A DNA stretch of 60,172 nucleotides, filler included. It is 3 parts of 3 records of this genome, joined end to end, with 100 filler letters (N's around TTAATTAATTAA, not from the genome) between each part and the next. Parts side by side here need not be neighbours in the genome. Positions count along the whole stretch, not along the records: positions 1 to 24,768 come from DRR723986_18144; 2 more parts are not named here. The stretch is one strand, 5' to 3'. The notes beneath the pieces were generated by a model. It had not been told where the DNA came from. It did no database searches and worked only from the letters and a program-made list of their open reading frames with translations. Position numbers and translations under genes: made by a program. Each line of letters opens with the position of its first letter. Position 1 is the stretch's first letter. Positions 1 through 60,172 of the stretch are shown here, piece by piece.

Positions 1-838
1 CGTCTCCCAATGCTGAAACTGTACAGTTTCCGCTTTCGTCAAAAGTCAACACAATATCTGCTGGGATATTAGTTCCATCCTCTCCAGGGTAAGACAAGGG
101 AAACTCTACTTGATTCAATGACCTCGTTTTCAAAAAGTTCACCTCATCTTTCACCACAAATTCCGCATGCCTAATCACAGTCTCATCCAGCCCGGTATTT
201 CCGTTGCTTCCTTTGATCACATCCTGCCCTCTTCTTAAGTAATTGCCATGCCAAGGATTTACATATTTCAATGCATACAAGACGAAATCTTTTGGTACCA
301 CAGACCAATCCGCAGGGTTATTTCTCTTAGGATTTGCCACCAAGCCCACACCCGATAGGACTGAGTCAGCATTAGCTATTTCAGTGATTCTCAAGGGCAA
401 AACATAGGTGTTTTTAATAGCTTGGGGATCATTAAAGAATCCGCTATTCAGCTGGATCTCAACACCACCAGTCACTTCACCTTTTGGGATCATAATAGAT
501 TGTGCTGAGAGCTGATAGTATTCCGAAGGAAGTACCATTACTTCATCTCCATCGGCTTCAAATAGAAGATCCTCCGCCAGTGAATTATCAACTTCCACAT
601 TTACCAACACATCCTGAGGAGAAGAATAGACGCCACCAGTGGTTGCGATGATTTTAAATTTACCTTCATTATCCATAGAAGTATCGAAGATATCATCTCC
701 CAAGACGATCGTTCTCACAGGATATTGGTAGGCAAAATAAACCGTTTGGTAATCAAAGTCCGGAAACTCCCAATCTTCATTCTTGCATGAAGTGAGGACC
801 AGAGAAAGTGCAACTAGTATATAAACTGTATTTTTCAT
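1..838 (-). CDS. PUL surface lipoprotein, DUF1735/DUF5627-like (3' end runs off the window)
   Basis: Not in the ORF track. Manual translation from ATG at 838 gives MKNTVYILVALSLVLTSCKNEDWEFPDFDYQTVYFAYQYPVRTIVLGDDIFDT: lipobox LTSC, directly downstream of susD. Confidence 0.75.
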   Translation of the reverse strand, partial: MKNTVYILVALSLVLTSCKNEDWEFPDFDYQTVYFAYQYPVRTIVLGDDIFDTSMDNEGKFKIIATTGGVYSSPQDVLVNVEVDNSLAEDLLFEADGDEVMVLPSEYYQLSAQSIMIPKGEVTGGVEIQLNSGFFNDPQAIKNTYVLPLRITEIANADSVLSGVGLVANPKRNNPADWSVVPKDFVLYALKYVNPWHGNYLRRGQDVIKGSNGNTGLDETVIRHAEFVVKDEVNFLKTRSLNQVEFPLSYPGEDGTNIPADIVLTFDESGNCTVSALGD

Positions 839-893
839 TTTTCAGTAAGTTTATGGTCTATTGGATTCACGATAGGTTGTGTACTTGTGAATA

Positions 894-2651
894 TTACCAT
901 CCTGTGTTTTGCTTTAGCTCTGTAAACTTCAGCGTTTCACTATATGGCACTGGTCCATAAATCATGTAATCACTGAATACCCTGTTTTCTACATTCATGA
1001 CCTCATAGCTGTCACCCTCTATTGTCATTCCCTGAGCAGTTTCATTAAGATTGACATTCCATCTGCGCAAATCCCAAAATCTGAAGCCTTCAAAACTTAG
1101 CTCCAATCTTCGCTCATTACGGATTAATTGGCGCATTGCAGCTTGATCACCCTTGATAGACTCCAGGTATTCATCGCCGTTTTCAGTGCCAATACCTGCT
1201 CTCTGCCGGATTGCCTTTATTACATCATAAGCTGAATAACTCGCATCACCCATCCCGGTAGGACCATATGCCTCATTTGCAGCTTCAGCGTAGATTAAGA
1301 ATATCTCTGTGTACCGGATGCGAGGCTTCATATGAACCTGCTGATTAGTCGAATTAGGATTTAGATTTACATCCTGGCGCAACAATTTTCTTAGGTAATA
1401 GCCAGTCCGTGTAGAAGTTTCTACCCGATTTAGCGCATCATTAGTTTCTCCATCAGCTGCAGTAATAATAATTGTATTACTTGGCCCTGAAGTACTCCCA
1501 TTCAATACCACAGATTGATTTAATCTAGGGTCACGGGCAGAATAAGGACTTTGAGCATCATATCCACTATTTGCTGCACTGATAGGATAACCATTTGCCA
1601 TAGGAAAGGCATCCACGAAGTTTTGTGTAGGGTTGATCAGTCCTCTTCCGTATAGGGTTGGCGGGTAATTATCCGCTTCTAAATTATTGCTCGGACCGAT
1701 GGATGTTCTCCATAAAATCTCAGCAGGGTTCATGCCTCCACCGATAGCGTTAAGCTCTGCGTTATTGGAAAACCAAGTTCCACCGGTGGGAGACAATCCG
1801 CTGACACCTCCGATTGTATTGAGAATTTCTGCTGCATTTGACGCTGCAGTTTTCCACTTCTCCACATCGCCTTCTGGATTAAAAGCAGGGCTAGCAGCGA
1901 GCAATGCAGCCTGAGCCATCACCGCGCGAACTATTCTACCCGATACTAATTGTATGGCATCATCCCCAAAAACCCTGTTGTATTGTCCTGTCTCAGCTCC
2001 TTCATATTTACTAGGAATTAAGAAGGGGTCAGTAATATTACCTAAGTCCATAGGAAGTAAAGCCAAAGCTCTATCTGCATCTGCGTACAGCTGAGTCATA
2101 CATTCTTCAAATGTATTTCTCGGAATATTAAATTCTGATTCTACATTCTGAGAAGCTGTAAGAATAGGCACTCCAAGTAATTGCCCTTCAGCCACCCCGC
2201 CATGAGCTTGCAGTAAATAATACATAAACAATGCACGCAAACCATATGACTCTCCTTTGAGTCGATCTACAAACATCTGATTTACAATAGGATCTACAGC
2301 AAAATCCACACTGTCAACATCCTCCAGCATCACGTTCAGATACTGAATCGCAGACTGCGCACTAGACCATTGGTTGACTGGATTATTATTTGATGCCCAT
2401 TGCCCTGTGGCTATATTTAGAAATCCATTAGTAGGATTACTACTCACGGCATCATCTGTGGCCATTTCGCTGAATGTCCAACCGTTTGTAGGTATTCTTA
2501 AATAAGCATTGATCAATAAACCTTGCGCTAATCTCGGTCTCTCTAGCATGTCTTCCCGTCCTTGGATATTCTCAATGGCCGGGTCGATCAAATCCTGACA
2601 GCTGGAAAGGAATAAGAGGACACCAAAGAAATATAATATTTTAGTATTCAT
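894..2651 (-). CDS. SusD/RagB family nutrient-binding lipoprotein (second pair)
   Basis: Lipobox LSSC; RDPRL, RYTEIFLIYAEA and ERRLELSFEGFRFWDLRRW motifs; C-terminal QNTGW. ATG at 2651 preferred over TTG at 2660. Confidence 0.95.
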   Translation of the reverse strand: MNTKILYFFGVLLFLSSCQDLIDPAIENIQGREDMLERPRLAQGLLINAYLRIPTNGWTFSEMATDDAVSSNPTNGFLNIATGQWASNNNPVNQWSSAQSAIQYLNVMLEDVDSVDFAVDPIVNQMFVDRLKGESYGLRALFMYYLLQAHGGVAEGQLLGVPILTASQNVESEFNIPRNTFEECMTQLYADADRALALLPMDLGNITDPFLIPSKYEGAETGQYNRVFGDDAIQLVSGRIVRAVMAQAALLAASPAFNPEGDVEKWKTAASNAAEILNTIGGVSGLSPTGGTWFSNNAELNAIGGGMNPAEILWRTSIGPSNNLEADNYPPTLYGRGLINPTQNFVDAFPMANGYPISAANSGYDAQSPYSARDPRLNQSVVLNGSTSGPSNTIIITAADGETNDALNRVETSTRTGYYLRKLLRQDVNLNPNSTNQQVHMKPRIRYTEIFLIYAEAANEAYGPTGMGDASYSAYDVIKAIRQRAGIGTENGDEYLESIKGDQAAMRQLIRNERRLELSFEGFRFWDLRRWNVNLNETAQGMTIEGDSYEVMNVENRVFSDYMIYGPVPYSETLKFTELKQNTGW

Positions 2652-2672
2652 GTTTTTCAATTTTGGGTCTAG

Positions 2673-5600
2673 TTAAAACTTAGCTCGGATACCGAAGTTG
2701 TAGAAACGCGTCTGTGGAGTGCTTCCGATATTCAGTTCCAGAATATCGCTATTCGGACTTACTGTCAGAAGATTTGCCCCACTCACATACGTTCCAAGCT
2801 CTTTGATAAAACCATTTCCTAAGATGGACTTTGGAAAGGAGTAGGAAACCTGCACTTTGGCAAGATCAAACCTGTTTGTGCTATACAACCAGAAATCTGA
2901 GTTTCTGAAGTTATTAGCCCCATTAAGCGTGGTCAATCGAGGGAAAGTCGCTGTATTTTGCGTCTCTTCTGTCCATCGGTCTCTTACCACTGCAGAATAT
3001 TTATCGTCCGCATTCACCCAGAAGTAATTGTTATTCTTCATGGCATACGCCCCACTTCTCATCGTTCCCAAAGCGAAGAATGTGAAGTTTCTGTACTTAG
3101 CAGAAAGGTTGAAGCCCATAGTCAATGGTGCTCCTGACCATCCTCCCCTGCCCAAATAGACTTCATCCTGAGCATTTATAATTCCATCGTTATTCTGGTC
3201 TTTGTATTTGATATCGCCTGGCTTGACTTCACCAAAAGCCTGACTAGGAGAGTTTTCTATATCATCCATCCCGCTGAAGAAGCCCATACTTTCCAGTCCC
3301 CAGATTGCATCTAGCGGCATCCCTTGTCTATTTTGGTAGCTATCTTCATAATTCTCAGATCTCTTGGAAGCCTTGGTATCATAGTAAAGACCAGATACAC
3401 CCAGAGTCCAGACAGTCTCCCCAATTTTCTTATTCAGGTTAAGCTGAAAATCAACGCCATTTCTAGTATCTCCATTATAGTTTACAAATGGAATCCAAGA
3501 TGACTGAGGCCATCCTGTCACGAAATAACTCGGATATAGAATGCTGTTCTGAACAAACAGACCAGTCATTTTACTAGTAAAAACAGACCCGTTGAATGTC
3601 AGTAGCTGATCAAATAGAGATGCATCCAATTCCACGCTTATCTCTTCTCTTTTAGGGAAGGTGAGGTTCATGTTTTCACCACGTCTTACATCAGTACCTG
3701 TGTTATTAAGTCCATCTTTCCACTCATACCAAGAGCCTTCATCTGTATAGATAGCTTCATATAAGTAGAAGTTTTCTATGTCTAGGTCTGTATTTAAAAT
3801 ACCTGCCGAAACTGACAGTCTCAAATCATCAACAACCGATGAGGAGGACATAAATCCTTCTTCACTCATTCTCCATCCCAATGACATAGTAGGCGAAAAT
3901 GCATTTCGTCCATTCTCCGGAAGTTTTGCTGAATGAACCATCGCCCCACTGAATTCAGCGTAATACTTCTGCTTGAAATTGTATGCTAAATACAAGCCTA
4001 AATTTGCGTTGCTTACTTTGTGATAAATCTCTGATTCAGCTATCTGGAACCCATTCCCAATAAGCATTGCAGAGAAATTGTGTTTCTCCTTAAATGTTCT
4101 CTTGTAGTTCAATTGAGCTGAAAAAGATACCGTCTGACGGAACCAGTTGTCGTTTATGTTTTGAGTTCTCGAACTGGCATCTTGACCGTACTTTGTCAAG
4201 CTCAGAATTTGGTCAATACCGTTGTAGTTAGTCCATTTAGGCTCATAAACCGCATATTCGTTATTGAATGACAAGGTATAAGAAGTATTATAATTCAAAC
4301 CAAACAGCGAACTGAAGGATAAGCCTTCGATTACATTTCTAAGATCTGCATCCACACCTGCATTAAATTGAAACTGCCGACTGGTGAATTTATTCGATCC
4401 ACCTGCGTAAATCCCTGCAATGGGGTTAGTCTGATCTAGTTGACTTCCACCGAGCAGGTATTTCCCATCTATCACGTGATCACTTGTTTCTACCAATTCC
4501 GCTGAAGCTTCATCACCAGACTCAATATATTCTATTGGAATAAGTGGAGAAAAGCGATTAGGTCTCAAAGTGGTTGAGCCACCCCAGTAGTCTGTATTTA
4601 CACCATTACTATTATAAAATATAGCTGAAGCATCTACTTTGGCAGATATGTAGTCATTCAGGTTTAGGTCAATATTACCTCGTACATTGAATCTTTCATT
4701 TGCATTCTCAGCCGCCTGACCAAAGTCCATTACTGTTCCTTCAGTCATGAAACCCACATTGGTGTAATACCTTGCCGTTTCATTACCGCCGGAAATCTCT
4801 AGATTTCCATCGTATTTGGCGTAAGCCTTCTGAAGATATTCAGGAGAGTAATAGTCCACATTCGGATATCGGTAGATATTATCACCAGAGGAATAATTGT
4901 AAATGTCATTTTCGGAATAAAGCGGGGAAAGTCCATCATTGGTTCTTGCCTCATTATACAATGACATGTATTCGCCTGACCCCAAATATTCAGGATAACT
5001 TTTTGGAGTATTTACCCCGGCATTTGTCCGGAAGGTGATATTTTGATCATTAGCCACACCTCTTTTAGTGGTGATCATGATAACGCCTTTGGCCGCTCTA
5101 CTTCCGTATAGCGCTACTGCTGTGACTCCTTTCAGAAAACTAATCTGTGATATCTCAGTAGGATGTACACTGTCTACCTCACGCGGAACCCCATCCACCA
5201 ATACTAATGAACTTGAGTTTCCCCACATGTTACCATTGAAACCGCCTACATATGCTTCCATCCGATCCAGTGGATAAGTGATGTAGTTATCCTTGAGAAT
5301 TTCAGGCATATTGACATAAGAAATTCCACCCATCAGGTCTCTTTTGTCCTTAGTCTGGAAAGCTACTTTTACATCTTGTCCTTCCAGGTTTTCAAACAAC
5401 ATGATTTTTTCCAAGTCTATGGAAGCCAAAAGCAACTTGGTCTCATATCCTGGCGCTTCTACCGCCAGGTATGCGTTGGAAGAAACCACCAGTTTCACTA
5501 CTCCTAAACTATCTGAGACAGCAGAGTAGTCATCATCTTCACTGGTAATTATAGCGCCTTGTATGGGGTTACCGGCACTGGTAGTTACCACAGGATTAAT

Positions 5601-5690
5601 TGTTATTTTTAAGGTACTCTGTGCCAGAAGTTGATACGGAAACATAACCGCAGCGACACACCATACCATCATTATTTTTAATAGTTTCAT
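2673..5690 (-). CDS. SusC/RagA TonB-dependent transporter (second, no N-terminal signalling extension)
   Basis: LVLVDGV, LYGSRAAKGVIMITTKRG plug motif, PGDIKYKDQNNDGIIN, C-terminal F. Confidence 0.95.
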   Translation of the reverse strand: MKLLKIMMVWCVAAVMFPYQLLAQSTLKITINPVVTTSAGNPIQGAIITSEDDDYSAVSDSLGVVKLVVSSNAYLAVEAPGYETKLLLASIDLEKIMLFENLEGQDVKVAFQTKDKRDLMGGISYVNMPEILKDNYITYPLDRMEAYVGGFNGNMWGNSSSLVLVDGVPREVDSVHPTEISQISFLKGVTAVALYGSRAAKGVIMITTKRGVANDQNITFRTNAGVNTPKSYPEYLGSGEYMSLYNEARTNDGLSPLYSENDIYNYSSGDNIYRYPNVDYYSPEYLQKAYAKYDGNLEISGGNETARYYTNVGFMTEGTVMDFGQAAENANERFNVRGNIDLNLNDYISAKVDASAIFYNSNGVNTDYWGGSTTLRPNRFSPLIPIEYIESGDEASAELVETSDHVIDGKYLLGGSQLDQTNPIAGIYAGGSNKFTSRQFQFNAGVDADLRNVIEGLSFSSLFGLNYNTSYTLSFNNEYAVYEPKWTNYNGIDQILSLTKYGQDASSRTQNINDNWFRQTVSFSAQLNYKRTFKEKHNFSAMLIGNGFQIAESEIYHKVSNANLGLYLAYNFKQKYYAEFSGAMVHSAKLPENGRNAFSPTMSLGWRMSEEGFMSSSSVVDDLRLSVSAGILNTDLDIENFYLYEAIYTDEGSWYEWKDGLNNTGTDVRRGENMNLTFPKREEISVELDASLFDQLLTFNGSVFTSKMTGLFVQNSILYPSYFVTGWPQSSWIPFVNYNGDTRNGVDFQLNLNKKIGETVWTLGVSGLYYDTKASKRSENYEDSYQNRQGMPLDAIWGLESMGFFSGMDDIENSPSQAFGEVKPGDIKYKDQNNDGIINAQDEVYLGRGGWSGAPLTMGFNLSAKYRNFTFFALGTMRSGAYAMKNNNYFWVNADDKYSAVVRDRWTEETQNTATFPRLTTLNGANNFRNSDFWLYSTNRFDLAKVQVSYSFPKSILGNGFIKELGTYVSGANLLTVSPNSDILELNIGSTPQTRFYNFGIRAKF

Positions 5691-5727
5691 TTTGAGTCAT
5701 TTAGATGATAAAAAGTAATCGCTTGCA

Positions 5728-7623
5728 TTACCAGCCAGGATTTTGAGTCATTTCCGGATACAAAGACACATCAGACACTTTTAGCGGCAGCCAATAGTGC
5801 TTTTCTGTAAATGGTCGCTCCAAAATCACTACTTCCCGGATGTTTACCACACGGTTTTGTGTAGGATCATCTGCATTAAAATCACCCGCTCGGTCCATCT
5901 CCACTGATGATTTGATGGTGTATGGTTCTTCGATCAGTAGCATCCAGCGGCGAAGGTCTGTAAAACGGTGCCTTTCGAAGGCTAGCTCTACCGCTCGCTC
6001 TCTTCGCAATTCAGGCAACAATGCATCCACAGATCCCACAAACTTGGAATGGATCGAAGCCATACCAGCACGGTCTCTAAGCACATTTAATGCATCTACA
6101 GCAGACTTACCAAAAGTAGCACTAGGCGTACTAGGTGAATTGTACCCCATTAAGGTAGCCTCAGCGTACATCAGATAAATGTCCGCCACTCTCATGTAAG
6201 GCACATTGATGTGGAGTGAAGTACCCCAATCGTATGCGTTATCATATTTATTAGCCTTGAGCGGCACAAATTTTCTACTCATGTAGCCGGTTCGGCTTCC
6301 GTTGCTCAAGTTTCTATAGCTTCCTCCACTGAATAGGTTTGCATATCGATTTACCTCCTGACTTTGATCAGGAATGGATCCCTGGATCACCTTGACACCA
6401 TCATAAGTGATGTCACTGTAAAATCTTGGGTCACGGTTTTTCCATGGATAATTAGGATCGTAGCCTGATTCCGGATCCGCCTTTGTGATATCGTCGGGAA
6501 GCGGTAAACCATTAGCCATACCATAATTTTGATGAACATAATTAGCAGTGGGCATAAACATCGTCGCATCGCCCTGACTGATCAATAAAGGCATGAACTG
6601 CTTTGAAATCTGGTAGTTACTACCATTGGCACCTGTAGTAGGAGCCCTGAACATGGCCTCAGATCCTCCAGGCATAGCCCAGTTTTGACCCGTGGTGTAG
6701 AAGAGATTGGACTTCTGCGCAAAAGGGATCAAGGAATACAAGGTCTCTCCTGCTTCTATCAGCGTGAGAAGCTCTCCGAAAACATCCGCAGCCTTTTTGC
6801 TATAAGCTGCATCGTAGGATTTATTTCCGCTATCGGTGTAGTTCATCAAGGGGCTAGCTGCCCAAAGCAAATTCTTACCTAAATAGCCTAGCGCCATTGC
6901 CTTGTTAATACGCATGGTGTTTTTTCCCAGCGTTCTTTTCCCTGCAGTGGTATTATCCCAATTTAATGGAAGCAAGTCAGCAGCTCTACGAAGATCCTCA
7001 GCGACTCTATCCGCACTTTGACGATATGTCAATCTTGGAAGTCTAAGCTTTTCATCACTTGGTAATACGGTATCTATGTACGGCATTCCACCGAAATACT
7101 GAATCAACTGAAAGTGAAACCAGCCTCTGAAAAACAAAAGCTGACCTTCAATCAATCTTCTTTCTTCGTCTGTCGCATCTGTAAGTCTATCTAGGTTTTC
7201 AAGTCCTAAATTTGCTTTACGGATTCCTTGCCAAGCTAAAGGCCAAAGGGCTTTTTGATGATGACCACCAGTAGTGGATGCGTTTCCTTTGTCAAACCAC
7301 CCTACACCGCCACCTAGTTCAGCTTGCCAGGCCCAGAAATTCCCTCTATCGAAATTATAGGAGACAGTAAATGTGCCTGCTGTGGATTCTATTTCATCCT
7401 CTCCAAAATTCCAAGCACTCACCCAATAAGCAAGTGTGAAGTTTGGTACGGCGTGATAAAGTTCTTCAGTGAATCCCTGAAAATTGGTGAAATTCTGGAA
7501 AGCAGTTTCTTCCGAAATGATTGAATCTGGAGAGCGCTCTAAGTAATCTTCACAGGAGCTAGCAGATAGCAAAATAGCCATCATAAAACCTCCTTTTATA
7601 AAATTCTTTATATAGTTGTTCAT
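5728..7623 (-). CDS. SusD/RagB family lipoprotein (first pair)
   Basis: Lipobox ASSC; RDPRF, YMRVADIYLMYAEA, ERAVELAFERHRFTDLRRW, QNPGW. Start moved to the ATG at 7623, which avoids overlap with susC. Confidence 0.95.
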   Translation of the reverse strand: MNNYIKNFIKGGFMMAILLSASSCEDYLERSPDSIISEETAFQNFTNFQGFTEELYHAVPNFTLAYWVSAWNFGEDEIESTAGTFTVSYNFDRGNFWAWQAELGGGVGWFDKGNASTTGGHHQKALWPLAWQGIRKANLGLENLDRLTDATDEERRLIEGQLLFFRGWFHFQLIQYFGGMPYIDTVLPSDEKLRLPRLTYRQSADRVAEDLRRAADLLPLNWDNTTAGKRTLGKNTMRINKAMALGYLGKNLLWAASPLMNYTDSGNKSYDAAYSKKAADVFGELLTLIEAGETLYSLIPFAQKSNLFYTTGQNWAMPGGSEAMFRAPTTGANGSNYQISKQFMPLLISQGDATMFMPTANYVHQNYGMANGLPLPDDITKADPESGYDPNYPWKNRDPRFYSDITYDGVKVIQGSIPDQSQEVNRYANLFSGGSYRNLSNGSRTGYMSRKFVPLKANKYDNAYDWGTSLHINVPYMRVADIYLMYAEATLMGYNSPSTPSATFGKSAVDALNVLRDRAGMASIHSKFVGSVDALLPELRRERAVELAFERHRFTDLRRWMLLIEEPYTIKSSVEMDRAGDFNADDPTQNRVVNIREVVILERPFTEKHYWLPLKVSDVSLYPEMTQNPGW

Positions 7624-7636
7624 TTGAATGACTGAT

Positions 7637-10600
7637 TTAGAATGAAACATTTACACCCAAATTGATTCTTCTTACCGTCGGGTAAGCTCCTGCATAGCCT
7701 GCAGAAGAGAAGTTAGATTCCCGATCATCCGGCATATCCGTCCATAGCAGCAGGTTATTTCCATTTAGATATACTCTAAATGTCTCGACACCTATATTTC
7801 TCACCCAATTGGAATTGAAGAGGTAGGCGATTTCTGCATTTTTCAGACGTAAATAGGAACCATCATAGAGGTAGCGTTCACCATTGCTATAGCCTGGCAT
7901 CAATGCGCCCCATCGTGGCATTGGAGAATCCGGATTCATGTTATCTTCAGACCAATAGCTTCCTTCCTCATATACTCTGTTCAGTCGATTGTTCAAACTG
8001 CTCAGTGGCACATCTCTGGTCACATTATTTACACCATAAAACTGGACGTAGAGACTGAGTCCCTTCCATTCCACTCCTATGTTTGTGCTGTAAGTATTTT
8101 CAGGTACACTGGCAAATCCATAAGGAGCAGCATCGAAGGAATCAATTATACCGTCACCGTTGAAATCAAGGATTTGCATTCCACCAGGAAGTTTAAATTG
8201 ATCATTGGAGTTGTTCTGCGTGCTGCCATAGACTTCATCCCATGAACTGTAGTAGCCATTGCTAATGTGGGTACGGTATTGTCCGAGCTGATATCCTTGA
8301 TCCTTCTGATAAGCTACTTGCAATTCCGGATCATCTCTTTCCTTGACCACATTTTCTGCATGAGTCATGGTAAAGTCAGCCCATACTCGGATTTGATTTT
8401 CGAAGGTGTGATTTAAACCCAGCGTAAATTCAAAACCATTTGTGATCACTCGACCCAGGTTTGCAGCAGGGGCCGTAGTACCATAATAACTAGGGATTGA
8501 CCGATCTCCTGACATCAGGATATCCTTACGGTCATCTTTGAAATATTCAAAATTACCGTTGATCATTCCGTTGAGAATATCGAATTCAAGACCAATGTTG
8601 GTTTTGTAAACAGTTTCCCAATGTACCTCAGGGTTACCCACGGAAGATTGGCGGTACCACGTATAAGGGCTATACTCTCCGCCTTCACCCACTATGCCCA
8701 ACTGAGAGCTATTGCCATAGCTCCACTGATCCATGAAAAGGAATCGTCCACCGATGTTATCATCCCCTACTTCACCGTAGCTGGCTCTTATTTTCAAGAA
8801 GTCAATGACAGAAATAGATTTCATAAAACTCTCTTCAGAGATTACCCAGCCTATTCCACCAGAATGGAAAAATGCATAGCGGTATTCAGGAGCAAATTTC
8901 TCTGAGCCATTATAAGCTCCACTATAATCCAGTAGATACTTGTTCTTGTAGTCGTAGTTTGCACGGAAAACCCAATCTTCACGATAGGAAGGAATCATAC
9001 TACCTGTCGCATCCTGCTGACGGCTCATCAAGCCCATCAGAGTCAAATTATGATTTGTGCCTATTTTGGTTGAATAATTCAACTGACCTTGATAGTATAG
9101 TCTGCGTTGAGCACCATTCACAGTGCCGCTAGCAGTTCCCCAAGTCACCGCTTCTCTAAAGTCAAATCTACTGTTGGCGTCTACTACATCATCGTAAAGA
9201 TGTAAGCCTGTAGCAGGATCAATCCACTTTTGAAACGGGGTATTGTAAAGGTCATTTACCCCTCTGTTTATTTCAGTGAAAGAATTATCAATAGCAAGAG
9301 TACCACGGAAATTCAATCCCTTGATGATCATTCCCAGATCTTGGTTCAATACAAAATTGGTAGAAAGCTGCGTGGTAGTTAAGTATTGAAGTCCACTTAC
9401 TGCCAGGATTCGCACTGAGTTTTCTGCCGCCACGTCATCAGGCGTATAGACTCCCCAAGCTCCATCTGAATAGACTGGCAAGAAAGCATCAGGCGGATTG
9501 CCATATGCTGCACTCCAAAAACTGCTTGAGTTTCCACCACCCCAAGGCGTTTTTCTTGTACCATATGACCCTCCTAAGTTTACCTGAAGTTTGGTGCTTG
9601 AAGTCAATTGGAAATCCAGGTTACTTCGGAAGTTTAGACGGTTGTAATTGTATCCTGGATCGTATCCGCGATTGTTGTCGAAATCCCTAAAAAGATCACC
9701 TTCATTCTGAAAATCTATACTTGCAAAATACTGGGTAAACTTCGTACCGCCTCTGATCCCCACATTGGCATTGTAAGCCATTGCATAGTCTTTGAAAAGC
9801 GTTTCCTGCCAGTCAATATTTGGATAGCGTTCTGACTCTTCCAGATTGGCAGGGTTTCTATATTTATCTCGAATCGAATACGGTATGTAATCTGCCCAGC
9901 CTGCACCATTCGCAGAAAGTTCGTTTTCTATAGCACTGTTCCTAACTCCTATTGCATCGTAAGCATCGTATTTCCCAGGCAGCTTAGATACTACCTTCAT
10001 GGTAGAGCTGAAGTTGGCTGTGATTTGAGCTTTTCCTTCTCTACCTCTTTTGGTAGTCACGATGATTACGCCATTTGCACCTCTGGATCCGAAAACTGCC
10101 GTGGCAGACGCATCTTTCAAAACTGAGATCGTTTCTACAGAAGCAATATCCATCGTGTTGAAAAATTCAGGCCGTTCTACTCCATCTACAAGAATGAGCG
10201 GAGAATTGCCATTCCAGCTATTCTGGCCTCGAATGACGATCTGAGGACTTTCCCCACCCGGCACACCTGTACTTGCCGAGGTGATTACCCCAGGCAAATT
10301 ACCGGTTAATGCTGATCCCACGTTCGAAACACCACCTGTTCTCTTTAGAACTTCACCATTCGTTTGAGCTACTGCTCCTACAATGGTTTCTTTCTTTTGC
10401 TCTGCGTAGCCTACCACGATCACTTCTTCCAGTGACTGTAGGTTCTCTTCGAGAATTATATTGACTACCGCTTGATTTGCTATGGTAACTTCTTTTTCAT
10501 TGAATCCCATAAAGGAAAAGACCAATGTCTCTCCCTCATTCACGGAAATGGAGTAATTACCATCCAGATCTGTAGTAGTTCCCTTGGTCGTGTTTTTAAT

Positions 10601-11071
10601 ACGGACTGTAACACCTGGGAGAGCCAAGCCTGTAGGATCAAGCACTTGACCTGTGATCTCCACTACTGCAGGGATTATTTCCTTTGGCTGAGATACTTCC
10701 TTTTTCGGTCCTCTTGTGATGTGAATATTATCATCCAGCTGCACAAATTTTAGATTTGTCTGACTGGAAATCTCATAAAGCACCTCGGAGAGCGGTACTT
10801 TGTTCATAGCCAGATTTACGGTAAGCTCATCAACTGGAACCTTCACTTTATTATAAGTGAACATAAATCCGCTCTGTTTCTCTAGTTCAGGGATAACTTT
10901 GTTTAGTGTACTTTCATTGAAATTGACCGTTACGGTAATATCATCAAGTCCTTTTAACTGAGCATGTCCATTATTTGCCATAAGGACTGCCGTGAAAAAC
11001 AGCTGAAAGATGAAAGCACACACAAAATATTTGGAAAGCATAATGATTTTCCTAAGTATTGATTTTTCCAT
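7637..11071 (-). CDS. SusC/RagA TonB-dependent transducer with N-terminal STN-type signalling extension
   Basis: An extra ~120 aa precedes the CarboxypepD-like domain; LKDASATAVFGSRGANGVIIVTTKRG; follows fecR. Confidence 0.95.
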   Translation of the reverse strand: MEKSILRKIIMLSKYFVCAFIFQLFFTAVLMANNGHAQLKGLDDITVTVNFNESTLNKVIPELEKQSGFMFTYNKVKVPVDELTVNLAMNKVPLSEVLYEISSQTNLKFVQLDDNIHITRGPKKEVSQPKEIIPAVVEITGQVLDPTGLALPGVTVRIKNTTKGTTTDLDGNYSISVNEGETLVFSFMGFNEKEVTIANQAVVNIILEENLQSLEEVIVVGYAEQKKETIVGAVAQTNGEVLKRTGGVSNVGSALTGNLPGVITSASTGVPGGESPQIVIRGQNSWNGNSPLILVDGVERPEFFNTMDIASVETISVLKDASATAVFGSRGANGVIIVTTKRGREGKAQITANFSSTMKVVSKLPGKYDAYDAIGVRNSAIENELSANGAGWADYIPYSIRDKYRNPANLEESERYPNIDWQETLFKDYAMAYNANVGIRGGTKFTQYFASIDFQNEGDLFRDFDNNRGYDPGYNYNRLNFRSNLDFQLTSSTKLQVNLGGSYGTRKTPWGGGNSSSFWSAAYGNPPDAFLPVYSDGAWGVYTPDDVAAENSVRILAVSGLQYLTTTQLSTNFVLNQDLGMIIKGLNFRGTLAIDNSFTEINRGVNDLYNTPFQKWIDPATGLHLYDDVVDANSRFDFREAVTWGTASGTVNGAQRRLYYQGQLNYSTKIGTNHNLTLMGLMSRQQDATGSMIPSYREDWVFRANYDYKNKYLLDYSGAYNGSEKFAPEYRYAFFHSGGIGWVISEESFMKSISVIDFLKIRASYGEVGDDNIGGRFLFMDQWSYGNSSQLGIVGEGGEYSPYTWYRQSSVGNPEVHWETVYKTNIGLEFDILNGMINGNFEYFKDDRKDILMSGDRSIPSYYGTTAPAANLGRVITNGFEFTLGLNHTFENQIRVWADFTMTHAENVVKERDDPELQVAYQKDQGYQLGQYRTHISNGYYSSWDEVYGSTQNNSNDQFKLPGGMQILDFNGDGIIDSFDAAPYGFASVPENTYSTNIGVEWKGLSLYVQFYGVNNVTRDVPLSSLNNRLNRVYEEGSYWSEDNMNPDSPMPRWGALMPGYSNGERYLYDGSYLRLKNAEIAYLFNSNWVRNIGVETFRVYLNGNNLLLWTDMPDDRESNFSSAGYAGAYPTVRRINLGVNVSF

Positions 11072-11078
11072 ACTTTTG
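11071..11078 (+). promoter_or_regulatory. Bacteroidota primary-sigma -7 element (TACTTTTG), antisense to susC and overlapping its start codon
   Basis: Matches the TAnnTTTG consensus; no clear -33 box. Confidence 0.5.
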
Positions 11079-11082
11079 ATAT

Positions 11083-11180
11083 GATTTTAAGTGTGTATTA
11101 CTTGAAATTTTAGCCTTTGATTAATTTGACGATTGAGGCAAAGGCTATGGGCAGGAAAGCTTCGGCTTTCCTGCTTTTTT
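11083..11180 (+). ncRNA. Predicted cis-antisense sRNA of the PUL (fecR-susC intergenic)
   Basis: + strand -7 element, internal hairpin TAGCCTTTG/CAAAGGCTA (11111-11147), then a + strand intrinsic terminator. The 5' end is estimated. Confidence 0.5.
11151..11180 (+). terminator. Rho-independent terminator oriented antisense to the PUL operon
   Basis: GCAGGAAAGC-TTCG-GCTTTCCTGC followed by TTTTTT on the + strand only. Confidence 0.75.
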
Positions 11181-11226
11181 CATTTTCAGCTGGTGTTTGT
11201 GTAGGGGTTTTTCATAGGTTAGTAGG

Positions 11227-12255
11227 TTATGGGTTTGAAATTGTTACTGTTTTTCCTTTGATTTTATAGTCAAATTCGGAGGAGATACTTATGCCGTCCA
11301 AGACTTGATTCAATGGTTTGTTATGATAGCTTCCAGAGTACGACCATCCTTTATCTACCTTTAAGGTGCTGTTGATTGTGACGCCAAACCACACTTCCAT
11401 TTTTCGGATAACTTCAGGGTAGCTGTCGTCTTTAAAAATCAGGTATTGGTCTTTCCAGCCAAATATTTCAAGGGGATCAAAATCTGTTTTAGTCACTTCA
11501 CCATTCTTCCGTTTGATTAGCATTTCATGGGGAAGGAGAGTGATTACTCCCCCAGTGGAATCAGCCACTTCTACCTTGCCTTCTACCAGCGCCAGTTCAA
11601 AGTCTTCTCCGTTTTTTAGGTTAAATGAAGTGCCTAAAACGGTCACCTGATTGTTGTCTATTTGGATTACAAATGGACGATTAGGATCCTTCGTCACATC
11701 AAAAAATGCTTCTCCCTGCATCCGGATGGTTCTTTTTTCCCCATCGAAATTCTGCGGATAGGCTATGCTACTAGCTGCATTGAGGTGAACATATGTTCCA
11801 TCCGGCAATTGAAATTTATATTTCTGACCTGCAGGATTGTCCACAGTCAACCAAGTAATTACTTGCTGATTTTCAGACTCTACCTTATTCCTTTTGTTGA
11901 GAATATCGATTCCGTAAACTGTAGAAAAAACCAAGAACAAGATGGCTGCAGTTTTATGCCAGCCACTCCAATGGAAATGACTGCCATCTGCCCTTTTCTG
12001 ATGACTCTTTTCCACGATGTCCTCATACAAATCCATATAGGCCTGATCAGAAAGCACATACCGGTCTTTGTAATCGATCATTGCGATTATCTCTTTAGCC
12101 TTTTGGAGAACTGGTCTTCTTTCGGGATTATTTTCAATCCATTTAAGCCAAAAGTGATTAGTTTCTTCTCCAGGATTTTTCACCCACTGAATAAAAAATT
12201 CATCGTTCAAAAAGTCCTCGATCTCAAAATCTATGTATTTATATTTTTCGTCCAT
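11227..12255 (-). CDS. FecR family anti-sigma factor
   Basis: N-terminal DEFFIQWV, single TM segment, LPDGTYVHLNAAS, GEAFFDV, VLGTSFN. Confidence 0.93.
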   Translation of the reverse strand: MDEKYKYIDFEIEDFLNDEFFIQWVKNPGEETNHFWLKWIENNPERRPVLQKAKEIIAMIDYKDRYVLSDQAYMDLYEDIVEKSHQKRADGSHFHWSGWHKTAAILFLVFSTVYGIDILNKRNKVESENQQVITWLTVDNPAGQKYKFQLPDGTYVHLNAASSIAYPQNFDGEKRTIRMQGEAFFDVTKDPNRPFVIQIDNNQVTVLGTSFNLKNGEDFELALVEGKVEVADSTGGVITLLPHEMLIKRKNGEVTKTDFDPLEIFGWKDQYLIFKDDSYPEVIRKMEVWFGVTINSTLKVDKGWSYSGSYHNKPLNQVLDGISISSEFDYKIKGKTVTISNP

Positions 12256-12278
12256 GGTAGTGGCAGGAAGCGCGCTGG

Positions 12279-12932
12279 TTAGGCTTTCTTAACTTCAAAT
12301 ATTTCTTTAAGCTTCTCCATGGCTCTATAAACCAAGGTTCTCGCTGTTTTAACTTCACTGAAATTCATCACTTCAGCTATTTCTTTATAGGATAGCTCTT
12401 CTTGATAGAGCATAATAATCGCTTGTCTTTGTCTGGTAGGCAGTTTGTTCAGCGCATTGGCAATTTCCAACTTCTGCTCCAAGGCAAATTCTTCATCTAT
12501 CAATTTGGTCTCATGCGAGGTCTCGATGTGAAAAATGTTTTCCTCATTTTCAAGAGATGTCAAATCGGCATTTAGCTTTCTCTCTTTCTTGAGAAACTTG
12601 AAAAGTTCTCTGTGAAAAACGGTGAACAGATAACCTTTAATTCGCTGTACATCACCTAACTTGGCTTGGTTCTTTCGTAGATCTACAAACATTTTCTGAA
12701 GACAATCCCTGATTAATTCTTCTTGCTTGCAGATTTGCATGCCATAATTAAATAAGTCAGCTACATATTTTCGGTAGATGTAGTTAAAGGCGGCTTCATC
12801 TCCACTTTTGAAAGATGTCCAGACCTCACGGTCTGATTTTTCAGTGTATACCACCATCACTTGACTATGCTGCATATATAGCATAGCTGAGGTATCGGAA
12901 GTTTCAATAGGTTTATTCTGGGTTTTTTTCAT
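12279..12932 (-). CDS. ECF-type RNA polymerase sigma-70 factor
   Basis: GDEAAFNYIY region 2; LNKLPTRQRQAI..LSYKEIAEVM region 4; adjacent to fecR. Confidence 0.93.
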   Translation of the reverse strand: MKKTQNKPIETSDTSAMLYMQHSQVMVVYTEKSDREVWTSFKSGDEAAFNYIYRKYVADLFNYGMQICKQEELIRDCLQKMFVDLRKNQAKLGDVQRIKGYLFTVFHRELFKFLKKERKLNADLTSLENEENIFHIETSHETKLIDEEFALEQKLEIANALNKLPTRQRQAIIMLYQEELSYKEIAEVMNFSEVKTARTLVYRAMEKLKEIFEVKKA

Positions 12933-13075
12933 TTGAACAGGAAGGTATCTCCACTCTTCACTTATAAAGAGTGTTTTTAGAGGTCAAACAACCTCAAAAT
13001 TTTATTTTATTTTTTTCTGTATATGAAAAAATCTACCACACACAGTTTTATCCCCTGATAATTAGACAATACACC

Positions 13076-13104
13076 CCTATCGCAGAATATAATTCTGCGA
13101 TAGG
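13076..13104. terminator. 13-bp perfect inverted repeat downstream of the esterase operon (terminator or stabiliser hairpin)
   Basis: CCTATCGCAGAAT-ATA-ATTCTGCGATAGG; no strong U-tail. Confidence 0.5.
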
Positions 13105-13177
13105 AGAATACCATTCTATCGTCTAATCAAGAATTCTTACAAGCAGTAAAAAAGGGAAATAATGGCGTCTAGAGACT

Positions 13178-14101
13178 TCAGTCTGCTTTCAGGAATTCGT
13201 TGACATCCAACCAATGTATAAAAGCATCAAACCAGCGGTTACTGGTTCTACCAGGATTACCAAGACCGAAGCCATGCCCGCCATTTTGGTATAAGTGAAA
13301 CTCAACAGGAATACCTGCTTTGTACCAGGAATCAATCACACCAAATTGGCCTCTAAAAAGAAAATCATCTGTGGCAATCACATTGAACATAGGAGGTGCA
13401 TCTTCAGGAACTTCAACTGGTCCCATGCCACCATAGATTGGGCCGATGAAGGCCAATTTCATTGTCTTGGAATTCAACGTGCTGTGCATGGTCAATCCTG
13501 CACCGGCAGAAAAGCCGATCATTCCTAACCTATCCATATCAACACCCCACTCTTCTGCTCTATCCTTAATCATCGCATAGGCTGCCTCGGCATCTTCCAA
13601 CTGATCCGAAAGATCAAAGGATGCAGGAGCTGGACGTGCGGGAGCTGAGGATTCCGACGGGGCAGGTGGTGGTGATAAAGTCTGGTTCATAGACTCTTTG
13701 AAGCCATCTAAAGACTCAGGGGTTGGACGAAGCCTGTATTTCAGGACGAATGCAGCTATCCCCTGATCGGCAAGTGCCTGAGCAACTTCCCATCCTTCAT
13801 TTTTCAAAGAAAGCCATCTGAAACCACCGCCCGGCGCAACAAGCACCGCTGCTCCAGTCGCCGTACCTGGCTCTGGTAAAAAAGGAGTCAAGGTGGCAAC
13901 AGTAATATTTCGCGCCATAGGGTCTCCCCATTGCTTAAACCAGGTTTCGGTAGCAGGTTGGTTTTCAACGCCACCTGTTCCCAGCAAAATTGCATTTGGT
14001 TCAGCTGGTGTTTCCAGTGGATAAATAGTGCCGTCCTGTGCCATAGCAGAGGAAGCGATTAGAAGGCATGATGCCAGGATTGAGGTTTTTAATAGGTTCA
14101 T
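13178..14101 (-). CDS. Secreted alpha/beta-hydrolase esterase (BD-FAE/xylan esterase-like)
   Basis: Signal peptide, PGGGF oxyanion motif, GFSAG nucleophile elbow, GGHGFG. Confidence 0.8.
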   Translation of the reverse strand: MNLLKTSILASCLLIASSAMAQDGTIYPLETPAEPNAILLGTGGVENQPATETWFKQWGDPMARNITVATLTPFLPEPGTATGAAVLVAPGGGFRWLSLKNEGWEVAQALADQGIAAFVLKYRLRPTPESLDGFKESMNQTLSPPPAPSESSAPARPAPASFDLSDQLEDAEAAYAMIKDRAEEWGVDMDRLGMIGFSAGAGLTMHSTLNSKTMKLAFIGPIYGGMGPVEVPEDAPPMFNVIATDDFLFRGQFGVIDSWYKAGIPVEFHLYQNGGHGFGLGNPGRTSNRWFDAFIHWLDVNEFLKAD

Positions 14102-14358
14102 GGTATTATGGGTTTTGGTAATTGCAATTAGGTGGAGAAAAGGAATTTATATGACCATCCTTAATCTTGCCAGTAATAGTAATTTCTTTGCTCATCAGGT
14201 CAGAAGACCGAAGACAGGATACGGGAGTGACCTAAATACTAGTATTAACCAAATCCTCGGATTCTTTAATTTCTTTACAAGTTGAAAAGCGGATTTAGTT
14301 TTAAATCAATTTCTCCAATGATTAGTCTTCCTTATAAACTGGTTTAAAATGAGTTAAT

Positions 14359-15255
<897 letters not shown>

Positions 15256-15304
15256 TTATTAGGTTATTTACTGGGTAATAATTATTGGGCAGAAAACTTC
15301 AGGT

Positions 15305-16156
<852 letters not shown>

Positions 16157-16188
16157 TTAGGTTTGAGAGCTTATTAGGTATTCAGGTT

Positions 16189-18675
16189 TTATAGGTTTTT
16201 AGATTTCAATATATAAGAATTTCCAGGTTCTGTTTTCAAGTCATAAACACTGGTTTCCCCAAGATCAGGTAAGTCGATTTGAGCGGCTGGCGAGATGATT
16301 GGATCGGCAGTGACTGGTACTTGATAGAAAGGATTCGGGTTTTCACCACGCGCTTTCATAAGACCCTTACCCTTTTCTAGAACCAATGAGTTTGGAACTC
16401 GTAAGCGCAGGTTTCCTCCGATTGTCGATTTAATTACCGCTTTTTCAATCTTCCCATCTTTCCATGTCAGTTCTACTACCTCAAATCCACCTTTAGCACG
16501 AATTCCTGAAATGCTTCCCTCCTGCCAAATGTCTGGTAAAGCTGGCAATAGATGAATTTCCCCATTTGCACTTTGAATTAACATCTCGGTAATGCCTGAA
16601 GTACAACCAAAGTTTCCATCAATCTGGAAAGGTGGGTGCGCATCAAAAAGGTTGTTGTAAGATCCGCCACCTCCCTGATTGGAACCTACAGGTGAGAGCT
16701 GATTTTGGATCAGTTTATAGGCATGATTGCCGTCCAGCATTCTTGCCCACCAGTTGACTTTCCAACCCATACTCCAACCCGTAGAAACATCTCCACGCTG
16801 GATTAAGGTGTTTTTGGAAGCAGAATACAATTCTGGAGTACGCAATGGGGAAATCTGATTGGATGGGAATAAGCCATACAAATGGGAAATATGACGGTGA
16901 TGATCATTAGGATCGTCAATATCATCCAGCCATTCCTGTAGCTGACCGTGTTTTCCTATGTGCATAGGAGGTAATCGATCTCTCATGGCTTTCAGTGAAT
17001 CTGCAAAAGATTGATCTTTACCAAGCATCTCCGAAGCTTGAATCACTGCGCTGAAGGCATCAAAAACCAATTGGTTGTCCATCGTAGTTCCAGCATCTAA
17101 GGAGGAACCATCGTGTGCAGCTGGAGCATTTTCTGGAGAAGTACCAGGATTTACTACAAGCCAAGGTTTGTCTGGATGCTCCACCAAAAAATCAACATAA
17201 AACATCGCTGCACCTTTTAAAATAGGATAGATAGATTTCAGATAATCCATGTCTCCATTGTATTGGAAGTGATCCCAAAGATGCTGGCTGGTCCATGCTC
17301 CACCACCAGACCAAATTCCCCAGAAAATTGCATCGACCGGGCCGGTAATTCTCCAGATGTCCGTATTATGATGTGCCATCCAACCTCGCGCGCCGTACAT
17401 CACTTTTGCCGTTTCCTCACCTGCTTCAGCCATCTCGGAAACCATTTTCAGGAAAGGCTGATGAAGCTCAGCCAAGTTGGTTTTCTCAGCCGGCCAATAG
17501 TTCATCTGCGCATTGATATTGATGGTGTATTTACTGTCCCATGGCGGGGACATTTCTTTGTTCCAAATCCCCTGCAGGTTTGCCGGCTGTCCTCCTGGCT
17601 GGGAAGAAGAAATCAACAAATACCTCCCATACTGATAATACAGCGTAACCAGCTGCGGATCATCTCCTTCTTTAAAGCCTTTGATACGCTCATCCGTTGG
17701 GAGTTTGGAGGCTTCAGTTTTTCCTAAATTCAGACTCACCCGGTCGAAATATTTTTGATAATCCACCAAATTCGTCTTCAGTAAATCATCAAAAGATTTG
17801 GTAGCAGCTTTTGCCATAAATGCGGCTGCTCTCCCATTTTCATCTCCACTGAGATCTAAGTAATTGTTGAAATTGGTAGCAATGGCAATATAAATCGTCG
17901 CTTCATCTGCATTTTTTACCGTGATGGAATTGTCAGTGGAAGAAAGCGATCCTCCTTGATTTTTGATTTTAGTTAGGCTTTTGAATTTTACCTGCCCTTT
18001 TACACCTTCATGATCTGTGGTTGTGCCGGAAATTGCCAATTCCTTTTCTGAATTGAGGGCAACCGTTGCATTTGGCTGAGGGGTAGCCATGGATGCTGTG
18101 AAAGAAATCATCCCAGGCTTGCTGGCAGTCAGGTGTACAGCAATGACGTTGTCAGCGAAGGAAGCAATGGCTTCACGAGTATAGGTCACACCATCCACCA
18201 CATAACTTACTTTGGAAATCGCCTGAGAAATATCCAGCTCCCTACGATAATCTGTAAAAGTAGAATGTCCTTCAAAAGCTATGTTCAGGTCTCCCACAGG
18301 CTGAAACTTCTGTCCATGTGACTTCTTGCTTTGTATAGTTTTAGCGGCTAGCTGTTCTGCTTCTTTTTGCTTTCCTTCGAAAATCAATCTTCTGACTTCA
18401 GGCAGAGATGCCAAAGCATCCGGGTTATCATTTCTATTTGGACCACCGGACCAAACGGTATGCTCGTTAAGCTGAATCAGCTCATTTTCTACATTTCCAT
18501 AGATCATTGCTCCCAACCTGCCATTTCCGATTGGCAAGGCATCCGTCCACACATCGGCTGCTGGTTGCTTGTACCAAAGCGTGAGATCAGAGCTTTCCTG
18601 AGCTTTTATCTGCATGGAAAAAGCCAGAAAAAGCACTGCAAAAAAAGTTCTTAAACAATATTTACTCGTATGCAT
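16189..18675 (-). CDS. GH95 glycoside hydrolase (alpha-L-fucosidase / alpha-L-galactosidase)
   Basis: ALPIGNGRLGAM, YGRYLLISSS, ANLQGIWN, HRHISHL, PFQIDGNFG. Start set at ATG 18675 (18699 is an alternative) because the upstream ORF extension lies in a DNA repeat. Confidence 0.93.
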   Translation of the reverse strand: MHTSKYCLRTFFAVLFLAFSMQIKAQESSDLTLWYKQPAADVWTDALPIGNGRLGAMIYGNVENELIQLNEHTVWSGGPNRNDNPDALASLPEVRRLIFEGKQKEAEQLAAKTIQSKKSHGQKFQPVGDLNIAFEGHSTFTDYRRELDISQAISKVSYVVDGVTYTREAIASFADNVIAVHLTASKPGMISFTASMATPQPNATVALNSEKELAISGTTTDHEGVKGQVKFKSLTKIKNQGGSLSSTDNSITVKNADEATIYIAIATNFNNYLDLSGDENGRAAAFMAKAATKSFDDLLKTNLVDYQKYFDRVSLNLGKTEASKLPTDERIKGFKEGDDPQLVTLYYQYGRYLLISSSQPGGQPANLQGIWNKEMSPPWDSKYTININAQMNYWPAEKTNLAELHQPFLKMVSEMAEAGEETAKVMYGARGWMAHHNTDIWRITGPVDAIFWGIWSGGGAWTSQHLWDHFQYNGDMDYLKSIYPILKGAAMFYVDFLVEHPDKPWLVVNPGTSPENAPAAHDGSSLDAGTTMDNQLVFDAFSAVIQASEMLGKDQSFADSLKAMRDRLPPMHIGKHGQLQEWLDDIDDPNDHHRHISHLYGLFPSNQISPLRTPELYSASKNTLIQRGDVSTGWSMGWKVNWWARMLDGNHAYKLIQNQLSPVGSNQGGGGSYNNLFDAHPPFQIDGNFGCTSGITEMLIQSANGEIHLLPALPDIWQEGSISGIRAKGGFEVVELTWKDGKIEKAVIKSTIGGNLRLRVPNSLVLEKGKGLMKARGENPNPFYQVPVTADPIISPAAQIDLPDLGETSVYDLKTEPGNSYILKSKNL

Positions 18676-18753
18676 TTTGGGTGTGTTTTTACTATTCATA
18701 TAATTCTCCGCAATCTTGCCAGATACTAAAATTTCATTTCTCTCCACCTTCTT

Positions 18754-18865
18754 CGGTCTCAAATCTCCAGTCTTCCGTCTCCCGTCTCCCGTCTTCCGTC
18801 TTCCGTCTCCCATCTTCCGTCTCCCGTCTTCCGTCTTCTGTCTTCCGTCTCTCGTCTTCCGTCTC
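18754..18865. repeat. Tandem heptamer array, 16 x CCGTCTY (RAGACGG on the coding strand)
   Basis: Units parsed in register from 18754 to 18865; on the coding strand it begins 2 nt after the dehydrogenase stop. Confidence 0.95.
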
Positions 18866-18867
18866 CT

Positions 18868-19878
18868 TCACATTTCCACCACCGCTTTGATCACTCCAGT
18901 CTCGGGATTCAGCCAAGACTGAAAATCATTCTTCACCTGATCAAATTTCACTTTATGAGTAATGTACTTTTCAACTGAAAGTTTTCCAGATGCCATCGCT
19001 TCCAAGACCTGATCGAAGTCTTCCCTAGTGGCATTTCTGCTACTCATCAGCGTCGCTTCCCGCTTATGAAATTCAGGATGGGAAATAGCAATTTCACCTT
19101 TTTGTAATCCAACTAAGACATAGGATCCGCCATGGGCGATATATTGAAAACCTGAGTTGATCGCAACCAAACTCCCAGTGGCATCGATCACTACATCGCA
19201 GAAATCCCCATCGGTGATTTCCTGAATTGCCTCATTAGCAGCTTTTCCGGCCTTTACCACATAGGAAATATTCCATTCGCTCTTACAAAACTCAAGTCGC
19301 TTCTCGTTGATATCCATCGCGATCACAGTAGCTCCAGCAATCCTAGCGAATTCCATCACTCCCAATCCAATGGGACCAGCTCCGATCACTAAGACAAATT
19401 GCCCGGGCTTCACTCCTGCCCTTCGTACGCCATGAGCGCCGATGGCAAAAGGTTCGGCCAATGCAAGTTGCTCCAAGCTCAGCCCTTCTTTTTTGACCAA
19501 AGAAGTAATCGGCAAGGAGACATATTCCTGCATTCCGCCATCCTCATGAACCCCAAATACGCTGATTTTCTGACAGCAATTGGGTTTACCATTTCTGCAG
19601 GCTACACAAGTCCCGCAATTGAAATAGGGAATCACCGTGACTAGATCACCTTTCGTGATTTCCTCATTAGCTCCAATTTCCACCACTTCTCCCGCCAACT
19701 CATGTCCCAAAATTCTAGGGTAAGAGAAAAAGGGCTGAGTACCTTCAAATGCATGAAGATCCGTTCCGCAGATGCCAATTCTCTTGATTTTGACGATGGC
19801 CCTTCCTTCAGAAAGCACGGGCATTACGCCCTCTTTATATTCAAATTCTCCCGGCGATATGCAGGATAATAGATTCAT
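18868..19878 (-). CDS. Zinc-dependent MDR dehydrogenase (L-galactonate 5-dehydrogenase/YjjN-like)
   Basis: GICGTDLH, GHE, structural Zn CGTCVAC..CC, GAGPIG, SSRNAT. Start overlaps the upstream stop. Confidence 0.85.
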   Translation of the reverse strand: MNLLSCISPGEFEYKEGVMPVLSEGRAIVKIKRIGICGTDLHAFEGTQPFFSYPRILGHELAGEVVEIGANEEITKGDLVTVIPYFNCGTCVACRNGKPNCCQKISVFGVHEDGGMQEYVSLPITSLVKKEGLSLEQLALAEPFAIGAHGVRRAGVKPGQFVLVIGAGPIGLGVMEFARIAGATVIAMDINEKRLEFCKSEWNISYVVKAGKAANEAIQEITDGDFCDVVIDATGSLVAINSGFQYIAHGGSYVLVGLQKGEIAISHPEFHKREATLMSSRNATREDFDQVLEAMASGKLSVEKYITHKVKFDQVKNDFQSWLNPETGVIKAVVEM

Positions 19879-20969
19879 AATGTTTGATTCAAATTAAATT
19901 CTGATAAATAGCCAGCGATCAACCCCTTTTCCTTCATGACTTCCCAGAAAGAATCCGGAAGTTTAGTAGCGCAAAACTCAGCATTTGCATGAATTCTAGC
20001 CGGAGAAGTAGAGTTGAGTGCTATGGAATTTACTCCCGGCAGCTTAAGCCCAAATTGTATGCAAGCATGGGCAGGATCAATTTCCTGAACTTTGCAAAGG
20101 CTGAAAAACTGATCTCTCCAAGTATGCCTTGGTTGATAGTTTGGGTCGGATTCCTCCATTATTTTGTAATCATAATGATCGCCTCCTACCAGAAACCCAG
20201 ACTGGAAAACTGCAGAGTTAATGATACCCACCCCTTCTTTTTCCAGTTGCCTCATAAAGTGAAAAAGGGCCTCCGGATGATTATATATAGTCATGCTATT
20301 AGCTATCATCACCCAATCAAGTTTAACCTCAGCGTAAATCTTTTGGATTACTTTCCAGTTTTTAGACCCCACGCCTATTGCTTTCACTCTTCCGGCTAGT
20401 TTTAGCTCTTCCAAAGCTGCATAGCCTTCCAGAATATGTGCAAATCGCTCTTCATAATCTTCTGGCGAAAATGCCATATCCAAATATTCATCGGGATCGT
20501 GGATGGAAACCAAGAGACTTTCATATCCCTTGAGCAAGGAATTTCCCTCATCAAAACAATTGATGACTCCTTCATAACTGATGTTCTGAATAGCATCATG
20601 ACTAAGATTCTTCCAGACATCTTTCTCGAAAGTAGGCTCTCCATGTAAATGTGTGCGCTGCCATCCCAGCTTATTGCTGATCAAAACTTTGTCTTTTGGC
20701 ACTTGGAGATCATTCAGGGCATGTCCCAAAGTTTCCAACGCCAAACCTGCTCCATATTTCCCTGCCGAATCGAACACTATTCCATCTGGAAAACGCTCCA
20801 AGGCAGTAGCTATCAATTCCAGTTTTTGTTCATAGGAATAAGCTTCATAGAGATTGCCTAGAGAACTCGTCCCGAAGATCATTGAAGGTACTTGTATGCC
20901 TGTTTTTCCTAATTCCATTCTATTTAGTAATGATTCTGCCGGTAAACGATTCAAACTTTTGTTCGGCAC
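19875..20969 (-). CDS. Aldo/keto reductase (D-threo-aldose 1-dehydrogenase, L-galactose/L-fucose dehydrogenase-like)
   Basis: FGTSSLGNLY, FDSAGKYGAGLA, ISNKLG, SIHDPDEYL. GTG start at 20969; alternative ATG at 20918. Confidence 0.85.
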   Translation of the reverse strand: MPNKSLNRLPAESLLNRMELGKTGIQVPSMIFGTSSLGNLYEAYSYEQKLELIATALERFPDGIVFDSAGKYGAGLALETLGHALNDLQVPKDKVLISNKLGWQRTHLHGEPTFEKDVWKNLSHDAIQNISYEGVINCFDEGNSLLKGYESLLVSIHDPDEYLDMAFSPEDYEERFAHILEGYAALEELKLAGRVKAIGVGSKNWKVIQKIYAEVKLDWVMIANSMTIYNHPEALFHFMRQLEKEGVGIINSAVFQSGFLVGGDHYDYKIMEESDPNYQPRHTWRDQFFSLCKVQEIDPAHACIQFGLKLPGVNSIALNSTSPARIHANAEFCATKLPDSFWEVMKEKGLIAGYLSEFNLNQTL

Positions 20970-21025
20970 AAATCAAGTTTATCAAAACAATAAACCAATA
21001 TGATAAAAATGACCAATAGTATATT

Positions 21026-21041
21026 GGTCAAACGTTTGACC
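21026..21041. promoter_or_regulatory. Probable LacI-family operator
   Basis: Perfect 16-bp palindrome GGTCAAACGTTTGACC with central CG, between the divergent AKR and lacI genes. Confidence 0.8.
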
Positions 21042-21119
21042 TAATATCCTGAAGCTCTAGCTAAAGCCCATTCAGCTTTCGAGCTTTTGTTCTAAATTAG
21101 GTGTGCCAAGCAGCCCAGA

Positions 21120-22133
21120 ATGAAAAAGAAGAGAATCAGCATCACTGATATAGCCAATGCACTCCATGTAACCCCGTCCACGGTTTCCCGGGCGCTGAAT
21201 GGAGGGGGAAAAGTTTCTGAGAAAAAAAGAAATGAGATTTTGGCTTTGGCAAAGGAACTTGGCTATAGACCCAATCCTATTGCTAAAAGTCTTCTCGAAA
21301 ACAAGACAAATACCATTGGGCTGATTATCCCGGAATTCACGCATCATTTTTACAGCCGCATGCTTGCCGGCATAGAGAGCGTCACCTCAGAGGCAGGTTA
21401 CCAACTGCTGATTTGTACCTCCAATGAAAACCAGACCCAGGAAATAAAATCCACACAAACACTTTTGGATGCCCGTGTAGATGGGATTCTAGCCACGATC
21501 TCCAAAATGAATGACAAGTTTGAGCATATACAGGAGGTAATGGACAGCGGGACACCACTGGTTCTGGTGGATCGTTTTTCTGAGGAAATTGAAACTCCCT
21601 ACGTGATCTCAGATGATTTCAAGGGCGCCTTTTCTGCGGTGGATTACTTATGCCAAATCGGATGCAGAAACATCCTTCATATCAAAGGCCCAGATAACCT
21701 CTCAACTACATTCAACCGCTTTATGGGTTACAAAGAAGCGCTTCGAAAGCATGAAATCGAATTGAAAGAAGAACTTCTGCTGGAAAGTTCTGATACAAAT
21801 CTGCTGGAAAAAATCAGGTTTTGCCTGACAAATCACCAAGTGGATGGTGCATTCACTTACAGTGATTACCTGGCATTTGAGATCTATAAAGTAGCGAGCG
21901 AACTTAAAATCCCGATTCCCCAGCAATTGTCTGTGATTGGCTATGCCGATGAACCTATTTCTACTTACATCAACCCTACCCTAAGTACAGTAAATCAACA
22001 GCCATTTGAAATGGGTGCATTTGGAGCCAATTACCTATTGAATAAAATCAATAATCCTGAAATCGGCCTGGAGATCAAAAATCTGGAGACTAGGCTGGTG
22101 ATTAGGGGATCTTGTAAGGGGCTGGAGGGGTGA
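21120..22133 (+). CDS. LacI family transcriptional regulator
   Basis: ISITDIA..STVSRALN HTH, YRPNPIAKSL hinge, periplasmic-binding-protein-like sugar domain. Confidence 0.96.
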   Translation: MKKKRISITDIANALHVTPSTVSRALNGGGKVSEKKRNEILALAKELGYRPNPIAKSLLENKTNTIGLIIPEFTHHFYSRMLAGIESVTSEAGYQLLICTSNENQTQEIKSTQTLLDARVDGILATISKMNDKFEHIQEVMDSGTPLVLVDRFSEEIETPYVISDDFKGAFSAVDYLCQIGCRNILHIKGPDNLSTTFNRFMGYKEALRKHEIELKEELLLESSDTNLLEKIRFCLTNHQVDGAFTYSDYLAFEIYKVASELKIPIPQQLSVIGYADEPISTYINPTLSTVNQQPFEMGAFGANYLLNKINNPEIGLEIKNLETRLVIRGSCKGLEG

Positions 22134-22184
22134 GAGGGGGCTAGAGAATTAAATATAGTATGGGATAATAAAAGGTAATGTCTA

Positions 22185-22280
22185 AGCTAAACATTTCAAA
22201 TGCGTCCAATCCGTCGAGTTCAGCATTCCTGTGCAAACAGCTAAGTAAATCGATTGGACTTAGCAACTGTTAGTGGAATT
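22185..22280 (-). mobile_element. Degenerate attC-like site closing the second cassette
   Basis: On the minus strand, CCACTAAC overlaps the TAA stop and is the exact reverse complement of GTTAGTGG at the cassette start. Internal IR GTCCAATC/GATTGGAC; distal GTTTAG. Confidence 0.5.
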
Positions 22281-23388
22281 CTGTAAAGTTCTCTAGGACC
22301 ATTTCATCATCAAGTAGGAGTTCCGTTTCTTCTTTGGTTGTTCGCTCGAAAATTTCAGTGTTTAGTTGAATGGTTAAAAGCCCTTCATCATCAAAGTCTT
22401 CAGATACTAACCTCCATTTTATTTTGACTTCTTGGCTGTGTTCAACCGTCGGTCGAATGCAAATATCATCTGTTCGTATGCTATCTTTTTGTACAAGAAT
22501 TTGATCTTTTGGTTCAAATAAACCGTCTGTCGTTCCTTCATATATCCAAGTATCATAGGAGTAATTTGTCATATCAAGGAATTTATTCTGTTTGTTCACC
22601 GTATCCGCACTTATCCCATCACATTCAAATGAAAAATAGAGTTTATAATTCTTGATTGTTGTATTTCCGCAATTTGTTATTCGAATTGAGAAGACAGATG
22701 AACTTTTATTGAAACTTGTTCCATTAATATAGAAGCGAACTGGCTGAGGTTCTGTATCTATCTTTCTTCTAGTCTCTCTATTTTCTTCTGGAGAATAACT
22801 ATAAAGTCCAAAAGATGAGTGATCGAATGGTTTGAATTTATATGTTTTGAGATTTTTAATAAGCTTAGGGTTGAATTCAAGATCTTTTTTACCGTTTTGA
22901 AAAGTTACCAAAACATCAAAGGCTATTTTGTGATTAATATTTTTTACGTACCAATCAAAAGTTCGCTTGTTTTCTTCTATCAGATCAGCAATATCCTCCC
23001 AACTGAATAAGTGAATTTCAAATAGTCCAGCGTCTCGATTCTCTATATCTTTTATTCTAATGAATTCTTCAATTCTGGAATCTTTGTTAGCGGAGGTTGC
23101 AAAATAGAATTTCTTTAGCTGCGGGCTAAAGTGTTGTGCTTTCTTGATCTCTGAGTCTATTTCCGATTTAGTTAATTGACTTTTTGTGTAATCATCTTTT
23201 CCCTTACACTGTATTCCATAATATTCGTTCTCATTCTTCGGAATTCCATAGATGTCAACACCGTGTTGATTTCGACCAGATCGTCCGTTTTTCTTTATCT
23301 CGTGGCATTCCCAGATTTCTCCCCACAGTTTTTTGCAGAGAGATTCAAAGTCTTGCCAGTTTTCAGGTTTTTGAATACTTTTTTTCAT
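22270..23388 (-). CDS. Mrr-like PD-(D/E)XK endonuclease N-terminal domain fused to an uncharacterised beta-rich C-terminal domain
   Basis: WQDFESLC..GRSGRNQHGVDIYG..GIQCKGK motif. Very AT-rich. ATG at 23388 lies just after the cassette start site. Confidence 0.75.
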   Translation of the reverse strand: MKKSIQKPENWQDFESLCKKLWGEIWECHEIKKNGRSGRNQHGVDIYGIPKNENEYYGIQCKGKDDYTKSQLTKSEIDSEIKKAQHFSPQLKKFYFATSANKDSRIEEFIRIKDIENRDAGLFEIHLFSWEDIADLIEENKRTFDWYVKNINHKIAFDVLVTFQNGKKDLEFNPKLIKNLKTYKFKPFDHSSFGLYSYSPEENRETRRKIDTEPQPVRFYINGTSFNKSSSVFSIRITNCGNTTIKNYKLYFSFECDGISADTVNKQNKFLDMTNYSYDTWIYEGTTDGLFEPKDQILVQKDSIRTDDICIRPTVEHSQEVKIKWRLVSEDFDDEGLLTIQLNTEIFERTTKEETELLLDDEMVLENFTEFH

Positions 23389-23395
23389 TTGAGGG

Positions 23396-23533
23396 ATTGC
23401 CACTAACGTTCCAGCATATGGCTTATGGCGGCTTCAAAAGACATATTTTTCATCCCAAGGCAATGTTGATTCGAAGATCAGTTTTCGAATTAAAGGAAAT
23501 CCCACCATAAGCTATTTGCAATGTTTAGATAAG
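23396..23533 (-). mobile_element. attC-like recombination site between the two nuclease genes
   Basis: Minus strand reads ..TCTAAAC-ATT-GCAAATAGCTTATGGTGG..(spacer)..CCGCCATAAGCCATATGC-TGGAAC-GTTAGTGGCAAT: 18-bp imperfect IR arms (15/18) bounded by AAC and GTT. Confidence 0.65.
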
Positions 23534-23538
23534 TTGTT

Positions 23539-24429
23539 CTATTTAATAATTTGTCCATTGTATGCAAACATTTTACCAAAGTATTTCATAAGGTCAGGTC
23601 TCATAAGAAGACAATTTTTTAAATGGAGATTTAAGCTAAAATTTAAGAATGAAAAGTTTATTGCTTGTCTATATTTTTCATCTTTGAATTCTACGAATAA
23701 CCATTCATATTCATTTTTCTTTGACTCTTCTATGAATTCAGGGAATAGTTCGATCCGACTTGAATTTGTTGATTTTTCAATAACCGCTTTTGCTAAAATG
23801 CCTTTGTCGAGGAGAACAATTAAATTTGGTAAATATTTATCTTCTGTTGTTCTAAGCAATTCCTTAATATCACCAATTGAAAAGTCATTAGAGTCAACGA
23901 AAAACATAAATTTAAAGAGTGGGTTTTTAAATGGTCTAGAGTCCCGAACATGAAATGAAATTCCGGGTCCAAAATCTAAGCCTGCTTCTTGCGTAAGTTG
24001 AGTGTGAGGGGTATTGTTTCGCTTTAGAAAATTATAAATGTTTTTAGTAGATTTTATGAAATCCTTCAGGTAGTTTTTGTTGGCATAGTATGTAGACTTT
24101 ATCTCAGCAAAGGCATAGATTGATTCATACGGAAAATATTCAGTTCCATTTTCAGCCTTGAATAAAACGGGCGAACCAATATTGTCCGCTATTACTAGAT
24201 CTAATTGACTGCTAGTATGCAGTAATTCATCTACAATATGACCTTGACTTACATAATATTTAAGAGGTAATTTTCTTCTTATTACTCTTCTCACAGAGTT
24301 TTCAACTTCATCACCCGAAGCGTCTATGTCCTTTGTTTTATGTAAAACTTTACTTTTTTGTCGAGATGAGAATATCTCTTCAACGTCTTGTTGTAGAATG
24401 TCTAAAATTTCAAGTTTTGGTAATTCCAT
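23539..24429 (-). CDS. DUF6602-like PD-(D/E)XK nuclease-domain protein
   Basis: GDEVE..LP..Y.VSQGHIVD..SSQLDLVIAD..P..FPYESIYAFAEIKS pattern. Very AT-rich. Confidence 0.7.
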   Translation of the reverse strand: MELPKLEILDILQQDVEEIFSSRQKSKVLHKTKDIDASGDEVENSVRRVIRRKLPLKYYVSQGHIVDELLHTSSQLDLVIADNIGSPVLFKAENGTEYFPYESIYAFAEIKSTYYANKNYLKDFIKSTKNIYNFLKRNNTPHTQLTQEAGLDFGPGISFHVRDSRPFKNPLFKFMFFVDSNDFSIGDIKELLRTTEDKYLPNLIVLLDKGILAKAVIEKSTNSSRIELFPEFIEESKKNEYEWLFVEFKDEKYRQAINFSFLNFSLNLHLKNCLLMRPDLMKYFGKMFAYNGQIIK

Positions 24430-24452
24430 TCGTCTTGTGATATCTTCTTACA

Positions 24453-24478
24453 ATTACTGGTAACACTTGTATATACTT
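24453..24478 (-). mobile_element. attI-like half site at the head of the cassette array
   Basis: Minus strand GTATATACAAGT-GTTACCAGTAAT has the same GTTA-N5-AAT end as the attC-like site but no partner arm. Confidence 0.4.
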
Positions 24479-24576
24479 AATCCATTATCCTATAGCTTAA
24501 ATTACTATTATCTACAGGTTCTCCTGCCTCCAAATTAAGGATTTCGTCAGAGGGTTTTGATCAGGAGCTGATTTTT

Positions 24577-24765
24577 TTTTATGGGTAATGCATTTAAAAG
24601 GATTGGAAGAGAATTCAGGATAGTATCATGTCCTTTCAGCCTTTTATGCTGAAGCTTCAAGCTCTGAGTATAAATTTTCAACCTATTATCCTCAATATTC
24701 AGGTTCTGAGTATGAATTTTCAACCTATTATCCTGAAATTTTAAGCTATTATCCTGAATGTTCAC
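24577..24765 (-). repeat. Degenerate 21-bp tandem repeat (8-9 units, with 42-bp super-period), open as a heptad-repeat ORF to 24547
   Basis: Units such as TTAAAATTTCAGGATAATAGG, CTGAATATTGAGGATAATAGG and TTGAAAATTCATACTCAGAAC; truncated by the contig end. Confidence 0.8.
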
Positions 24766-24768
24766 ACT

Positions 24769-24868
24769 NNNNNNNNNNNNNNNNNNNNNNNNNNNNNNNN
24801 NNNNNNNNNNNNTTAATTAATTAANNNNNNNNNNNNNNNNNNNNNNNNNNNNNNNNNNNNNNNNNNNN
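24769..24868. other. Artificial contig linker
   Basis: N44-TTAATTAATTAA-N44, with stops in all six frames. Confidence 0.98.
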
Positions 24869-25646
24869 CTATGACAAGCCGATGATTTATTATCCGCTTT
24901 CGGTGCTCATGATGGCAGGAATTACTGAGGTACTAATCATTACTACACCGGAAGATACTGATGCATTTCAGCGATTATTAGGTGATGGATCACAAGTTGG
25001 TTGCAGGTTTGAATATGCTGTTCAGCCTAGCCCTGATGGCTTGGCTCAGGCTTTTATTATTGGAGAGAAGTTTATTGGGGACGATGATGTTGCTTTGATA
25101 TTGGGCGATAATATATTCTACGGATCTGGTCTTCACAATACGCTGAAGGAACACACCAATCCAAAGGGTGGAGTAGTATTTGCCTATCATGTCAATGATC
25201 CTGAGCGATACGGAGTTGTGGAATTTGATGATGATCAGAAAGCAATTTCTATCGAAGAGAAGCCAGAAAATCCAAAATCAAATTTCGCTGTACCTGGGCT
25301 TTACTTTTACGATAATAGAGTGGTGGAAATTGCCAAGAAAATCAAACCAAGCCCCCGTGGTGAACTCGAAATCACGGATATCAATACGGAGTATTTGAAA
25401 ATGGGTGAGCTGCAAGTTGCTATCCTAAATAGAGGAACCGCTTGGCTAGATACCGGAACTCATCAGTCACTTTTGCAAGCAGCTCAATTCGTAGAAGTAA
25501 TAGAAGAGCGACAAGGATTGAAGATTGGCTGCATCGAAGAAATCGCCTATAGAGCTGGGTTTATCGGGGAAGAAAAGCTACTGCAAGCTGCAGATAAATT
25601 AGGGAAAAGTGGCTACGGAGGTTACTTACGAAAATTGATAAAATAA
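24869..25646 (+). CDS. rfbA: Glucose-1-phosphate thymidylyltransferase (5' truncated)
   Basis: [11 protein letters not shown] at the contig start, [38 protein letters not shown]. Confidence 0.97.
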
Positions 25647-25652
25647 GAACAA

Positions 25653-26675
25653 TTATTTCTTAATAAGTTCCTCAAGGCTAGTTTTCATGATTTGCCCCAT
25701 GTTCTTGCATTCCAGGAACTTATCATTTCCATAATGCTTTGCCAAATCCACTTTCAATGAAGCTATATTTTCGGGAAGTGAGATCGTATCGTGCTCCATA
25801 GAGCGCAAAATATCAAGAATACCTTGCCGGGAAGATTTGAGCCGTGTGGCGATCAATGCACGCTCTTCTTTCTGGTATTGAACCATTGATTCGGGGGTGA
25901 TATACTTCATCCCCAACTGAATCAACACATTGTTTTCCTTAAAATATTGGGGTAGGTAAATCGATTTTTTGCCCTCATAGGATTGCTGATCAAAGTCAAT
26001 CGCTCGGATTCTATAATGCGTCTCCTCGAAATCGGGCGTAACGTCAATCACGAAATTGGAGGAATGCATATCTCCCAGAAGTCTTACGAAGCAGCGCTCG
26101 TTGAATTTGACAAATTCCTTGGCTAATCGAATGGGATTCAAATGCGGATCCGTCATGTGAGCACGCATGAATAAATCGCCAGGAATACCAGCAATATGCT
26201 CCTCGATCAGCGTGTTTTGATGAACTAGGTAGGAAATCCTATTTGGTGAAAGTAAATGCTCAAATTCCAGCCCATACACACGTGACGCATCTGCATTTTT
26301 GACATAGAAGTAATCAAAGTTATCGTTGATTCTGTTTACAATTCTCACACGGAAAGGCTGAGTATTCCCATAAACACACAGATCAATTCTGTCCACATAT
26401 AGATGCTCCATGACAGACATATCTCCACCTGCTTTCAGGAGGGCATAGATCTTTTTGACGTTCAGGTGAATTTCCTCACGATCGGATTGATCGTAGAAAA
26501 CCGTTTCCCAAAGAGTGTCTTGTTCCTTTGAATCGTAAAGTGCAATAGAACTGGAATAACGTAGCAATTCATAATAGTGGATTGGAATATCCACTTCACG
26601 GGAATACTTAATCAGGTAGCGTCGTAGTCCAGGGCTGATAGGGTATATGCGCTTCTTTTTGCTGATTAATGCCAT
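25653..26675 (-). CDS. Hypothetical protein with PI3K/HipA-like atypical kinase motifs
   Basis: 340-aa ORF with YFYVK, LIEEHI, LGDMHSSNF and AIDFD in kinase order. Confidence 0.7.
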   Translation of the reverse strand: MALISKKKRIYPISPGLRRYLIKYSREVDIPIHYYELLRYSSSIALYDSKEQDTLWETVFYDQSDREEIHLNVKKIYALLKAGGDMSVMEHLYVDRIDLCVYGNTQPFRVRIVNRINDNFDYFYVKNADASRVYGLEFEHLLSPNRISYLVHQNTLIEEHIAGIPGDLFMRAHMTDPHLNPIRLAKEFVKFNERCFVRLLGDMHSSNFVIDVTPDFEETHYRIRAIDFDQQSYEGKKSIYLPQYFKENNVLIQLGMKYITPESMVQYQKEERALIATRLKSSRQGILDILRSMEHDTISLPENIASLKVDLAKHYGNDKFLECKNMGQIMKTSLEELIKK

Positions 26676-26678
26676 TGT

Positions 26679-26996
26679 TTACAATTCCACGTGTTGACTG
26701 CTTTTTAGGTTCCTATCAAAAATAAATGGTCCAAATGGCAAAATTGAAGCGATAATAGCAAAGAATGTTCTACTGAAATTCCATTTTAACTTATGAGCCG
26801 TCGGAAAAACCGTGCAGATGTAAATAATGAAAAGAGCTCCATGAATAGATCCTACATAAGTGACAGCTAGCGGATAGTCCCACATGTATTTGAGAGGCAT
26901 AGCAATGAAAAATAAAACTAGCGTTGATGTACCTTCAATAAGTGAAATCCAACGAAAGCGCTTTGCCCAGGTATGTTGTTGCGGTGTGAGGCTCAT
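26679..26996 (-). CDS. DUF3817 small membrane protein
   Basis: EGTS..LFFIAMPLKY, HGALFIIY, LPFGPF motifs. Confidence 0.85.
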   Translation of the reverse strand: MSLTPQQHTWAKRFRWISLIEGTSTLVLFFIAMPLKYMWDYPLAVTYVGSIHGALFIIYICTVFPTAHKLKWNFSRTFFAIIASILPFGPFIFDRNLKSSQHVEL

Positions 26997-27571
26997 TATT
27001 TTTTAGAAATGTTAAATAGTACTTTAAGAGTGTTCCAAAGCTTTCCTTTGAGTGCTTTGTCTTCGGAAATTGTTGTGAGCGCATCAGCGAAAAGGTATTC
27101 CGTTTCCTTTTCTGTATGAACTTGATAATCCGAAGCGGGTAAGGCATTGATGGGGTGTTTTAAACGCCCGAACTTAAGAACGATGTGTGCATTTAGGTCA
27201 TAAAGCTCCGCTAGGGTTCTACCTTCTAGTTCTGCGGAAGAAAGCATCCCAACTTCATTCATGGAATGTCCCACAGCGTTGATCATGTTTACCAACATTT
27301 CCATCACTTCCGGTTTTAACCGCGCCTCTTCATGCAGGACAAGAATACCTTTTTCGAATTTGCCACGAACCAGCAAGGGTTCAGGTTTAAGTTCTTCTTT
27401 GGGTGGTGTTGCACCCGGTAGATGTACTGTTTTCGGAAGAGTCTTTGGTTTTTCTACTTCTGCAGAGTGAATTGAATCCTGTTTTGCTAAATCGGCTTTA
27501 GGATCTTTTTCGAAGAAAAAAAGATCTTCGGTAATGATATGCTGGAGCTCCTGAATACTCATATTTTCCAT
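26996..27571 (-). CDS. Hypothetical protein (possible DNA polymerase III psi-like)
   Basis: 191-aa ORF coupled to the next gene; C-terminal K..LW..LK. The function guess is weak. Confidence 0.55.
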   Translation of the reverse strand: MENMSIQELQHIITEDLFFFEKDPKADLAKQDSIHSAEVEKPKTLPKTVHLPGATPPKEELKPEPLLVRGKFEKGILVLHEEARLKPEVMEMLVNMINAVGHSMNEVGMLSSAELEGRTLAELYDLNAHIVLKFGRLKHPINALPASDYQVHTEKETEYLFADALTTISEDKALKGKLWNTLKVLFNISKK

Positions 27572-27601
27572 GTCGGAAATTGCTCAAAATTCGCCTTAAC
27601 A

Positions 27602-27634
27602 CAAAAAAAGAGGGGTAATATCTCTATCACCCCT
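27602..27634 (-). terminator. Intrinsic terminator after the thioesterase gene
   Basis: Minus strand AGGGGTGATA-GAGA-TATTACCCCT-CTTTTTTT. Confidence 0.7.
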
Positions 27635-27661
27635 AGTTATTTTTATCCCGTTGAATTCTAA

Positions 27662-28180
27662 TCAATCCAAATTGAAAATAGATTTCAATTCCACGGCATC
27701 TTCTGGCTTCATTCTTTTTGCCAATACTAGTCTCAATTGTCTTCTTCTCAAAGCACCTTCAAAGTTTTCGATTTCTTCAGGAGTTTCTGGAACTAACTCA
27801 GGAATTCTTGAAGGCTTATTATTCTCATTTACAGCGACAAATGTGAAAAATGCGCGGTGTGTCATCACCTTTTTATTGGCAGGAATATCTTCTGCGGTCA
27901 CTTCTATGAAAACTTCCATGGAAGAGTTGAAGGCACGTGTTACCTGAGCTTTTAGCGTCACTACATTACCCAGAGCTATTGGTTGCTGGAATGAAATATT
28001 ATCTGCTGAGGCAGTCACTACGATGCTATTCGAATGCTTTTGGGCAGCAATGGCAGCTACCACATCCATCCAATGCATTAGTTTACCTCCCATGAGGTTG
28101 TTTAGTGTATTAGTATCATTGGGAAGGACCATTTCGGTCATAATAACTGCAGACTCTCTTGCAAATTTCTTGGTGCTCAT
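27662..28180 (-). CDS. Acyl-CoA thioesterase (hotdog fold, YciA-like)
   Basis: MVLPNDTN..NLMGGKLMHWMD, VVTAS, FTFVAV. ATG at 28180. Confidence 0.92.
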   Translation of the reverse strand: MSTKKFARESAVIMTEMVLPNDTNTLNNLMGGKLMHWMDVVAAIAAQKHSNSIVVTASADNISFQQPIALGNVVTLKAQVTRAFNSSMEVFIEVTAEDIPANKKVMTHRAFFTFVAVNENNKPSRIPELVPETPEEIENFEGALRRRQLRLVLAKRMKPEDAVELKSIFNLD

Positions 28181-28309
28181 AAATTTAAATTTTAACAAAA
28201 ATAGAAATAAAATTTGGCTAGAAAATCATAGGGTTGATTTTATCGGAATATTATTTCGAAACCGAATTTTGGTGAATCGTTCCCATAATATATTCCTAGC
28301 ATGAAAAAG

Positions 28310-29413
28310 CTACTTCAGTTCCACTATTCCAATCATGGGATTTAACTCTTCAGTGTCTCCATTTACAAATTCTGATGACTTGGTATAGTAGAAAATGTTG
28401 TGTTCTAAATCTAAAGGATGAAGTAACACAGGGTTTCCATCCTGATCTAGAATTCCATCCTTTAAATTGAATCCTTTTTTACTCTTCTTATCATAGATGA
28501 AAAGCATTTTATTTTTCCCTCTATCGTATAGGCATAGCATATAAGAAGAAGAGTTAATGATATATTTTATATTCACAATTTTCTCACCCTTCTCACCAAA
28601 GTGAGGTTTTCCGAATTCAAACTTGACAGCAGGTGTTAATTTGGTCTCAATAAGCTGGTAAAGTGTATCTCGGAGAAAGTTTTCAGGAGTAAAAACTGGC
28701 TTATATAAATATGTTCCTTCACTAGTAATTGAAATGAAGTGCTTGGCAGTAAAACCCATTAAAAGTTGCTTTTTTACAAAGGCATTTCTTAAAAGTAAAC
28801 TGTCCTTATTACTTAGTGATTGATCCAGTTGAAATAATAAGGATTGAGTCAAATAACCATTTTCCACGGGAATTAGACTTCTATCGGTTATGATTACAGG
28901 TTCTTCATTTACAATATTTAAATAATCGACAAAAAAGGAAAACTTCTTTTCACTCAAGAATTCGTGTTCCCTCGAAAAGACTAAAAGTTTGTAATCCGAT
29001 CCTAAATAGATTTTGCCTGATTTTTCATCAATAGCTAGAGAATAAGCATTGCTGTATTCACCTGGACCTTCACCTAAACTTCCTAATTTTCCTAGAAAAT
29101 CACCTTTTCTATCAAAGATTAACACTTTACCTCCTTTATCTCTCACATATAGTTTTCCATTATTTTGTTTGAGCTCCATAATGGCTCCTATGAATGAGCC
29201 CTCTTTAGTCTCAAGTTGAATTTGTTCAACGGATTTTGCCAAATCAGACAAATGCAATTCTGAATCACTGCTCTTTGGGATTTCTATTGTTTGTAAGCCT
29301 GAATCAGAAGATTGAGAGCAACTTATTACCGTGAAAGCAATAATTAAAAATGCTAAGAGATGCCGAATTAGGCTTAACTCATAAATGGATTTACTCTTTA
29401 AAAATAAGTTCAT
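28310..29413 (-). CDS. 6-bladed beta-propeller lipoprotein (BF3164/DUF5128-like)
   Basis: Lipobox VISC, IQLET, G..GEGPGEY, C-terminal NPMI. Confidence 0.75.
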   Translation of the reverse strand: MNLFLKSKSIYELSLIRHLLAFLIIAFTVISCSQSSDSGLQTIEIPKSSDSELHLSDLAKSVEQIQLETKEGSFIGAIMELKQNNGKLYVRDKGGKVLIFDRKGDFLGKLGSLGEGPGEYSNAYSLAIDEKSGKIYLGSDYKLLVFSREHEFLSEKKFSFFVDYLNIVNEEPVIITDRSLIPVENGYLTQSLLFQLDQSLSNKDSLLLRNAFVKKQLLMGFTAKHFISITSEGTYLYKPVFTPENFLRDTLYQLIETKLTPAVKFEFGKPHFGEKGEKIVNIKYIINSSSYMLCLYDRGKNKMLFIYDKKSKKGFNLKDGILDQDGNPVLLHPLDLEHNIFYYTKSSEFVNGDTEELNPMIGIVELK

Positions 29414-29531
29414 CCTTAAAAGTATTTGAGTTTTACAAGAAAACTAAACCTTTTTGTTTAGGGATTTAAAGATTAACATTATTTAGCAGTTTGATATAAA
29501 GGTATTAAGTGCTACGAAATCCGAAATCGGA

Positions 29532-30194
29532 TTATCCCCAACCATCTTTTCCCAAAAGCGGCACAAATGCAAATCCTTCGAATTCTTCCCGATCTACCTT
29601 AGTAGTTGATTTCTTGGTGATTTTAAGCATGGTTTGCCTGCGCTTATCGCCCACTGGGATAACTAAGATTCCACCGATTTTCAATTGTTGAATCAAAGCT
29701 TCTGGTACCACTGGAGCTCCGGCGGTTACAATTATTTTGTCATAAGGAGCATAGGCAGGCAATCCGCCAGTTCCATCTCCATAGAAAAGATGTATTTCTA
29801 TTCCCAATCTCGTCAGGAATCGTTTGGTGCCTTCAAATAATTTCTTTTGATATTCTATCGTAAATACTTCTGCGCCAAGAAGATGTAAGATGCTTCCTTG
29901 GTACCCAGACCCGGTTCCGATTTCTAAAATTCGATCTCCTTCTTTGATCTCAAGCAGTTCGGTCTGGAAGGCTACAGTATAGGGCTGTGAAATAGTTTGT
30001 CCTTCTCCTATTGGAAAGGCTTTGTCTTCGTAAGCATGTGAAATCAGCGCAGAATCAAAGAAAAAATGTCTGGGTAATGTGTTGATAGCCTGGAGGACAC
30101 GCTCGTTTTTGATTCCTTTTTCCCGTAGCAAAGTCACTAGAGCTCTACGTTTTCCTTTATGTAAATACGTGTCTTCGAGTTTGAGTAGGGGCAT
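29532..30194 (-). CDS. pcm: Protein-L-isoaspartate O-methyltransferase
   Basis: GQTISQPYTVA, LEIGTGSGYQ, PYDKIIVTAG, FVPLLG. Confidence 0.96.
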   Translation of the reverse strand: MPLLKLEDTYLHKGKRRALVTLLREKGIKNERVLQAINTLPRHFFFDSALISHAYEDKAFPIGEGQTISQPYTVAFQTELLEIKEGDRILEIGTGSGYQGSILHLLGAEVFTIEYQKKLFEGTKRFLTRLGIEIHLFYGDGTGGLPAYAPYDKIIVTAGAPVVPEALIQQLKIGGILVIPVGDKRRQTMLKITKKSTTKVDREEFEGFAFVPLLGKDGWG

Positions 30195-30305
30195 GGTTGT
30201 TTTATGGTTCTGCGGTCGAAGATAAAAGAATATTTGGCTTAATTTGAACTTGAATAGGGCATTTGTTGCTTAGTCATTGAAACTTTGAAAGTTAAATTTA
30301 CCGCT

Positions 30306-30896
30306 ATGTTTACAGGAATTATTGAAGCTTTTGGCACAATACATAATATAACTCAGGATGGCACCAATGTTCACTTTGATTTGGAATCCTCTCTGGCTTC
30401 TGAATTGAAAATAGATCAGTCATTGGCCCATGATGGTGTTTGCCTAACTGTAGTGCAAACTACTCCGGAATCCTATCGCGTAACAGCGATCGATGAGACA
30501 ATTCAGAAGACAAATCTATCGCAATGGAAAGTTGGGAAGAAGGTTAATTTGGAGCGGTGCATGCCTGCAAATGGTCGTTTTGATGGACATATTGTGCAAG
30601 GTCATGTGGATCAAGTGGGAACTGTTAAAAATATTACTGATCAGAATGGCTCGTGGGTATTTGATCTGGAGTTTGACCATAGCCTGGGAAATGTCACTGT
30701 GGAAAAAGGATCAATCACAATTAATGGTACAAGTTTGACCTGCTTCAATTCGGGGCCTGGTAGTTTTTCTGTAGCTATTATTCCTTACACTTTTGACCAC
30801 ACCAATTTTCATCAGTTACAACCTGGTGATCTAGTCAATCTGGAATTTGATATCTTAGGAAAGTACATTCAAAGAATTACAAAAGGGTATCTTTGA
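30306..30896 (+). CDS. ribE: Riboflavin synthase (alpha chain)
   Basis: Diagnostic MFTGII N-terminus, GVCLTV, GHIVQGHVD, VNLEFDILGKY. Confidence 0.96.
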   Translation: MFTGIIEAFGTIHNITQDGTNVHFDLESSLASELKIDQSLAHDGVCLTVVQTTPESYRVTAIDETIQKTNLSQWKVGKKVNLERCMPANGRFDGHIVQGHVDQVGTVKNITDQNGSWVFDLEFDHSLGNVTVEKGSITINGTSLTCFNSGPGSFSVAIIPYTFDHTNFHQLQPGDLVNLEFDILGKYIQRITKGYL

Positions 30897-30912
30897 GTTA
30901 TCCCGCTATAAA

Positions 30913-30955
30913 ATCAAAAAAGGAGGTTTCTGATTCAGAAACCTCCTTTTTTGAT
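30913..30955. terminator. Bidirectional terminator
   Basis: 21-bp perfect IR ATCAAAAAAGGAGGTTTCTGA-T-TCAGAAACCTCCTTTTTTGAT between convergent genes. Confidence 0.9.
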
Positions 30956-30967
30956 GTCTATTTTATA

Positions 30968-32065
30968 TTACTTCATGCTTAGCGCTTTCTCGTCTGCGTC
31001 CTTTACCAATCTAAATCCTACATTGGAAGTTCCGCTATCAAAAGCCTGTCCTTGACGGGCAGAAGGACGATAGTTCACGCAATAGTTATCAGCGCACAAA
31101 TATGAGCCTCCTTTAATTACACGCTCCATTGCATAAGGGTTATCAGGGTTGTAGCAAGGATTCATGTTGGCATCTAGTTTAGGGGCTTGTCCAGCAAGTC
31201 TGGCGTATTTCAATGCATCATACCAATCATCGGTCAATTCCCAAACATTTCCAATCATATCGTATAGTCCAAATGTGTTTGGTGCAAATGATTTTACCGG
31301 AGAAGTTCCCTCAAATCCGTCTAGATTTTGGTTGTCATTTGGGAAATTACCCTGAAAAGTGTTCGCTAGGTATTGGCCGTTTGGAGTCAATTCATCTCCC
31401 CAAGCAAAGCGTTTTCCTGCAGCGCCACCACGTGCAGCAAATTCCCATTCATTTTCTGTAGGAAGTCTTTTGCCTACCCAATCTGCATAAGCTTTAGCAT
31501 CTTCAAAAGCAATATGGACTACAGGGTGATTTTCTCGTCCTTCCAAAGTTGATTCAGGACCTTCAGGGTTTTTCCAGCTAGCACCTTCAACCCACACCCA
31601 CCACAAGGAAATATCCTGAGTAGGGACAGCGTAGGGTGGTGGGCTGAAAACCATAGATCCAGCTACCAAAAGTGCATCGTCAGGTTTAGGTGTACCTGGA
31701 GGTAATTGCTTTTTGAGATCTTCCCATTCTGGTTTTTTCTCAGCTAGGGTTACATATCCCGTTGCGTCTACGAATTCCTTGAATTCAGCATTGGTGACCT
31801 CATGCGTGTCCATCCAAAATCCTTTTACTTTTAAGTTTACGGCAGGTTTCTCAGCAGAATAGGCATCAACTTCATTGGTTCCCATGACGAATTCACCACC
31901 CGGAATCCAAGCCATGCCTTCTATTTTTTTAGTAGGTTCAGGATTGCTTGCAATAACCATCTTGTTTTCATCTATGACTTGTTCAGAAGTTTTTTCCTGA
32001 CAGGAGAAAAATGAAGTGCTAACCAAGACAAGGCTGGCTAAACTGTATTTTATTGAATTGTTCAT
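30968..32065 (-). CDS. Formylglycine-generating enzyme family (SUMF1/FGE-sulfatase) lipoprotein
   Basis: HPVVHI, RLPTENEWEFAARGG, GLYDMIGNVWE, KGGSYLC..YC, GFRLV. Confidence 0.92.
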   Translation of the reverse strand: MNNSIKYSLASLVLVSTSFFSCQEKTSEQVIDENKMVIASNPEPTKKIEGMAWIPGGEFVMGTNEVDAYSAEKPAVNLKVKGFWMDTHEVTNAEFKEFVDATGYVTLAEKKPEWEDLKKQLPPGTPKPDDALLVAGSMVFSPPPYAVPTQDISLWWVWVEGASWKNPEGPESTLEGRENHPVVHIAFEDAKAYADWVGKRLPTENEWEFAARGGAAGKRFAWGDELTPNGQYLANTFQGNFPNDNQNLDGFEGTSPVKSFAPNTFGLYDMIGNVWELTDDWYDALKYARLAGQAPKLDANMNPCYNPDNPYAMERVIKGGSYLCADNYCVNYRPSARQGQAFDSGTSNVGFRLVKDADEKALSMK

Positions 32066-32137
32066 AATTGGCTTACTTCAGCTTTAAAAGTAGTGGTTTC
32101 TTTCCTTTATTCGAAAGATTTGGCTGAGTAATAGGAT

Positions 32138-33148
32138 TTACTCTTCTTCGAGAGGTACTGCGTTGATACGTTCTATTACTTTTTTTCGCAATTTATTAAA
32201 GAATTGTTTCCTCTCTTTTTCACAAACAACACTGATCTGGGTTGATTTTTTGATCAGATTATCCAGATTTTTGAACATAGCATTATTAAAAGCAGGGTCG
32301 GATGTTCCATGGAAGTAAATGACACTGTGATTTAAATAGGTGACCTTTTGCTCGTCCATCGTTGCAAAAAAAGTGTTGTCGCCAATAATAAATTCATTTA
32401 CAAAAAAATTGTAATCTGCCCCTTCCATTTCAGGATGGGCTGGGATAATCTTTTTACCCTTTTCTGCCATTTTCTCCAAGTTGTCAATCACCTCCATCAT
32501 GCAGTTATACAGAAAAATTGTGTCTTTCGTAGAAGTCATAATTCCCATTTCATGATATAATTCAATTTGGCGGAGGGTAATATTTATTCCTTCTATATTC
32601 CAGATTTCAGTTGTAGGGATTTTATGATACGCTTTAAGGATTTTCTGGGTGATTTCTGCAAACTGATCATAGGAATTGTCGTCAATAGAAAACTTAGTGT
32701 CTTTCAGGCTCTCATTGAACAAGATCGATTTTCTCCAAAAAAAGAATTTGAATGCAGCTAATTCCTTGTGATAGTAATGATGGAAAGGAGGCATGTCTTT
32801 AACCAGCCAATAGATGTGTTTTTTAGAAAAGCTATTGACCAGATTCAACTGTGCATAAACATCTTCCATCCATCTCATAAAGCTATTCTCTTGATAATCA
32901 TTTTGATTACCCTGAAATAGAATACTATTGGATTGCAGATTAAAGAAGGTATCAAGAGAGATATTGAATCTACCACAAAGTGTTTCCAGCTCGGTAAAAT
33001 CAAGTAATTTCTCACCTCGAATCCTTCTATAAGCACTATCTATACTGATCTCTAAAATCTCAGCTATCTCGTCAACCAGAGAATTGTAACTAGGTAAAGA
33101 AAGCTTGATAGCTTGGAAAAATGCCGCTTGACTCTTGTTAAAACTCAT
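32138..33148 (-). CDS. N-terminal HTH (BetR-like) transcriptional regulator
   Basis: EIAEILEISIDSAYRRIRGE helix-turn-helix. Confidence 0.7.
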   Translation of the reverse strand: MSFNKSQAAFFQAIKLSLPSYNSLVDEIAEILEISIDSAYRRIRGEKLLDFTELETLCGRFNISLDTFFNLQSNSILFQGNQNDYQENSFMRWMEDVYAQLNLVNSFSKKHIYWLVKDMPPFHHYYHKELAAFKFFFWRKSILFNESLKDTKFSIDDNSYDQFAEITQKILKAYHKIPTTEIWNIEGINITLRQIELYHEMGIMTSTKDTIFLYNCMMEVIDNLEKMAEKGKKIIPAHPEMEGADYNFFVNEFIIGDNTFFATMDEQKVTYLNHSVIYFHGTSDPAFNNAMFKNLDNLIKKSTQISVVCEKERKQFFNKLRKKVIERINAVPLEEE

Positions 33149-33315
33149 AGCAACTAGGGGTGTTAAGGGATCGAAGATGTTAAATCTTCATTAAGATATA
33201 GGAAAGTAGAATAAGAAAAAATCTACCTATACAAAAGTAGCAAGGGCAACCTGCTGATAGTCAGAGGATGATATGAATATATTGAGTTTTATTGGACATA
33301 TGGGAGAATATAGTC

Positions 33316-33343
33316 AAAAAAAAAGCGACTCGAAAGTCGCTTT
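33316..33343 (-). terminator. Intrinsic terminator after ferritin
   Basis: Minus strand AAAGCGACT-TTCG-AGTCGCTTT followed by a T run. Confidence 0.85.
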
Positions 33344-33348
33344 AAAAT

Positions 33349-33891
33349 TTAAGCTGTAGGATGGGCTGCTGCGTGCAGCTTACCAAGTTCTTGATCAATA
33401 GTCCACAATCCAACTCCTTCTTCACCAATTATATCGAAAAGTTCTAGAGCTCTTCTTGACATTGTCTCTTCTTCTCTTTGCTCGGTCACATACCATTGCA
33501 TAAAGCTAAACGTTGCAAAATCCTTTTTAGAAAATGCATGATCCACAATATTGTTGATAGATCTGGTCACGTTGATTTCATGCTCAAGGATCAATTCAAA
33601 GATTTCTCTTAATGAATTGAAATTATGCCTAATCCCTGTAATCTCAGGCTGAATGGCGTGTCCACCAGCTTCATTGATGTACTGAAATATCTTCATCATA
33701 TGCATCCTCTCTTCGTCTGCATGAGTATAGAGGTATTTCGCCGAATTTTCATAACCCATCATATGACACCAAGATGCCATGGATAAGTAGTAGGCAGAGG
33801 AAGTACCTTCCATTTCTACCTGTTTGTTGAGCAATTTCTCTGTATCGACAAGCAATGAACGCTGTAGCGTTACGATTTCTTTAGCTTTCAT
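33349..33891 (-). CDS. ftnA: Non-heme ferritin
   Basis: LNKQVEME..YLSMASW, EERMH, EHE, WYVTEQREEE ferroxidase residues. Confidence 0.92.
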   Translation of the reverse strand: MKAKEIVTLQRSLLVDTEKLLNKQVEMEGTSSAYYLSMASWCHMMGYENSAKYLYTHADEERMHMMKIFQYINEAGGHAIQPEITGIRHNFNSLREIFELILEHEINVTRSINNIVDHAFSKKDFATFSFMQWYVTEQREEETMSRRALELFDIIGEEGVGLWTIDQELGKLHAAAHPTA

Positions 33892-33989
33892 AGTTATAGT
33901 GTTTCATATAGTAAACTAAATATAACCAATCAGGTTCCCATTGCTACTTTTTTAGCTGAATTTGGAATTAATTTAATTAAGAATTTACC

Positions 33990-35336
33990 TTATCTGGAAA
34001 GTGGAGTAGGGAAGACAGGTAGGCTTTCAGCACCTGATTCAGAGACAGATTGTACAGCAAAGAAGTAGTTGTCCTTGGAATATGGCAAGGTCAAAGAAGT
34101 ATCTGTAGTCCAGAATTTTTGCTCCCACATCGGAGATGAAGTTTCTCTCATTAACACATAATAACCTTTTGCTTTGCCTATTTCTGGTGCTTCCCACAGT
34201 AATGTGGATTTATTACTTAGGCCACGAACATCTATTTTCACTTCTTGGGGTTGGTCAGGAGAATTGGCCAAAGAGGCCAAAGAGGCTAGGTTAACCGCTG
34301 ACACTTTTCGCAGGTATTCAAAATCCATGTATTCAGGCAAATCGCCATAATGAATTCCATCTTCCACTCGAACATTTTCATGCTGATGGATAAAGTTTTC
34401 ATTCATTTCAGACATTCGCACGGCTGTGAAAGCATTCCTTGCAAAAGGAGTTTGATCTCCGCCACGTAAGAATCTATCAGCACGGTAAATCAATTTTACC
34501 TCGAATTGGTCAACGTAGCGTTCTCCTTGCTCCTTGATGTAGCGAGCTAGCTGACGGGATTTACTATCGTTATCGGCATTCGTATAGCGACGGATATTTC
34601 CTTCTTGTTCTGTTTCTGCGGCAGGAATAGTTTCTGAAAAAACTCTCATTTTTAGGTTGTCTTTGATAAGCGTTTCAGATGAGCTGCTATTTCCTACTAT
34701 GTCGTTGTTCAGCACAGCCGCCAGATTCCACTCTTCGGACTTTGCTTTATCTGCCAAATAGGTAGCACCTTTCAAACCTTGCTCTTCACCGGTAAAAGCC
34801 ACAAACATGATAGTTGCAGAAAACTCGTGAGAAGCCATAATTCTAGCTAATTCAATTACCGCTGCAGTTCCACTTCCATCGTCATTTGCGCCAGGAGCAG
34901 CTCCTACTGCATCCATCACGTCTTTGTTGCGGGAATCCATGTGTGCAGAAAGGATAAATATGCGGGTGTCTGCTGGGTCAGTCCCTTTCAGAGTAGCTAT
35001 TACGTTTGCTCCTGGAGAATCAGCGGTTATTCTACGATTATCAGCTGGAATGGTGAATTTTTCGATTTCTGCTGTCATTCTGCCACCTGACTGTTTTGCA
35101 AAATGGTTGAATTTTGAAAGTACGTAGCGCTGGGCTGCAGGCATACCATCTTTTTCATCCGTACTTAAAGTATGACGGGAATTGAAAGAGGCCAATGATC
35201 GTACATGGTGCTCGAGAGAATCCGAAGAAATCTCAGAGATCATTTGAGCAATTTCCGGATTTCGGATTATGGTAGTTTGGGAAATTGCTGCTTGACTGCA
35301 AAGGGCCAGAACGGCAATGAGTAATTTTTTATGCAT
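33990..35336 (-). CDS. M28 family metallopeptidase
   Basis: AHMDS, PGANDDGSG, GEEQGL, NNDIVG; signal peptide. Confidence 0.9.
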   Translation of the reverse strand: MHKKLLIAVLALCSQAAISQTTIIRNPEIAQMISEISSDSLEHHVRSLASFNSRHTLSTDEKDGMPAAQRYVLSKFNHFAKQSGGRMTAEIEKFTIPADNRRITADSPGANVIATLKGTDPADTRIFILSAHMDSRNKDVMDAVGAAPGANDDGSGTAAVIELARIMASHEFSATIMFVAFTGEEQGLKGATYLADKAKSEEWNLAAVLNNDIVGNSSSSETLIKDNLKMRVFSETIPAAETEQEGNIRRYTNADNDSKSRQLARYIKEQGERYVDQFEVKLIYRADRFLRGGDQTPFARNAFTAVRMSEMNENFIHQHENVRVEDGIHYGDLPEYMDFEYLRKVSAVNLASLASLANSPDQPQEVKIDVRGLSNKSTLLWEAPEIGKAKGYYVLMRETSSPMWEQKFWTTDTSLTLPYSKDNYFFAVQSVSESGAESLPVFPTPLSR

Positions 35337-35404
35337 GATGTTGAGGTGGTTTATACTAATGACTTAAATTTATTGCATATATATTCCTCCCAAAGCATTT
35401 TTAC

Positions 35405-35920
35405 ATGAAAACCATGGATCAACCTAAAAAAGGTGACTATTCACCTTTTTTTTCAACCTACCTGAATCTCGTTACAGGAAATAACTATGAAGAGCAGGTT
35501 TTAAATCAATCCAATTCTCTTCTGAAACTATTTCATGAGAAGGGCACTGCTTGGTCAGAAAAACCTTATGCTGAAGGTAAGTGGACACCTAAAGAGGTAC
35601 TTGGACACATTATTGACACTGAAAGAATAATGACTTTCCGGGCGCTTTGTTTTGCTAGAGGGGAGAAATCCTCATTGCCGGGTTTTGATCAGGATCCTTA
35701 TGTGCTTAATGCACGATTTGGTCACGTTCCAATTGAAAACCTGCTTGATGATTTTGTAAGTCAAAGGATGGCTTTAGTTTCCCTAATTCGGACCTTACAT
35801 GAAGATACCTTAGATCTTGTTGGAACTGCCAATGGTAATCCGATCACTCCAAGGGCATTGTTTTGGATCATTCCTGGACATTTTATCCATCATTTAAATA
35901 TCTTAATAGAGCGATATTAA
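35405..35920 (+). CDS. DinB family protein
   Basis: YAEGKWTPKEVLGHIIDTERI, GHFIHH. Confidence 0.88.
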   Translation: MKTMDQPKKGDYSPFFSTYLNLVTGNNYEEQVLNQSNSLLKLFHEKGTAWSEKPYAEGKWTPKEVLGHIIDTERIMTFRALCFARGEKSSLPGFDQDPYVLNARFGHVPIENLLDDFVSQRMALVSLIRTLHEDTLDLVGTANGNPITPRALFWIIPGHFIHHLNILIERY

Positions 35921-35922
35921 TC

Positions 35923-36717
35923 ATGAAATTAGCTATCACCACAGTAGACGCTTTTACAAATAAGGTCTTTTCGGGAAATCCGGCGGCTGTTTGCTTATTG
36001 GATTATGAACTCAGTGCTGATCAGATGCAGACTATTGCTATGGAGATGAATCTGAGTGAAACTGCTTTTGTCCAGCGGACCTCTGAATCAGATTCTTTTG
36101 GTTTGCGCTGGTTTACCCCAGTTCTCGAAATTGATCTTTGCGGGCATGCTACTTTGGCATCTGCTTATTGGATGTTGAAATCCGGTTGGGCAAAAGCTGG
36201 TGAAACAATTAGATTTCAGACCCTCAGTAGTGAACTTAAAGTGAAAAGCGATGGAGAGTGGCTTGAGATGGATTTTCCTTTGATCCCTACTACAGTGGCA
36301 AAGCATCCTTTTTTTGTAGATAATTTCTTTGGGGCAAAAATCTCGCAAGCTGCTAAATTGAAAAAGAATTGGATTTTTGAGCTTGAAGATGCGGATGCAA
36401 TAGAATCTTGTTTTCCTGATTTTTCAATTGTGAAACAGCATAGTGAAGAAGGAATAATTATCACTGCGTCTGGAAAAGGATCCTTCGATATTTATAGCCG
36501 TTTCTTTGGGCCTAATGTAGGGATTGATGAAGATCCCGTCACTGGATTTGCTCATTGTGCATTAATGGATTACTGGAATCAGAGAAGTGGCAAAAGTACT
36601 TTGAAAGCTTATCAGGCCAGTAAAAGAGGAGGGGTGCTACATTTAGAAAAAAGAGAAGATAGAGTTATTATTAGAGGGCAAGCTATTAAAGTTTTGTCTG
36701 GAGAAATTGAATTTTAG
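35923..36717 (+). CDS. PhzF family isomerase/epimerase
   Basis: VDAFT..GNPAAV, NLSETAF, LCGHATLA, EDPVTG. ATG at 35923. Confidence 0.93.
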   Translation: MKLAITTVDAFTNKVFSGNPAAVCLLDYELSADQMQTIAMEMNLSETAFVQRTSESDSFGLRWFTPVLEIDLCGHATLASAYWMLKSGWAKAGETIRFQTLSSELKVKSDGEWLEMDFPLIPTTVAKHPFFVDNFFGAKISQAAKLKKNWIFELEDADAIESCFPDFSIVKQHSEEGIIITASGKGSFDIYSRFFGPNVGIDEDPVTGFAHCALMDYWNQRSGKSTLKAYQASKRGGVLHLEKREDRVIIRGQAIKVLSGEIEF

Positions 36718-37419
36718 ATGAATCATTTTGTAAATAAAAAGAGGAGGCAAGTAAAATACGCTATCAATTCCTTTACTGAGTATTGGTTGACAGATGCGAG
36801 TTTTGGGGTGCTACTCCTTATCCTACTTTTCACAGTATTTGTGCTGCCAATTCTTATAGAATATGGGCATGTACATGAATTGTTTGTAAATACAGTCTTT
36901 CTGTTTTTATTTTTTACCGGAATCTGGTCATCTAGATTTAAGCTTTTGGTAGGAATGACCACCATTCTATTTTTGACTCAATTAGGCTTAAGAATACTTC
37001 GTTTTTCAAATTACGACTTTGAGTTTTACTTGGCTGAGAGAATCGTGGGTATTATGAATATGTTGGTTTTTATATTTCTGAATATCAGGTTATTATTTCG
37101 AAATGATGAAGTAAATATTTATAGAGTTATTGGAGCTATTAATGTCTATTTATTGGTTGCTATTTTAGGAGCTTTTGTTTTTGAGATAATCTATCTGACG
37201 ACTGGTTCTGGCATTGGTGGAGATGTAGTTTTAGAAGGAATCGACAAGGATTTCGCCCTATATATTTATTTCAGTTTAGTATCCCTGACTACCGTAGGTT
37301 TTGGAGATATATACCCAATTCAGGTGATGTCAAAAATGCTTTCAGTATTCCTTTCTACCATAGGGATTTTGTATCCAGCCGTAGTAATTGCCAGACTTGT
37401 TTCGGCTAGTAAGGCTTAA
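36718..37419 (+). CDS. Potassium channel family membrane protein (Ion_trans_2)
   Basis: YFSLVSLTTVGFGDI selectivity filter; multiple TM helices. Confidence 0.85.
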   Translation: MNHFVNKKRRQVKYAINSFTEYWLTDASFGVLLLILLFTVFVLPILIEYGHVHELFVNTVFLFLFFTGIWSSRFKLLVGMTTILFLTQLGLRILRFSNYDFEFYLAERIVGIMNMLVFIFLNIRLLFRNDEVNIYRVIGAINVYLLVAILGAFVFEIIYLTTGSGIGGDVVLEGIDKDFALYIYFSLVSLTTVGFGDIYPIQVMSKMLSVFLSTIGILYPAVVIARLVSASKA

Positions 37420-37504
37420 TTAAATATGCCCATTTATGTAATTTTTTTCAGGAATGCCTTTACAATTTGTAGTTTCAAAATCGAATATTTATACCCCATA
37501 CTTT

Positions 37505-38986
37505 ATGAGAAGATTTAGTTTAACATTAATTTTTATGGCCTTGCTTTCTGTTGTTTTTGCGCAGCAGGAGCGGCATATAGAAATTGAGTCAGCAGTAGTT
37601 ACTACCCATGAGACTACAATTAAAGGGAAGAAGGTTCCTTACAAAGCAACAGCTGGAACCCAACCTGTTTGGAATGAAAAAGGCAAGCCTATTGCATCTT
37701 TGTTCTATACCTTTTATGAGCGTACAGACGTATCGGATAAGACTACTCGACCGCTTGTTATTTCTTTCAATGGCGGCCCAGGATCGGCTTCTATCTGGAT
37801 GCATATTGCTTACACTGGCCCAGTTGTCCTGAATATTGATGATGAGGGCTATCCACTTCAGCCATACGGCACCAAGTCAAATCCTCATTCTATTCTTGAT
37901 GTAGCTGATATCGTGTATGTGGATCCTGTGAATACGGGGTATTCCAGAATTGTAGATGAAGAAGTAGATCGCTCTACTTTCTTTGGGATAAACTCTGACA
38001 TCCGCTATTTGGCTGATTGGGTAAACACATTTGTAACCCGTCAGAATCGCTGGGCTTCGCCAAAGTATTTGATCGGAGAAAGCTATGGCACTACCCGTGT
38101 GGCAGGTCTTGTAGCACAGCTACAAAATTCACATTGGATGTATTTCAATGGTGTTATTATGGTTTCTCCTACAGAGTTAGGAATCGAGCGAGGAGCACCA
38201 ATTCATACTTCTAACTACCTTCCTTATTATGCAGCGACCGCTTGGTATCATAAAGCCTTGGATGCATCTCTTCAGAGCCAGGATTTGGAAGATTTCCTCC
38301 CGGAAGTGGAAGCCTTTACCATCAATGAATTAATACCAGCTGTAGTGAAAGGAGGAATGTTGACAGCCTCCGAGCGAGATGCGATTGCTACCAAGTATGC
38401 ATTGTACTCTGGTTTGAAAAAGGATGTAGTACTCGAACACAATCTTTTGATTCCTACCAATTTTTTCTGGAAGGAATTGCTTAGAGACAAAGGCATGACA
38501 ATAGGCAGATTAGATAGTAGATATAAGGGCTTTGACAATGCAGGAACAGGTTCTAGACCTGATTTCGATCCAGCTTTGTCATCCTGGAATCATGCTTTTG
38601 CTCCATCTTTCCAGATTTATGTGAGAGAGAATCTCAATTACAAAACAGATTTGACCTACAATCTTTTCGGCCCTGTTCACCCTTGGAATCGCTCTAATGA
38701 AAATACGGGATATGATTTAGCAGATGCGATGCGTCAAAACCCTTACTTACACGTCATGACTCAGTCAGGTTATTATGACGGAGGTACCGATTATTTCAAT
38801 GCAAAATACAACCATTGGCAAATGGATCCATCAGGTAGATTGGCAGACAGACTTTCGTGGAAAGGCTATAGAAGTGGGCATATGATGTACCTAAGAGCTG
38901 AGGATTTGGAGACCTCCAATGAGGATATTCGCCAGTTTATCAAGAAATCAATGGTAGCGCCAGATATGCCAGCAAAGTATGATTAA
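37505..38986 (+). CDS. S10 family serine carboxypeptidase
   Basis: FNGGPGSAS, DPVNTGYS, GESYG, SGHMMY; signal peptide from ATG 37505. Confidence 0.92.
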   Translation: MRRFSLTLIFMALLSVVFAQQERHIEIESAVVTTHETTIKGKKVPYKATAGTQPVWNEKGKPIASLFYTFYERTDVSDKTTRPLVISFNGGPGSASIWMHIAYTGPVVLNIDDEGYPLQPYGTKSNPHSILDVADIVYVDPVNTGYSRIVDEEVDRSTFFGINSDIRYLADWVNTFVTRQNRWASPKYLIGESYGTTRVAGLVAQLQNSHWMYFNGVIMVSPTELGIERGAPIHTSNYLPYYAATAWYHKALDASLQSQDLEDFLPEVEAFTINELIPAVVKGGMLTASERDAIATKYALYSGLKKDVVLEHNLLIPTNFFWKELLRDKGMTIGRLDSRYKGFDNAGTGSRPDFDPALSSWNHAFAPSFQIYVRENLNYKTDLTYNLFGPVHPWNRSNENTGYDLADAMRQNPYLHVMTQSGYYDGGTDYFNAKYNHWQMDPSGRLADRLSWKGYRSGHMMYLRAEDLETSNEDIRQFIKKSMVAPDMPAKYD

Positions 38987-39093
38987 GTGGGAACACAGAT
39001 GATGGAAGCCCGAAGTAGATTCACTAGTTCAGTTTAGAAATCTGCAGTGCTTTTATCACTTTACTCTTGATGTAATTAATTCGATTAGTCAAT

Positions 39094-39127
39094 AAGAAAG
39101 CCGAAGACATCTTCGGCTTTCTTTTTT
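39094..39127. terminator. Intrinsic terminator between convergent genes
   Basis: AAGAAAGCCGAAGA-CA-TCTTCGGCTTTCTT plus T run. Confidence 0.85.
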
Positions 39128-39137
39128 ATCAATCTGA

Positions 39138-40016
39138 CTAGATTACTAAATGTTTTTTGAATGATTCAAAATCAATCCAAGGTTCTTGGGAGCCTATCAT
39201 CTCACCTAAAATCTGGTATATATCAGATGGCTTTTTTCCTTCTTTCCTTAGAAACTGAATCGAAGTGGCGCCTTCTGATTTGGAGAGCTTTTTCTTTTTA
39301 GGTCCTTTCAAAAGTTGGTGATGGTGAAAGGTTGCTTCCTGAAAGGAGGTGAGATCGAGTCCGTTGGCAACTATTTGTTGGTCTAAAGTCGAGCCTAGCA
39401 AATCATTTCCTCTTACGATCAGATCCACTCCATATGTCACATCATCAACCACAGAAGTTAATTGATATGATGGAAGTTTGTCTTTCTTTCTTACAATAAA
39501 AAAGGCTGAATCTTCCGGAAGTACATAGGATTTATCCCCTTCGAAATAGGTTTTGATTTTGATAAAATCGGTATCGAAAGTATCCATTCTCCAGCAAGTT
39601 TCAGCTCGCTCCAATGGTATATTTCGGACTTGGCAATGACCTAAATAATAACCGGAAGAATCTAGTTGTTGAATCTTCTTACGGGTACAGTCACAGGCAA
39701 AGACCAATTTTCTTTCACGGATCTTATCCAACGCTTCTAAGTAATTGTTCATTCTATGAATCTGAGACCACTCTTGCTCAAATTCCTGAACGGTTTTTGG
39801 CCCCACATCATAACTGATTTCCATGAAATCCAGCGTGTCAAAAATATCCTGAACGTACTCGGTTCTATATCGCTCTCGATCCAAGTCATCAATTCTTAGA
39901 AGAATCTTAGCTCCGGTTTCTTCAGCCAAGGCCTTTGTAACCAAAAACGAATAAAGATTTCCCAGATGCAAATATCCACTGGGAGTAGGGGCAAATCGTG
40001 TAAGCTTGAAATTCAT
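39138..40016 (-). CDS. gluQ: Truncated GluRS paralogue (glutamyl-Q tRNA(Asp) synthetase-like)
   Basis: RFAPTPSGYLHLGN (HIGH), LRIDDLD, CDCTR, KLSKS (KMSKS); no anticodon-binding domain. Confidence 0.8.
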   Translation of the reverse strand: MNFKLTRFAPTPSGYLHLGNLYSFLVTKALAEETGAKILLRIDDLDRERYRTEYVQDIFDTLDFMEISYDVGPKTVQEFEQEWSQIHRMNNYLEALDKIRERKLVFACDCTRKKIQQLDSSGYYLGHCQVRNIPLERAETCWRMDTFDTDFIKIKTYFEGDKSYVLPEDSAFFIVRKKDKLPSYQLTSVVDDVTYGVDLIVRGNDLLGSTLDQQIVANGLDLTSFQEATFHHHQLLKGPKKKKLSKSEGATSIQFLRKEGKKPSDIYQILGEMIGSQEPWIDFESFKKHLVI

Positions 40017-40148
40017 TTGGCGAAATTAAATAGAATAGAGCAAAGAATGTGTAGATGCACTTTCCCAGTAATTTTTGATTTTACTCTTAAGCTTCTTTAA
40101 CTTCCATATATTCATTAGCTACCAAAAGCCTTCTTATTTTTGGCCTTT

Positions 40149-40880
40149 ATGAAATTCAGATTCCTAGTCGTTTTATATTTTGCCTTCCTCCCAGCTATTC
40201 TCGCGCAGAGAACTTATTCGGGAAATGTGCTGGATGCAACAGATAAAACATATTTAGAAGGAGTGAAAGTTGAAGTGCTAGGCACTCAAAGCTCATCTAT
40301 AACCAATATACGTGGATACTTCTCCGTGAAAGGAAACATTGGTGATACTTTGAAAATCTCCTTCCCTGGATTTATTGACCAAAGTTTTCCTTTGGGTGAA
40401 GAAACCTTTTTAATACTTCAAATTCAGGACAGGGCACGGTTTCTCCCTACTTTTGAGGTGAAATCTGAACCTTATGCTTTTAGGTTCAAGGATGGGAAAT
40501 TAACTCTTATTGATCCTGATGAGGAGAAAGCCCCTTCTACAAAGGGTGGAATAAGTGCAGGATATCTTAATTCTCCGAATGGAGGAGTTGCAATTGCCGG
40601 GGTATTATCCTCATTGACCAAACGGGCAAGACAAGAACGTGAATATCAGAAAAAACAAGAGTGGATGCGGCGGAGAGCTGGATATTATGCTGTAGTTGAA
40701 TCAGACTCAATTCGTCAAAATCTCATGGTGAAATATCAGCTTGAGCGATCACAGTGGGATAGAATTATCATTCGATTCAATGAAGGAAATGCCTATCATG
40801 AATTTCTGGACTGGAGCAAAGACCGCGTTTATGCTACACTTAGTGAGTTTATTGATAGAGAAAGCCGCTGGATTAATTAA
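40149..40880 (+). CDS. CarboxypepD_reg-like domain secreted protein
   Basis: Signal peptide followed by G.VLD..LEGV.V..TN.RGYF..GDTL.IS. Confidence 0.7.
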   Translation: MKFRFLVVLYFAFLPAILAQRTYSGNVLDATDKTYLEGVKVEVLGTQSSSITNIRGYFSVKGNIGDTLKISFPGFIDQSFPLGEETFLILQIQDRARFLPTFEVKSEPYAFRFKDGKLTLIDPDEEKAPSTKGGISAGYLNSPNGGVAIAGVLSSLTKRARQEREYQKKQEWMRRRAGYYAVVESDSIRQNLMVKYQLERSQWDRIIIRFNEGNAYHEFLDWSKDRVYATLSEFIDRESRWIN

Positions 40881-40944
40881 TCTTTCTTTTGAGGGGAATT
40901 AAGTCACCTAGAATCCGATGACAGGGTCTGTGGGCTCTTCATAA

Positions 40945-41451
40945 TTAAGATTTCCTCTTAAATGACCAAGTCACATAAAATTTCGCTACTTCTTCCCCTT
41001 GTGGATTTTTACCGGAAGATATCATTGTCAACTTTCCCGTATCTTCTGGCTCTAAAGAGGCAAGAAGAGCGAATAATTCTTGTCCTTGTTCACATGTAAA
41101 TGTGATTTTTTGATTCGCTTTTTTAAAGTATTCAGCTTTAAAATCTACCACAAGCATGGAATATTTTCCCAATCCGCTGATTGCCAATTGACATAATGCA
41201 CCGGTACTTAATTCTGCTGCCCCGGCCATTGCAGCAAAGTAAATAGAGTTAAAAGGATTCTGTGTTCTCCATGTATAGGGGATGGTTACAGTGCACTTTT
41301 CAGCATCCAATTCCTTTATCCGAAACTTCCAAAAAATCGCTGACGGCAGTTTAATCAACATGCCAAACCAGAAATAAAATGGGTTGTTCATTTTTTTTTG
41401 ATAGGCTAAAGCAGCGGGCTTTAATGAAGAATGGGTTTCTTTGTCGTTCAT
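40945..41451 (-). CDS. DUF4442/PaaI-like hotdog-fold protein
   Basis: TQNPFNSIYFAAMAGAAELSTG, AEYFKKA. Confidence 0.8.
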   Translation of the reverse strand: MNDKETHSSLKPAALAYQKKMNNPFYFWFGMLIKLPSAIFWKFRIKELDAEKCTVTIPYTWRTQNPFNSIYFAAMAGAAELSTGALCQLAISGLGKYSMLVVDFKAEYFKKANQKITFTCEQGQELFALLASLEPEDTGKLTMISSGKNPQGEEVAKFYVTWSFKRKS

Positions 41452-41533
41452 ATTTCTTTAATCGAAAGCTTAAAGTAGTGAAAATTGTTTTCTGGTATTT
41501 AATTTGAATCTAGAGAAGAAAAAAACAACCACC

Positions 41534-42325
41534 ATGAAAAAAATAGCAATAGTTTTTTGCGCTGGATTAATACTCTATTCCTGTGCAAAAGTGCCTTTAA
41601 CAGGTAGGAATCAACTTGCATTGGTTTCAAACGAAGAGATCCAACCACTAGTAGATGAACAATACGATCAGGTATTAAAAGAAGATAAAGTCGTTACGAA
41701 TACTGCTGACGGGCAAAAAGTTCTCAAAGTGGGGAAGCGTATGGCAGAGGCAGTGGAAAGCTACTTAGCTTCCCAAGGTTATCAAGAGCTAGCAAACTCA
41801 TTCGAATGGGAATTTAATTTGCTCCAAAGTGATCAAGTTAATGCGTGGTGTATGCCAGGAGGTAAAGTAGCATTTTACACGGGAATAATGCCGCTAACTC
41901 AATCTGAAACAGGTATTGCAGTTGTGATGGGGCATGAAATTGCTCATGCAGTGGCATCTCACTCAGCAGAGCGTATGTCTAATGGTATGGTTGCTAATTT
42001 AGGCGTGAGTGTGTTGTCAAGTGCAATTGGGCAAAATCCTTCAATGACTCAAGCGATTTTTCTACAGTCTGTAGGAATTGGCGGTGAATTGGGGATGTTA
42101 AGTTTCTCAAGAAAACATGAGCTAGAAGCTGATGAATTAGGATTGACTTTTATGGCTATCGCTGGATACGATCCCCGTGAGGCACCGATCTTCTGGGAGC
42201 GAATGCTAGCCAATGAAAATGGTCAAGCTCCACCTGAGTTTCTATCTACTCACCCAGCATCACAGACAAGAATTGACAAGCTCAATAAACATATGCCTGA
42301 GGCATTGAAGTTTTACAAAGAGTAG
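41534..42325 (+). CDS. M48 family metallopeptidase lipoprotein
   Basis: Lipobox LYSC, NAWCMPGGK, GHEIAH, ELEAD, FLSTHP. Confidence 0.94.
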   Translation: MKKIAIVFCAGLILYSCAKVPLTGRNQLALVSNEEIQPLVDEQYDQVLKEDKVVTNTADGQKVLKVGKRMAEAVESYLASQGYQELANSFEWEFNLLQSDQVNAWCMPGGKVAFYTGIMPLTQSETGIAVVMGHEIAHAVASHSAERMSNGMVANLGVSVLSSAIGQNPSMTQAIFLQSVGIGGELGMLSFSRKHELEADELGLTFMAIAGYDPREAPIFWERMLANENGQAPPEFLSTHPASQTRIDKLNKHMPEALKFYKE

Positions 42326-42346
42326 ACTCAAGAGATATTTTGATTT

Positions 42347-42377
42347 AAAAACGGGCTTAGGTCCGTTTTTTTTTTTT
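42347..42377 (+). terminator. Intrinsic terminator
   Basis: AAAAACGGGC-TTAG-GTCCGTTTTT with a long T run. Confidence 0.8.
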
Positions 42378-42427
42378 AGGTTACCTCAATTTAATAGAGT
42401 AGTTAAGTCAATTTAAACTATATAAAG

Positions 42428-42793
42428 ATGAATAAGCCGGTCCTTGTTTTTTGTGGGCTGACCTTTGTATTAGCAGGATGTGAGGAAGAAAAACTTACCC
42501 GTGTAGAGTACTCGTTGGATGAAATTCTTTTTGCTTGTGACAATAGTGACAAAGCTGATTTTGTCTGGCTCGACCAATTTGTAGTTAAGGCAGAAGTGCA
42601 ACCTGAAGGCTATTACGCGGTAGAATTAATGAAATATAGTTCTTCGGTCTATATCCTGCTTCAGGATAATTTGAGCGCGAGTCCACCTGCAATTTACAAT
42701 TGCAATGGAGATCTTGCATTAGCTGATTTAGGATTGACTTACAATGAGTTTATAGACCAATCTATCAAATTGAAAACGATCTATTCAAAGTAA
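42428..42793 (+). CDS. Small hypothetical lipoprotein
   Basis: Lipobox LAGC; 121 aa; flanked by terminators. Confidence 0.7.
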   Translation: MNKPVLVFCGLTFVLAGCEEEKLTRVEYSLDEILFACDNSDKADFVWLDQFVVKAEVQPEGYYAVELMKYSSSVYILLQDNLSASPPAIYNCNGDLALADLGLTYNEFIDQSIKLKTIYSK

Positions 42794-42827
42794 CAAAAAA
42801 CCCGGAGGTGACTCCGGGTTTTTTGTT
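42792..42827. terminator. Bidirectional terminator
   Basis: AACAAAAAACCCGGAG-GTGA-CTCCGGGTTTTTTGTT between convergent stops. Confidence 0.9.
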
Positions 42828-43629
42828 ATTGGTTAAATCCTCTCAGTTTGATCTGAGTAAGTTTTCGTTTCGTATCCAGTGGGAAATCACCGCGCATCAT
42901 CCAATCGTAATATCCCGGCTCATCTTTCAGGACTTGGGTTACCGGAGTTCCTTTTTGCTTGCCGAAGTTGAAAACTTCCACACCCTCGTTATTGAATACA
43001 AATCTTCCGGCTAGATCTACCATTTTTTCATTGAGGAGATCATGAAGTTTCTTCATATCATTTTCGATGACTCCCAATTTGTTGCCTTGCAGATCTTCCA
43101 TTTCCTCACCTACGTAGCGCTCTATTTGGGCTTTGAATACGTCAAGTGTAGCCAAAGTATCAGCTTCGGCACTGTGGGCATTTTCAAGTGTTCTGCCACA
43201 GTAGAATTTGTAAGCTGCAGTCAGATTTCTTTTTTCCATCATGAAAAAGATCTTCTGCGCATCCAGAAGGTTTCTCTTATCTAAGTCAAACTCAATTCCA
43301 GCTCTCAGAAATTCTTCTACCAAAAGCGGGATATCATATTTTAGCACATTAAATCCTGCCAAATCGGACTGACCAATGAACTGGTATATCTCTCTAGCCA
43401 ATTCCTTAAAGGTTTTTTCATCCTTCACATCCTTATCATAAATGCCATGAATAAGAGAGGATTCCAAAGGAATGGGAATAGTAGGGTTGATCTTTTTGGT
43501 ATAAATTTCCTGACCTCCATCAGGCTTCACTTTCACAATGGAAATCTCAACGATTCTGTCCGTAGAGATGTTGATTCCAGTAGCTTCCAGATCAAAAAAT
43601 GCAACGGAATTCTTCAGGTTTAACTGCAT
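42826..43629 (-). CDS. DEDDh 3'-5' exonuclease (DNA polymerase III epsilon-like)
   Basis: FFDLEATG, GFNVLKYD, AHSAEADT. Confidence 0.92.
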   Translation of the reverse strand: MQLNLKNSVAFFDLEATGINISTDRIVEISIVKVKPDGGQEIYTKKINPTIPIPLESSLIHGIYDKDVKDEKTFKELAREIYQFIGQSDLAGFNVLKYDIPLLVEEFLRAGIEFDLDKRNLLDAQKIFFMMEKRNLTAAYKFYCGRTLENAHSAEADTLATLDVFKAQIERYVGEEMEDLQGNKLGVIENDMKKLHDLLNEKMVDLAGRFVFNNEGVEVFNFGKQKGTPVTQVLKDEPGYYDWMMRGDFPLDTKRKLTQIKLRGFNQ

Positions 43630-43631
43630 GG

Positions 43632-44987
43632 TTATTTAAATTTAGCTTTAATCGGCTCCAGATCCATTTTGTCATAGGATCCTGAACTCATCAAAAGTAG
43701 GTTGGAATTTGTATAGTCTTGAGCCAAAAGGAATTCTTTCAGGCTTTTGCTATCTGTAAATAATTTTAAATCTGGTCTTTGAAAGCCCTCTCTGAGTGTC
43801 GCTTCATCCATCAACTCCAACTTTTTCAAAGCGACAGCATGAGGATCAAGGTACACAATTGCGAGGTCTGCAGCTTCCATGGATTTTGCATAATTCGGTA
43901 AAAACTCCTTGTTCAACGAAGAATAAGTATGTAATTCTTGCACTGCAATCAATTTCCTGTTTGGGAATTGAGTTTTCACTGCCGACACAGTGGCTTTCAA
44001 TTTGGAAGGGGCGTGGGCAAAGTCTCTAAATAGGCTGGAGTTATCTGTTTGAACCAAAAGCTCCTGACGTTTTGCTGCGCCTTTAAATGACTGTATGCTT
44101 TTGTAGAACTCTTCCTTTGTCAATCCCAAGGCTAGGCAAATATCCATGGCACCTTGAAGGTTTTGCAGGTTGTGCTCTCCGAAAATATAAATAGGAATTA
44201 AACCATTATCCGTTTCCAGAAATGTCTTTCCGTCCTTGATAATGGCTGGATGAGCATTATAAGGAGTTTTCTTGGCTGAAATTGTGCTTTTCTCAGCAGC
44301 TTCTTTCACCAAAGGATCAGCTTCGCAATAAATCAATTCTCCAGAATCAGGAGTCAAATTCATCAATTTGCTAAACTGCTCTTTGTATTCTTCAAAGTCT
44401 GGGAACACATTGTAATGATCCCAGGCAATTCCACTCACCAATGCAATGCCATGCTTGTAATGGAAGAACTTCGGAGTTCTGTCTAGGGGAGAGGTGAGGT
44501 ATTCATCACCTTCAATGATGATCACAGGTGCATCTGATAGTTTCACCATCAAATCAAAACCTTCGATCTGAGCACCAACCAAATAATCAAAATCCACATT
44601 CTGATCTTTCAGGACATGAAGAATTACCGAAGTGATTGAAGTCTTTCCATGAGATCCAGCCACGATCACCCGCTTTTTCTGCTGACTTTGGTTGAAGATG
44701 AATTCAGGAAATGAATAAACAGGTATTCCCAGTTCTTGGGCTTTTACTAGTTCCGGATTATCGATTCTAGCATGCATTCCAAGGATTATACCCTCCAAAT
44801 CAGAGGTGATTTTTTCAGGAAACCAACCATACTCAGCAGGCAAAATCCCTGCTTTTTCTAATCTTGTACGTGAAGGTTCATAGATTTCATCATCGGAACC
44901 AGTGACCTGATAGCCTTTTTCTACTAGAGCTAAGGCCAAATTATGCATCACAGCTCCACCGATGGCTATAAAGTGATATTTATTCAT
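43632..44987 (-). CDS. mpl: Mur ligase family (murein peptide ligase Mpl/MurC-like)
   Basis: HFIAIGGAVMHNLA, AGSHGKTS, IEGDEY, DFAHAPSK. ATG at 44987. Confidence 0.8.
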   Translation of the reverse strand: MNKYHFIAIGGAVMHNLALALVEKGYQVTGSDDEIYEPSRTRLEKAGILPAEYGWFPEKITSDLEGIILGMHARIDNPELVKAQELGIPVYSFPEFIFNQSQQKKRVIVAGSHGKTSITSVILHVLKDQNVDFDYLVGAQIEGFDLMVKLSDAPVIIIEGDEYLTSPLDRTPKFFHYKHGIALVSGIAWDHYNVFPDFEEYKEQFSKLMNLTPDSGELIYCEADPLVKEAAEKSTISAKKTPYNAHPAIIKDGKTFLETDNGLIPIYIFGEHNLQNLQGAMDICLALGLTKEEFYKSIQSFKGAAKRQELLVQTDNSSLFRDFAHAPSKLKATVSAVKTQFPNRKLIAVQELHTYSSLNKEFLPNYAKSMEAADLAIVYLDPHAVALKKLELMDEATLREGFQRPDLKLFTDSKSLKEFLLAQDYTNSNLLLMSSGSYDKMDLEPIKAKFK

Positions 44988-45300
44988 TGGGTAAAATAAC
45001 GAGTGGGAATTACACTTCAAACTTAAAAATAATTATTGGCAGCTTAGGGACATAGCTATTCTAATTCAAAAGATTTTATTTGGTTGTTGAATTTTGACGG
45101 GTTAATTAAAAAGATTTTGGGTTTATTATTCCAATGAATGCAACTACCTGAGAGTCTGAATTAATCTCTAATAATCGGAAATGAGGCGGGATTTCTGGAA
45201 TAAATAATAGGTTGATTTTCTCTTCGAGGCTTGGTTATTGAGGAGTTTAAATGTTGATAACTCTGGCAGAAGTTGTTCAAAACTCTTGCCTTTTTCACAA

Positions 45301-45308
45301 TACATTTG
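45301..45308 (+). promoter_or_regulatory. -7 promoter element TACATTTG, 4 nt upstream of the dnaB ATG
   Basis: Exact TAnnTTTG match. Confidence 0.55.
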
Positions 45309-45312
45309 TTCT

Positions 45313-46893
45313 ATGACCGAGAAAAGCAGCAATCCCCGTATCACCAGAAATAAGCCAACTCATCAAAATTCTTCTATGCTAGGGAAAGTTCCGCCGCAAG
45401 CCATTGATCTTGAGGAGGCTGTACTTGGTGCGCTGATGCTGGAGAAAGATGCGTTGACCAATGTGATTGATATTTTGAAGGTTGAGAGTTTCTACAAAGA
45501 CTCTCATCAGGTTATTTTTCAGGCAATTCTCGATCTGTTTACAGAAAGCCAGCCTATAGATTTGCTAACAGTTACTTCTCAGCTTCGCAAAAGTGGCACC
45601 TTGGAGATTGCCGGAGGCGCTTTTTATGTGACTGAACTGACCTCCAAAGTAGCTTCTGCTGCCAATATTGAATACCACGCAAGGATTATCACAGAGCAAT
45701 CTATCAAGCGTGAAATGATCCGGATCGCTTCTGATATTCAAAAAGATGCTTACGAGGAGACTACGGATGTTTTTGAGTTACTAGATAAAATGGAGCAAAA
45801 TCTTTTTGAGATATCTGAAAAGAATATCCGGAAAAATTACTCCGACATGAAGTCCATCATGCGCGAGGCGATTATAGAGCTGGAAGCCAGAAAAGGACAA
45901 AAAGATGGTCTGACGGGTGTTCCTTCTGGTTTGACGGCCTTAGATCGTGTTACTTCTGGTTGGCAAAAATCAGATTTGGTAATTATTGCAGCTCGACCTG
46001 CGATGGGTAAAACGGCCTTTGTACTTTCAGTTTTAAGAAATGCAGCCGTGGATCACAGTCGCCCTGTAGCTATTTTCTCCCTGGAGATGTCCTCTGTTCA
46101 GTTGGTGAATCGTCTTATTTCATCTGAAGCTGAATTGGACTCTGAAAAAATCAAAAAAGGAACACTTGCAGACCATGAGTGGGCACAATTGGTTCACAAG
46201 ACTGCCAAGCTTTCCAAAGCGCCACTTTTCGTAGATGATACGCCTGCACTATCTATACTTGAGCTTCGTGCAAAATGTAGAAAACTAAAAGCTCAGCACG
46301 ATATTCAGATGATTGTAATTGATTACTTGCAACTGATGTCTGGTGACTCCAAAAGTGGCGGAGGAGGTAACCGAGAGCAGGAAATTGCGAGTATTTCCCG
46401 AGCCCTAAAGAAAATCGCTAAGGAGCTTGAGGTTCCAGTAATTGCACTTTCACAGCTATCCAGAGCGGTGGAAACCAGAGGTGGAGATAAAAGACCACAG
46501 CTTTCGGATTTGAGGGAATCGGGAGCCATCGAGCAGGATGCCGATATGGTTATGTTCCTTTACCGTCCTGAATATTATGGGATCACCGAGGATGAAGATG
46601 GGAATTCCACTCAGGGAGTTGGAGAAGTAATTATCGCCAAGCACAGAAACGGTTCTTTGGATACAGTAAGATTGAGGTTTATCGGTAGATACACTAAGTT
46701 TCAGGATTTGGATGGGTTTGGTAATATGCAAGATCCACAAGGTGGAAATGCTGTTTACAGACCTACATTTGCTGCCCAATCAAGTGGGATTTCTGAGTTT
46801 GACTCTGGGAATACGATTAAGCTTCAAAGCAAGGCAAACAGTGATGATGGTGAAGATCTTTTAAATAGAAATAACTCAGAAGATGCATTTTAA
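45313..46893 (+). CDS. dnaB: Replicative DNA helicase
   Basis: PPQAIDLEEAVLG, AARPAMGKT, FSLEM, IDYLQL, LSDLRESGAIEQDAD, IAKHRNG. Confidence 0.98.
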   Translation: MTEKSSNPRITRNKPTHQNSSMLGKVPPQAIDLEEAVLGALMLEKDALTNVIDILKVESFYKDSHQVIFQAILDLFTESQPIDLLTVTSQLRKSGTLEIAGGAFYVTELTSKVASAANIEYHARIITEQSIKREMIRIASDIQKDAYEETTDVFELLDKMEQNLFEISEKNIRKNYSDMKSIMREAIIELEARKGQKDGLTGVPSGLTALDRVTSGWQKSDLVIIAARPAMGKTAFVLSVLRNAAVDHSRPVAIFSLEMSSVQLVNRLISSEAELDSEKIKKGTLADHEWAQLVHKTAKLSKAPLFVDDTPALSILELRAKCRKLKAQHDIQMIVIDYLQLMSGDSKSGGGGNREQEIASISRALKKIAKELEVPVIALSQLSRAVETRGGDKRPQLSDLRESGAIEQDADMVMFLYRPEYYGITEDEDGNSTQGVGEVIIAKHRNGSLDTVRLRFIGRYTKFQDLDGFGNMQDPQGGNAVYRPTFAAQSSGISEFDSGNTIKLQSKANSDDGEDLLNRNNSEDAF

Positions 46894-47014
46894 TACCGTA
46901 TAAAATCGAGTACGACGAGAAAGACATACAGACTGGGATGGTTATAATTGCGAGATTCTCCCGAAGAAAAATCGGGACAGGCTATCTGACCTCTTAAAAA
47001 CAAATTATAATCCT

Positions 47015-48013
47015 ATGAAAGCAATAACTCTAAATAGCTCTCAATCATCAAAACTATTACTGACCGAAGTTCAGACCAGAAATTTGCTTCCTGGAGAAGC
47101 ACGGGTGCTGATTAAAGCTGCTGCGTTAAATCACCGGGATGAATGGTGTAGGCAAGGTTTATATCCAAACCTAAGAGATGGTGTAATTCTAGGTTCGGAT
47201 GGAGCTGGTATAGTGAGTGAGATAGGAGAGGGAGTTGATTATGAGCTTTTACAGAAAGAAGTAATTATTAATCCAGCGTTAAATTGGGGTGATAATCAAA
47301 AGGTCCAAAGTGCATCTTTTGAGATTTTGGGTATGCCAAGAAATGGGACTTTGGCTGAATCTATAATTGTTCCCGTAGATCGACTTTACTCCAAACCAGC
47401 GCATTTGACATGGGAAGAAGCCGCGGCTTTGCCACTTGCAGGATTAACAGCATTCAGGGCACTTACCTACCAAGGTGAGATTCAGCCCGGAGAGAACTTA
47501 TTGGTTACTGGGTTTGGTGGAGGAGTAGCTCAGTTTGCAGTACAGTTTGGAATGGCTCTTGGCGCGAATGTGTCCACAAGCAGTAGCAGTCCTGAGAAAC
47601 TAGAGAAAGCTAAAGCTTTGGGTGTTTCAAATACCTTTAATTATTTGGATCACAATTGGATAACAAAAGCTAATGAAGATACCGATGGCTTTGATTTGAT
47701 CATAGATGGAGCTGTAGGCGATACGTTAAATCATCTGATTCAAGTTGCAAAACCAGGTGGGAAAATTGTTTTTTACGGAGCTACTCTTGGCAATCCTACT
47801 AAGTTGGAAGCTCGAAAAATCTTTTGGAACCACCTGAAAATTATGGGAACCACGATGGGTTCAGATCTGGACTTTATGAATATGGTTTCATTTGTCAACG
47901 AGAAAAAAATACAACCAATCATAGATCAGGTTTTCCAGTTTGATCAAGCTGAAGAGGCTTTTGATCGAATGCGAGATGGGAAGCAAATGGGTAAAATCGT
48001 TTTGATTCCTTAA
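47015..48013 (+). CDS. MDR family NAD(P)-dependent quinone oxidoreductase/alcohol dehydrogenase
   Basis: AAALNHRD, GSDGAG, AAALPLAGLTAFRAL, GKIVL. Confidence 0.88.
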   Translation: MKAITLNSSQSSKLLLTEVQTRNLLPGEARVLIKAAALNHRDEWCRQGLYPNLRDGVILGSDGAGIVSEIGEGVDYELLQKEVIINPALNWGDNQKVQSASFEILGMPRNGTLAESIIVPVDRLYSKPAHLTWEEAAALPLAGLTAFRALTYQGEIQPGENLLVTGFGGGVAQFAVQFGMALGANVSTSSSSPEKLEKAKALGVSNTFNYLDHNWITKANEDTDGFDLIIDGAVGDTLNHLIQVAKPGGKIVFYGATLGNPTKLEARKIFWNHLKIMGTTMGSDLDFMNMVSFVNEKKIQPIIDQVFQFDQAEEAFDRMRDGKQMGKIVLIP

Positions 48014-48495
48014 ATCTCCACGTAGGTTTCGCCGAATTCCTTTTTGGCTATTCTATAGATTTCGTCCTTATCAAGTGGGACTACTAGCATATCGCCGGGT
48101 TTTGCGATCATGCTGTCCTTCCAAGGAGCCTGGAACTTCAATGGTTTGCTTACTCCTAAATCTTTAAAATGCGCTTCACTCACTATTATGCCTAAGATTT
48201 CTCCTTTAGGCTGGTAGCATCCCCATCCTTGTTCTAAGGCTTGTATTATAGTGTATTTTTTTTCAAAAGTTTCTGCTTTTACTAAATACAGCTCATTGAC
48301 ACTTGTTTGATTTTCCACCAGCCAATCGCCCACCCCAGCAATATTTCGAGTTTCTTCCCCGTCAGATGTTTTGGTAATTACCAACTGACCCGGTTTGGCT
48401 TTTTTAGCTCGAATCAAACTCTTCTTTTTGTAGCGCTTACCGCTTTTTTCTAAAATTGGAAGAAAATGAGCCAGCATTTCTTGTTGGGTGATCAT
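48010..48495 (-). CDS. Hypothetical protein with two PGDYG-like repeats
   Basis: AGVGDWLV..ELYLV..ETFEKKY and AKPGDMLV..EIYRI..EFGETY. Confidence 0.6.
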   Translation of the reverse strand: MITQQEMLAHFLPILEKSGKRYKKKSLIRAKKAKPGQLVITKTSDGEETRNIAGVGDWLVENQTSVNELYLVKAETFEKKYTIIQALEQGWGCYQPKGEILGIIVSEAHFKDLGVSKPLKFQAPWKDSMIAKPGDMLVVPLDKDEIYRIAKKEFGETYVEI

Positions 48496-48606
48496 GGAAT
48501 AGAGGGGTTATTTTTTTGATATAGGTCATATAAAACTAAGAATAACAAATTAAGTATTGCTTACTTTTAAGATGATTTTAGTACTATTTTTTAATTTTCA
48601 GAAATC

Positions 48607-48939
48607 TTAATCCAAGTCATTTTCAAAGAGAAAATTTTGGTAAGCATTCTGCAATTCCTGCTGAGCCTTCAAATTTTTTTGCTCCCGTGATAGCACAATT
48701 CCTTTCTCAAAAATCAGTTTAGACTGCTCTAAATCACCCATTTCTGCATATAAATGGGCAGCTGGAAAGTAAGTAGCAAGGTAAGTTGGGTGTTCAGCAA
48801 GTAACTTTGCGAAGAGATTGTGGGCTTCTTCCGGATTCGATTCACGGAATTCAATTGCCAAAGCATACCAGTTGAATGGATTCTCAGGTTCTTCTTCGGT
48901 AAATTGTCTTAGTAACTGTATCCTGTCCAGATTGCTCAT
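48607..48939 (-). CDS. Small TPR protein
   Basis: PENPFNWYALAIE, PTYLATY helical repeats; divergent from etfB. Confidence 0.8.
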   Translation of the reverse strand: MSNLDRIQLLRQFTEEEPENPFNWYALAIEFRESNPEEAHNLFAKLLAEHPTYLATYFPAAHLYAEMGDLEQSKLIFEKGIVLSREQKNLKAQQELQNAYQNFLFENDLD

Positions 48940-49013
48940 CAATAGTTTTTTTAATTAAGTGCTTACTGTTATTTTCACGAGAAATAAATCTAAAATAATC
49001 TAATTCTAAACCA

Positions 49014-49751
49014 ATGAAGATTCTTGTTTGTATCACCCACGTACCTGATACTACCTCCAAGATTCAGTTTACGGCCGACAATACCAAGTTTGATTCTACG
49101 GGAGTTCAATATATTATTGGCCCTTACGATGATTATGCCTTGGCTCGTGCTGTTGAATTGAGAGATCAAGCGAGTGGAAAGTTAACAGTTTTGAATGTAG
49201 GAGAAGCGGATTCTGATCCGACTTTGAGAAAAGCCTTAGCAATAGGGGCTGATGAAGCGATTAGAGTAAACTCTGCTCCGAAAGATTCTTATTTCGTTGC
49301 GCAGCAAATTGCACATTACGCCAAAGAAGGAGAATATGACTTGATTTTAATGGGCAGAGAATCCATTGATTTCAACGGAGGAATGGTTCATGGCATGGTA
49401 GGAGAGTTGTTGGGTATCCCTTCATTTTCGCCAGTGATGAAACTAGATGTCGATGGTTCTACCGTGAAAATGGCCAGAGAAATTGAAGGTGGTAAGGAAA
49501 TGTTGGAAGCAAACCTTCCGCTGATTGCTGGCTGTCAAGAGCCTATCGCAGAGTGGAAAATCCCAAATATGCGTGGGATCATGTCTGCTAGAACTAAGCC
49601 TTTGAATGTAGTGGAGCCAGTATCTCAGGAGACTCAAGCTGAAGCAAGCAAGTACGAGCTGCCACCTGCCAAGGGAGCTGTGAAATTGGTCGATAAAGAC
49701 AATGTAGCAGAGCTTGTCAGGCTTTTGAAAAATGAAGCGAAAGTCCTTTAA
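49014..49751 (+). CDS. etfB: Electron transfer flavoprotein beta subunit
   Basis: MKILVCI..VPDT, ALAIGAD, REIEGG, PNMRGIM. Confidence 0.96.
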   Translation: MKILVCITHVPDTTSKIQFTADNTKFDSTGVQYIIGPYDDYALARAVELRDQASGKLTVLNVGEADSDPTLRKALAIGADEAIRVNSAPKDSYFVAQQIAHYAKEGEYDLILMGRESIDFNGGMVHGMVGELLGIPSFSPVMKLDVDGSTVKMAREIEGGKEMLEANLPLIAGCQEPIAEWKIPNMRGIMSARTKPLNVVEPVSQETQAEASKYELPPAKGAVKLVDKDNVAELVRLLKNEAKVL

Positions 49752-49785
49752 TGAAACCCAATAACTTGTTATAAATTAGGATATT

Positions 49786-50754
49786 ATGTCAATTTTAGTA
49801 TATATAGAACAAGCTGAAGGAAAAGTAAAAAAGACGAGTCTTGAGGCTGTCTCTTTTGCCAATGCTTTAGCGGCACAAACTGGAGAAGGAGATGTGGTAG
49901 CAGTAGCTCTTGGCACCATCGGTAACGAAGAGCTTGCAGCAGTAGGTAAAGCTGGTGCGGCTAAAGTGATGCACGGTGCAGAAAGTAAGTTGGATGCTGG
50001 AGTGATACAGGCACATGCTTCTGCAGTAGCTCAGGCCTACAATCTCATAGGAGCGAAAACCTTGGTCTTAGCTAAATCATCACTGGGAGATGCTGTTGCA
50101 GCAAGACTTGCAATTAAACTTAAAGCAGGCTTGGTATCCAACGTGGTAGAATTACCAAAAACTGATGGGGGATATGTGGTGAAAAGAAGTATTTATACAG
50201 GAAAGGCTTTTGCAGAAACATCTGTGACGACTGAAAATAAAATCCTTGCAATCAAGAAGAATGCAATTGATTTGAAACAGGATGGAGCAGATGCTCAAGT
50301 TGAGACTTTTGATGTGGCTCTGGAAGACGCTGATTTTGCTTCTAAAATCACATCTACTGAACGAGCTACGGGCGACGTATTACTTCCAGAAGCAGATATT
50401 GTGGTATCAGGAGGTAGAGGTTTGAAAGGTCCAGAAAACTGGGGAATGGTAGTAGAAATGGCAAAGATTCTTGGTGCAGCAACTGCCTGTTCGAAGCCTG
50501 TTTCTGATTTGGAATGGAGACCTCACCATGAGCACGTAGGGCAAACTGGTGTAAAAGTCGCTCCAACTTTGTACATAGCGATAGGAATTTCAGGAGCTAT
50601 TCAACATCTTGCAGGAGTAAATTCTTCAAAGTGTATTGTTGTCATTAATAAGGATCCTGATGCTCCTTTTTTCAAAGCTGCGGATTACGGAATCGTAGGC
50701 GATGCTTTTGAGGTTGTGCCAAAATTAAACGAAGCATTTAAAGCTGAATTATAA
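49786..50754 (+). CDS. etfA: Electron transfer flavoprotein alpha subunit
   Basis: VVSGGRG, VGQTG, GISGAIQHLAG, INKDPDAP. Confidence 0.97.
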   Translation: MSILVYIEQAEGKVKKTSLEAVSFANALAAQTGEGDVVAVALGTIGNEELAAVGKAGAAKVMHGAESKLDAGVIQAHASAVAQAYNLIGAKTLVLAKSSLGDAVAARLAIKLKAGLVSNVVELPKTDGGYVVKRSIYTGKAFAETSVTTENKILAIKKNAIDLKQDGADAQVETFDVALEDADFASKITSTERATGDVLLPEADIVVSGGRGLKGPENWGMVVEMAKILGAATACSKPVSDLEWRPHHEHVGQTGVKVAPTLYIAIGISGAIQHLAGVNSSKCIVVINKDPDAPFFKAADYGIVGDAFEVVPKLNEAFKAEL

Positions 50755-50760
50755 ATTTTT

Positions 50761-51357
50761 GTGGAAAAACTCATAGAACTTGAGATTTTAGGACTTTCGT
50801 CCAATCATTCCCAATCCGGGTCATTTACCTTGGTGTTAGGGGAAGTTGGTGGAGCAAGACGTTTGCCGATCGTGATCGGTATGTTTGAAGCTCAGGCGAT
50901 CGCCTTAGAAATCGAAAAGATTGTTCCAAATCGTCCCATGACGCATGATTTATTTAAGTCATTTGCATCTGGGTTCAATTTCGATATTGAAAGGATCGTA
51001 ATAACTGACATGAAAGAAGGTGTCTATTATGCTAAGATACAGTGTAAAGGAGACAAAATTGAGACAGATGTAGATGCTAGACCTTCTGATGCCATAGCGA
51101 TTGCGATACGATTTGGAAGTCCTGTATTTTGTACTGAAAAGGCTATGTCCGAAGGGGCAGTTGAGCATTATGAAGTAGAAAGTAAGGACGAGAAAAAGGA
51201 GCCAAAACCTTCCACTCAAAAGTTCGCAACTAAAAAAGAGCCTTCACTGAAAGATTTCAGCTTAGATAAGCTCAACCAGATGCTTGATAAAGCGATAAAC
51301 AATGAGGACTATGAGCGAGCTGCTCGTATTCGGGATGAAATCAACAAGAGAAACTAA
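50761..51357 (+). CDS. Bifunctional nuclease (DUF151) with C-terminal UVR domain
   Basis: LPIVIGMFEAQAI, RPMTHDL, DARPSDAIA, EDYERAARIRDEI. Confidence 0.93.
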   Translation: MEKLIELEILGLSSNHSQSGSFTLVLGEVGGARRLPIVIGMFEAQAIALEIEKIVPNRPMTHDLFKSFASGFNFDIERIVITDMKEGVYYAKIQCKGDKIETDVDARPSDAIAIAIRFGSPVFCTEKAMSEGAVEHYEVESKDEKKEPKPSTQKFATKKEPSLKDFSLDKLNQMLDKAINNEDYERAARIRDEINKRN

Positions 51358-51367
51358 TTCCATAATG

Positions 51368-51394
51368 GCCCGAGCTAGCTCGGGCTTTTTTTTT
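51368..51394 (+). terminator. Intrinsic terminator of the etf operon
   Basis: GCCCGAGC-TA-GCTCGGGC followed by T9. Confidence 0.85.
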
Positions 51395-51646
51395 GACTGC
51401 AGTATTCGCAACGGATTGCGCAAAGAGCACAGTTGTTCTGCTTCTCCAGAAGCCGGACATTAAGCAAAATTAGGTACCCATAACAACTTATTTCTCTAAT
51501 ATTGAAAGGTAGCGAAATGTGAACTGCGACTGATCACTGCTCACTATTTTCCCCTAATTCTCAATTTATAGCTTAACCTCGTAATGCAGGATTGTTTTAT
51601 GATCCTGTGTTCCTTATTTTTAGGCCTTATCTGCAATAATTACTGA

Positions 51647-52933
51647 ATGGATTACTTAAGAGGGGTCTTTGGACTGGCCGTCATCGTTTTGGTGGCTTTT
51701 ATTTTTTCAAGCAATAGAAAGAAAATCGACTGGAGATTAGTTGGAATCGGAATTTTGCTACAACTGGTTTTTGGCTTTTTGATTACCCAAGTTCCTGTTG
51801 TGGAAAGTGCTTTTGCGATGGTTAGCCGTGGGTTTGTAAAGTTTCTAAGCTTTAGTCGTGACGGGGCAGCATTTATTTTTGGCGACTTAGCTGGAGATAG
51901 CTATGGTTTCATTTTCGCTTTCCAGGTTCTTCCCACCATCATTTTCTTCTCCACTGTTTCTGCTGGATTGTATTACTTAGGAATACTTCAGAAAGTAGTT
52001 TTCGGAATAGCTTGGGTAATGGCTAGAACTATGAGGCTTTCTGGACCTGAAAGTTTGTCCGCTGCAGGAAATATCTTTCTAGGGCAAACAGAAGCTCCTT
52101 TGTTAGTTCGTCCATTTATCCCTCAAATGAGTAAATCTGAATTGATGTGCTTAATGACAGGGGGAATGGCGACTATTGCAGGTGGAGTTTTGGCTGGTTA
52201 TGTGGCCTTTCTAGGCGGTGACAGCTTAGAGGAGCAAAGTAGATTCGCAGCTTATCTTTTAGGTGCAAGTATCATGAACGCTCCAGCGGCGATTGTGATG
52301 TCCAAGATGTTTATTCCAGAGGTAGAAAAGGAAAGAGTGCAGGATAAGCTGGAGGTAAACGAAGAAGCGATGGGTGTAAATCTGATCGATGCCATGTCGA
52401 TTGGCGCTTCTGAGGGTCTTAAACTTGCGTTGAATGTGGGAGCAATGCTTTTGGCATTTATCGCAGTGATCGCAGCTGTCAATTATTTGTTGATGGGAAT
52501 TTTAGGTGATGTTACAGGATTAAATGAGTTTGTAGTAAGAACCACTGGAGGCCAGTTTCAGGGGTTTTCTTTGGAATATCTTTTTGGCCAGGTCTTCCGA
52601 GTATTTGCTTGGGTGATAGGAGTAGAGTGGGCAGATACGCTTCAAGTAGGGAGTTTACTAGGGCAAAAAACTGTGATCAATGAATTTGTTGCTTACCTCA
52701 GCCTTTCTGATATGAAGGAGATGGGTAGCTTGAGCGCCAAGTCAATAGTCATCGCTACTTATGCGCTGTGCGGATTCTCTAACTTTAGCTCTATAGCAAT
52801 TCAGTTAGGTGGAATCGCCATCATCGCTCCAAATCAACAAGCAAATATTAGCCGATTAGGACTTAAATCGCTGCTTGCTGCTTCGCTTGCTTGCCTGATG
52901 ACGGCTACGATTGCGGGGATGTTGTTTGGGTAG
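51647..52933 (+). CDS. CNT family Na+/H+ nucleoside transporter (NupC-like)
   Basis: FAFQVLPTIIFFS, IFLGQTEAPL, GGMATIAG, NEFVAY, LCGFSNFSS. Confidence 0.94.
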   Translation: MDYLRGVFGLAVIVLVAFIFSSNRKKIDWRLVGIGILLQLVFGFLITQVPVVESAFAMVSRGFVKFLSFSRDGAAFIFGDLAGDSYGFIFAFQVLPTIIFFSTVSAGLYYLGILQKVVFGIAWVMARTMRLSGPESLSAAGNIFLGQTEAPLLVRPFIPQMSKSELMCLMTGGMATIAGGVLAGYVAFLGGDSLEEQSRFAAYLLGASIMNAPAAIVMSKMFIPEVEKERVQDKLEVNEEAMGVNLIDAMSIGASEGLKLALNVGAMLLAFIAVIAAVNYLLMGILGDVTGLNEFVVRTTGGQFQGFSLEYLFGQVFRVFAWVIGVEWADTLQVGSLLGQKTVINEFVAYLSLSDMKEMGSLSAKSIVIATYALCGFSNFSSIAIQLGGIAIIAPNQQANISRLGLKSLLAASLACLMTATIAGMLFG

Positions 52934-52943
52934 ATAAATAAAA

Positions 52944-52992
52944 TTAGACTCAAGTATCAAGACGCAAGACTTTAGAATCTAGAGTCAAGAAT
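52944..52992 (+). repeat. Degenerate heptamer array, 7 units (consensus about CAAGACT)
   Basis: TTAGACT CAAGTAT CAAGACG CAAGACT TTAGAAT CTAGAGT CAAGAAT, 10 nt after the nupC stop. Confidence 0.7.
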
Positions 52993-53078
52993 TAGGGAAA
53001 TAAAGACGCTTTTTAATGTTGAAATGAACTACTCTTAACTATTTCATTTTCAGACAAATGTTGGGGGCTTAAAGGCTT

Positions 53079-53612
53079 ATGAAAAATGTGATGTTTTTTT
53101 TATTTGTTTTTGTAGGTAGTTTTTGTAGCCAAGCTCAAAACCTCGTGCGTTTACCTGCTTTTTACAATGGAATCGGGGTGATTTTTTCCGAAGAGGATAG
53201 GGTAGATTTGCAGCTTAATTTGGGAGGCTTTTATGAGCCTTCAGTTGAGGATGTTGAAAAATCAGAAGAAATATTATATGGGAATTTGTTGAATTATATG
53301 GAAGATAAGTTTTCCGCTATTCGTGAGAAATATCCCTTGACTCAAGATGAGGTTAATGAATGGAAAAAAGCAATCGAGGAAACAGATACAAAACGTCAAT
53401 ACCGGAACTTTAATAGACAATATGTCGGATTCATTAATGGTGAAGGTGAGAAACTTATTTACTTAAGGCTTTTAAATTTTAGTAAGTCAAAACAGGCTAA
53501 CAAATACTTTGAAAATTGGAAAGATGAAATAATTCTGGGATTCGGAGATTTTTATGAGGAAAATACTCGCGTTTTTGTGATAAACCTTAATCAGAATCAA
53601 ATCTTAAAATAG
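53079..53612 (+). CDS. Hypothetical secreted protein
   Basis: Signal-peptide-like N-terminus; RQYVGFIN..GEKLIY motif. Confidence 0.7.
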   Translation: MKNVMFFLFVFVGSFCSQAQNLVRLPAFYNGIGVIFSEEDRVDLQLNLGGFYEPSVEDVEKSEEILYGNLLNYMEDKFSAIREKYPLTQDEVNEWKKAIEETDTKRQYRNFNRQYVGFINGEGEKLIYLRLLNFSKSKQANKYFENWKDEIILGFGDFYEENTRVFVINLNQNQILK

Positions 53613-53775
53613 AATGGTAGAATTTTGTATTCATTGAAATCAGATTTTTTTTTCGATTTAGGGAATAACAAATTTGATCATTCAGAATTTATCATTCGTG
53701 TAGAAAGCTTTTTTTGATACAAAATAAGCGTAAAACCCCAAGAGCTATTTATCTAAATTTGGATATACTTTCTAT

Positions 53776-54028
53776 TTACCGATCGTGCCTTTAGCACTCT
53801 TGCGCACCTAATTTCTTGACCAAACCCCGAATTTCGCTTCGCTGTATTCGGGGCTTTTATTGTAATTGCCTTTGGCAATTTCTCAAGGTCTGAACGAAAT
53901 GGAAATGTTTAATAATAAGTTGGGTTCTAGTCTTGTGCCAACGGCACAACCAATATCAGCCCAGAATAAAATTCTGGGTTTAAAAGATATTCAAAGTTTG
54001 TTCAGAGTGCCAAAGGCACGATCAGTAA
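53776..54028. repeat. Pair of inverted REP-like composite palindromic elements
   Basis: 53781-53800 matches the reverse complement of 54004-54023 at 19/20. Each half carries two GCC-N3-GGC-type mini-hairpins around a CCC.GAAT..ATTC.GGG hairpin. Confidence 0.7.
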
Positions 54029-54256
54029 CAAGATCCAGCTTCTAGTGTGTGAAACGAGTTGCGGTTGAACAAGCATTTCCAGCAATAGAAAAAATTCACC
54101 AACCTTAGGCTTTGCGCTTTCTTCGTGGTCTTCGTGGCTAAAAATAGAAATCTATCAAAAAAGGCGGTAAATTGAATCCATCAGGATCCAACTTACCACC
54201 TCTCACTTTTTACCTCTTACAAAAACACTACTTACAAATCATACAACTTACAGTAG

Positions 54257-54422
54257 TTACTTATCTCCGTAAAGCTTTTTCCCCGCTTCTTCATACTTAT
54301 CACCGGCAACCCACATTGGTTGATCAGCAGCGTTGGCGATATTTTGCGCAGCAAGGATAAATGATTTCCAGTATAGCGTCACATAATCCAGATCCATGGA
54401 ATCCACGTGATCACCAGCTTTG
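54257..54422 (-). CDS. 3' end of a gene cut by the contig end (possibly an M28 peptidase C-terminus)
   Basis: Manual translation KAGDHVDSMDLDYVTLYWKSFILAAQNIANAADQPMWVAGDKYEEAGKKLYGDK-stop. Confidence 0.55.
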
Positions 54423-54522
54423 NNNNNNNNNNNNNNNNNNNNNNNNNNNNNNNNNNNNNNNNNNNNTTAATTAATTAANNNNNNNNNNNNNNNNNNNNNN
54501 NNNNNNNNNNNNNNNNNNNNNN
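54423..54522. other. Artificial contig linker
   Basis: N44-TTAATTAATTAA-N44; GC content jumps sharply across it. Confidence 0.98.
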
Positions 54523-54571
54523 GCACATGGAAATGCGCGGCCGGATGTTTGTTGAACCACGGGCAAGCTAA
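54523..54571 (+). CDS. nosZ: C-terminal fragment of nitrous oxide reductase
   Basis: HMEMRGRMFVEPRAS-stop, the tail of the CuA motif (HxxM), 11 nt before nosD. Confidence 0.9.
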
Positions 54572-54582
54572 GGCAGCCTAAA

Positions 54583-55848
54583 ATGAAACGGATGGCCCTC
54601 GTCCTTACAAGCATTCTGTGTCTGGCGCTGCCGGTGTCTGCCTTTGCGGCAGATATTCCGGTGGCACCGGGGCAGGGCAGCTTGGCCGGGGCCATCCGAA
54701 CCGCTGACGCCGGGGACCGGCTGATCTTGCAGGCCGGCACCTATGGCGGCGGCGTAACACTGGATCAAACGCTGTCTATTGTCGGACAGAACGGGACAGA
54801 GGTGATCGGTCCCGATGAGGGGTCTGTGATCACCGTGAATGCGCCCGACGTAACCATCTCTGGCCTGACCATTCGCGGCTCCGGGTCGGACCACCAGAAC
54901 ATCGACAGCGGCGTGCAACTGACCAAAAAGGCCAAGGGCGCCCAGATCATAGACAACCGTTTTGAGGGCAACCTCTACGGGGTGGACGTGCACGGCGCCA
55001 AGAACGCGCTGGTCGAGAACAATACAATCATTGGCCGCCGTGACCGCCTGATGAACCGCCGCGGCAATGGCATCTATATCTGGAATGCGCCGGGCACAAA
55101 GGTGGTCGGCAATTCCGTTCGCTATGGGCGGGACGGAATTTTTGTGAACTCCAGCCGCAAAAACGTGTTTTCGAACAACCGGTTCGAGGATCTGCGCTTT
55201 GCGGTGCATTACATGTATGCGGACAACACCGAAGTATCCGGCAACATTTCGATCGGCAATCACCTCGGCTTTGCCATCATGTTCAGCACACGGGTCAAGG
55301 TGATCGGCAACACCTCTATCCGTGACCGCGACCACGGCATCATGCTGAACTACGCCAATTCATCGGTGATCAAGGACAACATCGTGCGAGGGGGCGGCGA
55401 AAAATGCCTTTTCATGTACAATGCCAACAAGAACAAACTGCTGAACAACACCTTCGAGAAATGTCAAATCGGCATTCATTTCACTGCTGGATCGGACCGC
55501 AATACCATTGCCGGAAACGCCTTTGTCGGCAGTAAGACCCAGGTCAAGTATGTCGGTACCAAAGACCATGTCTGGACCGGCAATTACTGGAGCGATCACA
55601 GCGCCTATGATGTCAACGGCGACGGCATCGCGGATCAGGCGTTCCGCCCCAACGACGCGATGGATCACATCCTGTGGACACAGCCTTCGGCCAAACTGCT
55701 GCTGGGCAGTCCTGCGATCCAGTTGATCCGCTGGGCGCAAAAAGAGTTTCCCGCGCTTTTGCCCGGCGGTGTGGTTGATGACGCCCCCCTGATGAACCCG
55801 CCGCCGCAGCCCGCAGCCCCTCTCGTACAACAGGCCTCCCTCAGATGA
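54583..55848 (+). CDS. nosD: Nitrous oxide reductase maturation protein NosD
   Basis: Beta-helix repeats, RGNGIYIWN, GRDGIF, LRFAVHYMY, GNYWSD, LLLGSPA. Confidence 0.96.
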   Translation: MKRMALVLTSILCLALPVSAFAADIPVAPGQGSLAGAIRTADAGDRLILQAGTYGGGVTLDQTLSIVGQNGTEVIGPDEGSVITVNAPDVTISGLTIRGSGSDHQNIDSGVQLTKKAKGAQIIDNRFEGNLYGVDVHGAKNALVENNTIIGRRDRLMNRRGNGIYIWNAPGTKVVGNSVRYGRDGIFVNSSRKNVFSNNRFEDLRFAVHYMYADNTEVSGNISIGNHLGFAIMFSTRVKVIGNTSIRDRDHGIMLNYANSSVIKDNIVRGGGEKCLFMYNANKNKLLNNTFEKCQIGIHFTAGSDRNTIAGNAFVGSKTQVKYVGTKDHVWTGNYWSDHSAYDVNGDGIADQAFRPNDAMDHILWTQPSAKLLLGSPAIQLIRWAQKEFPALLPGGVVDDAPLMNPPPQPAAPLVQQASLR

Positions 55849-56747
55849 CCTCCTTGCTCAATATCTCCAACGTTTCCATGTGCTTTGCCCACCGCGACGT
55901 GCTGTCAGATGTCTCCTTTGATGTCGCACCGGGTGAACGGGTGGCCCTGCTGGGCCACAATGGCGCGGGTAAAACCACGCTCTTTCGCATCATATTGGGG
56001 TTCTTGAACCCGAGCGCAGGACAGATCACAGTAAACGGCGCTGTGCCCGGTACGGCTGCGGCCCGCAACGCGGTGTCCTACCTGCCAGAAAGCGTGTCAT
56101 TCCCCAAGCTTTTGACAGGCCGGGAAACAGTCGCCTTCTATGCCAAGCTGAAGGGCGTCGCGCCCGCTGCGGTGGATCAGGTGTTGGCGGATGTGGACCT
56201 GACGGATGCCGCAGATCAACGGTGCGGCACCTATTCCAAAGGCATGCGGCAGCGGCTTGGCCTTGCGCAGGCGATGCTGGGCGATCCCAAACTGCTTTTG
56301 CTGGATGAGCCAACCTCGGGGTTGGACCCATTGGCGCGGCAAAGGTTCTACCACCTGATATCAAAAATGGCGGACCGGGGCACAGCGGTTTTGCTGTCCT
56401 CTCACGGTCTCAGCGAGATCGAAGCGCGCACCGACCGCGTCGCCATCCTGCGCAAAGGAAAGCTGGTGGCGGATGCTCCCCTGACCGATCTGCAACATTC
56501 CGCGAACCTGCCGCTGCGCATTCGGGTACAGGCCGACACGGCCCATGTCGATACAGTGCATCAGCAGATGGGCGGCCAGCGGATCAACGGTGCCACGGTC
56601 GAACTGGAATGCCGCTATCCCGAAAAGATGCAGCGGCTGTCGGCCATCTCGGCTCTCGGCACAGCCGTCCGTGATGTCGAAGTTTATCCGCCAAGCCTTG
56701 ACGACATTTACCGCCATTATTCGGCCGGCAAGGAGACAAAACAATGA
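55845..56747 (+). CDS. nosF: ABC ATPase NosF
   Basis: GHNGAGKTT, YSKGMRQRLG, LDEPTSGLD; ATGA overlap with nosD. Confidence 0.93.
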   Translation: MTSLLNISNVSMCFAHRDVLSDVSFDVAPGERVALLGHNGAGKTTLFRIILGFLNPSAGQITVNGAVPGTAAARNAVSYLPESVSFPKLLTGRETVAFYAKLKGVAPAAVDQVLADVDLTDAADQRCGTYSKGMRQRLGLAQAMLGDPKLLLLDEPTSGLDPLARQRFYHLISKMADRGTAVLLSSHGLSEIEARTDRVAILRKGKLVADAPLTDLQHSANLPLRIRVQADTAHVDTVHQQMGGQRINGATVELECRYPEKMQRLSAISALGTAVRDVEVYPPSLDDIYRHYSAGKETKQ

Positions 56748-57574
56748 GCGGCCTGATCGCCATCGCCCGGAACGAAGTGCGCATCGGAATGCGCAACAAA
56801 TGGATCATGTTGGCCACAGCGATCTTGCTGGTGTTTGCGCTGTTGCTGGTGCTTCTTGGCTCTGGCCCCGCCACATCCAGCAGCACGGACGGATTGACGA
56901 TCATCTCCGCCAGCCTCGCCACCCTGTCGGTCTATCTGGTGCCGTTGATCGCATTGCTGCTGTCATTTGACGCGATTGCCGGTGAAATTGATCGCGGGAC
57001 TTTGCAACTGACCCTTGCCAGTCCGGTCAGCCGCGCGGCGGTGGTGCTGGGCAAGTTTCTGGGCCATGTCATTGTGTTGTCCATTGCGGTGATGATTGGC
57101 TATGGCCTGGCCGGGCTGTGCGCCTTTGTTGCCATCGAAAACGTCGCCGCCGAAGGCGTGTTGGATCTGGCTCGGGTGGTTGGCACAAGCATTGCATTGG
57201 GCGCAACATTTGTTGCCATCGGATATGTCGCCAGCGCTTGCGTGCGCCAAACCGGGACGGCGGCGGCTCTGGCCATTGCGATCTGGCTTTTTGCGGTGGT
57301 GCTGTATGATATGGCGCTGCTGGGCGGCTTGCTGGCCGATCCCGAAGGGATCTTTGCCACTGATCTGTTTCCCTATCTTCTGGTGGCCAATCCGGCGGAC
57401 GCGTTCCGCCTGTTTAACCTCACAGCTCTGGATGCAGCTGGCGCCAGCACTGGTTTTGCGGCCGGCGGTGACGTTCTGCCCTTCGCGCCGCAATTTGCCA
57501 TCGCCAGCCCGTTTATCTGGATCGCCGCCGCGCTTGCCTTGACCGTTGTGATGATGCGGAGGATCAAACCATGA
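56744..57574 (+). CDS. nosY: ABC permease NosY
   Basis: YLVPLIALL..DAIAGEIDRGTL, NPADAFRL; multiple TM helices. Confidence 0.93.
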   Translation: MSGLIAIARNEVRIGMRNKWIMLATAILLVFALLLVLLGSGPATSSSTDGLTIISASLATLSVYLVPLIALLLSFDAIAGEIDRGTLQLTLASPVSRAAVVLGKFLGHVIVLSIAVMIGYGLAGLCAFVAIENVAAEGVLDLARVVGTSIALGATFVAIGYVASACVRQTGTAAALAIAIWLFAVVLYDMALLGGLLADPEGIFATDLFPYLLVANPADAFRLFNLTALDAAGASTGFAAGGDVLPFAPQFAIASPFIWIAAALALTVVMMRRIKP

Positions 57575-58098
57575 GACAGCATTTGAAATGGACCGCATTG
57601 GCCCTCTGTGCCTGTGCCGCCCTCGTGGGCTGCAAGGAAGAGCAAGCCGCCGAACGCCCCATCGCCATCGCCATGACCGAAGAGGCGGTTGGCCATTATT
57701 GCAACATGACCATTCTGGAACACACCGGACCCAAAGCGCAGATCCACCTCAAGGGCATCCCGTTCCCGATCTGGTTCTCGCAGGTGCGTGACGCCATCGC
57801 CTTTACCCGCTTGCCCGAAGAGACGCAGGAACCTGTGGCGATCTACGTCAACGACATGGGTCGCGCGGCAGATTGGGATTTTCCCGCAGACGACACCTGG
57901 ATCGACCTTTATGAGGCGTTCTTTGTGATCGAAAGCACCCGCACCGGCAGCATGGGCGCGCCCGAAGCCGTACCGTTCAGCACGCAGGCCGCCGCAAATG
58001 ATTTTGCCCAGACCCATGGCGGCCGTGTGCTGCAACTCGATCAGATCCCGGACGACTATGTGCTGGGCCCGGTTGAACTGGGTTTTCAGGATTCTTAA
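57571..58098 (+). CDS. nosL: Copper chaperone lipoprotein NosL
   Basis: Lipobox LVGC, GHYCNM..H.GPKAQI, GSMGAPEAVPF. Confidence 0.94.
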   Translation: MRQHLKWTALALCACAALVGCKEEQAAERPIAIAMTEEAVGHYCNMTILEHTGPKAQIHLKGIPFPIWFSQVRDAIAFTRLPEETQEPVAIYVNDMGRAADWDFPADDTWIDLYEAFFVIESTRTGSMGAPEAVPFSTQAAANDFAQTHGGRVLQLDQIPDDYVLGPVELGFQDS

Positions 58099-58116
58099 GA
58101 TAGAAGGACGCAGGCT

Positions 58117-59070
58117 ATGACTGTTTCACGCCGCCGATTTATCACAATCACCGCTGGTTTTGCTTTGGCCTCAGGACAGGCCAGTGCCGCCCAAGCCACG
58201 GCGGATTGGCAAGGCGTTGCATTGGGTGCACGGGTGCAGCTGCGGCTGGTCGGGCTTGATCAGGACCATGCCGCGCATCTGATTGATATCACCCGCAATG
58301 AGCTGTTGCGTCTGGAAAAACTCTTTAGCCTTTATCAACCCGGCAGCGCCTTGTCGCAGTTGAACGCCGAGGGGCGTTTGCAAGCGCCGCCGCCTGAAAT
58401 GTTGGAGCTCTTGGCGCAGGTCGGTGCGATCCACCGCGCCACGGATGGCCTTTTTGACCCGACCATTCAACCGCTCTGGACCGCCTATGCCAATGCCAAG
58501 GGCACGCCCACACCGGACACAATTGCGGCCGCCCATGCCAAGATCAGCTGGGAAAAAGTCCGCTTTGGCGCGGGCGAAATCTCCTTTGACCAAGAGGGCA
58601 TGCAACTGACCCTCAATGGCATCGCGCAGGGCTATATCACCGACCGCATCACCGCATTGCTGCGCAGCAATGGCGTGACAGATGCCGTGGTCGATATGGG
58701 TGAGGTTTCTGCGATGGGGCAGGGGCCGGACCAGGAACCGTGGCGCATTGGTCTGGCTGAGAAAAGTGATCAACCGGCGGCGCAGTCTATCCGGCTGAGC
58801 AATAAATCGGTGGCAACATCTGCGCCGCAGGGCATGACAATCGCCGGACAGGCCAGCCATATTCTAGATCCCAGAACCGGCAATCCCGCCCCGCAGTATT
58901 GGAGCCGTGTCAGCGTGATCCATCCATCCGCAGCGATTGCCGATGGCCTCTCAACCGCCGCGAGCCTGATGCAGGCCGATCAAATGCGCAGTTGTATCAA
59001 AGGCTTCGCTTGCGTTGACATCATCGCCGCCGGGCCGGAAGGGCGTCAGCTGCGCCTGCGTGTGACCTGA
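58117..59070 (+). CDS. nosX: FAD:protein FMN transferase NosX (ApbE family)
   Basis: Tat signal SRRRF, FDPTIQPLW, NGIAQGY, HILDPRTG, ADGLSTA. Confidence 0.92.
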   Translation: MTVSRRRFITITAGFALASGQASAAQATADWQGVALGARVQLRLVGLDQDHAAHLIDITRNELLRLEKLFSLYQPGSALSQLNAEGRLQAPPPEMLELLAQVGAIHRATDGLFDPTIQPLWTAYANAKGTPTPDTIAAAHAKISWEKVRFGAGEISFDQEGMQLTLNGIAQGYITDRITALLRSNGVTDAVVDMGEVSAMGQGPDQEPWRIGLAEKSDQPAAQSIRLSNKSVATSAPQGMTIAGQASHILDPRTGNPAPQYWSRVSVIHPSAAIADGLSTAASLMQADQMRSCIKGFACVDIIAAGPEGRQLRLRVT

Positions 59071-59073
59071 CGT

Positions 59074-60172
59074 TCAGATATCCTTCACCAACCTCAACGC
59101 GTCATAGATCGCCACGTGGGTGTTGCGGGCTGACACAGCATCGCCAATCCGAAACAGTTGAAACTGCCCCTCTGAGTTGGCTGTGATCCCTTGCGGTTGC
59201 CCCGCGATCAGCGCGTCATAATCCACCGCGCCACCGTTGGAGGACAGCGGTTTGAGATCGAAATAAAGATCATCCAATGGCAAGGTGCCGTAGTTCAGGA
59301 CCACCTGATCAAAGTCTTTCTCATAGGTGTGATCGGAATAATCCGTCCCGATGGTGGCCCGCATCTTGTTCCCCGCAGGGGCCACGTCGACCAGGCGGCG
59401 GGTAACCGTAAAGATCACATCCTTGTCCTGAAGGCTACGCATATAGGGCACAAGATTCATGCCCATCACCTCGGGGGCAAAGCTACGATCGGGGGTCATG
59501 ATCTCAACCTCCGCGCCACTTTGTGCCGCAACTTCGGCGGCTTGAAGCGCAGGGTGATCGCCGCTTTCGTCATAGATCAGAACATGCCCTGCAGGTTTCA
59601 CATCGCCCGAGATCAGATCCCAACTGGTGATCACATGCGGGGCCTCGCGGCCGGTTTCAAACAGCTCGGTGTTGGGAAGGCCGCCCGTGGCAACAATCAC
59701 CACATCGGGGTTCAGCGCAATGACATCCGCCGTCTCCGCCCAAGTGTTGAAGTGGAAGGTCACATCCCGCGCCGCGCATTGCGCCATGCGCCAATCAATG
59801 ATGCCGATCATCTCGCGCCGCCGATGCGACTGCGCGGTCAGCCGGACCTGCCCGCCGGGGTCTGCGGCGGCCTCAAACACGGTTACCTGATGACCGCGCA
59901 TCGCGGCCACGCGGGCCGCTTCCAATCCGGCAGGGCCAGCCCCGATGATCACCACTTTGCGCGGCTGCAGCGCGGGGGCAATATCATGCGGCATGGTCAA
60001 TTCGCGCCCCGTGGCGGCATTGTGGATACACAGGGCCTCGCCCGCCTGATAAATCCTGTCCAGACAATAGGTTGCCCCAACGCAGGGGCGAATGTCATCC
60101 TCGCGCCCTTCGGTGATTTTGCGCACAATGTGCGGGTCCGCCATATGGGCGCGGGTCATGCCGACCATGTCC
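59074..60172 (-). CDS. NADH:flavin oxidoreductase, N-methylproline demethylase (StcD/HpbA)-like; 5' part outside the window
   Basis: GMTRAHMADP, RPCVGATYC..CIHN Fe-S motif, IGAGPAGLEAA, IGDAVSARN. Confidence 0.85.
   Translation of the reverse strand, partial: DMVGMTRAHMADPHIVRKITEGREDDIRPCVGATYCLDRIYQAGEALCIHNAATGRELTMPHDIAPALQPRKVVIIGAGPAGLEAARVAAMRGHQVTVFEAAADPGGQVRLTAQSHRRREMIGIIDWRMAQCAARDVTFHFNTWAETADVIALNPDVVIVATGGLPNTELFETGREAPHVITSWDLISGDVKPAGHVLIYDESGDHPALQAAEVAAQSGAEVEIMTPDRSFAPEVMGMNLVPYMRSLQDKDVIFTVTRRLVDVAPAGNKMRATIGTDYSDHTYEKDFDQVVLNYGTLPLDDLYFDLKPLSSNGGAVDYDALIAGQPQGITANSEGQFQLFRIGDAVSARNTHVAIYDALRLVKDI

Follow-up and report, generated by a model that had tools for sequence, protein, structure and literature searches.

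A chromosomal cassette array in a Bacteroidota genome that probably works like a sedentary integron, and the IntI-like recombinases that head such arrays in its relatives

The Bacteroidota are regarded as almost devoid of integrons, and the domain specific to IntI counts both as the defining marker of integrons and as a requirement of their mechanism; no enzyme without the IntI insertion is known to recombine folded sites. The closest described systems are the sedentary chromosomal integrons, such as the V. cholerae superintegron with its VCR sites: a long chromosomal array of co-oriented, low-GC, single-gene cassettes, mostly of unknown function (toxin-antitoxin and defence-type cassettes among them), with a lineage-specific, homogeneous family of hairpins with AAC and GTT cores. 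Stop codons may lie inside the inverse core, the two ends of a cassette are complementary to each other, and cassette content varies between close relatives. In the “reverse” integrons of the Treponema type the integrase, a canonical IntI, is co-oriented with the cassettes. In the Xer/dif modules of Acinetobacter plasmids, genes lie between sites for tyrosine recombinases and are mobilised together with them as units; the sites are short (28 bp), double-stranded and of alternating orientation, and there is no hairpin, head or dedicated recombinase.

Published sources describe the IntI insertion as essential for integron function (PMC8138268), state that IntegronFinder surveys of the Bacteroidota yielded a single complete integron, from Salinibacter, and otherwise In0 elements alone (PMC9024848), and report V. 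cholerae integron cassettes with DUF6602 (“Damona”) and Mrr_cat as defence systems (bioRxiv 10.1101/2024.07.02.601686). We found no published description of the system presented here in the open-access literature; In0 or CALIN elements from Bacteroidota that bear on its novelty may be among the entries of the supplementary integron tables of the IntegronFinder papers.

The window, that is, the whole stretch of 60,172 nucleotides that was analysed, is made of three contig parts joined end to end, and its positions 22182-24768 are probably the LacI-proximal end of a chromosomal cassette array that works like a sedentary integron. The arrays of this strain and its relatives share all of the above traits with the V. 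cholerae superintegron and differ from it in that the linked recombinase lacks the IntI insertion and has two extra N-terminal modules, is co-oriented with the cassettes with an attI-like site after its stop codon, and in that several attI-like heads can stand inside one array. The order of recombinase, attI and cassettes on one strand is that of the Treponema-type integrons, but the linked recombinase falls under the IntI family cut-off and is without the insertion. Like an integron remnant (CALIN), the window has at least two attC-like sites (23398-23533 and 22182-22281) and no recombinase nearby, a likeness that holds if the sites are attC; unlike a CALIN, its array has an attI-like head of its own. 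The flanks of the genes are 100-136-nt hairpin elements and not XerC/XerD sites of about 28 bp. All genome-wide statements are drawn from relatives of the window's strain, among them its nearest genome (G001, with flanks 96% identical) and another complete genome (G088). The features of the locus are as follows.

24630-24768, minus strand: tandem 21/42-nt repeats upstream of the head, up to the contig end (from the sequence; the linker begins at 24769)
24465-24600, minus strand: head, a conserved leader that closes with an attI-like site, ...TATACAAGT directly before GTT (from searches in relatives)
23408-24464, minus strand: cassette 1, 5' boundary GTTACCA (G at 24464), gene 23539-24429, a predicted DUF6602 / NucC-like PD-(D/E)xK nuclease
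23398-23533, minus strand: attC-like hairpin between the cassettes, inverse-core candidate TCTAAAC (23529-23523), core GTTAGTG (23407-23401) (from folds)
22193-23407, minus strand: cassette 2, 5' boundary GTTAGTGG, gene 22270-23388, with an Mrr_cat_2 domain at the N-terminus
22182-22281, minus strand: terminal attC-like site, weaker than the others, with CCACTAAC, a stem of about 10 bp and GTTTAGC (22192-22186) (from sequence and folds)
22134-22181, minus strand: tail, from the last site to the stop of the LacI-family regulator gene; similar tails end the G001 and G088 arrays at the same lacI junction
21120-22133, plus strand: LacI-family regulator gene (ORF), a conserved chromosomal flank outside the element

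Positions 22182-24464 thus hold two cassettes, a DUF6602 nuclease followed by an Mrr-like nuclease, with the attI-like head before them and hairpin sites with AAC...GTT cores between them. Both ORFs lie on the minus strand, co-oriented, one of 296 aa at 23539-24429 and one of 372 aa, counted from the ATG, at 22270-23388, and their GC content is 0.30-0.37 vs. 0.40-0.48 in the flanks, in keeping with the two AT-rich, co-oriented genes that a sequence-only reading of this DNA had described. The motifs from which that reading started, GTTACCAGTAAT at 24464-24453 and GTTAGTGGCAAT at 23407-23396, were all found on the minus strand where it had placed them. The first gene matches Pfam DUF6602 at 3.2e-19 and the PADLOC models PD_DExK (1.1e-21) and NucC (2e-17); the protein of the second matches Pfam Mrr_cat_2 at 2.8e-6 in its N-terminal part, with no assignment for the C-terminal region.

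The array had been called a “two-cassette” one, which is right for what is assembled and falls short for the array itself: a contig-join linker (N44-TTAATTAATTAA-N44, 24769-24868) cuts it at 24768, so two cassettes are its assembled extent only. What the window shows is no more than the part next to lacI of an array that is longer, and the thymidylyltransferase gene past the linker is no true neighbour, because the linker joins contigs there. At the other end, the LacI-family regulator gene is 96% identical to that of G001 up to its stop and also borders the arrays of G001 and G088. The comparison of this locus between relatives, proposed along with the sequence-only reading, found different cassettes: in G001 and G088 the same locus carries 10-14 cassettes unlike those of the window, and the interval between the metallophosphoesterase gene and lacI holds about 14 (G001) and 11 (G088) co-oriented, small, low-GC ORFs, none of them common to the window. 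The cassettes of this locus do turn over between relatives.

The sites have a common anatomy. Their folds show two stems, an R-box stem and a long one with bulges, together with an internal and a variable loop; the sites are 72-268 nt long and have the more stable fold on the bottom strand in 13 of 16 cases. AAC and GTT are invariant or at least 90% conserved across 12 sites, AAC and CGTT are invariant across 13 sites from five genomes, and of the 15 pairs predicted by RNAalifold 11 have changes on both sides (compensatory). The spacer between the two cassettes (23398-23533, 136 nt), which had been proposed as attC-like, is a member of this genus-wide family of about 138 nt; its imperfect stem has 16 pairs, in blocks of 3, 2 and 11, and it folds at -14.9 kcal/mol on the bottom strand and -13.7 on the top, and scores 100.8 bits against our covariance model R1, a score given by construction since the spacer is in the training set. 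The terminal site folds at -11.0 kcal/mol on both strands and gives a weak partial match to R1 on the opposite strand (22227-22278, plus strand, E 5.5); its status follows from its position and from the pairing of the ends of cassette 2. Folding of both window sites, another check proposed at the outset, gave hairpins with stems, and the energies lie within the range of shuffled sequences on both strands (z -0.3 to -0.9, not beyond chance), so that fold energy alone cannot carry the case. The window cores depart from GTTRRRY, and the bulged bases are candidate extrahelical bases only.

Full-length matches to the ~138-nt site were found with R1 in 88 of 123 genomes of the genus, with 16 hits or fewer per genome, so the elements of the window are far from isolated; since the model also fits the loops of its seven training sites, these counts refer only to the ~138-nt subclass, and short or long sites, as well as the terminal site of the window, are missed. 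MAFFT alignments of the sites were out of structural register, and no second covariance model was therefore built. A home-made scanner for AAC...GTT hairpins was dropped, as it was too noisy and missed true sites. Rfam at permissive thresholds had no match in 21000-26000, nor did an Rfam scan for a group II intron at the array end of another locus (L036, 9400-12400).

The ends of the cassettes follow a simple rule. Directly behind its 5' GTT, a cassette has a stretch of 8-10 nt that is perfectly complementary to a word ending in AAC at its own 3' end; this holds for 21 of 29 cassettes, taken from six arrays. Own ends pair over at least 8 nt in these 21 (median 9) vs. 13 of 812 non-own pairs (1.6%), and none of 5000 permutations reached the observed mean. 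The ends of one hairpin, in contrast, pair no further than the conserved core: the median is 10 nt for a cassette's own ends vs. 4 nt for the two ends of a hairpin, with the own ends longer in 15 of 17 comparisons. The cassette logic that had been read from the window alone is in this respect general, and it offers a simple computational means to delimit such cassettes.

Cassette 2 follows the rule, with own ends complementary over 8 nt (non-own maximum, 5); CCACTAAC at 22276-22269 is its inverse core and does contain, as had been pointed out, the TAA stop of the gene (22272-22270). The ends of cassette 1 in the window pair over only 3 nt, and the caution first attached to them was well placed. 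Homologues of both genes nevertheless occur as cassettes with such flanks elsewhere. Two DUF6602 homologues (L132 and L133) are cassettes with own-end complementarity of 10 nt. Among Mrr-like loci, 8 of 77 pair over at least 8 nt vs. 11 of 916 controls, two of them with the boundary word of the window; the homologues in a Flavobacteriales MAG (L054) and a Pedobacter (L062) share the boundary word GTTAGTGGC and have full hairpin sites. A word kept with its gene across different bacterial orders argues against the reading of these elements as MITE- or REP-like repeats that is weighed below.

Metagenome contigs that come from two runs within a single study agree with the DUF6602 cassette at about 98% as far as 24464 and differ beyond it. 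The breakpoint falls exactly at the predicted GTT and not, as would have told against cassettes, away from it. No excision joints were seen in these metagenome contigs, which gave this one useful breakpoint and come from public runs that contain only 5-6% of the sampled words.

The head is present in 8 of 121 genomes of the genus, with three copies in the G001 array and four in that of G088. The last ~20 nt before its GTT align with the sites that adjoin the recombinase genes of G001 and two other relatives (G038 and G067), which fits the attI-like role first suggested for it, and in the window it would be classed as an orphan attI-like site. The repeats upstream (24630-24768) recur in G001 (families D2 and D3) and matched query positions 2-137 in the head searches. 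The -7 box of the Bacteroidota is TAnnTTTG, and the most conserved motif of the head, TTAATTTGG, fits seven of the eight positions of this consensus; the head possibly promotes transcription.

That a tyrosine recombinase encoded elsewhere might serve the array had been part of the sequence-only reading, and in relatives such an enzyme, an IntI-like tyrosine recombinase, does lie directly upstream of the arrays, co-oriented with the cassettes. In the closest relative it has 454 aa, and its gene adjoins radA and polA. The array-linked recombinases have the domains Phage_int_SAM_4 and Phage_integrase. The best NCBIfam family of the G001 enzyme is TIGR02249, at 216 bits vs. a cut-off of 265; the best match among PDB sequences is 2A3V (VchIntIA; E 1.2e-38), which is also the best Foldseek match (E 9.2e-18). 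Where IntI4 (2A3V) has 66 residues the recombinase has 28, that is, the IntI insertion is missing, and the structure model has no helix at that position. On these comparisons, the array-linked recombinase is the nearest relative of the integron integrases, without their extra domain. Behind its gene, a GTT site follows 33-98 nt past the stop; the first cassette obeys the end rule over at least 9 nt in five of seven loci and is off by one base in the other two, and on ten contigs a co-oriented match to the site model lies 1-10 kb downstream.

The N-terminus of the recombinase has about 175 extra residues that form two alpha/beta modules, with a weak likeness to those domains of UvsW, XPB and HARP that sense DNA structure. 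The best match in a fold search was the N-terminal domain of T4 UvsW (Z 6.7, rmsd 3.2, 65 aligned residues), with XPB at 6.1 and HARP at 4.6; on the calibration of the search tool, such middling scores may reflect a common arrangement, and the likeness is therefore a hint only.

The 24.8-kb contig part with the array carries no recombinase (by ORFs and tblastn), and tblastn for the gene or a remnant of it returned nothing at E <=10 in the window and ten head-bearing loci. Among the eight genomes with a head, three had no match to the recombinase, and the recombinase with its N-terminal domain was found in only 27 of 123 genomes of the genus vs. 88 of 123 for the site family. For the window's strain, the likeliest enzyme is a tyrosine recombinase with its gene in another part of the genome, a presence extrapolated from G001.

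Compared with the classical definition of an integron, no recombinase lies in the window, no IntI over the family cut-off was found in 61 genomes of the genus, and the array-linked enzyme of G001 is without the additional domain. An attI beside the integrase gene is present in relatives, and the window has an orphan head only. Sites of attC type are present by their cores, covariation and folds, with cores that deviate from the classical consensus. Discrete cassettes with the end pairing expected of a crossover at the core are present as well, in the window for cassette 2 and not for cassette 1.

In the mechanism that we propose, a cassette would consist of one promoterless gene or gene pair and, behind it, an imperfect palindrome as its site. 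In the site, a long bulged stem and a variable loop lie between an inverse core that ends in AAC and a core that starts with GTT. Excision and insertion most likely proceed through circular cassettes, with a site-specific crossover inside the conserved GTT; on such a crossover, the stretch of 8-10 nt behind a cassette's 5' GTT is expected to pair with the inverse core at its own 3' end. The substrate would be folded single-stranded DNA. The circle of cassette 2 would have the hairpin site closed at the core onto ...G/TTAGTGGC... The recombinase would act at its own attI-like site, with the cassettes after it on the same strand, and the head would serve as an orphan attI-like site and might also provide a promoter for the cassettes.

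A different enzyme could do the same work. If the cassettes were moved by the housekeeping XerC/XerD, like the dif modules of Acinetobacter plasmids, the array-linked recombinase would have some other role. Xer-flanked modules are known (PMC7399989), Xer-level matches occur in every genome of the genus, and the site families extend to genomes where the array-linked recombinase was not found: site matches are present in 12 of 28 genomes without an IntI-like match above the Xer level, a level that we set post hoc at E 1e-27. We nonetheless consider this unlikely, as the sites are hairpins of 70-270 nt with variable loops rather than 28-bp double-stranded dif-like sites, and in the five loci noted above a dedicated recombinase has its attI-like site, with a rule-obeying first cassette, directly behind it.

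Still less probable is an integron remnant (CALIN) with cassettes moved by a canonical IntI, encoded elsewhere in the genome or brought by a mobile element. In the plan of their sites and in the end rule, the cassettes match classical attC ones, and CALINs without a nearby integrase are described as common (PMC9024848), but none of 61 genomes of the genus has a canonical IntI over the TIGR02249 cut-off, and the recombinases that physically head the arrays lack the insertion. Least probable of all, and in our view very improbable, are MITE- or REP-like palindromic repeats or terminators in a variable defence island with turnover by ordinary recombination: the ~138-nt elements are indeed a conserved multi-copy family of the genus, the window folds are unexceptional in energy and both genes are of the defence-like sort that clusters in variable islands, but terminal inverted repeats would make the ends of one element complementary, where it is instead the gene-flanking ends that pair (10 vs. 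4 nt, beyond every permutation), the breakpoint lies exactly at GTT, and arrays begin directly behind a recombinase gene.

Returning to the array as the probable end of a system like a sedentary integron, we have a cassette system with the full sequence signature of integron recombination and a linked recombinase without the IntI-specific domain. If this recombinase is the active enzyme, a whole branch of integrons escapes the marker by which they are detected, folded sites are recognised in a second way that invites comparison with IntI, and marine and other Bacteroidota carry many mobile cassettes that form a large, unannotated pool. A wider proposal, which we make tentatively and hold at somewhat less than even chances, is that of a Bacteroidota lineage of integrons, in which hairpin cassettes of attC type are recombined by relatives of IntI whose ancestors either lost or always lacked the domain supposed to be indispensable for single-stranded attC recombination, with two N-terminal modules that in the Cyclobacteriaceae recognise the folded site, and with an unannotated store of genes; if it is true, the arrays are a large store of defence and accessory genes missed by current integron finders.

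To that pool the window would, with an active recombinase, add two candidate single-gene anti-phage nucleases. From their domains and the reported cassettes, the two stand-alone nucleases (DUF6602 and Mrr-like) most likely act in anti-phage defence. They resemble Damona (DUF6602), Epona and Divona (Mrr-type) of V. cholerae, as that report describes them, in being single-gene nuclease cassettes in an array. Compared by domains, cassette 1 has the DUF6602 of Damona together with the same PADLOC side-hits (Cas PD_DExK and CBASS nuclease). Unlike Epona and Divona as described there, the Mrr-type protein of the window joins Mrr_cat_2 to its unassigned C-terminal region, with no holin or crr6 fusion.

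Judged by its sequence, the cassette array in the window is integron-like, and what is present is its distal end: two ORFs (GC 0.30-0.37, versus 0.40-0.48 in the flanks) with the GTTA-N5-AAT-type motifs and the stop codon within an inverse core that the sequence-only reading had described, all present at the minus-strand positions it gave. It had called the array a two-cassette one; both cassettes are in place, but the contig is cut at 24768, so that only the array's end is seen.

Features of the array end
24769-24868 and 54423-54522: linkers N44-TTAATTAATTAA-N44 joining three separate contigs and placing a stop in each of the six reading frames
24630-24768: tandem 21/42-nt repeats upstream of the head (also at L013 6626-6793, in the nearest genome, G001, and at loci L027 and L034)
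24464-24453, minus strand: motif GTTACCAGTAAT, 5' of the first ORF
23539-24429, minus strand: first ORF, 296 aa (cassette 1)
23407-23396, minus strand: motif GTTAGTGGCAAT, 5' of the second ORF
22270-23388, minus strand: second ORF, 372 aa (cassette 2)
22276-22269, minus strand: motif CCACTAAC, with the second ORF's stop inside

Since the linkers join separate contigs, gene neighborhoods across them are artificial, and the one at 24769 leaves the array cut within the tandem 21/42-nt repeats, which probably caused the assembly break. The thymidylyltransferase gene past this linker is thereby ruled out as a neighbor of the array; in G001 it lies about 200 kb off, on the other strand. Its genuine neighbor is a LacI-family gene (21120-22133), which shares 96% identity with G001 through its stop.

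Taken alone, the evidence in the window hangs on one 8-nt complementarity. Folding the 136-nt spacer did form an imperfect stem of 16 pairs, as had been proposed, but no fold of the window's two sites (spacer and terminal) beats shuffled sequence (z -0.3 to -0.9), and neither has a match in Rfam. In a sample of 29 cassettes from six arrays, the 14 nt from each 5' GTT were compared with AAC-ending words near the cassette's own stop codon (the end rule): perfect pairing of at least 8 nt was found for 21 of the 29 own ends (median 9, typically 9-10) versus 13 of 812 combinations with other cassettes' flanks, and none of 5000 permutations reached the observed mean pairing. The two ends flanking a gene show a median pairing of 10 nt, versus 4 nt for the two ends of one hairpin, the former being longer in 15 of 17 comparisons and shorter in none. 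Transposon-type inverted repeats would give the opposite pattern; such own-end pairing is expected of circular cassettes that have one site each and cross over in the core. Cassette 2 follows the rule (8 nt, where its best non-own pairing is 5); cassette 1 pairs over only 3 nt and does not, which bears out the earlier caution that its ends are poorly complementary. Past the ~10 complementary nucleotides, the usual reading is ..C/A-A-T on the core side (GTT-N6-[CA]AT, a consensus of which the GTTA-N5-AAT motif is part) and ACTG... on the inverse-core side, with position 11 a conserved mismatch within an otherwise 12-13-nt end pairing.

The same site plan recurs in every intergenic space of the arrays: on the coding strand, a ..AAC word, 2-6 nt, an arm of 15-20 nt, a loop of 10-150 nt, the second arm, about 7 nt and GTT. 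In 12 sites AAC and GTT show little or no variation, and AAC and CGTT are invariant across 13 sites from five genomes, Pedobacter among them. RNAalifold gave 15 pairs for seven sites, 11 of which have both-side changes in at least one sequence. As DNA, the sites fold into a short R-box stem, an internal loop, a long bulged stem and a variable loop. In 13 of 16 sites the fold of the bottom strand has the lower energy, with a difference from the top strand of as much as 7.8 kcal/mol; the window's sites give, bottom versus top, -14.9 versus -13.7 (spacer) and -11.0 versus -11.0 kcal/mol (terminal). That the substrate might be folded single-stranded DNA is offered as a proposal only. A covariance model trained on seven ~138-nt sites, which fits the loops too and so detects only the ~138-nt length class, found no additional site within the window; the scan of relatives suggested earlier did turn up similar elements, with full-length matches in 88 of 123 genus genomes (as many as 16 in one genome, spread over several loci in each). 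The ~138-nt sites are a lineage-specific repeat family, in which they resemble the VCRs of Vibrio.

Downstream of lacI, cassette content differs wholly between the window and two relatives. Past its LacI gene, G001 has a low-GC stretch (0.32-0.38) of about 10 kb that contains some 14 small, co-oriented ORFs and is bordered on the far side by a metallophosphoesterase gene; in the one-contig genome G088, this pair of genes encloses about 11 ORFs. Neither array has a cassette in common with the window or a recombinase on either side. Most of their cassettes are without a Pfam family, the remainder matching DUF6843, amidohydrolase, CrtO, TPR, DinB-like and CarboxypepD_reg. The head of the window's array (24465-24600) is a conserved leader, present in 8 of 121 genus genomes, and its most conserved motif resembles the -7 promoter box of Bacteroidota and may be a promoter. 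The ~20 nt at the end of the head, just before GTT, align with sites that lie behind recombinase genes in G001, G038 and G067, which marks the head as an orphan attI-like site. Three copies lie inside the G001 array and four inside that of G088:

L013 (G001) 5286-5461, 6400-6575 and 12858-13033: attI-like heads
L029 (G088) about 4590-4764, 7235-7412, 8345-8535 and 10255-10431: attI-like heads

Each head inside an array has a conserved tail before it and 1-8 cassettes after it, and in these two genomes the locus resembles a tandem series of several head-cassettes-tail units. The 21/42-nt repeats also occur at further loci, without the leader, in G070 and G037. The long leaders of G088 (L029 4316-4764, 7920-8535, 9684-10431) hold several short GC-rich hairpin repeats that recur between leaders, e.g., around CCACGGGTTG and GACCACGAAGTGGTC, and may be REP-like elements or structured RNA.

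Two metagenome runs of one study contain contigs with a ~98% identical DUF6602 cassette (cassette 1). Their match to the window stops at 24464, the G of the predicted GTT, past which they continue into unrelated sequence, placing a breakpoint at the GTT as anticipated. Other metagenome homologues (66-67% identity) are cassettes with 10-nt end pairing and the inverse core directly after the stop, which suggests that cassette 1 in the window has lost its original 3' site. Among 77 usable of 80 loci with homologues of the Mrr-like cassette 2, end pairing reached at least 8 nt in 8 (versus 11 of 916 controls) and at least 9 nt in 7 (versus 2 of 916); the other 69 do not follow the end rule, which means that the majority of homologues lack the cassette form. 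Of the eight, those in a Flavobacteriales MAG and Pedobacter psychrophilus carry the window's boundary word GTTAGTGGC and complete hairpin sites, and in Polaribacter a tyrosine recombinase gene has a copy as the first cassette past its 3' end.

A tyrosine recombinase of the kind postulated to be encoded elsewhere does head such arrays in relatives, and it is from these, not from the window, that it is known. On contig 5 of G001, polA and radA are followed by a 454-aa tyrosine recombinase, with a GTT site 33 nt past its stop on the same strand and then two typical-site cassettes to the contig end. Its domains are Phage_int_SAM_4 and Phage_integrase (residues 178-445), and its top NCBIfam family is the integron integrase TIGR02249, at 216 bits versus a cut-off of 265 that none of 61 genus genomes passed; the best matches in these genomes cover model positions 6-184 and 240-315, skipping those between. 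The V. cholerae integron integrase 2A3V is the best solved relative by sequence (E 1.2e-38) and by Foldseek (E 9.2e-18, archaeal XerA behind). Only 28 residues stand against IntI4 residues 180-245, and the predicted structure (mean pLDDT 80) has no helix between residues 355 and 375. The ~175 extra N-terminal residues are predicted to form two similar alpha/beta modules, whose likeness to the T4 UvsW N-terminal domain (Z 6.7), XPB damage-recognition domain (Z 6.1) and HARP (Z 4.6) is only suggestive by the tool's calibration. Within the genus, 27 of 123 genomes have the modules, and so do 13 of 401 genomes sampled from the phylum, spanning 6 of 179 genera; the recombinase bearing them is in 5 of the 8 head-bearing genomes, the others (G081, G083, G097) having no match to the N-terminal-domain query.

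Shorter IntI-like recombinases (frames of 372-404 aa) likewise precede site-model matches, and the two forms together give ten contigs with a co-oriented match 1-10 kb downstream. With the Xer-level split at E 1e-27 or lower (set after viewing the data), 33 of 61 genus genomes have an IntI-like match above Xer level, and site-model matches occur in 30 of these 33 versus 12 of the 28 others, a descriptive comparison of related and often incomplete genomes. Of seven recombinase loci, each from a different genome, five have a first cassette whose ends pair over at least 9 nt, and in the other two it is one base off perfect pairing. Source names for the family are tyrosine-type recombinase, XerD and, in few cases, "site-specific tyrosine recombinase/integron integrase," and its closest named homologues identify the genus as Algoriphagus. 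Recombinase-linked arrays in two genomes (L036 about 9804, L037 about 100-126) end in an inverse core changed to ..TAAT with the same flanking sequence directly after it, so that the crossover position seems to be where the distal junction falls; Rfam gave no group II intron at the L036 end (9400-12400). Cassettes behind the recombinase include a Gp49/HigB-like and HTH pair of toxin-antitoxin type in G070 (L036 9031-9803) and, as first cassette in G048, an APH-family phosphotransferase (L041 8056-9072). Two 307-aa recombinases (G001:C2:95-940, G001:C19:777-1619) match nearly the whole integron-integrase model bar positions 180-213; such recombinases lie at contig ends in several genomes.

The array is integron-like by every sequence criterion tested (site plan, end rule, cassette turnover, GTT breakpoint and, in relatives, a platform of recombinase and attI-like site), but the defining integron criterion, the IntI domain, is missing from the relatives' array-linked recombinase, which we regard as the most likely candidate for the enzyme acting on the window's sites. 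Passages in Smyshlyaev et al. (PMC8138268) call the IntI insertion "essential for integron function" and, in an integron-like subgroup, "not fully conserved." The portion of the IntegronFinder 2.0 paper (PMC9024848) on Bacteroidetes reports only In0, with the sole complete integron in Salinibacter ruber, and a passage in a review lists Bacteroidota among integron-bearing phyla without detail; a search of main texts returned no description of Bacteroidota hairpin-site arrays headed by insertion-less recombinases.

The cassette 1 protein matches DUF6602 (3.2e-19), its nuclease core also matching Cas-associated PD-DExK and NucC models; in that of cassette 2, Mrr_cat_2 covers residues 15-118 and about 250 more residues are without any family. 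Homologues of both spread across many Bacteroidota families, the best, from metagenomes, being only 89 and 80% identical, respectively. V. cholerae integron cassettes are reported by Darracq et al. (bioRxiv 10.1101/2024.07.02.601686) to include single-gene defense systems with DUF6602 (Damona) and with Mrr-type nucleases (Epona and Divona); we infer that both window nucleases may likewise serve in defense. Elsewhere in the window, short tandem repeats at 18681-18922 yield repetitive peptide ORFs on both strands (GDGRRKT-type) and are located at the start of a large glycoside-hydrolase-like ORF (16189-18813).
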